64,000 nt of DNA from Raillietiella orientalis (lineage: Eukaryota), in the NCBI GenBank assembly GCA_036172245.1, contig JAYWIR010000040.1, forward strand, positions 1,364,001 to 1,428,000. The letters run 5' to 3'. Numbering within the stretch: position 1 is the first letter of the stretch; each line of letters begins with the position of its first letter. The notes under the pieces are model-generated. The model did not search any database. It saw only the letters and a program-made list of their open reading frames with translations, and was not told where the DNA came from. Of the stretch, positions 1 to 64,000 are shown in pieces. A program made the translations under genes and the position numbers.

Positions 1-922
1 CAAAAAGTTGGAAAGATTCCTTTACGTCTGGGGATCAGGAACCTTGGGTGTTCATAGGTGGACTCACTGGGGAACTGCAGGTTTGCCATTTTGCAGGGTG
101 TTTTCTATTAAGAACGATTTTCTGTAGCGGCTTCTACCCATCGATTCGTCCAATGACTTATTTGTTTACAAAACCCCAGAGCGTCCTTTGACGAAATTAT
201 ATTCAGTGCGTGCTTATGAACCTTCAGACCTCACAGCTTTATATTCCATTTGTAAAATAGCATCTCCTAATGATCATTTAGAGTCTGTGCATAATGATCT
301 GCATCCTGATAAGTAAGGGTTGCTAATGGTGGCTCCAGTGAAAATTGTTTTTAGATTGCTTGGTGGTTTTTTATGCCTTTGCCCTGAGGGCTGTTTTGTT
401 GTAGCAGAAGAAGGTACAGGGGAACTTATGGGTTACTGTATTGCAGCTACACCCATCAAAACTTTTTATGATCAGCTGAGGTCAGTCTGGAAGCCACAGC
501 TACTGGGAAAGTATTCGAGCTTAGAGAATGCTGGTGATGTAAGTATGGAAGCAGTACCACAGTATGGCCCTTTATGGGTTTTTAGGAATTGAGCAGCATC
601 CTCCAAGGTGATATCCTCGAACCTCCATGTTCTGTTACTACTCAGTATACATCTGAATTACAGTTGGCCATGTTGCCAACTATCTCTGATGCATCATGGA
701 CCAAGCGTTTGTTGACATGCACACTAGCAGCATTACGTACTCAGGGTTTGTTTTCCCTTATGTAGAGTCATCATCAAAGTTGTAATTGTAGGATCATTTG
801 GTGCTTATGTCAAATGTTCCACCAGTGATGCAGCATACATTGAATTCTACAATAAGCTGGGATTTTTGGAGATTAGTCCAGCTGTAACTCCAGGAACTGC
901 ATATTTAGGAAGAACGTTTTAG
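1..922 (+). CDS. OGA: O-GlcNAcase (MGEA5/OGA), 3' part including the C-terminal pseudo-HAT domain; 5' end lies outside the window
   Basis: Exons <1-80, 128-312, 355-538, 586-745, 792-922, joined by GT-AG introns of 42-47 nt. Translation contains DQEPWVFIGGLTGELQ|RLLPIDSSNDLF (matches the OGA motif [20 protein letters not shown]) and ends FYNKLGF...YLGRTF*. AATAAA at 935-940. Confidence 0.93.
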
Positions 923-3900
923 GGTTTAATGGTGAATAAATTTTGTGATGATGCAGACACTTTCTGCCCAAAATGCTTGCCCAATTTACTTCCCAATAAA
1001 ATTTGTTAAACGGTTTACATATGAAATATTAAGCAAAAAAAATTCAGGTGTTTCATTTTATAATATTCTGCGTAGATCTTAAGATTTCCAGTTATTGTTT
1101 TTCGTTGGTGGGAATCGTACCCTATTTGCAAGTGTGCACATCCGTTTGATGTTCCTAGATGCCGAATCACGGCTAGCGCCAATGAAAAAGCACTGTTTTT
1201 AAAAATGAAAACGGCATTTAGAAAGGATATGAAGTTCTCAAATCAGTACGAAACAACAGTGTTTAAAGCCTGGATAGAAACATGGTTCATATAGGAAAGC
1301 CAGGAAGAAAAAAACATAAACACCGTACCATTCATACAGATCTGCATTTCTAAGGCACTCCGTGGATGAGTGAATGCATACTTTGTAAGTAATTCAGTCA
1401 TCGCTATACCATAATTTCAGGGAATCGAGTTTTTTCAAGTGTACGAATCTTTTCTTGAGAATATGATCGTTTGGCCTTTTTTCTTTTTTTGTGGTTTTAT
1501 TTGCAACCTAATCAGTCATATGACGTTCTCATCTGAAGGTGCTCATCTGCAAAATTTCCATGTAGGACTGGACAAGAATTGCGAACTGATTTTTTGCAAG
1601 AGATACATACTTTACATCCAGAAATTTGACGAAGCCATGTCTAATCTTGAATCGAATCGAATCTAAGTCTTTAATCTTATGACTACGTCCCTTTTGGTAA
1701 CCTGGACTGGGAGTAAGCAATAAAAAAGCAAGGAAGCAGTCAGTCTCTTTAACACCCAGCATCACCACCATTTCATCATGCAACCTCGACATCGAGAAAT
1801 CTGAATTACAACGTAACCATCCTTCAAATTAAGATCGTGGTGACCTTACACGCTTTGCCTACTATCATTGCAGCTTTTTTAGCTTGTCTACTATCATAGT
1901 AGGCAAAGCGGTTAAGAAGGGAAAAGAAAAAACTGCACATTCCACTGATAAGTGTAAAGGTCCAAATAGTTGGCACCAAAAATCCGGACACCAAAACGAC
2001 AAAAAATACAATATGATCGCAAGATACTGGAGCTGTGCATGTTGTCAGAACCCAGTGACCACGGTAAAGTTTTGAACATTGCCAGAGCTGTGAAACCAAG
2101 TCGTGAGAAACTGCATCAAAGACCATCATCGATAACGGGAACGAAAGAGAGGAATACGCTTTGCTCTGGACTAAGCGTTTGCAAAAGATTCTCCTCGTCC
2201 TGAATCATCGTCTTTTTTGGGTGGGGACGAGGAGACTTGGTTTACATCACTTGCCGTTCGCATTCCTCAAGAAGAACGGCGACTATTAAGCACATCGAGG
2301 AGCCACGAAACCTAAGTTTTCGTCCTTCCGGTGACTTTGTCATTTCCGGCAATCCCTTCATCCAAGGATCCAGAGAAAGGAAAGAGGATGACGATAACTG
2401 CTTCATCTTTTTCCTATCCAATTTTTCAATCCAACATTGAGACGGAAAGCAAAGCTTTCTTTCGTCTTTGCACTTGTGTTGCCAAATAAGTTTCAACATG
2501 GCGTCGTGCAGGCGGTTTCAAGTTTGCCTAAAAGCAGCAAACCGAAGCTCCTCTTTCGCTGTAATTTCGAAAACGTGTTCTAACTTTCAGAAAGCTACAA
2601 AAAGATTCTGGACTGTGAAGAAAAAAGAGGCAACGAAAGAGGGGACCGAATTCACACATAAAGTAGTCTACAGGATTTGGGGGATGAGCAGACGCTGGAA
2701 GGTTTCAAAAGCATCCGTGAGGGAGTCTTAGAAAGTTCAGAACAAGGAAGCAGGACGTTCTTGGATCAAAATGGGGGATTTTAAATATTACTTCCGTGGC
2801 AAACAATGTTTACTTTTGTCGAAGCTCGGTCATCGCATTGGTGATTACTTTTTCAAGTATTGAATGTCCACTTTTAACAGATACTACTGGAATCGAGATC
2901 CTCCTGGCAGCCCTCACTTTGCAGCCAAAAAGCCGAACACGATCTTAATTTGCAACAAGGTTGCCTTTTGACTTCGATTCCTCAACGTCTGTTGTGGTCG
3001 TGTGACGAAATATGGAAGACCTTGGATGCTAGGGGACTGATTTCTTCCAGTTGATTCAGTTCGTTCTTGTGGACTCAGTAGTGCATTCTGAGAGATAAAT
3101 GAATTAGAAATGGAAACAAAAGATTCGGAATGACTATCTAAAAGTTTCTCGACACCGTCATTTTCGCAGTCAATTTTACTCACTAATATTAATTTAGATT
3201 GCATTCTAGGGTTTATTTCAATGCCTTGATTGCACCTGAGCGCTGATTCCTCCAAAAACACATCCTCCTCCCTACTTTTCCATCCCTAAAGACAGCGTTG
3301 GTCGATGAAACCCACCTGCTCGAAAAAAAAAAAAATCTGGAAAAAAGTCTCGCCCCTCAGCCTGATCTACATTGAGTGAAAGGGGTGATAAAAACGCATC
3401 TGTGGCAGTGATCTCTCAATATGAAAGCTAATGAACTCTACCGGAACTCCCACATCCGCTCTCATTAAATTCATCTAGGTGTCTGGACTGCAGAAAGTAC
3501 TTAAGGTTTTACTCAAGGTCACTCTATGGCGTCTCAGTTTGTCAGGGGAATCAGAAGATGCTCCTAACAAACTACAGGCTTACTTGTACGGAAAGCCTTG
3601 TCCTCTCTGAAATGATCAGCCGATCTCCTCCTAAATAGATCCGATTCTGTCACTATGATGCTAATCTCATCATTCCTCCCTGATGCGTAACCATGGAGCA
3701 CTGCTGCGAATGCCATTTTTATTTCATCAAAGAGAGCGGCAACCCTCATGAATCAGTGCAGAAGAACAATCGCATCCGAAGGTGAAGGAGAAAGAACCTC
3801 AATTCATCTGGTACATACGATGAGCGAAAAAGCACGCGAAAATGTAATCATGGAAGAATTTCACAGTCACTGAAAAGCCCTGGTGCGAACATTTGGTGCA

Positions 3901-4753
3901 GCAGCTTCCTGGAGTGTGCGAGCTCGAAGTATTCGATTCGTCTGCTTCGCGAGAGTTTCCAAAGGGATGTCGCTATTTCGATTTTTCACACAGCCACGGA
4001 TCCTTCCACGTTCCGCTCCGTCACAGCAGATTATCTTTCTGAAACGGACAAGCTGCTGAACCAAATCATTCACCTGATCAATAGGCCGAGGTTTATGATC
4101 TGTGCTTTGCTTGCAACAAGGATGAGCTTTGCATCCTTTAAGATCTGATGAACTCGTTCATTGACTCTGAATTAACATCGATAGGAGAACTTGTGTGTTG
4201 GATATCGTTGAGCGACCCCGGAAGTCTTTGCAACGGACTTTCGCTTAGTGCCAGATACGTGCTAGGTCAGCATCAACCCACGGAACTTTTTGCCTTCATC
4301 CACAAAGATGCTCCTCCTCTGACCCGCCTCATACAGAGAGAGGGGGGAGGAAGGGAAGGGGTATCTTCTATACAAATGGCCCTCTTCCTCTTGCGTCATT
4401 AGTCTCATGCATTACATCTCTATTGATCCCTTTGGACAAAAGATCTTCAACGAGAATCTTCATCCCCAAGAACCTTCCTGGGAGAACAATGAGTAAATCC
4501 TAACTAGCAATAATCATATTCGTTCCCTCAGGAATTCCTGGTTCCCGCCTCCTGGACATCTCGTTCGTACCTGACGCGACTTCTGACCTCGCCTCAATAC
4601 CATGGCGCTTTCCGCTACAAAAGTACCACCTGATGCGATCCTACACCTCAGCTCAGGCATCTCATCGCAGCAGACATCATCCACTAGAATGCAGGCCACC
4701 AATCTCCCATCCTCTGCCTCTCGAGACATGTCTACCGAGAAGGCTTCGTGGTG

Positions 4754-5672
4754 CTCAGGCCACACTGGCCCACATTTTGGAACCAACAAAATTCTCCATC
4801 CAGAGACTATCCCCAGGAGGCTCAGAACAAGGTATTTCGGGATATCAACAGATATCTTGCTGAGAGAAACAACCAATCTGCTCAACCTTATAAAGACTCG
4901 ATATAACACTGGGTTTCAGCAGCGTCACCCATTCTTTAGATCTTTGACATCGTAGCAAAAAGAAGAATCGATCTCAGTGGTCTCTTCCCGAAGTGAAGCA
5001 TCTAAGCTCTAAAAACCTCTTTATGAAGAATGGGAGTTCGAGAAGAATGGAATGCCACAGCAGTAACTATTTGAAAGAACTTCCTTTCCCATGGAATACT
5101 TGATCCGTAGGGAAGAAAAAAGGGAAGAGGAAAACAGGAGGAATCGTCGTCGAAAATCTCGAGTAGAGATGTGCCGAAGAAGCCATTTGGCTTCAGCGCA
5201 GAGCCCTCGAAACCGTACCCGATTCGCAACAGCCATTCCCGCAAGTGACCTACGCCGGACCACCAGGAACGCCGTTTCCTAGGTGGACCGATTCAGCTCC
5301 CCTCGACGGATGCAAGCGATATTCGATGTTTCTAAAGAGCCCTCAAGGAAAGTCGGATGGCTCGAATGTATTGTTGACCCTTGCTGAGCTGCTGAGCACT
5401 CTCAACCTTAGCGCTGCACATCTTCCAGCACTTGAGATGCGCCTTCCACGGAAGATGCGGACGCGTTCCGGTCATTCCTGACTGCTTGTCCTGTCCGGTG
5501 ACTGCTTGTCCTTGCTGAGAGGAACAACCAATCGGTTGTTCCCCTCAGCAAGGTATCTATTGATATCCCGAAATATCTGGAATCTTGGAGAGGATTTGTT
5601 CTGTGCCTCCTGGGGACAGTCTCTGGGAGGAGAATTTTGTTGGTTCCAAAATGTGGGCCAGTGATGCCTGAG
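4754..5672. repeat. Inverted duplicated pair (about 4754-4878 on +, about 5531-5672 on -), probably a coding remnant
   Basis: Near-identical sequence in opposite orientations. Both read LRxHWPTFWNQQNSPxRDxPQEAQNK...FRDINRYLAExNN; the second copy has an in-frame 18-nt insertion. Confidence 0.85.
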
Positions 5673-7071
5673 TTCACCGTTTTGTATCTTCGGGCGCTGC
5701 TCGGACAACCGCTGGCTCGCCGGGCCTCTTCGAAGGGACGTCGCTGCCTTTTCGTTGGTCTTCCGTCGTCGTCGTCGCTGCTGCCACCGTTGGCTCTACC
5801 GTCGCTCCTGAGTCAGCTCCAGGAAGCTTGGTCCTACCCTTCTTCTGTGCTCCGTTCCGCCTGCTCCTGTGGACGAGTTCGTCCTTTAGTGAGTCCGCCG
5901 AAATGTGTGTCATCCGTCAGCCGGGGGACGCTCGTCCCCCTGCCCCGGGCGACAAGACGCGAGTTCAGGAGGTGAGAGGCGGCGCATCCGACTTCGACTG
6001 CAGCCACAGGACGCTCGTCCCGGGCGAAAAGACACCGAAAACTAGGAGCAGGTCTTCTCGAGTGGATGCCGCGTTCCCAGGAGTCGATGGAACTCTTCCG
6101 CTCAAATAGCCCCGAGTCAGAGGCAGCTTTTTACACCCGCCCACGCAAAGGACCCATAGAATTGAGGTGGCACGAATGGAGCGGACAGAATTCACCGTTC
6201 GAAAGCAAAGATACCCACGGGGGTCCAGGAATTCCTGCCTTGGAGCTTCGCGCATGGAAAATTTGGTCCAACGAGACTTGGACTGTCTGGCTCTGCGAGC
6301 AGTTCCTGACCACGGCCATGCCATTCACCATCGACCGTCGCAGAAGTCTTTCCGCTCTTGCGGGTTCCGGACCGGCGCTTCTCTTCGCGGAGAGCGGCTT
6401 GCCCGAGTTACTCGCGAAACTTTGGTTCTCGGGGTGCCAACGCAGCGGACTGGCGAGGAGCGAAGAGCCGAACTCTCTGGCGGCGGAGAGCCGTTTGCAT
6501 TCGGCGGAATCGAAAGCGGCCTCCGTACTGACTCGAGTCAGGAGTCAGGATCTCGGAACGGACGGGGCATCCTCCTCGATCCTGCTTCGCTCCTCGGCAT
6601 CGGCACCCGTTAGGTAGAGGGAATTCCGGTCTTCTCTCCAGGTTGCTCCAACCCGCGAACCATCTTTCGTCTTCCATGGCTAGAAGAACTGCGTAGAAGT
6701 TTTAGGAAGCAGCAGCGCGAGCTTCGCATTCGTTCGTCTTGCAAGGAGATCCTTTGCACGGTGAAGGAACACGTGCTGCTCCAGGAGCATCCTCACCTAT
6801 GAAAAGGATAAAACAAACCATAGGAAAACCGTGGGGTGCGTCGTGCAACTGCTTGAAAGAAAGTGGAAAATCACTGTGCGGATCGCTCTGTCTCCACTCT
6901 TCCGCTTCTCTTCCGTTTTGAGGGCTTTTGCTCGACCTCTGTCTCTGAAGAAGCGTCTAGAAGGAGACAGGAGTTCTCCGAGGAGGACGATGGACTTTGT
7001 TCCTTTGAGAGGTCAGGGTTAGATGCCTTTTAACTGTTGAGGTGTACGGTCACTAACGCTGCTGATTTCAG

Positions 7072-7218
7072 ATGAAGATAAGCGTCTGCGTCTGCGCGCT
7101 GATCTCTGATGTCAGCTGCCTGCCGACGGAGGTCTTCGCTCAACCTGCATTTCTCTCCGAGGTTCCGGAGAGCCCGACGAAACAGTACCGGTTCTTCCCC
7201 CCGCCGCACTATGGCTGA
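7072..7218 (+). CDS. Duplicated signal-peptide exon of the P1 gene; a 48-aa secreted peptide precursor or a pseudo-exon
   Basis: Branch point cactaac (7051) and acceptor tttcag (7071), then MKISVCVCALISDVSCLPTEVFAQPAFLSEVPESPTKQYRFFPPPHYG*. Clear DNA paralogy with 9235-9319, but the gtaagt donor is absent. Confidence 0.5.
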   Translation: MKISVCVCALISDVSCLPTEVFAQPAFLSEVPESPTKQYRFFPPPHYG

Positions 7219-8642
7219 CAGGGAAATCTGGTGATCCTTCGTCCTTCGGATGTTGGATGGACCCCGAACGTCCTTCTGGAAGGGACCTCTCAGAGAAGCG
7301 TACAGATCGAAGGTCAAGACTGGAGATGAGAAGACAACTTCGGGAGACGAGCTGGGCAGAGGAGATGCGCATGGCAGACACGTGACTTCAGCCCCCTCTG
7401 GAAGCGCCAAAGTCAGAACGGAGAGGCCACCACCGACCCCAGGCACGGACCGGGGTCCTCTAGATATCTCAAGGAGCGCGCGTGTAGCCCACGCGCGGCT
7501 CCCTGCTCAGCAGGGAAGTGGGGGTCTTTCCGATGACGACAGAGGAGGAGGCGGATGGGAATGGAAAGGATGGGGAAAAGCATACAGTGCCTGTCCGAAG
7601 ACTCCGGACCTGGAGGCATCTGGCACTCCTTAACGCGCGGGAGGTGGTCCAAGGCAATGGAAATGGGAGCTGGAAGGAACCTCAAGGCAGGAGCGGGTTG
7701 GATTCCCCATTCTGCCTTCTCGGGCAAAGCGTGCTCTGCAGAAGAAAACTTTCCCTCCTCCCTCGGGAGGAGGAACGAAACGCGCGCATCTTTGCCGGAA
7801 GATTGCTTCTAAGAGAGGAACCCGAGGGAAGAAGCGGCATCCTTCCCCACCCTTCTCGGAGAGAAGGACGCCGATCCCCTCCTGGAGGGGAAGCGAAGTT
7901 TCGCGGGCGTCCTTCCCAGAACCGGGAGCATCCGTTTTAGAAACGGATAGGGTACGCACTTGCTCTCAAAGAACCCGGGAGGAGCGGAGGCTGAGGAGTC
8001 GGGCACAGCATCCCCAGGGTAGCCGAACCCCAGCTCCGCCATCGGGCAGGACGGCCGCCCCTTCCTTCAGGAAGCGCCTCCTCGAGGGAGGGGAGGGACA
8101 TTCCCGCCTTCAATCCCCTCCTCCTCGTAGGTCTCTTTCTCCTTTTCTTCCTCTTTCCTCCCACTTCCGGTTCGTTTCTGGGAAGCGGAGAAAGTGGGTC
8201 GGGAGAGGAAGAGGATCGGATCGAATCGTCTCCGAGCCATCTCGGCTGAGAGACGGTTCCGTCGCTTCCAGTAGGGAGAAGGAAGGAAGAGCGGGGGATT
8301 AAGAGGAGGGTCGGGGGACTAGGGCTCTTTCACTTGGAGATCGCAGGCCACTGATATTTCTGTTCGATTGACCCAGATGGTATGGTCAACGTACCCAGCC
8401 TTGAAGCAATCCGTGCGCAGACACGAGAGTGCGCTGTGACCTCTGGCTGCGACAGCTTCTCTTCCCCCTCCTCCTTCCCCTCGTCCGTTTCTTCCTCTTC
8501 GCCTCTTTCCCCCCCCCCCCTCCCCTCTCTTCTTTTTTTTGCCAGCAGCCGTCTCGCCTGGAGCTCCCGAGCGGCCGTGTGCTCGCCCCTTCCATTCGCC
8601 GTCGCGGAGTCTTCCTCGTCCGAGATGTTCCGCGAGGTGCTC

Positions 8643-10448
8643 ATGGCGATGATCGAGGTAAGGTAGGGAGGGTGGGGTGGAGGGGGAGAGCTTCTCTCTC
8701 CCTCTCGGATCCAGGGAGGAGGCGCGCAAACGGTGAGGAGGCTCGCCTCTCGGAGATGAAGAGGGAGTCATCCCACCTCTCGTCTCCCCCTTCGGCGGTG
8801 GATTTGCACGCGCCTGCTCTGTGAACGCCCGCGCAGCGGAAACGAACGGGTGGAGATGCGCGGCTGCGCCGTCCTTCCCCCTCCGTTGTCCCCCCGTCTT
8901 CTTTTCGTCTCGTCCTTCCTCCTCCCTCGTCTCCACACCCCAGAGACCTCTCTCGAGGGACACGTCCCATGCGTGCGCGCGAGGCCTCTTTCCGTCACAA
9001 CGGGAAACAGGAGGAAGGGACTCTCGAACGTGAGCGACTTACCTTGCAGGGCCTCCGAGAAGGGGGAAATGGATCCGCGTGTGAGGGAAGAACCCGGGAG
9101 AAGAGGGTCCTCCATCGGGGGGGCTGAGCAGCCGCCTGCCTGGTGGTCCACCTCTGGACCTCCATGGGGGACGGGTGAGGGGGCACCATTCCGTGACCCA
9201 TGAGGTCACCGCTCACCCCCGCTGTTGGTTTCAGTTGAGGATAGCCGTCTGCGTCTGTGCGCTGATCTCGGGAGTCAACTGCCTGCCGACGGAGACCCCC
9301 ACCAGCATTCCCGGAGACCGTAAGTTGGCGCAAGGCTGACGCTGCAGCGGAGGAGGATCAGGAGCCGGCCGGATGGGATTTCCCGGGACGGCGGCAGGAC
9401 GCGAGGTGGAGTCAAACGCCCGAGTCCGGGAACCGCTGCGCTAGACCGGAAGCATCCGGGACACGGAGGGAAAGGAGCGCACGGCAGTTTTTGAACTCAA
9501 GGGGTTCTCCCCTCTCACCACGGGCCCGATTTGCAGCCACAGGGACGACGGCGACGACCGGAGCTCTGGATGAGACTCCCACAGACAGCAGCACAGTCTT
9601 CGAGACGACGGTCGGCGGCAGTCCCCAGAACGAGGAAGGTAGCGACGCGGATGATGCCGACACGCGGTTCTTCATTCATCGTGAGTACCGGGGGCAAAGG
9701 AGGATGGCGGGGCTGGGGGTGGCGTGGGGAAGGATGGGAAGAGGTCGTTGGATCCTGGAGGGGATGGTCAGCAGAGTCAGAGGGCAATGTCTTGCTCCTC
9801 TTCTTCCCTTCCATCGCCCGCGGGAGGGGGGGGCTCTCTCTGCAGTCGACGGTTTGGAGGGCGCAAATTGCAAGGGATCCAAGGGGTTAGCAACTTCTCT
9901 TCTCTCCAGGGCATGGGCAGCGCTTCCGCAGAGAGGTCGCTTTCTTGTCTCGTCTCCGAAGGGCAGAGTGCTCGGCCGCCACCGGAGATGGCTCGCTGCT
10001 CCCGTCGCGCGGAGGGGGCGCGGAGAAAGGAGACAGGAGAGGAGGAAGAAGCCAAAGGATGGAGGAGGGGGTTCAGTAGGAACAGGGAGAAGGGCCAAAA
10101 AGTGGGCTCCCTCCTCCTTTAGGGAAGTCTCTGCGGAGTCGGGGTCTCGATGGTCATCGCCCCGCGCGGACCGAGGGCGCTTTGTTTGACCCGGGGATGC
10201 GCTCGCACCGGCTTCTAAGGCGCGCTAGTGCGCTCATGCGCTCCAACCGGTTGCTTCTCGTTTCAGTCCAGCCGTGTCCGCCGGGCTCGCTGGTGTTCAT
10301 CTCGTGCAGGACCTACTCCACGTGCATGACCACCGGGTTTCCCGGAGAGAAGAGGTCCTGCCCCATCGGGAACAGAGTGGTGGCGGTCCCCATGGGCAAC
10401 AACATGGTTGGCCCTTCCTGCGTGCAGGACTTCAGCTGCTGGCTGTGA
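8643..10448 (+). CDS. P1: secreted prepropeptide with a six-Cys (CBM14/peritrophin-A-like) C-terminal domain, about 141 aa
   Basis: Exons 8643-8657 (MAMIE|gtaagg; first exon tentative, alternatives are ATG 8625 or 9069-9080), 9235-9319 (LRIAVCVCALISGVNCLP..., signal peptide), 9537-9680 (Thr/acidic spacer ending DADDADTRFFIH|gtgagt), 10267-10448 (QPCPPGSLVFISCRTYSTCMTTGFPGEKRSCPIGNRVVAVPMGNNMVGPSCVQDFSCWL*). Intron phases 0,1,1 give an open frame. Confidence 0.85.
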
Positions 10449-13113
10449 ACCCACGCGGCGGCGGAGGCACTCCGCAAGGAATGCCGCGGGATCGCCAGGT
10501 TTAGGAAGACGGAGAGAAAAAAAAAAACTGCCGACCTCTTGGAGCGGGAAGCTTCCTTGCGGAGAGCTGCTCTCCGATAGAGTCGCCTCCGCTCCTCCTT
10601 CAGCTCAGTAAAGTTTCACCTCGGATGACTAGAGCAGCGTGCGGGTTTGATTGGTTCCTTCCAAGCCTTCCGCACTGGGAGGCCCGGCGGGACTCCTCCT
10701 CGCAGGGCCGGCAGCGCCCCGGACGGGGAAGAAGGGGAAGGATATTCCCCTTGCGGGCGAGCGCGCGACCCTTTTCCCAGGAGGAGCCGCGTGCGCAGGC
10801 GCGTACCACGTTGTCACCAGGAAAGGCAGTGACCGGACGAAACCGTGGCCTGGGGCTTGGAGGGCCTCCGTGAGCCATCGGGTACGGCACCCGACGGCGG
10901 GAAGAGGAAACCGCGCGGAAGCCGGCGCTCTCGCTCGTGAGACCCAAGCGGCGGCGGGCGCGGCAAGGCCGCGAGCGAGGGGAAGCTGAGGCAGAGCAAG
11001 GAATCCTCATCCTCTCCATCCCCGTATCCCGAGGTCCTGGTGACCTCTGTGGGGTCGCCCGCCCTCGAAGTCCCCATCAGCAGGTGACGATGACCCGCGC
11101 CGTCCTTCCCCTGAAATGGGAATTATCTGGGAGCACACTCGCCATAGAGGAGGAGGGCATCCCGGGTCCAATTTACCTCGCTCGACGTCCCTTTTCCACT
11201 CCCCTTCCCCTCCCTCCTACCCCAAGTGCGTCTGAAAACGACCCTGGATTGTCTCGCCAACCTCCCACCCCCACACCGCACGCGCCAGCTCCCCAGGAGG
11301 GGAGCTGCGGTCCTTGGTAGAGTCAGCCCTCACCCACATGAGCCAGAAATGCCTCCCTCCTGTTCGAAAGGGTCTCGTCCCGCGGGAGGTCAGTGAGGTG
11401 GGAGGTGCTGCAGGACGCACATCGAGGGACCAGGAAAGGCGGCTGCATAGCCAGTGGGGCGTACTGGAAGCGTCCAGCGCCACAACGCCAGCCCGGGTCC
11501 AGATGCCTTCTCCTCCCATGCAGCGTTTCCGCCGCTTCTCCCTGCCACCCCCCGCGACCGAAGCCTCGGGCGTTGGCGCGGAGGTGATCGCGTCTCCCTT
11601 TCCCCCCAAGGGATCGACTCCGTCGTGACCTCGAGCTGACGCGAGGCCTCCGAGAAAAAAGCGTGCGCTCGTCACCCCTCGCTTGAACCATCACACTCGC
11701 CTCCTTTGCTTCGCGGCGCCGCCCTTGCTGGGGGCGCCGGAGGGCATCCCTAAGATCGAAACTCCTTCGAGTCGTAGTGGCGGTTGGTCTTCCCTTTTCC
11801 CATGCGACCGACCAGAAGCAGCTCTCGCTCCTACAAGGGAGTCCTCCATCCCATAGTGAGTCGACCACCCCCACATGATCTCGGAGCGACCTGAGGATCT
11901 CCAGAGCGACATAAACCCCTCGGAAGGGAAGAATAGACCCTCAGAGCCACAAAAGCGCCATCAAGATTTTTCCGGAATTCCTCCCACTCCCAGCTACCCC
12001 TTCCTTCTCGTCCTCCTCCTCTTTTCAGCGCCCTTCCTGTTACTCCGAGATCCTCCCCAGAATCTCTTGAGAGGCATCCGGCCATTCACCTGCTCCGCTC
12101 CCTCAGCCCGCAATGGTTCGTGGTAAGGAGGAGGGGAGAGATCGGGGAGGGAGGATGCTTTGCCCTCCTGCGTTTCCAGGGAGCGGAGGCTCCTGGATCC
12201 TTCTCTGACCCTCTTCCCCCTTTCTACTTGGCTCCACCCCTTCCTTCCTAGAATCGGAGAAACCGGAAGCCAGCGTTCGCGACGGCGATCTTGCGTCGTC
12301 CTCCGGAACGACTCGTCGCGACTCCCGGAGGCTCCTGACACGTCGGAAGGGTGGAGAGCTTCCCACGGAGCCGAATGCTCAGTACCCCGCTGCCGCTCAA
12401 GCGAACTGAGGTCACTTCCGGATGTCCAACTATTGGCAGTCTCCCGGACCTCTCCTGGGATCATCGTGGACCGGCCAGCCGCTCCGACCCGCGAAGCAAA
12501 GGCAGAGCGGGATGCAGCGCCACCATCCCGGCGAATCCGCAAACGAAGTGGTGCCGGACGGACCGCCATTTGATGACCGTGCCGCTCCGCGACCTCCCGC
12601 TGACCACCACCCACCAGCCACTCGCCTTCCCGCGCCACGGAAAGAACGTTCGGGAAGAGGAGGGTTCATGGACCTCCGCATCCCCTTCCTCGCAACCACG
12701 GATCGGCGTTCGCAGCGCAAGTCCTCGCGCCCACTGCCTCTGAAGCGAACGGCTGCTGCTGCCCGGGGAGACGTCGGGATGGCGGTGGCAGCCGCCGGCA
12801 CCATTCTTCTCCTTCGCCTTCTCCTGCGCGTCCCTCCTCCCTCCCCCTTGCGCCCTCCTCTCCCCCAGAATGGAGACAACTCGCACACAGTTGATTCCCA
12901 GGGCGGCAGTTTTTCTTTCTTTTCGATTGTTTCCTGGGAGACGGGACGGTCTCGACAGGATGTTCCTCTCCTGGGACCGGGGTGTCTTCCACTCAGCGAT
13001 GAGGCAGTCGGGACACTCCTGGACGAAGACACCCTGAAGCTGGAGAAGGGCGCGGGAAGGGGAGTAAAGGGGCGTGACCTCACCTACCTGGGAGCGTGGG
13101 GTGGCGTGCACGG

Positions 13114-14998
13114 TCAGAAAAAGCAGGTCGGATTCACCTGGCAGATCCATTTGCCCACATCCATGTAGAGGAAGCTCTGCCCCACGGGGCAGAACTGCTT
13201 GGGACCCCACACGCCCCACGGCAGGCAGACTTTGAAAAGTCTGCAGCCCTTCTGCAGCACCTGGCCGGGCAGACAGAAGGCGACTGCGAAGAAGGGATGG
13301 GAAGGAGGTCAGCCGGTGTGGCGAGCGAGCGCATTCCACCGCGGGCGCGCTGAGGGCGGCTTGGGTGCGCATGTCCGCCCAGCGTGCCGCGCACCACGCC
13401 AGCAGCGGTGCGCCTTCGCACCGACGCGCACGTGCCGCGCGCGATTCCGTGTCTCGCGGGGTCATCGCGCGAAATGACTGGCGTGTCCACGTGTACACGG
13501 ACAGTGAGCGCTCGGCCCTCGGGCGTGTACAGAGATGCCTAATCGCATGCGTATACTCGAGCGGCTCCTCGGACATTCCGCGTTTTCGCTCGCGCGCGCA
13601 CACCCGCCGTAGAGGCGGGTCATCCTGCGTGCTCGTTGACACGTAGCCGCGTGTACGCACCAGCGCTTGTGCACGCGATCACCGGAGTGTATTCACTTTT
13701 CAATTTCGGCACAGTGTACGACCAAGACATGTACGTGTACAGAAATTGGGACATCCAGGTGTCGTAAGGTGCTGCTGGAATCCAGAGCTAATTCACGAGT
13801 ACGGATCAATGTACATCGGTATACGCATCCGTGTTCACGCATACATGTGCTCCCAGGACACCCACCCATCAGTGCACGCCCCGCTGAGCTCACCCACCTC
13901 CTCGCGCGACACGCTCGTGTCAGATTCGAGGGGTGCGGCATGCACACCGGTGTCTGCATACGTCTACCCGCGCGCTCGGAAGCTGCCCGCACTGCCGGAG
14001 TCGAGTCGGTACATGCGGTAGACCCCCGAGACCTCTGCGTCGTCCCGGGTACCTCGTCGGACGGCGGTCGACTCCGTGTACGCACCGGCGCGTAGGCACA
14101 GCGAGGCGCGGAGCCCTGGACGGAACACGCCTCAGGGGGTGAGCACTCACATCCCCACAGGAAACGGGTGTCCACCTCGCCGGCGTCATCTTCTTCGTCT
14201 CCCCACTCCTCTTCGGTGTCGTCGAAGATGACCGCTGGCGCGTCGGAACCGAGCAGTCCCGGCAGGCCTTGAGCCTCCTTGAAGCGGCCTGCGTTCAGAG
14301 GGACATTGTCCAGCGACCTGTTGACCAGTTCCGCCCACAGGGTCAAGTTCAGCGTGCGATGCAGCCCTGAAGTGAGCCAGGACCGTCAAGACTCGGACTG
14401 GGTCCTCCCACTTCCACCTTACTCAAGGCGCTTTGGGCGGGGATGTCTGCAGGCGACGTTCTTCGGAGGGAGTCAGGAAGTAGCAGGCCGAAGCTCGTCG
14501 CCAAGGCGATAACGAAAGCGGTGGTGACGAAGAGGACGACCGTCGGCTGCACCGAAGTGGCGCGCTGGAGCAAAGCTCGAGTTCAGGGTTCCCACACCTC
14601 CGGAAGCGAAGAGCGCCTCAGCGAGGTGCTCATGAGAGACGGTTCGCCGCCACCTTTCCAGAGGATGGTGGAGGCTGTGGATATATTCTCGAAGACAAGG
14701 AAACAGCATTCGACTCGAAAGCTGCATCAGAAGACGAGTGCTCGCGCTGCCGTCGCATCGTTTCCGCACCCCTTCACATCCTGGCAACGGTCGGAGAGAG
14801 GCGCTCGTCCGACGATGGACGAGGGACGTGCGAACGAATCTCCCCCTGCAGCTAGCCTCTCCCTCACCAGTCCCTCCTAGGAAGTTTCCACCGGCACGCA
14901 GGCCTCCTGGTACGCCTGCCTCTCTTCCTCCTCCTCCTCCTCCTCGCACTTTCACCTACACAACGGGCGACGTCGCATACGCACCCGGTTGTTGCCAT
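13114..14998 (-). CDS. P2: secreted prepropeptide with a six-Cys domain, about 175-180 aa
   Basis: Exons 14998-14981 (MATTGC, tentative), 14546 or 14564 to 14423 (PTVVLFVTTAFVIALATSFGLLLP...|gtaagg), 14366-14151 (acidic spacer ending EEDDAGEVDTRFLWG|gtgagt), 13283-13114 (AFCLPGQVLQKGCRLFKVCLPWGVWGPKQFCPVGQSFLYMDVGKWICQVNPTCFF*; branch gctgac, pyrimidine tract, cgcag acceptor). The last exon is not in the ORF track. Confidence 0.85.
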
Positions 14999-17900
14999 CC
15001 CGACCGACAAGGGGAGGCCATTTCAGACTCGCTGCGAGCGGCGTCCCCCAGTTCCACTCAACCGAATGACCGCGCCGCTAGAGTGCTCTGCCAGAGGAGC
15101 CCCAGCAGCGCGTCTCCTGAGCTCACGCGTTCCTGAGAGTCTGCGCCCGACCAACGGAAGACCTCTCTTCGTCGTGCAGGCGCGGAATACGCGATCTTCG
15201 GAGCAGGAAGGACCGGTGGCTCGCTTTTGGTTCGGTCCAGCTCCGTCTCCGGGCGCCCTGCCGATGGCGTTACCCTTCGCATGCGACCAGCCGGTGGTCC
15301 TGCTTCCGTTTCGTCCACACCAGGAACCCACCTTTCCTCCATCTTGTTCCTCGAGAAATCGTCGTTCCTCTGCTTCCTGAATCTCCCTTGGCGTTTCCCG
15401 TGCCAAAGATGCTCGCGGCTTGGCAAAAACGAGGAGCTTGGGAAGAGGAATGATGGACCGGGCTGCTTGGTGCCTCATGCGGCAAAAATAAACCAACCAC
15501 ACAGATCAAAAAAAAAAAATGGGTTTTCCGTTTTGCCGTGGCCGAGAAATCGGCAGAATCTTCTGGAAGGACCGAATGCCCACGGGCGCCGGCGTGCATC
15601 CAGGTTCGTGTCCCGAACCGCGAGAGAGAAAACGCGCCCAAGAGTCTTCGAGGGAATCGATCGACCAGCGTCGCACGCCGTCTCCGGCAACGGAGCGAAA
15701 CAGTATCTCTTCCCGAACACGCATTTTGTTTTTTTCTTTTCAGAGGGCAGCAGAAGACCTCACGAGATCGTTGCTACTGGCCCAGGGTGGTGGAAATCCT
15801 GTCGAGTCTTCTATTTGCTGCCTTCCTTCTAGCTTCTTCCTTTCATTCTTTCGGTTTTCTCTTGCTTTTGATTCGCTAACCGTTCGCTCGGGAACCGTTC
15901 GCTCCCCTTCCATGAGTGCACCGGGGCGACTCGACGCCACAGAAGGTCATGAGGCTCTTTGAACAAGGTCACGCCACTCAAGGTTGCGTGTGACTGTCAG
16001 GGGAACCCCTAAGGGAACCGCTCCTTATTTACTCCTCTTCCAGCACTCCGGAAGGGAGGCCGACTCCGTGACCCGCAAACTGGTGGGGAAACCCGGAGGG
16101 AACTGGCCTGCTCCACGATTCCTGGAAGGACCCCGGAGGGGGATACTTCCAGTTCCACGGGGAGCATCCCGATTCCGACGCGTGCGAGCGCCGGACTCGA
16201 ACAACCAGCGTCCTGAAGGGAGACTCGAAATCCACGACGACTCGCCCCGTTCCCGGCGTCGTTCCTTCGCGAGGGGGAAAGGGAGGGGGGAAGTTTCGAA
16301 CCTGTGGCGCCAGGTGCCGCGCGCGGCAGCCGCAGCCACACACTGCCGCCAACACGCCACTTTAGGGACATTGCAGAATGAGGTTCATTCCCCTTCCTGC
16401 ATGCGGGTCCTCTCCGCGAAACCCATTGGAGTCTGAGAGATGCAACCGCACCATAACCAACATCTTCCCTCTTCCTCTCTCCAGGATCCAGTCCGAAGGC
16501 GCGCGAGAGAGCATTCGGTCCATCTGGATCCGTGTCTCGCTCTGATCCTCTGGCGTCCTGCTCGACCTGGATGGCTCCCTCCCTTTTCTTCCTTTCTTTC
16601 TGGCCCGCTTGCCTCTTCGGAAACTTTTTCGGCCGCGTCCCCTTTTCCGTTGCTTCGGAAGCAGCTGCCGCCCTCGCTGCTGAGGCTCCGAGAGGACCGC
16701 CGAACCTGAGAGCCGGTCTGCGACCCCACCGGCGTCTCCACGTCTCCAGTCTGCCTCCGAGACGGTTTCGTCCGATCGGAACCCGCACGCGGTCCAATGC
16801 GTGGGAGGAAGAGGCGGACTTGCTGGGCGAAACCCTCCAAGGGAGAGAGCACCGCTGCTTCGCGCGCTTCCGCATGCGGCGCGTCGGAAGAACCGCTGGC
16901 CTCTTCCGCTTCTCGAGTCACGTTTCGGAGCCTCGGGAAGCGGCCAGCTGCTTTCTGGGGCTCCGGTCTGCCGCCGGCGCCTCTGCCGGCACCGAAACCC
17001 TCGCTATGGAGGTCGTCTCGGAGAGCCGCGAAAGTGGACCGCCTCGCACCGGAAGAGCCGGAGAGCTCCAGCCGGTCGGAAGCCACAAGCAGTCCTCGTC
17101 TCTTCCCCTCCCTCCTTCTCCCCAGCGCGTCTCAGGCATTCTCAGCTTGCCTTCTCGGGCGAAGACAAACGTTGGAGACGCGCGTCGTCGTGGAGACAAC
17201 TCTTTGCTCCACATGGACGGAGAAAGTGGAAAGCCGAGAGGAAGGGGGCGCGCCGCGGAGACATCCCTACCGAAAAGGCGTCGTGGCGTGGAGAAAGGGA
17301 GAGGGGAGAGGGAGGCGGGACGCGGGAAGAGTCTGCAGCGTCACAACCGTCAGACGCGGACTCTCCGGCGGAGACCTGCGTTCGCCTCGAGAGGTGCAGG
17401 AGCGCCGGGCGCGCTCTTCGACCTCCAAATGCCCCGAATTCAGTCCTCCTCTCCCCTCTCTCTTCCCACGGTGGCGACGGCGGCACCAATGGAAGGGGGA
17501 GATGGACTGCCCCGTAGTGCTCGAGGGGTGGCCTTCCCGAATCGTTTGCAAACCCTAGGAGTGGACTCACCCAGACTGGCAGCCGGCTGGAGGTGCACAT
17601 CATCTTCTACAGTCGGAAGGGGTCGCGGAAGTATCTCGATGTGCACTGCTCGATGTGTACTGGGCTCCAGCAACCTTTTCCCTCCGGCTGGCAGCTGAGG
17701 AGGCGAAGAACGGAAAAAGAAGGGGGTAAAAAAAAGTCCGGCAAAAAACGGGGAGAGGAAGAGAAGTGCTGAGGGAGGAGAACGCGAAGGAGGAGAGGAG
17801 AGGTGAGACGGCTGAGGCTCACTTTCTGCTTCCTTTCGTCTTTCTTCTTCTTCTCCTCCTTCTCCTCCCCCCCATAATTTTTGTTCGGTAGCTCCCTTAG

Positions 17901-18674
17901 CGTGGACGGGAAAAGGGGGGGATCATGAGCGCACGAACGGTGGCTGGCGAATCATCGGGAGATCTGTGGCAAATCTTCGAATCCTCCGTCCCCATTCCTT
18001 CTCCTTCCCCTCCGAGGGAGGGTGGATCCATTCGCTCGCTTCCTCATCCCGCTCTCTCTCTCCCCCTCGTCCTCGGGTTGCCTCCCTCCCTTTCCCTCTC
18101 TCCCCTTCGTTCTCGCGTTGCCTCCCTCCCGCTCGGTGCCAGCAGAGGCAGAACGCTAGGTTCTGACGTTTCAAGGGCCTCCCTAGGTCGCCCTCCGCCG
18201 ATGCAGCCCCGGGCAATGGGATCGTGGAAGGAATGCGGGCAGGAGGCTGCACCTCCTCGCCCTCTCTCCGAACAGCAAAGGTGATCGTGGCAACGGTGGT
18301 GTCCTGCGGGTGAGGTCGGCAGAGCAGCGGTGATGGCAGGGGGCATTGGAGGCGGCGCGGCGAAAGCACCCTGCGGCCGCAGCGATGCCGATCTCCTTGG
18401 AGGCGGAGGCGGATGCGGCAGGGTGGAAATGGGGGAAGGGAGGACTGGGGAAACCGCAGCTACCCTCCTCCTCCCCCTCTTCCTCCTCTCCCTCTCTCTC
18501 CGACCCAGGGCGCACGATGCTCCTTGCGCAAGCGCGCTCGCTCCGGGCTTGCGGACCGGCTGACCGCGACTCGCAGCTGCGGACGGGGCGGACGCAAGCG
18601 GCTCATTTAGCGTGCGCCGCGGCAGTGACGGGACCCGATCGCCTTCCGCCGAGTCTCCCTCTTTTTCCCCGAGG

Positions 18675-20257
18675 ATGACCCGCCACGGGGCCCCCGGACC
18701 GACGGCGTTGCAGGTAAGGCGGCGGCGACACCGCGACCCCCCCCCCCCCCCCAGCTCTCGTTCGGCAGAAGCTCCCTCGGGGTAACGCGCGGTCGTCGAG
18801 GACGGCTGCTCGAAGTACGCACGAGGGGAGAGGCTCGCTCGAGAGGAATGAGCGGGAGGGAGCTCTGGAGCGGTTCTTCCAACCATCCTCCGCACGCGTT
18901 CCCACCTTCCGGGGAAGGGAAAGGAGGGACGCGGCGGGTCGTCCGCTGTCCCCGCCCCGCTTCTCCCGCGCTCCTCCAGAGCAGGCCGCGCGCCCGGAAG
19001 TCCCTCGTTTCCATAGGGAGCTCCCTCGGCGCCGAAGGAACGGGAAAACGGCGGCTGGAGAGGGTCCCCGCTGCGAGTGTCCGGGACTTGCTCTTGGTCT
19101 TGAGTCTCCGAGCTCTGACTGAGGGAGAGGAAGAGAGGGACGATGGAGACCCAGGAGCCGAGGACCGGGAAGATGACAGAATCGAGTAGGAAAAGCTGCA
19201 GTTTCGCGCTAGGGAACTACCTGACGCGGGTTCATGACAAGGAAGGACAAGTGCAGGAAGGTGGGAAACTGAAGGAGAGCCGTTGTCTTGGAGATGGGCG
19301 GAATACCTTGCTGGCCGTCGCGGCGAGGGTCAAGAGCCTCACAGGCAGAACGCTCTGCACGCTTTCCTTCCTCCCCATTGGACTCTCCCTTGCGCGGCAG
19401 CCGGGCTCGACTGGTTCGGGGCAGAGGCAGGAAGGACCCTACCGTCTCTCATCCTGTCCTCTTTCAGATGCTGCTGCTAGCGGTGATTTGCTGGATGCTC
19501 GCTGTTCCCCGAGGAGAGTCCCTGAAAGGTGGGTCAGTTCTTCCCTCATCTTCCTTCCCCCGCGCCTCCCGAAGTTCCGTGACCTCCCCCTGCTCATTTC
19601 TGAGGGGCCAGAGGACGGCGCCACCTTCTTCCGATCGCGTGGTCCGTTTCGTCAGCTGGAGGGGGACCCACCCGTCCATGGCATCTCGGCGGGGGGGCGA
19701 GGTCCCTCCCAATTAACTGCCTCTTCCGGGAATCCCGCGCTTTTTCCTCGTGAGGAGAGGGAGGAGCTCACCCCCTGCATCTTTCAGGTCTCCAGGATAC
19801 CTTCCGACATCCTCCAGGCATTCAGACGCTCTCCCGGAGTCTCCAGAGGTTGACCCGCGCCCTGAGGGTGCCCAGGTTCATCTACGGTGAGTAGCTCGGG
19901 AAGCCTTCCGGGGAGCAGGTAGGCCTCAGCTACCTCCCCTCCTCCCTTTTCCTCCGTGACCCACAAGCTGAAGGAGGTAGCTCGGCTGAGAGCCTCTGAA
20001 AAAGGGGGGGGGATGGATCTGCTTTACGGCGGATAGTAGGCGCTCAAGGCCACCATGTGACCCTTCATCGCGGCTCCTCCTCTCTTTCAGTGTTTTGCAA
20101 CACGACTGAGTTTGCGGTTCTCGGGTGCCGCACCTACAAGAGGTGTCTACCGAACAACGTGTGGGGATACCCAGAGTACTGCCCCGTCCGCCGAAGGGTG
20201 ATTATCCTCCCGGGCAACGCCACCTGCGTGAAAGATCCCACCTGCATCTTCTTCTGA
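18675..20257 (+). CDS. P3: secreted prepropeptide with a six-Cys domain, about 121 aa
   Basis: Exons 18675-18713 (MTRHGAPGPTALQ|gtaagg), 19468-19528 (MLLLAVICWMLAVPRGESLK), 19788-19886 (ending LRVPRFIY|gtgagt), 20091-20257 (FCNTTEFAVLGCRTYKRCLPNNVWGYPEYCPVRRRVIILPGNATCVKDPTCIFF*). All three acceptors are tttcag; phases 0,1,1; ATTAAA at about 20315. Confidence 0.88.
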
Positions 20258-21131
20258 CCCCTTCCGGGATTCACCATCTTCCCCCGAGGGACGACCCCTT
20301 TCTCTGTCCAGGAGATTAAAAAAAAAATGCTTGTTCCTGGCTCTCTTCCCAGAGGTCTCAACGAGACGAATTCCTCCTCGCGGTCTCCGGGGTTCATCCA
20401 CCTGCCTGTAGGGCTGTTCCCGAAAGGGAACGCTGAGGCCTCCCCCTGGAAACGGGCTTCCAGGAAGAGGAGGAGGAGCGCGGCGGCCCTCTTCTCGCTG
20501 ACCTTTCCCCTTCCTCTGGGCATGGCGAGGAGGAGCACGCGTGGGGAGGCGGTGCGCCTTCTAAGTTCGGAAGGAGCTGGCAGCAACCCGCACCGCGGAT
20601 GGACAGTCGTCCCACGGGAGAGGCGGAGAGTCCTGCGAGATTACCGAAGGTCCCTCCTGATCTTGGAAAATGAGAACGTCCCAGTAGGAGGGTCCCCGCT
20701 CTCCCCTAAGGGTTGCTGACGCGGGAGGCCGGAGAAGGAAGATGAGGTGGGCGCGCAGGGTGGACGCTCCTCCCTCTACATCAGACCTCCCGCTCGTTTC
20801 TCCTCCCGGGAAGCAGGGTCCACTTTTCTGCTACGCCTCCAGGTGGGCGCGTCCGCGGCCTGAAAGCGACGGAGCTCCTGCAGGTCCTCCAGAGACGCGG
20901 GAGGTTTATTCTTCTCCTCCAGGACCGCAAGAACACCGGAAGCGTCTCTCAGGACCTTCTAGGGGACGCAGGGTCATTCCCTCCACCTGTCTTCTCTGTC
21001 TTTTATTTAACATTTCCTTTCTCCCTTCTCCCCTTCCTCTTCTTTCCTCCGCCCTCTTTGTCCTCTCATCCCGCTGGCACCCAGCAGCGCCATTCGGCAA
21101 TGAGGACAGCCCTCGAGGGACCGCGACGGGC

Positions 21132-22576
21132 TCAGATGAAGCAGGTGTCGTCCTCCTCGCACCGGACGCTCGAGGTGCTGTCGTTGGCGATCTGCAGCAC
21201 TGGACGGAATCCCGTGGGGCACTCCTGGAAGAATCCAATCTTCCTGCCCCGGCAGACGGCGTACTTCCTGCAGGTGTACCGGATGAGTATTCTATCGGAG
21301 CAGGGGAAACCTTCGAGACCAGAAGAGAGAGGAGTTGTCGTCGTGAACGGCGAGCGAAGGGGACGAAGAGGGGGCGGGGTGGCAGCACGCCCCGCCTTCC
21401 CGGGGAGGAGGCACTGGAGTGCACGGTCCTTCCAGCATGCCATGTGCATTTCTGCCCGCTGATCCCTTTCGGAAAGGGATTAGGACGGAGCGGACCTTCG
21501 GACCCAGGACTCAGCACTCAGCCGGCAAGGACAGAGGCTTCCCCCTCAGCGACAAGAAGAAATCCCAAAGAGAATCGCTCCCGGGAAGAAATCGCTCTCT
21601 CGTCTTCATGTCATCAAGGTAGGAGGAGGAGGAAGAAGAAAAGGAGAGTGTCCAGCGACCGAGGGAGGGAGATATCACACCACTTCTTCGCCCTCATCAC
21701 CACACTTTTCTCAGCTTCCCTATTCTTATTCCTCCTTTCGCTGCCTCTCTTCCTCCTCCTACTCGTGGTCGCCGTGGTCTTCTCCACAATTTCCTCGCCC
21801 GCATCTTCACTCTGGCTCTTCCATCTTGTCCTCCTCCTCGCCGTCTCCTCCTCCACCGACGTCGTGCCGCCAAGGGATACCAGCTTCCACCGTTCATCAG
21901 GCCATGCCTGCAAGGGCTGTCTGCAGGTGTTGGTGGGTGGAGCCGTGAGAAAACTCCGCCCTCTTGCTCCCCACTCCCCGAAGTCTGGCTTTTCGCGCCT
22001 TCTTCGGGCAAGCCTCCGAAGGGATAGGGTCCACTCCCTCCCCCTTCCCCCCTTCTGCCCTCCTCCTCCTTCCTAATTCTCCGCCGCCACAGGCGACGCT
22101 TCCGACCTGGCCGGTTGCCGCCTTCCTTGCTCGGTCACTCATGGTCTCCCCGACAGCCGTCCCTAGGGAAGTGCCTAGCTCCAAAGGAAGGAAGAGGATC
22201 TCCACTCCTTCCTTGAACCCCCCCGTCGGAAAGTTGCGCCCAAAGGCAGCCGACCACCTTCCTTTCCCACTCGTCCTCCAACAGCAGCAGGAGCAGGAGC
22301 AGGAAGGGAAGAGGAGGAGGAAGAAAGAAGGGAGAGGAAGGAAAAGGAGGAGGAGGATTCCTATGATAGCCTACGCGCACTCGCGCGCTCGGAGGGTGCA
22401 GCAAGGTTGGGTGGGAAGGGATGTCAACGGCCCGAGGAACAATCGAAAAGACGGTCACCTGGTAGATACAGCCTACGGTAGGTCATTTCACCGCTCGCGC
22501 CCTCGCTGCTGCTGGAGACCGCGACGAGCACCAGCGCCACGGCGGTGGCGGCAGGAAGGGCAGCAACTGGATGCAT
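21132..22576 (-). CDS. P4: secreted prepropeptide with a six-Cys domain, about 98 aa
   Basis: Exon 22576-22459 (MHPVAALPAATAVALVLVAVSSSSEGASGEMTYRRLYLP, phase-1 donor gtgacc) and exon 21310-21132 (FPCSDRILIRYTCRKYAVCRGRKIGFFQECPTGFRPVLQIANDSTSSVRCEEDDTCFI*). AATAAA on - at 21002-21007. Possible upstream exon 23764-23669 (donor gtaaga). The Cys exon is well supported; upstream exons are less certain. Confidence 0.72.
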
Positions 22577-24999
22577 CTGGGACCACGGCGACCCCCAGAA
22601 GAAGACCCCAAATCTGGCCGAGATGCGAAGGGCTTGGAGGTGGGAGAATTCTGGGTCCAGAGTCTGGGTCGGGCTGGAACCTGGAACAGAGAAGGAGCGA
22701 GGAAGACGAGGGAGGACCGTTCTGCACTTGTTAGAAGTCCCTCGCTCGCGGCGGGAGCGCGAGGAAAGGGGGGCACGGTGCCCCAGAAAGCGACTCCCCG
22801 AGCATCGTGCGACTCCCCACCCCCCGCAAGAGGTCAGGGACTGACCGGTCTCTCAGCTGGCTGGAGGCAGAGAAGGAGGGAGGGGGGAATTCCCCGGACT
22901 CCATTCTCCCCGCCCTCCCCTGGATACGCGCGTGAGCCTCGTGGTGCTCTCCCAGGAAAGGAGGATCTAGCAGGATTCGCAGCGTCTCGCGGAGATCGCT
23001 CCTCCCCATCCCTTCTGCATGACCGCGGACGTGCCCGGCCTCCAGTAGAAACTCTGTGCCTTCCCTTCTTCCTCCTGATTCCTTTCCCCTTCCTCCCCCA
23101 CCTCACCCCTTATCCCACTCCGCCTCCATCCTCTGTTTCCTCCTCCCCTGCATACGTCGCCAGCCCTCTGTTCCTAGGGAAGACGCCCCTGTGGCGGCGA
23201 AGTTTGCTGTCTTGGCCGGAGGCGGAGCTGCTAGTGCGGAAGGAGGGAAGAAACGAACGAGCGACGAGCGTCAAGCTGCAAGGAGCTGCGGACTGACCTC
23301 AGAGGTCACGAATCGGTCACTCACTGATCTCCCCTGTGCCGTGAGGAAAGAGTCCCTTCCCCCCCCCCCCTTCCCTCCCTTCCCGCGCTTGCGAGCCTCC
23401 GAAGCCGCTTCGCGTCTCCAACCCGGAAGTCATCGGATTGCCGCCGAGTTCGCTAGGCGGTGTAGTCCGCGTATCTGCGCGATGATACGAAAAGAAGAAA
23501 AGAAAAGAAAGAGGGAGAAGTCGTTCCGTCCCTTCCAGCTCGCGCGATTCTTCCTTTTCCCTCCCTTGCTCCCTCGCACTCTGGTCTCGCTCGCTCGCGA
23601 AAAGGATGGAAGGAAGGGGGAAGGAAAGGGGAGGGAACTGACTCGTCCTCTCCCGGGAGGCTTCTTACCGTGGCGAATGAGCGACGGAGGGCGACAACGC
23701 CTTTCCTCGAGCAGACCGGCGGTGCGGGCGAGGGTGGAGGCTCCACTGGCTGCGGAGGGCTCATCTTGTCGGCGTGACGTCAACGGGCAGCCCCGGCGAC
23801 CTCCTTCGCCGTCCTCGATAATGGTCGAGGGAAAGAGAATACCGGAAGCGGGGGAGGCTGCGAGCTCCCCTTCCCCCTCAGAAAGGGGGAGGAAAGAGCG
23901 AAGGCTGTCCAAGGGCGCGCTTCCATCCGTTGCTGGTGAGGGAGGGAGGGAGGAAGGGGTAATTGTGCTCCTCCCCTTCTGCTGCTCGGGTTGAAGATCT
24001 CGTCCGTCTGTCCACCTCTGTCGCTGAGCAAACTCCCCACCCATCCCTGTCTCGAGGGTCAATAAGGCCTCCAAGGGTCGCAGATGTGGAGCGGGTTCGG
24101 AATTGGAGCCAAGCCAACGCAGCAGACGGCAGGAGAGCAGGCTCCAACGCCAACCGGGGAGAAACTCACTCCCCTCCGTCGGCGCTTTCTTTTCGTGCCT
24201 CCCGCATCCGCCTCGCTCGTTCCTGGAGGACAAATCGACATTTTCCTCCAATTCTGGTGTTCTTCCTCCTCTCACTTTTCGCTTTTGGCTCTCCTAGAGA
24301 TTCCCCGAGAAGTTGCTGGAAAACTTATCTCCGGGGCGCACCGAGCTGGAAGAGACCTGAGCTGGCGACGGCCTGAGCCTCGAGGAGGCTTTGGCAGCGG
24401 CCATAGGTTCTGGAAGGAACGATGCTGGTCTTCAGCTCCGGAGCGACCGAAAGTCTCGCGGTTCTCCTGCAAGAGTGAAGGCGCCCGTGCGGCGATGACA
24501 CACTCCTCTTCCTCAGGAACTCTCAACGGTCGAGAGGAGCGCAGCGGAAGCTGTGATCAGCGCCCAGTAGGAGGCTGCTGGTGCGCCACCACACTCGCAG
24601 GTCATCACTCCTTTGCGAAGCAGGGGAAGCAGAGGTTCCCTGTTGCTTGGAGGCAGGACGCCTTGTCTCACGTCGGGATGCCAGAAGCGGGTACGCTGGC
24701 ACGCACAAAGAGAACACGGAAGTTCACGGTTCCCAAAACGAGACCAGCATCTCCGCAGCCCTGTTCTTACACCCTGAGCTTCTGCTGTCCCCTCGGGGTC
24801 TCTCCTAAGAGACTCGTTCGGTTGCCGGACTCCGGCTGATGCCCCAGCGGCGTGGGAGGAGGAGTTGGGAAGGTGCCGAGCGGTGATTCCGCGGAGAGGC
24901 CATGCGTCCCCATCTGCGCGAAGGGCAGCCTCACGCCCGCTAGAGGTCGGTCTCTGCTCCTTTGTCTGCCCCGCCGGGGAAACGGTCTCCCTTTCACCC

Positions 25000-26300
25000 C
25001 ACCGCCTCTACTGCCTGGAAGCGCTGCTGCATGGATAGCTGCAGGAATGGATGCTTTCCGCGCCAGGTGCATGGCCCGTTGGTGCTGACCTGCGATCTGT
25101 AAAGAGCCTGCTCTCCACGGAAGGGGCTATTTTCCCACCGACGTCCACTGGAGCAGAGATCCGAGCTTCCGGCATCCCTTCTGGAGGAGGTTTTTTCCGA
25201 AGCATCCGCCAAGCTGGCCCTTGCGCCATCCGCTTCCTAAAATATCGATCGCTGATTGTCAAGCGTTGGCGCTCTCGCAGCCGCCCGACGAAGACACGCG
25301 GACACCAGGGAAATTCCAAAAAATCCTTTCTCAAGGAGCGTTTCCCGAAAACGAGATTTTTGGGTTTTCTGGACCGCGGACGGGCGTCCTTCGTCTGGCA
25401 AATTCTCATCCTTCAGGAAGCAGGCGCCCCATCTCCGGATCTCGGGTCTGCTTGGGGTCCGTATCGCGAGGACGAGAGATCCTGGCTGAGAGATGACTGA
25501 CCCGCACATTTTTGCCGGAGACCAAAGAACGAACGTGTCCAGAAGTGCAGGAAGCAAGACGGGACTCGGAGGCACTCGAGAGGCTCCAGGAAGAGGAGAG
25601 GTACCGGAGTTCGGCTGACCCCGATTGAGCAACGTGCTCAAGAGGTATCGAGGAGAACGGAGGATGAAGGGTATCTCTTTCAGGTGCGGCAGTGGAGCCG
25701 ACGAAGGCGGACGAGGCCCGCCAGCAACGCAAAGACGAACCGACACGCCTTGGGGAAAATAGTGGCATCCGTCGAGATGCCAAGAAGCTTGGGAAGCAAG
25801 AGAGACGTCGAGAGGGTCCGTAGACCGGGCAGCTGCCAACTGGCCGCGAGAGAGGTCTGAGGCGAGGCTGACCAACGAACAGCAGACTACCACCGTGGGA
25901 TGATGGTGAGGGGAGATGCGAAGGAAGGGAAGCAATCAGTTTCGAACTCTCGGTTCGAAAACAGTTTCCTTGGTTTCTCCTCTCTGACCTTTTGCCTGCA
26001 GGCATCTTTCCATCACATGTGATCTCAAAGAGAGAATCCTTTCTCAGATCGACATCTCTTGGGTGCATGATTGTCCTCGGCTCCTCGAGCCCTTGACAAA
26101 CACACATCCGGACGAATCTCAGATGAGTGGGAGGGATTCGGTTTTTCTCTGGACAGAGAATGTGGTGGTCGGAGGAATTAGGGGGATGACAAAAAATTCG
26201 AGGAACCGAAACAGGAAGGTTGAACACCCGTAAGAAACAAGGGAAAACGAGCTGTGGTACCCTCTTTAGCTGCGGAAAGGGAAGCGTCAGGTGATCCTAC
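25000..26300 (-). mobile_element. Possible heavily decayed retroelement remnant (class unresolved)
   Basis: Weak motif echoes only: CQTK...DFLEFP...LTISDRYF...LFTDRRS (integrase-like) and SDHHIL (APE endonuclease-like end), in broken frames. Confidence 0.25.
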
Positions 26301-29300
26301 TTCACCCCATTTCCTTCCCGATCACTTGCAGGATTGAGTACCCCGGTCATTTCTCAGAAGCTGGGGCAAATAGCACCCTTGGACCTGAGTTTCCGCCTTG
26401 TTTGTTTTGCTTTGTGTGCAGCTGAGCAAACACGAAGGTGCTGCGAGCTGTCGCATGGCTCCTGACATGAAGCAAAGCTCAAAATAAGCGGATGTTGCAG
26501 ACGTTTAAGGAGGCTTAACAGAACATCGGAACTCAGGTGAGTTCTGGGATTTTGTCGAGGAAGAAGTTCTTGTCCTGTTCTTGTGCTGTTTGAGGTTACG
26601 AAAGGCAGATCTGAGGAAAACCTTTCTGAATGACCTGTGGCAAAGTTGGTAATTGTGAATTGACGAGTGCACTCTATTTGTAAATTTACTGAAAGTTTTC
26701 AATTTCAAGAGATGAATTTTGCCAGCCACTTCTTGATATCACTGCCTTAAGGAAGTTCTTGATGGTTTCATGAACACTCCAAGATTAATTAGGTCTCTTA
26801 CCACTTCGGACTCGTATTTCTGGTTTCATAATCCTGCACGTTTATTCAGTTTCAGAAAACGAAATTCAGTTTCTGCACTTTGTTTTCTCCCAAGGGTTCC
26901 CATCACACCAAATGAAATGATGGCACGGATAGAATGTTCCCTAGGATTCATTTTTCCATCAGAGATGAGGAATCTCAGATCGAATGAACAAAATGGCACT
27001 TTGAGCCAACTGTTCATAAGGGCAGACTAATACGAAATCAATGAAATTGAAGTTGTAAAGGAAGCATTTTGCTCATTATGGAATACTGAAATTTTCAAAG
27101 GGATGCTTTTGGATCAAAGACACTTGAGAACAAGAAGACAGAATTCAAACGTGACAATTTAAAATATGAATGGTGAACAGTGGATTTAAAAACCACTTTC
27201 CAATATTGAACATCGAGGAGAAAAAATGCGCTTTTGATCATTGTATCTTTTAATTAATCTTTTTCTTTTATTATTACTTTTTCCCCACTGGACTTTATGT
27301 GGATGGATCATCAGGAGAAAATGAATCATTTGATGAAAAAATGCACAGTATGGTCCAGAATCCCTCATCAGCTTAGATGCTACTGCTATGCTTTTTTATG
27401 CATTTTCATTTCTAAAGAAGGAAAGTGCTAAATCTAGAAAAACAAGTTTTTTTCTTCATCTACAAAAAAAACAAAACTTTTACGGATCCCTTTTTTTTTT
27501 TAAAAAAAAAAAAGGCTTATTTTCTATTACTCTTTCATGGAAAAACATTTTCTTGCAAACAGCAATGTTGGAGAATACTGCACTTCAGTTGATGCCAACT
27601 CACCGAAAGTATGTTCACTTCAAGTAAGTGAACAAACATACACAAAAAACATAAACATGCATATAAAGTATCCCATATTTGATTTTTTAGCTCTATAATT
27701 TTATCTGATTCAGAATCGGACATCAACTTTTTTGCATTACTGTGTGGGAAAAAAGTCGAAGTTTCCATAATATAGTTGACAAGATGAATGTAATGTGAAA
27801 GTATGATATATGATGAGATTCTCGAATTTTAGGAAATTTAGAGATGAGTTCATTTCCAGTAATGTCCAAGAAAACTTTTTGTATAACAGATAAATTTTAA
27901 AGTTGGTGCAAATGTTGGTAATCGTAAAATGTGGATGCTCCATGTGCGGAATGATGCCCCCTTGAAATGAGACGGTGTGGGTAATAACAAAACCACAGCA
28001 GTGTAGGTGTTATTCTGCTGTTGGTTTATTCCCTTTTAGTCTTTTGGAATGGATACTGAGCTGTAAAGTTTGCTTAAATGTGAATGTAAGTACATTTTTG
28101 AACTCCAGGTATTTTTTTAGACCATTTAGTGAACTGCATATATTGTGCATTCAATACGTTAGCCTAATATTTTGTGTGGAACGAATGTAGTGACGGTGAA
28201 CTACCACTGAGGAGGGATGTTTATTTTTCGATGTGTTAGTTGATGGTTACACGTCTGTGTGACACAGATAATTTCATCAGGTACTGTTGGTATTAATTGC
28301 CTAGTGTTTTGCGAGCATTTTGTTTTATTTCGTATAAGTGTGAGCCTTACACAAGCACCATTTCATGTTAATGTCACTTCACTAATGGATTTCTGACTTA
28401 ACGACTTGGTGGAGCACGATCGGATATAAGAACTGCATAATCCGTATATTATGCATAATAACCGAATACGTGCTAACTTTTTTTTTCGTAAAAATTCTTG
28501 TTAGATGTTAAATACCTTTCAAAAAATAGGGGAGTTCTGATGACGGCGGTCACTGCACCAAAATGTAGGCATTTAAGTATGTATTCACTCATTATGTTAA
28601 CTCATCATGGGTACAAAATGAGTCAGCAATTTGAGATGTAAGAGTTTTTTTTTTTTTTTCCATTTAGCTGTACTCTGCATCAGTGTACCCAAGTTTGAGA
28701 GCGTGAAGTTTTATTTGACAAATGTAAGACTGAGTACTCAATTTTGCATTCACAGTAAGCGCAACTATTCAGAGAGCACGTGAAAAAATACAGCAATATA
28801 CGAAAAAAATATCAATTTATTCTATGTTTTTTAAATTACTTTATTAAGAACTTTAATAAAGAAATAAAGTTCGCCACAGGTTTCACACAGTTGGTGGTCC
28901 GAAATTCCAACCCTTAGTTGCAACTATAGAAAAATGTGGTGTTACCGTTAATAAAAAACGCCATCTCTTGATGTACTTAATTCAGTTATTATTATGTATT
29001 GATAATTATTGATCTGTGTGATTAAGATATAAGTAGTAAACTTCATAAAAGGATCTTATGACCACTATCAAATGGGCTAAAAAAAGATGAATTACATGAT
29101 CAAGAACCAACTATTTCTAACAGTAATTTTGTGAATATAACAGTTAAGCCTCTAATACAGAGACAACAAGAAAGCACTAATGACTAAAGGAAGCAATATG
29201 CATAGGGCACTGTGTGAATTGAGAATCAATAAAAGTAATGTAGGTATTTCTACTCATGGTTGTTCTGTACGTATAAGCAACCTGGAAACCTGTGTTAATT

Positions 29301-29653
29301 ATAGAATATGTATTAGGATCCTCGAAAACTGCAGTTTCCTTCCAAATAATGGCATGCTTCAAAAGCAATTTTTGTAATATTGCATCCGTTGGATTTTTCC
29401 AAGATTTGTTGTGCAATTAATGTACACACAGGTTCAGAGTAATCAAACAATTGGAACTATAAACAATCACACAAACATACTTTTTTTCTCCTGCAGCGAA
29501 ACTAGTTGCAAATACGTTGTTGATGTTACAATATCATGTTTGTAGATGAATTTAAGTTGATCATTGGATTGAAAAATCTTTACTGGAAAATATGAACAAC
29601 TAATGATGCTTTTGCACTTTTCAGGGTAAGTGATTATGAGATACAGAAATACC

Positions 29654-30178
29654 ATGAGTACCTGCCGCCTCTTGCCTAACATACTTATTACTGGAACTCC
29701 TGGAGTGGGCAAATCCTGCTTGTGTTCAGAATTAGAAAGTCAATCTGGCCTACAGTGGCTTTGTGTGGCTAGCATTTTAGAAGAGCACCAATTATATTTA
29801 GGCTATGATGAAGAATACCAGTGTCATGAATTAGATGAAGATGCCCTGCTGGATGAACTAAAGGACCGTGTTCTCCAAGGAGGAGTGATTCTGGATTATC
29901 ATGGCTGTGATTTGTTTCCCCGCTCATGGTTTGATGTAGTGTTTGTTTTACGTACAGACAATACACTTTTATATGATCGTTTATTAGCCCGTGGTTATTC
30001 AGGACGCAAACTTAAAGAAAACATTGAGTGTGAAATATTTCAAACTCTTTTGGAAGAAGCTAGAGAGGCATTCTCTTTAGATAATGTACATGAGTTGCCA
30101 AGCAATAACCCTGAAGATCTGGAAAATAATGTGGAAAAAATTTTGCACTGGATAAATGAGTGGAAGATGGAACATTAA
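29654..30178 (+). CDS. AK6: Adenylate kinase isoenzyme 6 (AK6/CINAP/Fap7); uninterrupted CDS
   Basis: LLPNILITGTPGVGKS P-loop, hhhDYHG motif (VILDYHGCDLFP), LRTDNTLLYDRL..RGYS..KL.ENIECEIF. Start assumed at accATG 29654. Confidence 0.96.
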   Translation: MSTCRLLPNILITGTPGVGKSCLCSELESQSGLQWLCVASILEEHQLYLGYDEEYQCHELDEDALLDELKDRVLQGGVILDYHGCDLFPRSWFDVVFVLRTDNTLLYDRLLARGYSGRKLKENIECEIFQTLLEEAREAFSLDNVHELPSNNPEDLENNVEKILHWINEWKMEH

Positions 30179-32085
30179 CACCCTTTCTGTATGCAAATGA
30201 TATTTCATGCCATCCATCATTTCAGTGCGATGAGAAGTTTGAATTCTTTTTATTGTGTTAAGAAGAATCTGCCATTTATGGGGCCAGTATTGAAGTATCC
30301 TTTATGTTGCATTTCAAAAGAACCCAAAAAGAGGCTAGTGCTGATATTGAGGAAGATTGTAAGGGTTAAATACAGTTTCACAATCCAGGTTATTTGTTTT
30401 AATTATCAGAAAGCTCAACCCAGCATAACACAAATTCTCATTCTCATTTTTCAGCACTGATAAAATCGATGGATTAAGTTATATGATTGTTTGGAGGTCC
30501 ACAGGTTCTTTATACATATCTTTAAATGTAAATCAAGAGATGCATGCCATGTAGCCATCATGTTTCTTCACTGCCACGAATCAAATCTTTCTAATTCAAT
30601 CTTTCCATGAATCTTTTATGGAACTGTTCTCATTTCATATTCATTGTTGTTTTATTTTTCCATATTAAATTGCCATCTGTTAGGGCCTCGACTTTGGCAC
30701 AGCTTTCCATTAAACTACATATTGGAGTTTTGACTGTCTGTTAACTTGCAGTCATCAGTGTAAGTAATTGCGATTACATCATTCATTTATGTGGAAGCAT
30801 TGACAGCAACAACATTTGAATTATTTCCCCTCGTGTTCTGTTCCAAGAACAGACAATTGCTTTTACTTAGTACCTATCTGTGTCGTTTCTTTTCCTGTCT
30901 AGCTCACAGGATTCTCACTAAGGTTTTGTGCAGATAGGATTCCCTAATCCATAGTGTTACAAAACCACAGTCAATGGTGTGCCTATTGTAAACAGCTTTA
31001 AAGGCCTCTTGGGGCTTGCCAGACCAAGATTTTCGACAGTGGAGGAATGTTATAAAGTCTCAATATCATTTAGCAAAATCGATCCATTGGTCAGCACTTT
31101 TGTGTTCGCGGTTTTCAGAAAAAAATTGTTTGCAAAATTTACTCAAGTGTTGTGTAATTATAAGTACGTGACAGATAATCTTTACTGACTCTTTTTTTGT
31201 ATGGCATTTTTTAAAGCATGACCTCTTCGATAAATTGTAGGATCAGAACGAGTGTTCATCAGCAGATAATTAATAAAGGAGAATATTTCCTTAAGTAAGA
31301 ACTTTATTCCGGTTACGGCTGAATACTCATTCAGGGAATGCAATTGACGTGTTTTGTGTTCCCAACTACATTCTCTTCGTTAAGTTAGCGTTTCCTTCCA
31401 AATAGTGGCTTCTTTTGAAAGCATGCTATTATTTGGAAGAAAACTGCAGTTTTAGAGGAAGCTAAGCACTATTCCATAATTAAACGCAGGCTTCCAGGCT
31501 GCTTACAAGCGAACATAAAACCGCATGCATAAGTACCACGTACATACCATATAACCGCATGCAGATAACTTACTGATTCTCAATTCACGCAGTGTGCCAT
31601 GCAGTTTTTTTTAACTAAGTTATATCTGCTTAGATAACGAAATTTGCGTATGCTGTATTTTTTTTTTAAATCTTTTCTATATAAATAAATAAAGAAGTAT
31701 ATACATGCTGATGAATACAGGATATATGTATACGAATGTCTGTGATGTATATGTACGCAATAGACGCATACTGTGAGAAAATGCTGATAACTGAATTGCA
31801 TTTCAATTATCCGAGTTGGTCATCAGAACTTTGGATCCTCCTCATCAGCTTCAAAGAGGAAAAAGATTTAATTGGGCTTCTAACCGTTGTCTGAGTTTCT
31901 CTTTTCTTTGTAAATGAACAATCAGACACCTTTTTTTATTCTTGTCTCAAGAATGCTGAATTTGATTTTTTTTTATTTTTTTGAAGGATCAATTTCAAAA
32001 ATCATCTGGTACCCTTGTGTTTGAGATGTTATGAAATGCTTCGTGTGTACCTGTTATCTAACCCCTCTCATGTAGTTGCAATAAT

Positions 32086-32924
32086 ATGGCTGCTGCTGCT
32101 GTACCTGTCATTGTTGTAACATTATTCTGGGCAGTAGTAGGTATTGTGCTACCATTTCTTTCTCCTAGAGGCCCGAATCGTCGGTAAGTAATTTTTAGTA
32201 ATGATTTTTGGTGTTTGCAAACTGAGGGTCCAGATGTTTTCTTTTAAACTATTCAAGAGAAGATGAATGCATGTGAACAATATTGGAAAGTATAAGCCGA
32301 AACAATGCTTGATACAAGTTTTAGACGACTTGTAAAAATTTGCAAGATTAATTAAATTTCTGATAATTCTTATGACATGTAGTACGTGCATTCTTCACAT
32401 ATGGACAGTTGATACGAGTTTGTTGTGATGTATTTTACAAAATCAGATATAAGCATACGTTATCATTACTAATTACAAAACTAAGCGAATATTGCGCTTT
32501 GAATTCCTAGCTTTCGTGTGATCTCGCAAAATAGAATTACTCAAAATCACTGCTTCAAAAGCGCACTGGCTGATGATGCAAGAAAATATATCAAATAATT
32601 ACCAATTATTGATTATTAATTGTTTTTATCCGTCAATGTTCGGTGAAGGATGACTTAATTATTTTTCTTTTCAAGGCTGACTCAAACTATCTTAATCTTA
32701 ACAGCATCATGCTGCTGGCTGTTGTAAGTAGAACCTTATAATCTGCTGGTGTCCATACGATTTTTATATATCATAGTTGGCTGTGTTGTTATATGATGCA
32801 GATGAATCCTTTGTTTGGTCCCATATTAAGCAATTCCACACTTTTAATTATGCAAAAAGAATGGGTAAATATAGTCATCTCCTGAAAAGTAATAAATTAT
32901 CATTTTCAGGGTAAAAATGTGTAA
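32086..32924 (+). CDS. ATP6V0E: V-type H+-ATPase subunit e (V0 e / M9.7)
   Basis: Exons 32086-32183, 32676-32723, 32777-32864, 32910-32924 give MAAAAVPVIVVTLFWAVVGIVLPFLSPRGPNRRLTQTILILTASCCWLFWLCCYMMQMNPLFGPILSNSTLLIMQKEWGKNV*, with the subunit-e CCWLFW and QxNPLxGP motifs. Not in the ORF track. Confidence 0.95.
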
Positions 32925-35900
32925 GTGAAGAGCCACAAGTATGAAGGATGTGCGCCCGTCTTCAATCATTGTGTTCTAGTCTAAGATATGAGGCATTTCT
33001 TGAGGCATATCTGATAGTTTTTCATCTTGTATGTAGTGTAGCCAAAAATTTCCCTACATATTCTTTGAAAGGAAATTAAATTTGTAATTGGTAGTAAGCA
33101 CATTATTAAAAAGACAAATCTTTAAGATAAGGTGCAAGGAAGACAATGGAAATTTCATATATCTGGTTGAAGAATGTGTGGATATCTTCCAGGAATAATG
33201 CAATAATCAGATCATAAACATGCATTCTTTTTGGTGTAGTACCCACAGAAACATTGGATTAGGCCGTTCATCTTAATAATTTTTATCTTAAAGATATCTA
33301 TTTGTAAAGCAAATTTATGTTTCCATGTAGTTGATCCAATAGAAACTCTTCTGAAGTGTCAAAATGTATAGAGGAAATCAGTGCAGCTTACTTGCTTAGA
33401 TAAGTGTTAGTAATTGCATAGCACATGCAATATTGCCCCAAACGCTTACGAGATATAAAACTAAGATATCTTAATGCGTTAGTACACCACAAATATGTAA
33501 AAGTTTGTGATGTGCCGAGTTTTCATGATTTGCCTTCCTTTATTTCAGCTCACCATTCAATTTTCGGCACTAGTCACATGGATTGCACCAACGTGCCCTG
33601 AGTTTTTTACTTTGAAGGGTAGATGCTGATTCCCACCGCCTTCAAATTTACATGCTTCTTGAGTTTTGTCATTGGCTTTGGGTACATGCGAAGTCCGATA
33701 CGTGGTTCGGTTTATTATATGGCATCCCTACAAGTAAACTGACGTTTTTGCGAGCACAGTCAGAAAGTATTCGGTGTACTCTTTCATGATATGCTTGTCT
33801 GCTGACTTCATGGAAAATCTTTTGAGTTGAACTTTTGTGAACAAACATCCCTTTTGGTTGCATGTTCGTAAATATGAAAATATCGGTAAAACTGTCCTTA
33901 TTTTAAAACTTTTTCGTAAATGGTATTGAATAGTGTCGATCAGGAAACGTTTTCTCGTCTTTGATTTATAACATGATTTTACAGGTAATTCGTTAATAGT
34001 CTTTATTTTCGAACAGTGTAGTTTCGTACAAAGGGTTGCGAGGGGAAACTTATGCATTTTTCGTGTTGCTTAGCCTACCACCCTGAAACATGCTTTAATT
34101 ACGGTTCCACTATTCAAGATTCATTCATTAATTTGAACCACACTTCGCATGAGGGATACGTGTTATTCGTACCCGATTCGTTGAAATGCCATAATTAGTG
34201 GCCCTACGATTGTGGAGTCTCAGATTTCAAATGAAAGGGTTTTCGAGGAATCGAGATGTTCTCGTATTGCGGGAGCAGCCTACAGATAGGATGCATTTGT
34301 TGCCATGTTTTGAAAGAAGAATAAAAGAAAAAATTATTAACATACTGAAATCATTATTTGCGAGTTTGTCCGTCCGGGATCGTTGTCTTTGTGATTCCAT
34401 AGGTCCATTTCCTTGATAGTTGAATATTTCCTTATTTTCTTAGCTCTTCAGGAGAGAGGTGGTTCCACTGTTGGAAATCGGGCGCGAAAATTACGTAACG
34501 TTCTGTGCCGTAAGCAGTAGTGGGCATTAGTTTTAAACAAAATTAACCAAGACGATTCATTTCGACAGTTTGGGGGTCAAATAACCTCACAAGAGTTGGT
34601 GTTTGCAATTAAATGAGTAAACATGAAATGTAAATGAGATTCACGCCTTGCGTGTTGCATTCTCATCCACACTGAACACAACGTGCTGGCGATTGTGATA
34701 ACAGTCAAACATTTTGATGAGAGTAATTTCGAAACACAAGACAGAGAAAAAACAGCTCGTTCCTCTTGCTTATCTAACTATTTACATTAGTACAGCTACT
34801 AAGACCGTTTCTTGTTTTCCTTTCTAAAAAGGGATTGCACTCTTTTTCTTTTAGTTTCCCACAATGTCATTTACTCTACAAATTCCAAGGTTTTCATACA
34901 TTTAAGAACACCCTTGAAATTCTTAGCTCGAGAAGAAAATCTCACTTTGCACTTATGTTTCTGTGTGATCAGGGTTGTTTGACCGAAAACGAAAATACAC
35001 AACCCAGGATCCTAATTCTGTGAATTAGCTGGCTTAAACTAGAGAAGGAAGATTCCATAATTTTTGAAGACGCTACGAGGGCGGATCCATTTTAACACCA
35101 AATTAACATTTTGTCAACTTTACGTGAAGAGCCCAAACGCGAATCTAAAGGGAGTTCTGCAACAGCGTCTTCAGCCATCGGGGGTGTAGTGTATGACCCC
35201 TGGAAAATAGTATACGATTGCATCTCTGTTCAGCATTTGGAATGAAATTTATAGATTACATTTTCGGAATTGTAGGCATCATTTCGTACAATTCCTACAG
35301 AAAGGAAGTAAGCAGATCAAATCCTGAGACGTTTCAAGGTTTAGCATAGGCAAAGAGAGTCCTTGCTAATAATCGAAGGAAGAAAGTTATGAAGCTGTGT
35401 TCTACTGAAGTTTCATTAAAATTGAAAGAAGTCTCGTATCCAATTTCAATAAAATAAAAAAAATAAGGTTGTTGCAGATATTTAATGGAAATGAAATGGC
35501 CTGAGACAGGAGACAATCTAAGAAGCTAAAGCTTACAAATGCATTTGTATTATGGGCATTTAGAGCGATAGAAATCCCAGCAAAACATGCGATTGCAATT
35601 AGACACTACTGAGAAATAATGGAGAATAGAGGAAAAAGTGAAATTATACACGGTTTGGGAAAACCGGGGGTGGAAACAAAAGCTCCTGAATTAATCTGAA
35701 AAATGAAATAGTCAAATCCGAGCTTATTTCTAACTTTGCAAAGCAGTCTGCAAGGAAAAAGAAAAACCAAATCAAGAATCTAGGAGCTTAACATACACGG
35801 AGCACATTACGTACTCGTTAGAGTCATGCAGAACATAACAAAAATACAGACCATGCTTGAACCCTGCTTGCCTACAGAATTTCAAAGTTCTTCCCAGTAA

Positions 35901-37060
35901 TGGCAATCATTAATATGACCGGCTAGCGAAAATGCCCCAAAAATTCTCCATATTGAAAAGATTATGGATTCCCAAATTCCTGAAAGGCACGATGCGATGT
36001 TCAAATCTGGTTGTATTACCTTGAATACGAATGGACATGACTGCAAACAGTCTACTAGCTGCATGTCCGCTTTAGATCTTAGGAATCGTTTCATAAGCAG
36101 CAGAAAGAGGAACGGTAGTGGAACAGTATGACCCATAGCGAGCCTATTGGTAGACAGAAAATAAAAAAAACATATTCGCAGACGCACATGTGTACAACAA
36201 GGAACTGTGTACACCAAAAAACAGCTTTCACGCTGTGCGGTGCAGCAAAGCATGCAGCCTCCTCCCCGCTTCCCGTGGGGCCGTTCCCTGAGATGCCGGC
36301 TGCTCCTGGACCGAAAATGGGTCCGCATCTCTTTCACTCCCTGCGCCGCAGCGGCCGGCAGTAGGGGGCAGGAAGTTTTCTGGAAGTCCCCGTACCGTGA
36401 TTTCCCCAGGAGTAATTTCTGGATTCGTCATGCACTACATGAGAATGACGGATGCAATTCGATGTCTGACATATTTGTGTGCAATAAAAAATGTAAAACA
36501 TTTGAGTTAAATTACTTCATTGAATCTTCCAAGCCTCCTCTCTTCATGTTGTGTGCGTGCCTTTTTACATTATCAGGTTATAATTTGATTTTTTACGTCA
36601 TTTCAATGGAAATGCACTCTTGATATCGAGCATTTTGATTGCAGACGTTCATAAGGTAGCACTTTGAAACAGCGATGAATACCCAAAGTTACAAGTGAAT
36701 GTTTTTTTCAAACTAGCAAAAAAGAAGCTGCCTTCCAGATTTTCTTTTCAATGTCAGGGTACAAGCGTGTTTGTGCAAAGTGATTTTTTGATCTATTATG
36801 GAAGAAACGCATTTTCTGATAGCAAATGCATATGATACCAAAAATTTATACTTGTAATCAAGAAATGTAAGATTCATCTCTAAAACTTTTAAAAGCTGTC
36901 TGAGGATGCATTTTGCTTGATACAGGTGAGATTTTCAAACCCTTGTGGAATGATGTCGAATGTCATTGTTAACAAAAGCAATGAAATATTGTTATCTATA
37001 ATTTCAGGTTACCGTTTAAAAAGTTCTTTTTTTTTTTTTTGCTAGTATGGTTTTTACTTG

Positions 37061-39602
37061 ATGATGTGTTTATCAGTTTTTTTATTGCACGCTCTTTTCA
37101 CAGGTTTGTAAATTGCAAATTGTTTTAATATAACACCAGTTGTTGTAGTATGTGATGGTTATCTTGGGAAACTGTTGGGAATGTTCAGTACTTATCATCA
37201 TCAGGTTTCAGGAGAAGTTTATGCAATAGATGAATCTACTTTTTTTATTAAAGAATTTGTTTATGATGGAACCAGTTCTGGTGGGTGTAATTAGTTATAC
37301 TCTTCAGGTTGTATCTTTTGAAACTGTTTTCTTCTGGTCTTTTCTTGAGGAAGAAATGGGACTTTGGTATTTCTAATGGATAAGACCATAAAAGAGTAGG
37401 GAATGCTTCTTTGTTCTTTAGAATGTTATATTCCTTTCAGATGTTTACTTTTGGGCTGGATCAAGTAGTAGGCCTGGATCCAAAGGCTTCATCATTCCTA
37501 ATGAATATGGCAGGTAGGCAAGGCTGCTCACTATTGCATGAAACAAGGGTAATTAGAAGATGGGGTTACGAAGTGTTGTATTCAAAGATGAATCATTTCC
37601 TTTCAGAACAAATGTTCTTGAACGATATCTCCTCAAGAACATCACTATCAAGCTGCCTGGAAACAGAAAGATCTCACAACTGAGATGGCTATCTGTGTTT
37701 GATCTTACGCTTCAAGAATCCTTTGGAGATATTTACATTCCAGAAGGATTTGAACCTCCACATGCCCAGGTCTTGGGTGAATTTGTCTCCAAAGGACAGT
37801 CTGCTGCTGTTCGCTCAAATCCTTTAATTGCTCTGAACTCACGTACTCTGTACATACCTAATTTTTACCTTTCTGGTCAGCATGACTCCGTGTTCTTCAG
37901 AGTAGGAGAAGGATATCACCCTTCATCCCAGGGATGGACAGTCCCTGATGAAGAGGGATAGTGGGTATTTTTGAAAGTGGGAATGAGTAATTTTTTTCCA
38001 GTATTGATGCTTTACATCCTTATCATGGGAAGAACATCACTCTGGAACTGCCTGGTTCTTTGAGTTTGTTTAGTGTTGACTGGTTTGCAATCTATGATAT
38101 GAAAGCTGATCATGCACTAGGATTTGTGCGTTTGTCCAAAGAATTGAATGTACCTCCTTCACTGGTGCATATGGTGGTGAGTGGAAACAGCAGCTAAGTG
38201 GTGATTTCAGGTTTGCATAGGTACACCACAGCAAGTTACCACAATGTCAGCCCCTGCACCGCAGGTTACAAGTGAATTGGGAATATTTTGGTCCATCAGT
38301 TACTTTTGAGCTAAATGCACAGTTAGAAGATGAAGAATATGTGGCATTTGGTTTCAGTGGCTCTCAGAATTCTAGTTCCATGATTGGTGGAGATGCTGTG
38401 GTGGCCTACTTCCAGGGTTCTATTGCACGTGCTGTGGATTACAAGTTGGCTGCAAAGATGCCGGTTTGAGTTTTCACATGTGTGTTTTAACCTGTAGATA
38501 GTGTGTCAGTATTTTGGGAAAGTATCATGGTTCCTGTCCAGATCAACTGTTGGGAGGGTTGCAGGATTATCAGGTAATGATGTCTGAACGAAAAGATGGA
38601 CTCACCATCATCACATTACGTCGATTCTTGCAATCTGGTAGGTTTCAGTTTGAAGATTGCTGAGGAGTAAATGTGTTTTTAGCTGATCCAGAGGATGCAG
38701 TCATACAGATCGAGAGCCCCATGTATGTCATTTGGGCATTAGGACAGCTAAACCATCAAGGACAACCAGCAATTCATTTTCTGTATCCAAGGCAAGATGT
38801 TTTGCTGCATTTGGGACGACTTCCGTCAAGGAAAGATTGCTTAGAATTTACAACACATAAGAAGGAAGATGTGGAACCGTGGGAACGTTTCATTCTTTCT
38901 GATCCCAAGCTAAAGGATTTCATTGTAAATCTTGGTCCTCCTGGAGGGAAAAAGGGATATCAAGCCCAGACAGGTTTTTTTTTCATATGGCGTGATATCG
39001 TTGATGAACGCAGTGTTTTAGGAATGCCTCCTTCCCCATTGGTGTGGTACGTGAATGGTCTGTTAGCCCCAGAATTATATCTTCAGCGTGATAAAACGTA
39101 TCGTTTTCTCATTCATGGTGGAAACAACCCTCACCACCCTGATCATTATCACCCGTTTGTGATTAGCGATGATCCCACCGGTGCTTATCACCAGCTGCCG
39201 CAAGAACAGAAGAAGCATGTTCGTGTTTTGGCAGGAGTGGAATTTTCTCGTAGGGGTGTTCCCCAGCCAATTGCATCGGGTCAGTTCTGCAAGTGGACTC
39301 CAACCAGCGATTTGGATTTTCGTTTGGCTGACCAGTTTCCCTCATTTCAAAAGTTCCGAAATTCTCTTAAGCTTATTTGTGATTCCGAAGGTGAACCAGG
39401 CATACTCCATGTGACCCCAAATAGTACTTGGCCAGACTCTGTTTATTACAGTAGTTACATTCAACCTGATATGGGGAATGTTATTCACATCGTAGGTCAT
39501 TTAAAAACAGGGAACTCTGCCTCTTTGTTCGGTCCATGTAGGTTCTTGTATGTCCTCATCATTATGCTTTCGTGTGGATTGGTGTTCAGGCAACCCATCT
39601 AG
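37061..39602 (+). CDS. Skeletor: Skeletor/knickkopf-family secreted protein (2x DM13 + DOMON, hydrophobic GPI-like tail)
   Basis: About 9 exons (37061-37103, 37140-37280, 37441-37513, 37607-37960, 38002-38176, 38221-38463, 38502-38637, 38683-38973, 39022-39602; some ends approximate). Motifs HQVSGEVYAID..F..YDG, DVYFWAG, LRWLSVFD, YVAFGFSGS, WYVNGLLAPELYL.R..TY.F..HGG, YHPF.ISDDP.G. Confidence 0.9.
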
Positions 39603-40037
39603 CGAAATTCAGGTACTCACATCGAAATGGAACAACCTTCGAAATGCAAAGTTTCAGAGTTACAAGTACATTGACGTTTGAAATTTGATGAAAAATCCTG
39701 GGATTACCAGGGAAAGCTGCTCAGTTATCTTCTTTATGTTCAAAAGTTGTAAGTTCATATGTGGAATACGGGAGGGACCTTTCGGTATTGGATTTAGTGA
39801 CGACCCATCGAGTGTGGAAATAAATTGTATTTATTCAGAAAGAAGTGCTTTCTGTTGTGCCTATTGTCAGTTGGCTTTGGGCGATAGCAAAATCTGTGAC
39901 CGAAAGTTTGCATGACTCCTAGTTCATTCTCTTTACGAGCACTGGACTGTTCCTGAAACCTTTCAGATTCCTCTAAGCTTTAACTGGTAGCTGTTTGGCC
40001 AACTGTCACTTTAAAAAAAAAAATACGTACACTTCAT

Positions 40038-41050
40038 TTACAAGCAGTTTCTCTGAATGTTAATGTGAATCAAAGCTATTCCATTCTTGCGGCCTTGTGC
40101 CTCTGGCAAGGAGAAGGAAAGGCAACGGTATTTTCGTTCCAGTCTGGATTTCTCCATCTGAACAAAGCCCAGCTCGATTTCAGAAAAGGCATGCCCATAG
40201 GCATACACGACTAATACATGCTTAAGGTGTGTCGAAACTGTTGGGGACTCGAGTATCACTTGAGTTTGCAACGCCACAATGATAAACGAGGGTAGTTGCA
40301 ACAGTTTATTGCAGCAGACTCCCAAGTACAGTGTAAGTTGTTGTGCCGGTTCTTTCTGACCATCTTTTGCGACCAAGAATTCATTTCACCCAAGCTCTGC
40401 TAAGCTGCCGTTGGGATTTAAACCTTCAAAAGCAGTAATTCGTCTTCGGCCATTTTCATTGTCCGCAACTTGACAAATGGACCTCGGAGATGCAGGCACT
40501 TGCGGTGCAATTCCTGTCTGCTGCCGAAAGCAATGCACAAGTAATTCCGTGAAAGTAGAACCAGCAAGCTCTCAAATTCGTGAATGTAAGGCTTCAAATA
40601 AAACCCTCTGCATTCCCAGCAATAAAAAGAAATGTGCCCTGTTGGCGAAGATACCATTCACAGCCGCCGCAGTTGACGCAGAATTTCTGTAAGCTCCGCA
40701 AAATCCGTCAAATCTGGAAATTTTTTATTGTAGGAATAGATTACACTGCTGTCTACAACAGAATGTGCTTTCCAAGCTTTTTTTTGGTTGCCTCATCAAT
40801 AAATCATAACTCTTAAGAACTCTCGAAGAGTCACTCCGACAGTTCATGGAGTCCACGAGTGTGCAATCCGATGTGCCTGTTACATTTCTGTATTGCCTAT
40901 TGCAAGATCCGGCTTCTTCGTAGTCTATGGCTGCCCATTGACAAGGAACCCATTTGTGATCAAGGAGCAATAGTCGAGAGATATGACTTCATGGTTAACC
41001 GTCTAAACTGGAGGACCAGATGGACATGTGATAAAAGAAGACATCTGGAA
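40038..41050 (-). mobile_element. Degenerate non-LTR (LINE, RTE-like) reverse-transcriptase remnant
   Basis: Decayed RT motifs in colinear order on -: AAIDYEEA (resembles FIDYEKAFD), ECRGFYLKPYI (resembles GVRQGCILSPYL), AEDELLL (resembles ADDLVL), TLYLGV (resembles FKYLG). Frameshifts and stops throughout. Confidence 0.55.
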
Positions 41051-41749
41051 CAACAGTGTCTTGCATGACTAGCGATGATCACGCAAGACACGAGACCACC
41101 AAGTTTTGGGGGATCTGTCCAAGAAAACGCACCTCGAAGAATCTAGAAACCAAGATAGGGCGAGTGCGCTCTGAAAACACGAATGTTAATAACTCAGTCA
41201 TTCTTGGGTACACCCGCAAGACTACATAGCTTTTAAATAAGCATGGTTTCATTTTCGCTCTCTCTTAGCATGATCTTTTTTCATTTTACCATGGGATTTC
41301 CGGAAAGAAAATGCGCAGTTGAGTATGTGATGAGGATTTTAAGAAATTTTATAGGAACTGAGCATGCGCAGTTTGGATACGGTTGTTGGCAATACTGCTG
41401 CTGAAGGTCGGGGACTCTGGCCTCTGCAATAGATATTGTAAGAGTTCTTACTGTGGAAATAAAAAAAAAAAAATCCACTCTATCCCAGAAATTTATAGGT
41501 CCATTCATTACGATATAGGTTCTTGCTTCATACCTACTCGTTTTTGTCATTTAGGGTAAACAGGAAACAATTCTTGCAGACCCCAAATCAACATCTAATT
41601 GTCATCAGATATGGTTTCGTTGAGTTTTCAGACTCGAAAACGTATCTTCAAGTGCTGGCTGAGACACCAATGTCTTTCACCCATCATAAGAAATTCAGTA
41701 AGGCGAAAAGTTCAGCAAGATAGCGTTACGTCGTGTACTTTTCGATTCG

Positions 41750-42100
41750 ATAACTCGAAACTCATGTTGCTACAGCACCGGAAGCCCACTTGAGTCTAAG
41801 GCGTTTGATTCGGCATCTAAGAAACTACCTAGACACAGTGAAAACTCGAATCGGGAATGGAGGAGGGGTTGCCACAGAAACCGCTTGTCTGGGCGCGTGT
41901 TCCCTTCGGCTGCTGAGTGATCGTCTGGACGCAGTATATTACAGAATCGGTAACCGAGTGTGGGCGATGCAGCAAAGTGTGGGCAAATGTGGCTTTCATT
42001 TTTTTCCTTGCATGATTCGGTACTTGGGGAACAACCGCTAAGCGTGGGTCCCATGTCAATCTTGGTGACCGTACGTCGTCATCTAAGCAGAAACGGCGCA
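41750..42100 (+). mobile_element. Degenerate LINE APE-endonuclease fragment, opposite in orientation to the adjacent RT remnant
   Basis: RIGNGGGVA...LLSDRLDAVYYRIGNRVWAM resembles the RTE endonuclease GxGVAI...SDRLM..K..IG pattern. Confidence 0.4.
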
Positions 42101-44911
42101 CGTATTCAAGAGTTTCCACCTGTGGGTGCCTCGCTCACTCGGACAGAGTTTTTTTCCGCTTGACGCCGAAGAAAATGCGACTGGAAAAGTGATTCCATCT
42201 TCTCCACACGGTAATCCAAAATACTTTTCTCTGTAAGCTGATAGTTTGCGAGGGAAAATCAAGATGTCATGTAATGTCCAAGCATTTTGAGAATCTTCCA
42301 TACTTGCGTGGGAGTGACTATAAAATCACTCGATTTTCACTGAACTGAGTATGATTCACTTTCATGCGGGGACTCATAGAATGCTGACTTGGATGATGAA
42401 GCGAAAGAGAAACCTATGTTACGGTTTTTGTCCGTGAATAAGGGCGACGAATTTGGAGCATGTCAAGTAGTGAATAAAGTGGACAGTGGTTTCGAAACAA
42501 TCCGGTACGCAGTAGAGTGTCGGTGAAGAGATTGACAAGGAAACAGGCATGAGGCTAAAAGAGAGTCTTGAGTTTGAAGACCAACTTGAAGTTGACAAAA
42601 ACCAGTCCGTGCCATGGACTTGTTAGTCTCGATGATGGCCAAATTAGTGTTTTTAATAGATACTTCCGGTACTTCTGAACAGGGTTTCTGGTCGACCGGA
42701 TGATCTTCGTATCACATCTGGTGTGGAGCAAAGACTCTTGGATAGCTGCAGGCACACCATCCAAGCTTCTCACTGAGTTTTTTTTTGTATTGTGTGAGCT
42801 TCGGAATGAAAGGCTCCCGGACGTTTGCTTGGCACATAAAGGGGTGAGCAGCCACCGCAGCATTCGCGATGATCTCTCTCCCTTGTGTGCCTTTTAGACA
42901 GATGCCTGTTTCGGCAAAAGAGAGTCGATCAGAGAGTAAGTGGACGGCATCCGCAATTCGTGCGCAGTCAAGTCTTTTGATGCACTCTGAGACAGGTTTT
43001 GCTAATACCGTGGTTCCGAATGAAATTCATTTTTGAGTTGATAATCCCTACTTTGGGTCGCGGCGTTCTTCATGGACTCATCCGCGACTTTGATGTCTTT
43101 TTCCAAAACAGCTGAATTTTTTGCCGTGGTTGCATACCTCGCAGCTGCCGTAGCTGCGGACATTGCCGTCGGCTCTGTGGTCCAGGCCTTTTTCGCTGTC
43201 CAAGTGGTTTTCGGCAATCTGAGTATCGTCACGTTGCTGCCGTGCACGTTGCTGCATTCTCCATACTGTACTGCACTGCATCCGTGGTGGATGGTGGTGG
43301 CTGTGTGGTCATCGGCTGGAAACTGCCTTGAAAGCGATGTTTCCCTGGCGCTTGGAAACCTGAAACACATTCAAAATGGCGGTATCTCAGGTCATTTGGC
43401 GAAGTACCGTCCAAAGTTTTCCGGTGGCAGTAATCGCATTTCTTTGCATCTCATGAGTTGTAACGATGCCGCCTCTCAGGTCATCCATCCTGTCAATGAG
43501 GCTGATTTCATTTAATTTCAGCTTTTACTACCGAAACGCCATTGCAGCAAGACTTTGGCAAAGAATTGCTGCTGATAAACTGGTGCAACAAATATGGTAA
43601 AAGATACAGCAATTTGAGAAGGAAAGTTATGGAAAATCGACTCCTTGAATTTAGCTGAGAGTTTAAACTAAAAAAAAGTGTTGGAAAGTAGCTGAAGCGT
43701 ATAGTAAGGACCGATGTCTATTTTGTGAGCTTAATGAGCCGCACTCGTGGTTGTCGCTCCAGGATGTTTCAGTGTTTATTTATTTATTTCCATCTGCAGT
43801 TGGTTTTGGTTTATACCCTTGGAACTTGGTTTATTCTGTAATTGCTTTAGAAGTCAGCAAAGAATTTAGATGAATTCAGGGATTTATTTCCACATGTCAG
43901 AGACCTGGGATTCCGTTTTCATGGAGAAACATTCCGATCAAGTCTTCGGTGATGGTGCCTTTCGAAAAACGAACGTATACGTCAAACAGTGGCTGTACGA
44001 CGGGGAGGGGGGGGGGGGGGTAAAAACGCGTACAAAAACAACGCAGTTTGTAAAGGAACACAAATACATGTGCGGGGCAAACTTTAAATTGCTGCTTTGA
44101 ATCCGCTCAAGAAACTCAGGGTGAAAGACACCTCGATATTCTTTCATCGATAAATTACAGCATTGCAATCTAACGAGCATCATCCCGCATAATTTCGTAC
44201 GGCCATTGCTATTACCAACTACAAAGTTTTGCACGGCCGTACGAAATGATGCAAAATATTATCCGAAAATGTTACCACGGCCGCCTGGATGGGAATCCGG
44301 CTGTCCGTGCTGCTGCCCCACCCCATTATCATGATGCTGCCTCGCTTAGCTCAGGCATATGCATTTAGCATCCATCTCAAAATCTTGGGTCTCGACCCTG
44401 CACAGTTACGCCGCAGAGTGAAACTTAGAATGCACCCCCAAACGAAAAGTTTGTAATGGGTTTGAACACAACTGGTCGAGAAATGGCTTCAGCGTCGAGA
44501 AAAGTGGAACTCAATCCGGCCCTTTTCAATGGCAATACACGGAACCAACGGCATTTGCATTAAAAAAGAATCGTAAAAACCTCATTCTCTAGGTTTAGAA
44601 ATTCCTTTGATATAATTTTCACATAATGCGATTCATATGTTTTTCTTTTTGTACAAACTTCAAAACTGAAGAATACAATTTACATGAAGTTCTTGAATTT
44701 TGGGCACATAAATTTCGTATGCATTCATTGGGAGCGGATATTCTGGGGAAGCAAGAAATTCACGAGTATGCAATGAGCAATCACAATTGCCGGAGGTAAA
44801 CCGTAAAATCACACTCATATGAAGTTTCTTGATCCTACTCTTATGTAGCACTGCATTAAAAAATATTCGAATCCTCTTGTCAAAACTGTAATCAATAACA
44901 CTGAAATTTCA

Positions 44912-47900
44912 TTATACTAAGTGGAAGCCTTCACTGTTCTCAATGGATTGCAGCAGTTTAGAGCGCAAAGTTTTTTTGCTTCTGTATTGGGGCAAATCTA
45001 GGACATTGAAGCAAGTGTGAGCTGCAGGAAGATAGTCCTGCCCTCCTCCTACAGACTGAATAGTGATCTGGAATAGCAAACTCAACTTTTTGTAAACAAT
45101 AAATAAAAGTTTACTTTCAATGCTTTCATTCCTAGGATGGGCACACGATCACTCCCAGTGAGAAATAGAAGAAATTTTTTCTTCTGTTCATTGCTCAACT
45201 CATGGAACACTTCCCAAAATAATTGGATGGTGGGATGATCCTTATGGTAGCCATTTTTATATTCAGCCAGCTAACATACATTGATAGTGAATGTACTAGT
45301 CACTCACCCTTTGCATCTCTTCCCAATCATAATTCTCATTGCCTACTACCATGTTCATCAATTCCTTGGGTTGGAAGAGACGAAGAAATGGACCACCACA
45401 TACTTTGTGGAATCCTGCATGAAATGCATCATACTGACGTTTTATGGAGTCATTGAAAATCCAGTGGACGTACAAATCCACATACTCTTCCTTGTTATCC
45501 TGAGTTACAGGGATCTGTCTGCCTTTATCTTTGAGAGGCTGTGTTTGCACCTCCCCATACACATCACAACTAATCTCAAAATTTAAATCAAAGACTTCCT
45601 GCAGATCTGATTCTTGATACTGCAGTAATGTCTGTAAACTATTGGCTAGCACTGGAGAAAGTTCAGCTAGATCTTGTAGTGTAGTTGGTTGACCTAGCAA
45701 CTTTTTGTACAGTGCCAAAGGGAATGGAAGTGCAATGATGGTGGCATTGTAAATGGCCAAACCACAGAGTATTCCTACACAACATAACAGAATGGTAAAC
45801 TGCTGACTTACCAATCAAATAATACATTCCTTCTTCCTCAAAAGAATTCTCATTGAACCAAATACAATAACTGTCTTCATATTCTTTAAACATGCCATAC
45901 TTGGGATCCAGAATCTCACGTATGAGTAGAAGAAAAAATTCTTTACGCACTCCTCCCACATCCATGGCCTCTTCATCTTTAAACATAATCTTTAAAGGTT
46001 TTTTCAAATTTCCATGTGGTTGTTGAGACAATTGCTGCAAAGTATCCTCCACAATAAAGTTTCGGCGAACTAGCAACACAAGAAATTGATGACTAGAATC
46101 AAAAGTATGTGTAGTCCACATGTTCAGTAGACTCTGCTCCATAGCTTCTTCCATGGCATTTTGCATCTGCAATAAGGCATCAGTCTGCAAGAGCAGTGTT
46201 TTAGCCTGCACATCAAACACAAAGGGATAATTGCAGAAATAGAAACGTCCTGGCTGCTTCTGTAGTACCCAACTAGTATACTCCAAACGAATGTTGATTC
46301 GTTCAGTTATTTCAGGGATATAAAAAGTCTCATAGGGAACCTTCAGTTGACCTTCCTGATTGAGAACATTTAATCTGGAGAGAAATTGCAGACAAAGTTC
46401 CAAATCCTCTGAATGCTTGAAATGGAATGAAGAAACTGGCTCGGAGACCTCTTGATACCTGGGATGGTGACAAAGCCAGCAGATGTGTAATAGCACGCTT
46501 GTAACAAGTTATAAGCCGCAAAAAGAATTCCACATCCTGGATCCTCCACCATCGGCCTATAAGCCAGATGGCTTCCATCAAGGATATCCTGTGGTTAGAG
46601 GACACCCACCAATAACTTTCCATGCCTCCTCAGCAAGGCTGAGAATCTTCTGAGCAAACTGTTTCTGCAAGAGTGGATAATTGGCTGGAAGCCCAAAAGG
46701 ATGGTACCAGGGAATCAGCAAATACAATCGCAGAGCCTCTACATCTGGTGGGTCTGATGGTAATCTTGGGAGTAATCTCTCTCCCAAGCAAGATGATATC
46801 AAGTCTAAGAGTGAATTATTTCTACAGCGACTTATGTACAGGAAGCCTTGGGCTACAGCTTTGGCATCCACTCCTGAATTATTACTGCTGCAAGGATAAT
46901 GTGAAGCATTGGGCAGCAGGAAAGAACAATTCAGACATTCCGCTGAACTGAACACTACTTCCAGAAAATGCAAAAACTCTTCAGGCACAGGATCATATTC
47001 TCCCAACATTGCTACACTTTCAAGTCTTGACGCAGTTAAGCTCAAAATTTTTGGAAGATAATTTTCATGACGAAAATCCACTAAACCCTCAGTGTTATTC
47101 TAAACAGGGATATGGATAAGGAATCAATTAACTAAAATACCTCTGATGTGATGAGAGCAAAGCTCTGATGTCCCCCACTGTGAATAGTATGAACACGAAC
47201 ATTATTTTCGATGTCAGGTCCATTGAACTGATAGGCAGTTTGCCATGGACCCAAAACTAACGTAGGTGTGGTGAAATTTTCAGTCACTTGTGTACCCAAT
47301 TGACCAGAACTTCCCAATCCGAAGGCATACAATTTGTTTTTGAAAGGTACATGGGCTAGTGTGTGATAGGAGCCACATGCAAGCTGTGTTACTGTACTGC
47401 CCATCAATTCCATGATACAACGTGGCACAATTTCATTTGCAATTGATCCATGCCCTAATTGTCCATATGTTCCTGCTCCAAATGTAAAGACACCTCCATC
47501 CTTAATAAAAGTAGAGAGTTCTTATAGAATGTGCTTACCTGAGTCAAACAGGCAGTATGTTCTGTCCCACAACAAATGTACACTACCCTTTGGTTGCGCA
47601 GCATTTTCAGTAGGCAAGGATAACTTCTATCTTTCTGATCATTGAGACCCAACTGACCAAATGTATTTCTACCCCAGGAGAAAACTGCACCTGAAGAAAA
47701 CAAATCCAACAATCATGCCAATTAATGATGATTCATTTCCTACCAGATAGACTTAATGCAATGCTGTGATTTCCTCCAGTTGCTATCTGAGCAATAGGCA
47801 ACCCTTCTAAACTGGTGTTCTTGATAGGTTCTGGGATCCACACCTCAGATGTTCTTACACCGATTTGACCAAAATTGTTAGCACCCCAAGCATATAATTC

Positions 47901-48904
47901 TCCACCTGAAAATCAAAATGAAGGTACCCTCAAATGTACCAAATCCAGATATACTTACTATTAGTTAGAAGCAGACAATGATTTTCACCTGAAGCAAGCT
48001 GGATTACAACCTTACTATACATGTTTATCAATTTTGGTTTATTCACAACTTCTCTACGGCTCAGATTTAATCCTACATTTCAACTCAGTGGAAATGGAAT
48101 GAAACAACTTACCAAGTTGACCATGTGAGTTAGAACCCCATGAAAATACTTGACCCCATTTGTCTAGAGCAACTGTATGCTCTAGACCACATGAAGCATC
48201 AATGATTTCATAGGACTTCAGGTTAACAATCTGTTCTAATTGGAAATTTGACTTCATTAAGGAATAAATACACACATGTATGTATGCAAAAAGGTATTTA
48301 AATTAAGAGTATATAAGTCAGAACAGTAGCTAAAATTACAACTATCTTACCCAGAAAAAATTGCTTCATATTCAATGCATGTGAAAAGTAAAATTTACTA
48401 AAGAACTAAGCATTTATTTAAACTATGTATCAAAACCCTTTTTGGTGAAAAGCAATACCATGTAAATTTAAACCCAAAGCGATCATAATTTATCTATTGT
48501 AAAATTTGCAATGCAACTTGCTAGTGCAGCTTTTATGCCAACGTATGCCATTTATAAAGGACTTTACGAATCCTTCCAAACATTGCATGAAATTGTTTCC
48601 CATGTATTACCGGGTCTGCTTCTAGATTTATCTTGACCTAACTGACCAAAGTCATTTTTGCCAAAAGAAAACACTTCTCCACTTTTTGTGATTATCATCG
48701 TGTGATGCTCCCCACAACATACTACATAAAAAATAAAACAATATTGAAATAAAGGCTGTTCAATGGAACAGATATGTTACAACTTTTTTTAATGTCTAAA
48801 TTCAATGAAGACTTCATGATTCTAGGTGTTGGGATTATGTCCTCTTCAATCCCTCCAAGACCGAGTTCTCCATGTGTTGTACGACCCCAGCAAAACACAT
48901 GCAT
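44912..48904 (-). CDS. HERC4: HERC4-like E3 ubiquitin ligase (RCC1-like repeats + HECT)
   Basis: Start [21 protein letters not shown]1 repeats ([19 protein letters not shown]); HECT motifs [23 protein letters not shown] and catalytic [14 protein letters not shown]; ends [11 protein letters not shown]. About 12 exons, mostly short introns. Confidence 0.95.
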
Positions 48905-49881
48905 TTCTATTTATTCATTCATAATTTAATACAAAATCATTTTATTATGCAAATATGTACACAACAATTTTTCTTGGTAACAACGAAATAATTAAAGAAT
49001 ACACAAGGCTGCCAATCTGTGTCTTTTTCACGTATTTAATTTCAAATTTATCGCCTCTTCATTAAACTTCATCATCTCTCTTCTCTTTTCATTGACGTTA
49101 ATTTAAGTAGACTTTTCCTATTAAATCGTCGTTGTGAATTTATCATATTTTCTTAGGTGCTTTCCGAGCCTTTCAAGTCCAGTATTTTCTATAGCTAAAA
49201 TGATGGCAAATTGTTTTTATTTCTTGATACTCATGTCATTACAGCCAAACCTATTTTTTTATTACTTCGGACAGAACAATTTCATCTGTTTGCTCCTTAA
49301 ACCGCTACTTGAGGTATGGCTTTTTGAATTTTCCCTCTATTGTATTCAATACACAGCCGTCTATATTCTAGTATTGTAGTTAGCTCATAAAATATCTAAA
49401 GAACTTAAACGAAACTAGCTTTTTCTAGGTCCTCGATTATGATCCTACCATATTATGTACTACCCTTTCTAACAAATCATTTGTTATCTGTAAAAAAAAC
49501 ACATATTTCATTCTCTGGAGGAATGTTTTTTTTTTTTTTACGCCATGAAGGTGAACCAGAATCTTTTGAATGAAAGGATTATGCAGTACAAATCACGGGA
49601 ATACTACTATAATATTGATGCTTCCATAGAACAGAATTGAATAAGTATTTGTCTTCAATAGAATATTCTACGATTTTGATTGTTGCTTATAAATCTTTTT
49701 GATTTATTAATTGTCGTGAGCTTCCTTCCATTGTGCTTATTTCTGATATGATTCGCTAAACAAATATCAACATTTGTTTTCTTCTTTTGGTATTTTCGCG
49801 ATTGTGATCAAAAAAATTCTAACTAGGGTAGAGAATGGAATAGTCAACAGATCACAGCTAATGATGCATTGGCAGATACTG

Positions 49882-49944
49882 ATTTCACAGCACAATTTTA
49901 GTGCTGATATAGATTATATCAGCACTAAAATCGTGCACTGAAAT
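49882..49944. repeat. Near-perfect palindrome/hairpin
   Basis: 22-bp arms 49890-49911 and 49915-49936 with one mismatch and a 3-nt loop; outer atttca/tgaaat pairing extends it. Confidence 0.9.
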
Positions 49945-52849
49945 GTGCACTTGAAAAGCTCTCTCCAAATGAGTAGTTTCCAATGAGAAACCAATGATTC
50001 AAACAGTGTCTCCAGCCTAATGCTTCTTCATAAGTATGAAAGCAAAAGTATAATCATGCACTAAGAAGAGAGTACGGATGACTTGAAAAAAGGCACTGAA
50101 GATCAATTATGTTTTTGGTTATTTAGTGTTACCTATGAAAGTTAGGATCAACTTTCGGATTCGATAAAAGAATTTTAAGTAGGAAGATCTCCTTTACAAG
50201 AAAAGTAATATCATTATTTAGTGAAAATCGGAAATTTGGAGAAATTCTCTGAACGCACGTGCAAATTACATTTTCATCAAAATTGAGCATCCAATAAGTG
50301 AGACATCCGTTTTATATTTGTGAGCGATACAGCACCCATATGAGTATTCATATTCATATTTTTTTTTGTCTTTCTGGAATATCAAATCGTTTCAGAGAAA
50401 GGGTCCAGGAGTTTTCTTAATGTACTATCAAATCTTATTTAAAAAGAAACGCGCACAATACCTTCATTGATCTCCTTGCATCTAAAAGTGCTAAGAAAAT
50501 ATCACGATGAAATTCTTGTATCATCGTACTCATTACAATTAATCAAGATGCCTTCGGGGTGGTGACTGGCATAAAATCATTATTGTAGGACGCATTCAGG
50601 TCAGATGGTGAAACAATCTTTCACTAAGCAAAAATAATAGATCATGAGACGTGCTCTTTTAGCAAATATTCTCATGCTGCATAGAAAATGCAAGTTCGAA
50701 AGATATATTTCGAGAAATATCCGAGTTATGCACGGTGCACCTGGAACCTAGGAATTCGTTAGTGGAACATGAAGACCTCTGAGAATGACCTTTGATGGTA
50801 TACATGAGAGATAATAGTATTCATGATCGACATCTTCAGCTGGGAAATACAAAGAACTGCATGAGCAGATCGTCTTTAACAAAGGTCGAAATCTTAGGCA
50901 GAAGGAATCATTTGGGAACGTCGAACAAACGCTCCATCTGATCAAAGCAGTAGCTGTAGAAACAGCAGTGAATGCGTAGGACATTGCATTCAACATCTAC
51001 ATGAGAGAAGATAAGTACGAACCTCAGAATGGCAACTTTCAAAATTCTGTGAAGTGAGAGAAGAATGGTTGGTATCTGAAGGCTCAAGTAAAAGGACTTT
51101 AAAGGAACTGTGATCGATCGGATTCCTGATTAATCTGATGGCACCTCTTCGGAATTTGTTAACGAAGAGTCCTCAAGCTAAACACCTTACGATGAGTATG
51201 CTGCTCTCGTGCCTAGGTCATGAACCTCACAGTCAGTGTACAATCAAAAAGCTTGCAATTTATTGGGTGCGAATTGGGGGCAGTTCGAGACAGACGCAGT
51301 TTCGGAGAGCATTCAAAATCTGGACTTGAAGAAGTTACTTATTAAGTTTGTGGTTCCCAGCCCACAGAACGATGCATCTAGGCGAACATCTTTGATCAGC
51401 AAGGGCAACAAATTGCATCCTACTTGCTGATCATAGAAAAATCTGGAAATCAAGAATACTGTCTGATTTTATGTATTCGGATCGAGAATCAGGAACGCAG
51501 AGTTCGTCGGAATGAAAGAGCCGGAGTAAAGACCAATGTATTTCCGTAACTGTCACAGGAGATCGTGGCTCTTGATGGCACCTATTAATCACAGGCTACT
51601 GAGCATTGCTAGCGAAGGATGCACGCAACCCCAAAATTCACGGGCAGTTCCCTACGGAAATCTTCGAAGCAGAGAGCGAAATGGGAGGCGAATTTCAAAC
51701 CGATTACAGTCCTAACTGGGGTAACAACAGGACCTAAAGTGCGATTAGTTACATGCGTAGAGCCAACGAAAGATTGCTGTATCTGATAAGGATTTTTTTT
51801 TTTTAAAAAAAAAGAAAAAAAAACGCCCCCAAAACATCTGATAGGATAGTGATAGGCAAGCTTTCTATCTGTTGGCACAATACGTTCCTAATCACATGCA
51901 TATTTGGAGAAAGGATCTTGGTACCAGGATGACAAAGAAAGTGTATGCAAAAGGCAAATGTATAATACGAAGGGGAAAAAGTGACTGTGGAGGAGGCTGT
52001 TTGACGTGGATTCCGCTTCTTGATGCCATCTTCCTCGTTCTGAGGCTTCTTGCTCGTGTGTTTGTTCCGACTTCAGCGCCCAGGCGCCAGGACATCCTTC
52101 ACGCCTTTCCTTCCTTTACTATGAAGCGTAAAACACTCTTTCTGGGAATCCTCGTCCTTCCAGCAGAGGGATCTCGATGCCAGCTCGAAGAAGATAAAAA
52201 CGACTCGGTTGGACCCGATTGCAATCCCGGATCCCATTTCCTTCCCAACGAGCCGTGTATGGCCAATGCTCTCTTCAGCTGCAGAACCCACGATAACATC
52301 GAAATCAGCCTTTGATCTGGACACGCTGGCGGTGTTCCTGTTCCATACTTTTTGGTTTTCTTCTTTAGGGACGCGCGAATCCGCTTTCCGCCGCGCGTGT
52401 TGTGGTTCCGGAAGAATCGGCCTTCGTCCGTTTTCCAGAAATGGACTTGCAAACGCACGTTGTACAGCTGTATACCTCCTCAAGGAGAACCTAAAATCTC
52501 ATTGAAATGCGAGGTTCCACTTTTCTTTTTTTTCTTTTTTTACCCCGCTTAACCTAGGCCTGGGTTCTGAGGTTTCTTCACTTCGCGAAGGAACCGTTCC
52601 TTGAGGTTGATTCTTTCCTGCTCCGTCATGGGTTGGCTTTGCAAGTTAGACTCGGATGCAGGGTGCAGTGAAATGGACCGATCACGCAGAACATCGACTC
52701 GAATTGGGGAATCAACGAGCAAATAAGGAAATGAAGTCCGGTTCAAAATTGGGCGTCCACCGAGGGGCACACAACCCACCTAAAAAGGGAACCTGCAAAT
52801 GTGTCGTCGTGTTTTGAAATCGCTTCAACGGTCTTCCCTTCCCATGCTG

Positions 52850-53140
52850 GCAACAGGATGTGACGTTTTCCCTTGGATTCATAACAATGAAATCTACTAG
52901 TAGAAATTTTAATTAGAATGGAATTTAGAAGGGCAAAAAATAGTGTCGTTGCTCCTCTGATATATATTTTTTTCCCTTCAACTTGAGTGTAATGCAGCAA
53001 TTTAATGCCGCCCAAATTAAAATTCCTACGAGTGGATTTCATTGTTATGAATTCAAGGGAAAACGTCACATCCTGTTGCTGCATTACATTCAAGTTGAAA
53101 GGAAAAAAAAAAAAAATGTCGTTGTGCCTCTGATATATAT
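52850..53140. repeat. Rearranged local duplication with nested inverted and direct repeats
   Basis: About 65-bp arm 52851-52914 is inverted at 53016-53077; about 28-bp block 52973-53000 is inverted at 53075-53102; tgtcgttg..cctctgatatata is repeated directly at about 52944 and 53117. Confidence 0.85.
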
Positions 53141-54199
53141 ACATATATTGTTTGAAAATAAAAAGAAAAAAAACTGGCATTTAGAAACTGTACGATTCCA
53201 TTAAGTTGGACAGAAGGATCATTCGGAGTTTCGTGTCGGCCTTGCTGCAATGCTCTTTCTATAAAAGGCAAATTAGTTCTCAGGGCTGAATTTGGTTGCT
53301 CGACACAGAAACAGAATTTCTGTGCTTGCAAGATAACTATTACAAAATGAATTCGAAAAACGATTTTCTTAGTGTTTATTAGTTTTCACTGGTTAATAGT
53401 AGTTTGCTTTTAAGTTTACTTTCACTGGAACATCCCCCTCCCCCCAAACTGTTAAGCTCGAAAAAGGGCCTTCCCCTAAATACTTCAAACAATTAACACG
53501 TAAAAACACGGGATCCCTCCCCTCCCCACTGACTAAAAGCAAGACAGTACGTGTTGACATGATTTCGTCCCAGAATCCCAGAATGTTAACTCCACGGTCC
53601 AGTAAGGGAAAAACAATCTGGCAACCTTTTTTTCCCAGTCGAAAACGAAACACACGCAGTGAGCAATCGCGAACCGGAAGCATCACTAAAGATTCCGTCA
53701 AGGAGATATCCTAGAGCATTTATGGGACCTTCAAGAAAATTTTACTCAATCTGCTAGGGACTAAAAAATTTTCAGTGGTAAACCCTTGTGTTGCAGGAAG
53801 CTTGCCACTGAAGGTATGCTGCCGTGTTGTGGAGGCGGGGTGGATTTCCATCCTGGCTCGAACTACCGCACACACTGAAATAACTCCTCTCAAGATGGCT
53901 GAAAAGCATTCGATTTCTGTTCCTGTGCCTTTTCCACCACCGAGCGCGGTGTACCAAAGTGAACTGGCAACAGGATTGCCACCGGAACACTTTGCTGCCA
54001 CAACCCAGGTGGAAAATGGATTCCGCAAGCACTTCCGGCGAGCCAAGTGTGCCCCCGTCATTTTATGGAGCGGGGAACCTCACGTTTCGAAAGTGCGAGC
54101 ACGGTGAGCAGAAATTGGGGCAGCTCTTACTTTTCCACGACATCCGAGCGTGTAAAACGCAGCCTAGGAAAGGCACAACAGGGGCAGGAAAACAAAAAA

Positions 54200-54698
54200 A
54201 TACACACACACACACACACACACACAAAAGAAGGCAACAACCCGCAGATTTTTGGCAACACAACGATAAATAACCAGCGGCTCTTATCGTGGTGCGAAAT
54301 GTAAACGGACGCGGATTTAGCATATACACACGCGCGCGCGCGCGCGCGCGCAGCCGTGCTGGAAAAGTACACCTCACCGTCTGCCCGTCGACATGCCAGT
54401 CTGGCCGACATGGGCTCCAGCCGACATGCTGCGGCCGACGACGTATTTTCTCTGCCGGATGAGGAGGCCCTGGATTCGCGACACCGCGCGAAAAAGGTGA
54501 AGACCGAACACGGCGTCGCACCTGGGGCGTGCGCGGCGCCTTTGCACACGGTTTCGACGAAGTGGTGTTGGGGTGTTGGGGAAAGGCACCTGGAACTCCC
54601 GAGTTTGAGCGAGCCCGAGTCCATCCTGAAGAGAACTCGACGCGGCAAGAGCAAACGGAAAAAAAATACCCACCACCACCACCGCCACCACCACCATC

Positions 54699-54730
<32 letters not shown>

Positions 54731-54740
54731 CAACAACAAA
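54200..54740. repeat. Microsatellite cluster: (CA)n, (GC)n, (CAC)n(CAA)n
   Basis: (CA)n at about 54202-54226, (CG)n at about 54331-54351, (CAC)n then (CAA)n at about 54670-54739. Confidence 0.9.
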
Positions 54741-56383
54741 GTGATGGGAAACATATGGACGTGCACACTGTGCACCAGAGTCATCGATTCTGCACGTGTT
54801 CTGGTAGCCAAGAGGCATTTGATACAAGCACTTGAGAACGTGCATCAGACAGCCAGCCGCGATTGGCTGAACCATCTGGTGAGGAAAAAAGTTTGTCTCA
54901 ATTAGTGATCTTCTCATAAACCTGTTCCGGGTGTTTTGCTTCTGCGGTGTGAGAGAAAGAAAACGGAAAGCTGTGTGCGTGCGTGCGTGTGTGTGCGCAT
55001 GTGATGGTGAGGAGGAGGAGGAGGAGGATGTACCGACCGTGCTCTTTCATGGCGCTGGCGTTTCAAATCGGCTGCCCCTTTCGTCGCTGAGCCGCGCTCG
55101 AGACGGAACCGAAAAACGCTCCCGTGCCCGAACAAGAAGAAACGCCTTGGTAACGGGCTCTCTTCCCGCATGGGGACCAAGGTTCGAGCCGATTCCTCCG
55201 AGGCGAAACCGCGGCGGAAAAAAATCCACCCGTCCCGCTCGCGGGATGACGATGGTGGGCTCTCCGTGCCCGGCGGGCCTCGCGTGTCGAACCCGTGGCA
55301 CACATCGGAATCGCAGTGAGGACGCGACTGTGGTCTCCGAGCTTGCCCCCACCGTGCACGTCGGGAGCACTCGCGCCGGTTGCCAGGCTCACCGGATGCT
55401 GCGCGGGCTGGGCTTATCCGAGGCATCTTTCGAACCGCGCTGCAGATCTCGCGACCTGCCGTGTGTGGTGGTGTTTAGCCGATGGCACTGCGAAGGCGAA
55501 CCGGCTTCGTGTGTGAAGCAAGAGAGATCCATCACACATTTTCCAAGGGAGCTTTTCCGTTCCGCCGCTTTGCGACATTCGCGCTGACGTTTCGAACGAA
55601 TCCGAATCCACGGTCTCCGAATTCATCCCTTTCTTGCAAGTGCCAGGTATTCTTTTCACTTTACCGTGCAGCAGCGAAAATCCTCCAAAAAAAAGAAAGC
55701 AAGAAAAAGGAGCGTCGAGGATGAAAAAAAAAAAAAAAAAAGGATCCTCATACGAATGTCTGAAGCAAGCCGTGGAGCAAAGGACAGAGTATCCGTGGAT
55801 TCTTTGCAAAAACGTAAAGTGTTGCCAGACGGTCCACCAGAGGGCGTTGGAGCGGAACGAGCTCTCTCAGACCACTCTTGGGGATGGGGCCCTGTTTTCG
55901 TGAACCAAGCCTTCCAGAAGATTTGACACGGGATTCAAGCTGATTCCTGTTAAAACACGAAAAGGCGGGAAACCATTTGCTTTGGGCTTCCCCTCGTGAG
56001 AGCGGACCCAAGGTCCGGTCACGAGATTCGAATGACAAGACATGTTTGGAACCACTTTCGCATCTCTCAGTTGACGAGGCTCTCCTCAGGGGGGCAGATG
56101 GATCAGGAGTCGCTTCCAGCCTCTGGGTGCATGCAAAGTTTTTCATCCGGAGAGCTGAAGCATCTCGAATCTGCCTGCGGGAGGGGGGCAAGCAGAGAAA
56201 CCCCTGGCCACAGTGGATGGGTTGCTTGCTTCCTCATGTTTTTGCTTCTTATCCGTCCACGCATCAGGGGAGACTTCAGATGGAGGGCAGGGCTGTCCAC
56301 TGGTGGCTTCTCTGCACGTGTGGACTCCGCTGGCTGCCCAACCTGCGACTGACTTGCCACCTTCTTCCTTGTTCGGAAACCGC

Positions 56384-56424
<41 letters not shown>

Positions 56425-58119
56425 CCCTCAAGCGCCCCGCGTGATCTGAAGTGACTCCGCCCGACTTCTCACATAATACGATGAGATATCCTTTGGAATT
56501 GCCGACTGCCCGAAAGTATTTTTAAGTTTTTCCTCTTCCCGCATTCCTGCTGCTGCTGCTGCAAAAAAAAAAAAAAAAACGGAGAATGTCGTCACGGCTG
56601 AGTCCCACTGTTGGTCCCTAACCTAAAATATGTATATTCTGGGTTTGTTCGAAAGTTTCCAGCGTTCCCTGAAATCCTCATTAGCAAAGGAACTGAACGT
56701 CAGGGCCAATACGAAAGCTCAGCGGTAAGCTGTAATAAATGCCGAAGATCTTGCGGCCATGGCACTGCATCCGTGAAAAGAAGAAAGGGAGGGGAGGGGG
56801 GGAGGGTTGGAACGAAACCACAGCAACCACGAGAGATCAGAAAAACTTTCCAGCATCAATCCGGCTGAGCGTCATTCTATTCCCCATTCCTCTCTCCTAG
56901 GAGTCTCGAGATCAAATTGTGGGTATCATGTGTCGTTACAATTTACAGACGCCGCAGGAAATGCTTTGCCAAGGAAACCCGCGCGCGCGCATACGTTCGT
57001 TTCTATTCAGGGGCCTCAAGCAGTCCCTCCCAAGTTGAAAAATGCCCTTCTTCGAGATGGGCTGCTTTCTTGATGGGCCTCCCTCGCCGGTGACGCAGCA
57101 CGTTTTCGGGTAAGGGAGACTTTGTTGTTTGGGCAACTTTTCGAAACATGAGATGCTGCTGAAGGAAAGCCTGCATGGAGGAGGCGAAGAAATTCCAAAG
57201 GGAGCGAACCGAAGGGAAACCCGATCTCGAAACTTCTATCCTGGCTCTCCTTGCCAAATGTTCCTCCCGGCTGTTGACAGTCGTGGAGGAGGAAATGGAA
57301 AAACGGCTGACTGCCCACACGCGACCGAAAATGCCCTTCGTCCAGGAAGGGCTGAACAGAAGAAGCCTCCGGGAAAGATGCTCTCCCCCAGCACGCGTGC
57401 TTCGTGTGTCGGCACTGCACGCGCCGTTTGTGAGCCCCGAGGGAAGGAAAGGAAAGGGCCCTTTCGGGAAGCGCTGAAGACAAAACGCTGGGGGTGCCGC
57501 TGAGATCCTCTTGTCCTCGAGCGGAGAACTACCCATTTCCTTTTCCTGCGTCCCATGCTGCGTACAAATAGGCGCATTTGTTCCGGCGGTTCCGTGTGGC
57601 TGTACAGGGCTAGGGTGTTCACTAGGGAGTTTCATTTCACCGCTTTCGTACAGATTCGAAATCCGCCTGTACAGTTGAAACGGAAACCGCGGAGCGAACC
57701 GAACCAGGAGCCACGTGTTGTTGGACTTCGGGACATTTGAACTTTGGTCAGGATTGCTTGAGGGTCGGTCTGCTTGGCTGTTGCTTCGTGGGCAAGCAGC
57801 GCCTGCCGCGTACACGTGACGAGCGAGCCCTTCCGATGCAAACACGTCTCGTTATGGAGTACGCGCATGTGCACACGGAATTCAACTGTGTGTGTGTACA
57901 CAGGGGTCACGTTGTATCACATATGTAAGGTGGGAAGATGATGCCTTCCCACGAGAGCGTGGCAGGACCTTCAGTAAGCCGTTCGTGCATTTCACTGTTC
58001 TGTACACAGTCAGAACTGGATTGTTTATTTATTTTCACATTAAATTTGATGGATTTTATCGTGCCTACATCGATATGGTTTCTTATGGCATAGTAGGTAA
58101 TTAACATGTATGTATATAT

Positions 58120-59086
58120 AATGCAAAGGTGTCAGCTGCTTGCACAGAATCGTATGGAAAAAGTGCACAAAAAACGAGCGTGCGCGCATGCATACACATA
58201 CCCACCCACCCATCCACCCACGCATGTATATGAATCCTACTATTTATTGCACACTATAAATACTTTCATTACTTTCCGTACGCAGTGTTTAAGTGCCTCG
58301 TGCTTTTGTGTAAGCAGACGTGGACATGTGTGGCTGATTACGAAGTTGTAGGGACCGTTCCGATTTGGTTTCCATGGATCGAGGAAGTGCACCTGAAAAC
58401 ACGCAGACATCAGGGGTGATCACCGGAAGCCGCGGGCACACCGCCCGGCTCATTCATGCTCAGGCTGGCTGGTCCTTCCAGAAACGAGAGTTGGGGAGGC
58501 AGGGGGGGGGGGAAGTGTTTATATTTATCCCCACGCTAATTTTACAGGCGCTCAGAATGCCAGGCTGGCTGCAGACATTCCACCGTGTATTCACCTCTTT
58601 GCCGGCTGCAGACTCGACGTTGCCGCCGTCTTGGAATCCACGCGCGGTGGGGGGCATCGCCCCTTCGGGAGAGCCCCTCCGAGCAATCGCTGCCTCTTTT
58701 TTCAGGAGGCCTGCTGTGGTGCGCGCGTACGGTTCCCCCGTCAGGAACTGTACACAGAGTGTGGAAGCTTTTTCCCCCTTTTCGTCATTTTTTCCTTCTT
58801 GAGCTGACCCGTTGATACGACGGCGGCGCCGGAAGCGATTTCGTCTTCCGTTGACGAAAAGATAGATGAGAGACACCCTGCCTCGCAGAAATCCTCCAGG
58901 GAGGAAGGAAGAGCAGTGAATCGTTGCTGTTCAGATCTCGCTATCTATCTGTCTATTAATGAATACACGTAATACAAAGCTGTCAGCTGCTCACATGCAA
59001 TCGTATGGAAAAAGTGCACAAAAAGTGAGCGTGCGCGCGTGCATACACATAACCACCCCCCACCCCCCCACACACATATATGAATC
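58120..59086 (+). repeat. About 110-bp diverged direct repeats flanking about 740 bp
   Basis: gtcagctgct...aatcgtatggaaaaagtgcacaaaaa...gagcgtgcgcgc..gcatacacata...tatatgaatc at about 58120-58236 and 58970-59086. Confidence 0.85.
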
Positions 59087-59499
59087 TCTGATAATGCTGA
59101 AATCTTGTAACAGTCGAAAGGGTTCCTTTAATTTTCAATATCAGTTAAAAATCAAATAATGATAATTTTGATTGATGTACGGTTGATGTGCATGCACGCA
59201 GGCGCGCACACGGCAGACCACCGTACGAACGAGAAAAAATGGCTACTTGTAACGTACAAAGTGGTAAACCAGTCACGTACAACACTCTGTAGGTAAATTT
59301 TAATTTTGTGGCAGTGTGTGAGCTCAAGAGTGTGTGTGTGTGTGTGTGTGTGCGTTTTTAAAAAGTGCAAACACGTGATTTAAGTAGGCTTAATTCTATT
59401 TGAGTCGTGGCTGCACTGTAGCGCAAGAAGATACGTTTTTCGACAACGAGAACGAGCTGAAATTATAGAATTGTTTCAATTGCATCAACGGAATTCTAA

Positions 59500-59800
59500 A
59501 AGCTTTTTTCCTTCTTCTTTTTTTTACGTTGATATCAGCGAGTATGATGGATGATGTGTTTTTTGTGAATACTATCATGTTATCGGTGTATACCCCACAG
59601 GGCTCGTATAACGCGGAACTCGTCCCCGCTTTACGCGCGCTCGTGAGTATATATACATCTGCATGTGTACATAATTTTCGAATAATGGGTGCAGGTGAGA
59701 TATCTTTGAACAAAGGTGAGGTTGACGAGATATCTCGAGCTCTGTTATGACTTATCGCGCTCCGTGAAAATCTCGAACCACGGCTGCTGCTCTCATTTCG
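59500..59800 (+). mobile_element. Degenerate LINE APE-endonuclease fragment
   Basis: IMLSVYTPQG...FRIMGAGEISLN resembles the RTE pattern ISVYAPQxG...IIGGDFN; the frame is interrupted by stops. Confidence 0.4.
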
Positions 59801-62060
59801 TAGCGAATCGAAGGCGGACATCCACATGTGGACCAAACCACATGCCCGGAGGGAAAATCCCTTTTCCTTTCGCCGCAGCGCGGCGGTCTCCATGCCGTGA
59901 AGGAGGCGAATCCGTTCCAGTTCGCCATCACAGCGCTCCGGTGGCACTTCTCGGGATGGCGCTCCGGTGGTCGGGCACCGGGTGCTGCCGTCACCGGAAC
60001 GAAATTCCGACCGCAGGATCCGCTTCTCTCCTTGTTTGTCCGGGAGTGAGATCCATAGCGCGATCGCCCTCGTGCCACGCGACCAAGGTCCAGTCTTGAG
60101 CTTCCCTGAGCTGAGAGAGGAAGGTCTCGGGTGGTCTCGGTGTTCGTCGACCTCGCCGCCTGCTGCCGCGGAGCGGACGTCTGCGGCAGCGCAGACGCTC
60201 ACGGTCTCTTCCGTGCCTCCGCTCCGCGCACCGCTGAGGCGAGTCGTCGTCGTCCTTGCAACAGGACGAGAGCCCTCCCTCCCCCCCTCCCTTCCCGCCC
60301 TGTGCGTGGCTTCGGAGCACTCTCTCGGTTCCAGGACTCGCGTCTCTCCTCCTCGACGTGCCTCCCGCCCGTTTCCGCGCTTTCAGTCCGCGAGGTGCGT
60401 CGTTGTCGTCGTTCTTCGGCGACCTCTGCCGGGCGGAGCAGCTCGTCAGGGCTGTCTGCATGCGTGCCGGGGCATCGGCTCGGGGAAAGGAGGGGTCTCC
60501 CTCAAGCTGGACGGCGCTTCCTGGGGCAAATACGCGAAAAAACAAGGCAACACGTTCTCAGGGAACGTGTGTTGCCTTGTGTTCCTGGAGGAAGTACTGC
60601 CGACCCTGAGGAATCGTGTGGGAGGCAGGACCCCCTTGGGCCAGGAGAGAGGGTGGCCGGAGGCGCTGGATGCAGGGGAGATCGAACTCGTTCCAAGGGG
60701 AGCCGCGTCAGACTCCGATGCGATCGGAGCTCCAAGTGGACTGGCGCTGGCGTTCCGTAAACGCGCCCTCCTCGTAGGGCAGGAATTCATTCCGAAAGAG
60801 GACAAGGAAAGCGCGCGAGAATCACCCAAAGGAAATTTTCGGGACCCCTCTTTCCTAAATGCTAGTGTGTCGGCGAAGCGCCGCTGATTCCCGGCGTCGC
60901 GGCAGCTGGCAGATCCAGCGAATCTCATTGGGCGGGTCTCAGTTTCCAGAGTGATGGATGCTGTCTTCCGCCGTGCCAATCTTTCCGTTACTGGGCAGAA
61001 CGTGCGCTCTTCCCTGGTTCCTCGCTCCCTCCTCCTCCTCTGCTCGGGACCAGGGGAGCAAGCGCCTCTCCTTGCCCGTGGCGAGGCCGGAACGCCGTGG
61101 ATGGGTCGGCGTTCGCTCTCCAGCGCTCCCGCCGCCGTTCGCTGGAACCGCACTGCCTCCCAGGAAAAACGGGCGCTCGCCCCCCCCCCCCGCCTTTGGT
61201 TCCTGCCCTGCCCACCGTGGGGCGGAAGTCTCGCTCGGCGGTGCGTCCGAACCTATGCGACACTCGCCTGCGGGTTTACAAGCACGTGATGGGGCCGACT
61301 GGTGGACTCGTGCACGGGTCAGAGAGAGAGTCTGCCCTCCCCATCTCCACTCTTCGTCGTTCCTGCCATCAACCTCTCTGGACGTGGATTCGCGTGCCGT
61401 GCGACCACACGATTTCGGCTCTCGCGGCACAGCATCCTCCGGAATGGACCTCGGATTGCTTCCCCAAACGGGGGGGACTGCGGCCGAGTTTCCTTCTCTC
61501 CACCGGGTGGCGCCCGTCTCTCCCTCCGATCCAAGTCGGGTCTCCTCGAAGGTCACGTTCTGGTTGTCCGAGGCGTGTCGCTCTCCAGCCTCCTGGGAAC
61601 TACACCGCCAACTCCCCGCGCACGGAACCAAACGGGAACGACCTGCGAAGGGCGATCCTCCCGTTGCCGCGTATTCCCGAGGATGACAGCGGCAGGAAGA
61701 AGCGGCCCACAACAAGGAAGGCAAATTAGAAGGAAAAAAATAAAAAGGTGGAGTCGGCAATTTGGGGGTGGGGGGCAACGGCCACTCGTAGGCGCACCCT
61801 CTTCCGGCGCACTATTGGGGGTCCCTCACGAGGCACGCATTCCTGCCAAGCCGCTTCCGCCTTCCCCCCCAGATGCAATACATCCCTTTCTCGGCGAAAC
61901 GACCCGCGGGCATTTTCCCGGGAAGGCGAAATGTGGCGCGGTCTCCTCCGCCACGTGCTCGGGTTGTCTTGACGCCTAGCCCGCGCACCCGGGCCCAGCC
62001 AAAATGTTTTGACACGTTTTTTTTTTTTTTTTTGGCTTCGTGTTCTTCCGCCCTGCAAAG

Positions 62061-62174
62061 GCTCGAGATGTTTACAACGTCCGCGATTTCCAAGAGCTGT
62101 TCGAGCTGTTTGAAGACCAGCGCCATCTTGACATTCCTGAAGTGAATTGCGATCTCGGTGACGCCGACAGTAAG
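62061..62174 (+). CDS. Putative isolated internal exon of an unidentified gene
   Basis: Long T-rich tract with aag acceptor, donor AAG|gttagt, 114 nt phase 0-0, protein-like translation ARDVYNVRDFQELFELFEDQRHLDIPEVNCDLGDADSK. Confidence 0.45.
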
Positions 62175-64000
62175 GTTAGTGCGTGTGCCTGTTGTCGTGG
62201 GGATGAGAGTGTATGCTGCTGCTGGCGCCTCCTCGGGTGCATGTCGAGCCTACCTGAGCCCCGCGGCTATTTCTTCCTCTCTTCCTCCCTTGCGAAAGGG
62301 TGATGGCAGAGTGGCGGAACCTACCGCAAGCCTCTCTCTCTCCCCGAGAGGCGTTTGGGAAGATTCTAAAAGATCCTGGAAAGTGTTCTTCCCGGAAAGA
62401 TTTCCTCATGACCTTTGTTTTTTTCTTTTGCTCCTGCGGTAGCCGGTAGCCTGGAAAGCGCGCAGCATCCTGGAAACTGGACCGCCAACGTCCTGCACGG
62501 TGAACCATTGCGGCAGTTGGTCTCTGGGGCACGGAGACGCACGTCCACAGCCGGAAGGCTCCTCCTCCTCCACGGGGCCGACCAGCGAAGGGCGTTTCTC
62601 TCACGTGTCTTCCTGAGTGCGGAGGCAGGGAGGAAAGGCCGTTCCTTCGTCGCCGCCGGCGTTTGGTCAGGTTTTGCCCCCTGGCATCGGCGGGGAAAAT
62701 TCGCTTCCCTTGGGAAGGAATCCGCAGCCCACGGTCCTCGCGACCCGGTCTGTTTCCTCTCGTTGCCGCTGCTCTTCCGGGAGCTCCCCTTTTGACTCCC
62801 CGCAAGAGCCGCATGTTCCGGAGGTCTCCCGGAGCATCATGACCTCGGCGTCGAGGGACTCTCATCCCATCGAATCTTCCGGTGCGCTCTCGGTCCTCCC
62901 TTGGATGAAACTCCCCTCCCTCAAAATTTTGGCCCCCCACCTCCTCCCCCTTTTCCCGACATCGAGCGGGACCGTCTCAGTCAGCGTCGAATCCGGCTCG
63001 GGAGACCGCTCCCCAGTGACGGGGCCCGCGGGAACCGGTCGCTGGGTCTGGAGGCGCTCTTCGTCTCGTCCGTTTGCTTGCCTTTCCCTTTCCTCCTCTT
63101 TCCCGCCCACCTGGGCGCGGCTGTACTGGGCGGAGGCGAGTGCAGCCGCGCCTAGGCGACTTCCCGTTGACTTTCCTCCCTTAGCCTTTCGGTGCGGGCG
63201 GCCATCTTGTTTCCGGAAGGGAGGGTGGAACGCCTCTCCTCCGACCCCTCAGAGCTCTTCGTCCGTGGGGGCGCGAAGAGGAGGTGCGGAGAGGTGCCTC
63301 CGGCGCAGTAAGCCCTCCGGGTTCGCCGCGGGACGGCGATGCGCGGCGGTTCTCCTTTGACCTTCCCTGCCACCGTCAGGCGGGACAGGGGGCAACGGAT
63401 CCTCCCTCCTGTTGGGAGTCGTCCCGACGCCTGACCACACGTCACCTCGGCCTCCGGCGATCGGAACGGCAGGTGCCAAAGAGCAGGAAGCGCGTCGCGT
63501 GCCCTTACTCTCCTGCCTCACGAGGGGGCACCGAGGGAGAGCGGGACTCCCGAAGGGGGTGAGCGTGGTCAGGCATTCCGGGCGGCAGGAGGCGCTCCTG
63601 GGGGCGCCGCATCCTTTTCGGCAACCGGTCTCTCGGCTTTCCAGTCGCGCGCCTGCCTCCGAAGAGGGGAAGCAGGAACCAAGGGAAGGGGGAGAAAGGG
63701 GGCCTGGAAGTCTGGATGAAGGCGGAGGGGGTGAAGGGGAATCCGAACCTTTCGCCGAGAGCTCACCTGACGCCTGTCCCGCCTCGAATTCTCCCGCCAG
63801 CTGCTTTCCTCGATGCGCGCGTGCGGTCTCCTCTTCCCCGCTCATGGCAGCAGCGCCGGAAGAGGGGAGCGGGGCGGGAAGGCGGTCTCATCCCTTCTTT
63901 CCCCTTCCCCATCTACTGGAGGGGTCGCCTGAAAAACCAGGGGGCACCGACTGGCGCGGAAAAGGAGAGCCTACGGGGTCTGAAAACTTCCTGAAGGGAA

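Follow-up and report, generated by a model that had tools for sequence, protein, structure and literature searches.

Four small, divergent genes for related six-cysteine proteins in a GC-rich island, probably an orphan branch of the peritrophin-A fold

Introduction

A GC-rich island in a 64,000-nt stretch of Raillietiella orientalis DNA (hereafter the window) carries four small, separately oriented genes (P1 +, P2 −, P3 +, P4 −), which raise the question of what kind of protein they encode. A sequence-only reading had taken them for a rapidly diversifying family of secreted, processed six-cysteine peptides, and had remarked on a likeness to peritrophin-A domains. Here we report that this interpretation is partly supported. 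The family is probably a lineage-specific, sequence-orphan branch of single-domain proteins with the peritrophin-A fold, predicted to be secreted; as such, it is a so far unrecognised offshoot of a well-known family and not a new kind of peptide or molecule. No long-standing question hinges on it.

Results

The predicted genes span 98 to ~150 codons in 2–4 exons (Table 1), and a profile search of the window returned exactly four family copies, whether or not stops were read through. The earlier description of their terminal exons was borne out. All four have an AG acceptor in phase 1 with a pyrimidine tract upstream, and encode a domain of ~55 residues with the pattern C-x9-C-x5-C-x10/11-C-x14-19-C-x5-C, followed by two or three hydrophobic residues (WL, FF, IFF or FI) and TGA. 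The cysteine spacings are 9/5/11/19/5 in P1, 9/5/11/15/5 in P2, 9/5/11/14/5 in P3 and 9/5/10/19/5 in P4, and nine columns are invariant (C, C-R, C, G, C-P, C and C). The presence of four six-cysteine genes is thus confirmed from the sequence; the joining of their exons is predicted.

Table 1. Positions of the gene parts and associated elements in the window
Feature	Position	Strand	Description
P0 partial paralogue	7038..7218	+	81% over 94 nt to P1
P1 exon 1 (predicted)	8643..8657	+	ATG and 4 codons, phase-0 donor gtaagg
P1 exon 2 (predicted)	9235..9319	+	signal-like hydrophobic segment (Kyte-Doolittle 2.73), start of Thr/Pro-rich linker; acceptor tttcag, donor gtaagt
P1 exon 3 (predicted)	9537..9680	+	linker Thr/Pro-rich then acidic, Arg-Phe-Phe motif at end
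P1 terminal exon	10267..10448	+	six-cysteine domain and TGA; GC3 0.90, 99.9th percentile
P2 terminal exon	13114..13283	−	six-cysteine domain and TGA; GC3 0.84, 99.9th percentile
P2 linker exon (predicted)	14151..14288	−	acidic run, Arg-Phe-Leu motif at end
P2 signal-like hydrophobic exon (predicted)	14423..14564	−	no internal ATG
P3 exon 1 (predicted)	18675..18713	+	ATG, 13 codons, phase-0 donor
P3 exon 2 (predicted)	19468..19528	+	signal-like hydrophobic segment, Kyte-Doolittle 2.93
P3 exon 3 (predicted)	19788..19886	+	basic linker, Arg-Phe-Ile motif at end
P3 terminal exon	20091..20257	+	six-cysteine domain, two N-x-S/T sequons, TGA
P3 candidate poly(A) signal, ATTAAA	20315..20320	+	58 nt past P3 stop
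P4 candidate poly(A) signals, two A[AT]TAAA hexamers	20905..21007	−	125 and 222 nt past P4 stop
P4 terminal exon	21132..21310	−	six-cysteine domain and TGA; most divergent member; GC3 0.86
P4 exon 1 (predicted)	22459..22576	−	ATG, signal-like segment, phase-1 donor

Uninterrupted frames starting at ATG are predicted for P1 (141 aa), P3 (121 aa) and P4 (98 aa), and a frame of 149 codons, without a start codon, for P2. All nine modelled introns are bounded by GT-AG, and in each of the four genes the last one is in phase 1 and lies 2–3 codons ahead of the first cysteine. The intron phases 0,1,1 that had been claimed for P1 to P3 were found in P1 and P3 but not in P2, which reads ?,1,1 because its hydrophobic exon lacks an ATG and its first exon is only a candidate; P4 has one phase-1 intron. 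Two stretches are candidates for the first exon of P2: 14633–14598, which would leave an intron of just 33 nt, and 15478–15332, which would put 49 further residues ahead of the hydrophobic segment. Exon 1 of P3 may be dispensable because exon 2 opens with ATG.

Each terminal exon had been linked to a signal-peptide exon upstream. All four genes encode a hydrophobic 12-residue window (Kyte-Doolittle 2.73–2.93) among their first 26 modelled residues, but only three (P1, P3 and P4) have an ATG-initiated model; cleavage sites were judged by eye. Secretion is a prediction. The linker between this segment and the domain differs from gene to gene: that of P1 is Thr/Pro-rich and then turns acidic, P2 has an acidic and P3 a basic one, and P4 has hardly any.

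When an HMM was built from three copies and searched against the 1489 six-frame ORFs of the window, it recovered the fourth copy in every case (P1, E 4.1e-10; P2, 4.1e-11; P3, 3.5e-11; P4, 1.6e-3, the weakest), whereas the next unrelated ORF had an E value of at least 0.075. The four copies are therefore related beyond chance, and the view that they form one divergent family of real-looking genes stands. The terminal exons also give the strongest coding signal in the island, with GC3 of 0.78–0.90 against 0.44–0.58 for GC1/GC2; among 4069 stop-free 50-codon windows from the island they rank at the 99.6th percentile or higher. Over the whole CDS, GC3 is 0.76–0.82 compared with an intron GC of 0.60–0.65. 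Rapid diversification, as asserted before, could not be substantiated: dN (0.67–1.04) and dS (0.86–1.63) are both near saturation, so that their ratio is uninformative.

Upstream of P1 lies P0, which duplicates the last 34 nt of P1 intron 1 and the first 60 nt of P1 exon 2. Its ORF (7072–7218, 48 codons; GC3 excess 0.26) opens with a signal-like segment, includes an Arg-Phe-Phe motif and ends in Gly, but lacks the cysteine domain.

The four frames might be chance or decayed ORFs, since in GC-rich DNA long open frames are common in all six frames. The island is indeed full of long meaningless ORFs: a search for transposon or LINE content found no Pfam match at E ≤ 0.001 for any of the 122 ORFs in 4000–27000 that are 110 aa or longer, and in a sample of 25 long ORFs from across the window the five with Pfam matches all lay within the AT-rich part. 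Searches for tRNAs and against Rfam found none. The missing start codon of the P2 signal exon, the lack of a homologue in the sequence searches described below and P0, which shows that family fragments decay or get truncated, are in line with this explanation as well. However, six cysteines and nine invariant columns have been kept in four intact frames despite near-saturated synonymous sites, GC3 is in extreme excess, conservation extends to the position and phase of introns, and the structural models fold with confidence (see below). Moreover, the hexamer A[AT]TAAA is rare, occurring only four times on both strands of 6000–26000, and three of the four occurrences follow the stop of P3 or P4 on the correct strand. 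We consider it highly improbable that the genes are non-functional.

No named sequence family matches the four domains in Pfam, PDB and large-scale profile searches, in agreement with the sequence-only reading. Scoring against Pfam CBM_14 (PF01607), which that reading had proposed, gave no match for any of the four at E ≤ 10, with HMMER filters discarding most Pfam matches above ~0.1; the sole Pfam match was to the irrelevant NoBody (E 0.27). A profile search of PDB by sequence yielded no match at E ≤ 10. Using the four-sequence profile against 1.84 billion representatives, we obtained one match only (P0006, E 5e-5), a 1149-aa tandem-repeat protein without a matched stretch, which we rejected as spurious. 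A homologous-protein search with the family alignment against longer proteins (E ≤ 10) returned 121 candidates, none of which scored, and orthologues in other organisms were not found by any of the sequence searches. A metagenome scan with P2 gave four loci out of 138 pattern matches; all four have only the short scan pattern in common with the family and lack the cysteine frame, and the best profile E value of their own ORFs was 0.0019, so we attribute them to chance. With P2 as query against all clusters of the ESM Atlas, the best neighbour (0.77) was a bacterial/phage hypothetical protein and provided no lead.

AlphaFold2 was run with an input alignment of the four family sequences only. 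The P3 domain reached a pLDDT of 89.4, with all five models at 87–89, and the P1 domain one of 85.9, with two of five models above 80 and the other three poor (49–54). Both predicted structures have the same five strands and resemble the small antiparallel beta structure by which solved CBM14/ChtBD2/peritrophin-A members are recognised. The fold comparison suggested earlier gave a mixed outcome: peritrophin-A proteins were among the neighbours, but no PDB match was found by Foldseek at E ≤ 0.001 (best, SIX6 with E 0.58; Avr4 at rank 19 with E 2.0), and none in BFVD at the same threshold (best E 0.74). Among the best 27 BFVD rows, nine were baculovirus chitin-binding type-2/Ac145/Ac150 proteins. 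The solved peritrophin-A relatives listed in the EHEP paper (PMC10619976), which gives PDB 5HBF and not 6SO0 for the chitotriosidase domain, were all recovered within 39 of 48,161 chains of the PDB representatives. Among named language-model clusters, the top three neighbours of P3 were arthropod CBM_14 clusters (0.76–0.79), a lead only.

A different reading of these models is that the family represents a new disulfide-rich fold unrelated to CBM14. In that case the likeness would have come about by convergence, between small beta hairpins that three disulfides hold together, and AlphaFold would be biased to a common small-domain arrangement. The complete lack of sequence-level signal to CBM_14 would fit such an origin, as would the cysteine loops that depart from the consensus (see below) and the presence of other small cysteine-rich proteins (pacifastin, PAFC and SIX effectors) in the structural match lists. 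In contrast, the peritrophin-A proteins came out on top independently with both models and in each of three libraries (PDB representatives, BFVD and language-model clusters), and the ranks of the solved relatives likewise argue against convergence. We regard a new fold as quite unlikely, and the peritrophin-A (ChtBD2/CBM14) fold is the most likely one for the domain as modelled.

The printed ChtBD2 consensus is CX11-30CX5-6CX9-24CX12-17CX6-12C (Tetreau 2015, quoted in PMC7379184), and the family deviates from it in two or three of five loops. C2–C3 (5) and C3–C4 (10–11) fall inside the printed ranges, whereas C1–C2 (9 against 11–30) and C5–C6 (5 against an insect range of 6–12) fall outside in all four genes. 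The first and fourth loops had both been called atypical; this holds for the first, but the fourth (C4–C5) exceeds 12–17 only in the two genes with 19 residues and not in those with 14 and 15. In the peritrophin-A domains of EHEP, C5–C6 ranges from 5 to 9 and so covers the value seen here (PMC10619976). According to the same paper, solved members are small beta structures with three disulfides (C1–C3, C2–C6 and C4–C5); by analogy, we infer the same pairing for the family. It further reports that chitin is not bound by Der p 23 or by EHEP, both of which have the peritrophin-A fold, hence the fold does not imply binding, and that chitin-binding residues are not conserved even among tachycitin and Avr4, hence binding cannot be read from sequence. 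For the four modelled domains, chitin binding is possible.

The proteins may also be considered as precursors of bioactive peptides. Cleavage after a conserved Arg, or at R-x-x-R or R-R in P3 and P4, would release a cationic disulfide-rich antimicrobial peptide or toxin of ~55–60 residues, for which the acidic linker would serve as neutralising propiece and the peritrophin-like scaffold only as frame. The computed charge agrees with this (net +2 to +4, pI 8.3–8.9 in all four), acidic runs occur just upstream of the domain in P1 and P2, and every gene has an Arg 6–8 residues before the first Cys, to which R-x-x-R is added only in P3 and R-R only in P4. However, the charge is modest, the Pfam, PDB and 1.84-billion-representative profile searches revealed no homology to a known antimicrobial peptide, and that Arg is the only conserved element: the prepropeptide processing inferred from the sequence earlier would call for a dibasic or furin-type site, and none is conserved across the four. 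The 4–6 mostly hydrophobic residues that follow the Arg suggest an additional domain strand more than a cleavage site. Taken together, we find processing into free peptides unlikely.

Discussion

Our findings place the family next to peritrophin-A/ChtBD2/CBM14 (PF01607), which includes insect peritrophins and CPAP1 cuticle proteins. Common to both are six cysteines in ~50–55 residues, C2-x5-C3 with an aromatic residue in between, C3-x10/11-C4-Pro, a phase-1 intron ahead of the module and a secreted context (predicted here), and solved CBM14 structures are the main neighbours of the predicted beta fold. Unlike these proteins, the family has no Pfam or profile match, a hydrophobic tail of 2–3 residues right after C6 and a conserved Arg-hydrophobic motif ahead of C1. 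The group 23/12 allergens of mites (Der p 23, Der f 23 and Blo t 12), which are small and peritrophin-like, have the layout of P1, with a signal, a Thr/Pro-rich stretch and one C-terminal module, and the sequence of Der p 23 is rich in Thr and Pro (PMC12609036). However, identity to these allergens in structural alignment is just 12–17%, and P2 to P4 lack the Thr/Pro-rich stretch. Fungal Avr4 is longer than the family domains. Tachycitin, from the horseshoe crab, has extra cysteines. Domain IV of archaeal Fusexin1 (PDB 7P4L) is similar in fold only; it has two disulfides and is part of a large membrane fusogen of archaea, unlike a secreted single-domain protein.

We propose that the family is old and arose through inverted and tandem duplication inside the GC-rich island. 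The modelled intron just ahead of the domain has stayed in the same place, and in phase 1, in each of the four genes. The products would be secreted co-translationally, the C-terminal module would fold oxidatively, and it would then bind a ligand outside the cell. The first ligand to consider is chitin, be it from the gut lining, the cuticle or fungal walls. It is tempting to go further and picture a branch of the peritrophin-A fold that is confined to one taxon, escapes sequence methods and was recruited as a family of small cationic, tachycitin-like effectors in immunity or the gut. The anionic or mucin-like segments would be propieces, the short first loop and the hydrophobic C-terminal tail a new ligand- or membrane-binding surface, and recombination or biased gene conversion in the island would drive the paralogues apart as well as raise their GC3 to its extreme level. 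We offer this extended scenario as speculation and doubt that it holds as a whole.

If the peritrophin-A assignment is true, a whole branch of the chitin-binding fold in this animal lineage would escape annotation pipelines based on Pfam, and only structure prediction brings it to light. Small single-domain members of the fold are of practical interest as components of gut lining and cuticle, as allergens (mite groups 12 and 23) and as immune peptides (tachycitin). The locus itself, with genes of opposite codon composition so close together, is a useful setting in which to study GC-rich islands as breeding grounds for divergent paralogues. GC3 is ~0.8 in the four genes, compared with 0.33–0.40 in the adjacent AK6 and HERC4 genes just 10–25 kb away.

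Four genes with a common C-terminal domain

The four small genes P1 to P4 were modelled from the sequence by eye and by script (coordinates in the first table). Translated in phase 1, two bases in, each terminal exon yields 54-59 residues and ends at a TGA. The six cysteines (C1 to C6) are spaced 9/5/11/19/5 in P1, 9/5/11/15/5 in P2, 9/5/11/14/5 in P3 and 9/5/10/19/5 in P4, and C6 is followed by two or three hydrophobic residues. Nine alignment columns are invariant, namely the six cysteines, an Arg after C2, a Gly and a Pro after C4; spacings and invariant columns reproduce exactly the cysteine pattern proposed in the sequence-only reading. The domains are 27-40% identical in pairs and mildly cationic (net charge +2 to +4).

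The nine introns in the models all have GT-AG borders and good pyrimidine tracts. The P1 and P3 models show the phases 0,1,1 proposed earlier for P1 to P3; the two introns modelled in P2 both have phase 1 (?,1,1), as does the single intron of P4. Every one of the four genes has its last intron in phase 1, 2-3 codons ahead of C1, and this conserved position and phase suggests that the genes as wholes, and not the motif alone, share a common ancestor.

Near the start of every model lies a hydrophobic core (Kyte-Doolittle mean 2.73-2.93 over 12 residues), followed by small residues that we judged by eye to be compatible with a signal-peptidase site. The signal-like exon of P2 opens at a splice acceptor without an in-frame ATG. 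With the nearest upstream exon that has an in-frame ATG (candidate a), the intervening intron would be just 33 nt long, and a second candidate (b) would add 49 residues ahead of the hydrophobic segment. Trans-splicing or mini-exons that escaped recognition might account for such a start-less exon. Within the GC island that holds the genes, a short AT-rich patch containing a T run sits directly upstream of the ATG at 15478, and an AATAAA lies at 15487 on the opposite strand; the patch may be the promoter/first-exon region of P2, or a so far unrecognised transcript of the plus strand may end there.

Coordinates of the modelled genes and other features
Feature	Position	Strand	Remark
Inverted repeats	4754-4877 / 5531-5672		pairs of 77 nt (92% complementary) and 48 nt (88%)
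GC island	roughly 5.5-26 kb		60-65% GC; contains P1-P4
P0, partial paralogue of P1	7038-7218	+	TGA at 7216-7218
P1	8643-8657, 9235-9319, 9537-9680, 10267-10448	+	141 aa
P2	14564-14423, 14288-14151, 13283-13114	-	149 codons, without ATG
P2 first-exon candidate a	14633-14598	-
P2 first-exon candidate b	15478-15332	-
AT-rich patch	15480-15560	-
P3	18675-18713, 19468-19528, 19788-19886, 20091-20257	+	121 aa
P4	22576-22459, 21310-21132	-	98 aa
AK6 (adenylate kinase isoenzyme 6)	29630-30178	+	apparently intronless, single ORF
DM13/DOMON-type gene	37.5-39.6 kb
HERC4-type HECT ligase	45.3-46.5 kb	-

Coding signals

GC3 of the terminal exons is 0.78-0.90, compared with 0.44-0.58 for GC1/GC2; the modelled introns have a GC content of 0.60-0.65. 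Among 4069 stop-free 50-codon windows taken from the island, this GC3 excess ranks at the 99.6-99.9th percentile, and the strongest such signals there are the four terminal exons and their antisense shadows. Only four A[AT]TAAA hexamers occur in 6000-26000 on both strands together, and three of them lie on the correct strand downstream of stops, 58 nt after that of P3 and 125 and 222 nt after that of P4. None was found within 1500 nt after the stops of P1, P2 and P0. The GC3 excess of P1 to P4 and the hexamer placement at P3 and P4 are independent signs that these are genes.

Relatedness of the copies

Six-frame translation of the window gave 1489 ORFs of 25 or more residues, which we searched with profiles built from three copies, seeking the fourth. 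The left-out copy was recovered at E-values of 4.1e-10 (P1), 4.1e-11 (P2), 3.5e-11 (P3) and 1.6e-3 (P4), and the top unrelated ORF had an E-value of at least 0.075. Single-sequence searches linked P1, P2 and P3 mutually at 1e-5 to 3e-10, and P4 to P1 only, at about 7e-4. By these scores P4 is the weakest member, yet none of the invariant columns is lost in it. No fifth cysteine domain was detected among the six-frame ORFs of the window, also when stops were read through.

Between copies, dN is 0.67-1.04 and dS 0.86-1.63. Both are near saturation; the copies are therefore old, and the rapid diversification proposed earlier is not demonstrable from these values. That their frames and cysteines have stayed intact points to constraint.

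P0 lies 2.1 kb upstream of exon 2 of P1. Its first 94 nt (7038-7131) match the end of P1 intron 1 (34 nt) and the beginning of exon 2 (60 nt) with 81% identity. The exon opens with an ATG immediately at the acceptor, and its frame of 48 codons contains an Arg-Phe-Phe motif resembling that of P1 and ends in a Gly. A Gly in this position may signal amidation. The GC3 excess of P0 (0.26) exceeds the 99th percentile, and no cysteine domain was found downstream, stops read through included. Either P0 is a relic of truncation, or it is a gene for a short secreted peptide.

Sequence and structural comparison with known families

The sequence-only reading had likened the domains to peritrophin-A (ChtBD2, CBM14; Pfam PF01607). 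Pfam searches of the P1 to P4 domains yielded no CBM_14 match and no other family at E <= 10 except one irrelevant weak match, and PDB sequences gave no match at E <= 10. When longer proteins were searched for homologues, no candidate scored. A profile search of 1.84 billion representatives returned a single match, a repeat protein that we judged spurious, and pattern matches in metagenome contigs were due to chance only.

For ChtBD2, a silkworm study gives the spacing CX15-17CX5-6CX9CX12CX6-7C, widened to CX11-30CX5-6CX9-24CX12-17CX6-12C (PMC7379184). All four proteins are inside the widened range at C2-C3 and C3-C4, and two of four at C4-C5, whereas C1-C2 (9) and C5-C6 (5) are too short. A C5-C6 spacing of 5 is, however, reached by the domains of EHEP (PMC10619976).

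AlphaFold2 models built on the four-sequence alignment were confident for the P1 and P3 domains, with five strands common to both (P1: pLDDT 85.9, only two of five models above 80; P3: pLDDT 89.4, all five at 87-89). Foldseek, proposed earlier for comparison with tachycitin and Avr4, found nothing significant in the PDB (best match SIX6, E 0.58); Avr4 was listed at rank 19 (E 2.0). A further structural comparison gave the matches in the second table.

Structural comparison with solved domains
Entry	Score	Superposition
Fsx1 domain IV	5.3	1.9 A / 47
EHEP	4.1	2.5 A / 45
Der p 23	3.7	2.3 A / 42
Blo t 12	3.2
Avr4 (two entries)	3.1 each
Der f 23	2.7
Chitotriosidase CBM14	2.5
Tachycitin	2.4

With the P1 model, the same nine entries took ranks 1, 3, 4, 5, 6, 9, 12, 18 and 41. 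The interleaved rows were unrelated small or beta proteins (EPC3, PAFC, pacifastin, ribosomal proteins, propeller blades), among which we count Avr1/SIX4 at rank 2 (rmsd 4.3-5.2 A). Nothing reached significance in the viral structure library BFVD (best E 0.74); nine of the best 27 rows were baculovirus chitin-binding type-2, Ac145 or Ac150 proteins, and four more were VP91-type capsid proteins, which presumably carry a chitin-binding type-2-like domain. The top three named clusters in a language-model search were arthropod CBM_14 clusters (0.76-0.79), by the tool's own calibration a lead only.

Two papers tie the structural matches together as peritrophin-A. One of them describes EHEP as three peritrophin-A domains, names the chitotriosidase domain (PDB 5HBF), both Avr4, Der p 23, tachycitin and Blo t 12 as solved relatives, and gives the disulfide pairing C1-C3, C2-C6 and C4-C5 (PMC10619976). 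The models resemble solved peritrophin-A members, at low scores, and the predicted structure says peritrophin-A; the profile and the strict spacing of PF01607 both failed to recover P1 to P4. Because of this mixed outcome we file the family as peritrophin-A-like and not as a PF01607 member. It probably descends from the peritrophin-A superfamily and would work like it; membership of PF01607 is not demonstrated. What is new is a sequence-orphan variant, and its fold family is already known. Of the sequence-only reading, what was seen in the sequence stands, and the interpretation drawn from it is supported in part.

Predicted function

Most likely, the proteins would be secreted through the predicted N-terminal signal, the C-terminal six-cysteine module would then fold oxidatively, and the module would bind an extracellular ligand. 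Chitin binding is our first hypothesis, at roughly even odds, the alternative being an antimicrobial or other ligand-binding role. According to PMC10619976, chitin-binding residues are not conserved among the solved relatives, and neither EHEP nor Der p 23 binds chitin.

P1 has the same layout as the mite group 23 allergens, with a signal, a Thr/Pro-rich stretch and a single C-terminal module; Der p 23 is described as Thr- and Pro-rich in PMC12609036. Acidic runs precede the domain in P1 and P2, the linker of P3 is basic with an R-x-x-R, and that of P4 is almost absent. An Arg followed by hydrophobic residues is conserved in all four proteins; it precedes C1 by 6-8 residues and lies on the other side of the last intron. 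We suspect that it forms an extra strand against the hydrophobic C-terminal tail and is not a cleavage site.

Genomic surroundings

The island has a sharp edge at 26-27 kb, where GC content falls to 30-35% over about 1 kb. Composition is 60-65% GC at about 5500-26500, compared with 30-45% at 26500-53000, and GC3 of the genes inside is 0.76-0.90, compared with 0.33-0.40 in the AK6, HERC4 and DM13-type genes 4-25 kb past the edge. None of the 122 island ORFs of at least 110 aa matched Pfam, and the AT-rich flank carries these ordinary animal genes. The AK6 ORF covers 92-96% of its database homologues at an identity of at best 61-62%, with horseshoe crabs and a bivalve leading the named rows. For HERC4, most of the top named rows (ticks, insects, springtails) show 53-57% identity, and one snail row near the top has 42%. 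These matches mark the source as an animal, probably an arthropod or a close relation of arthropods, whose own proteome is missing from the searched databases.

A second block rich in GC starts near 54 kb and restarts at 60 kb; eight long ORFs sampled there had no Pfam match. At the island's AT-to-GC transition, inverted repeat arms about 650-765 nt apart may represent a small foldback or MITE-like element.
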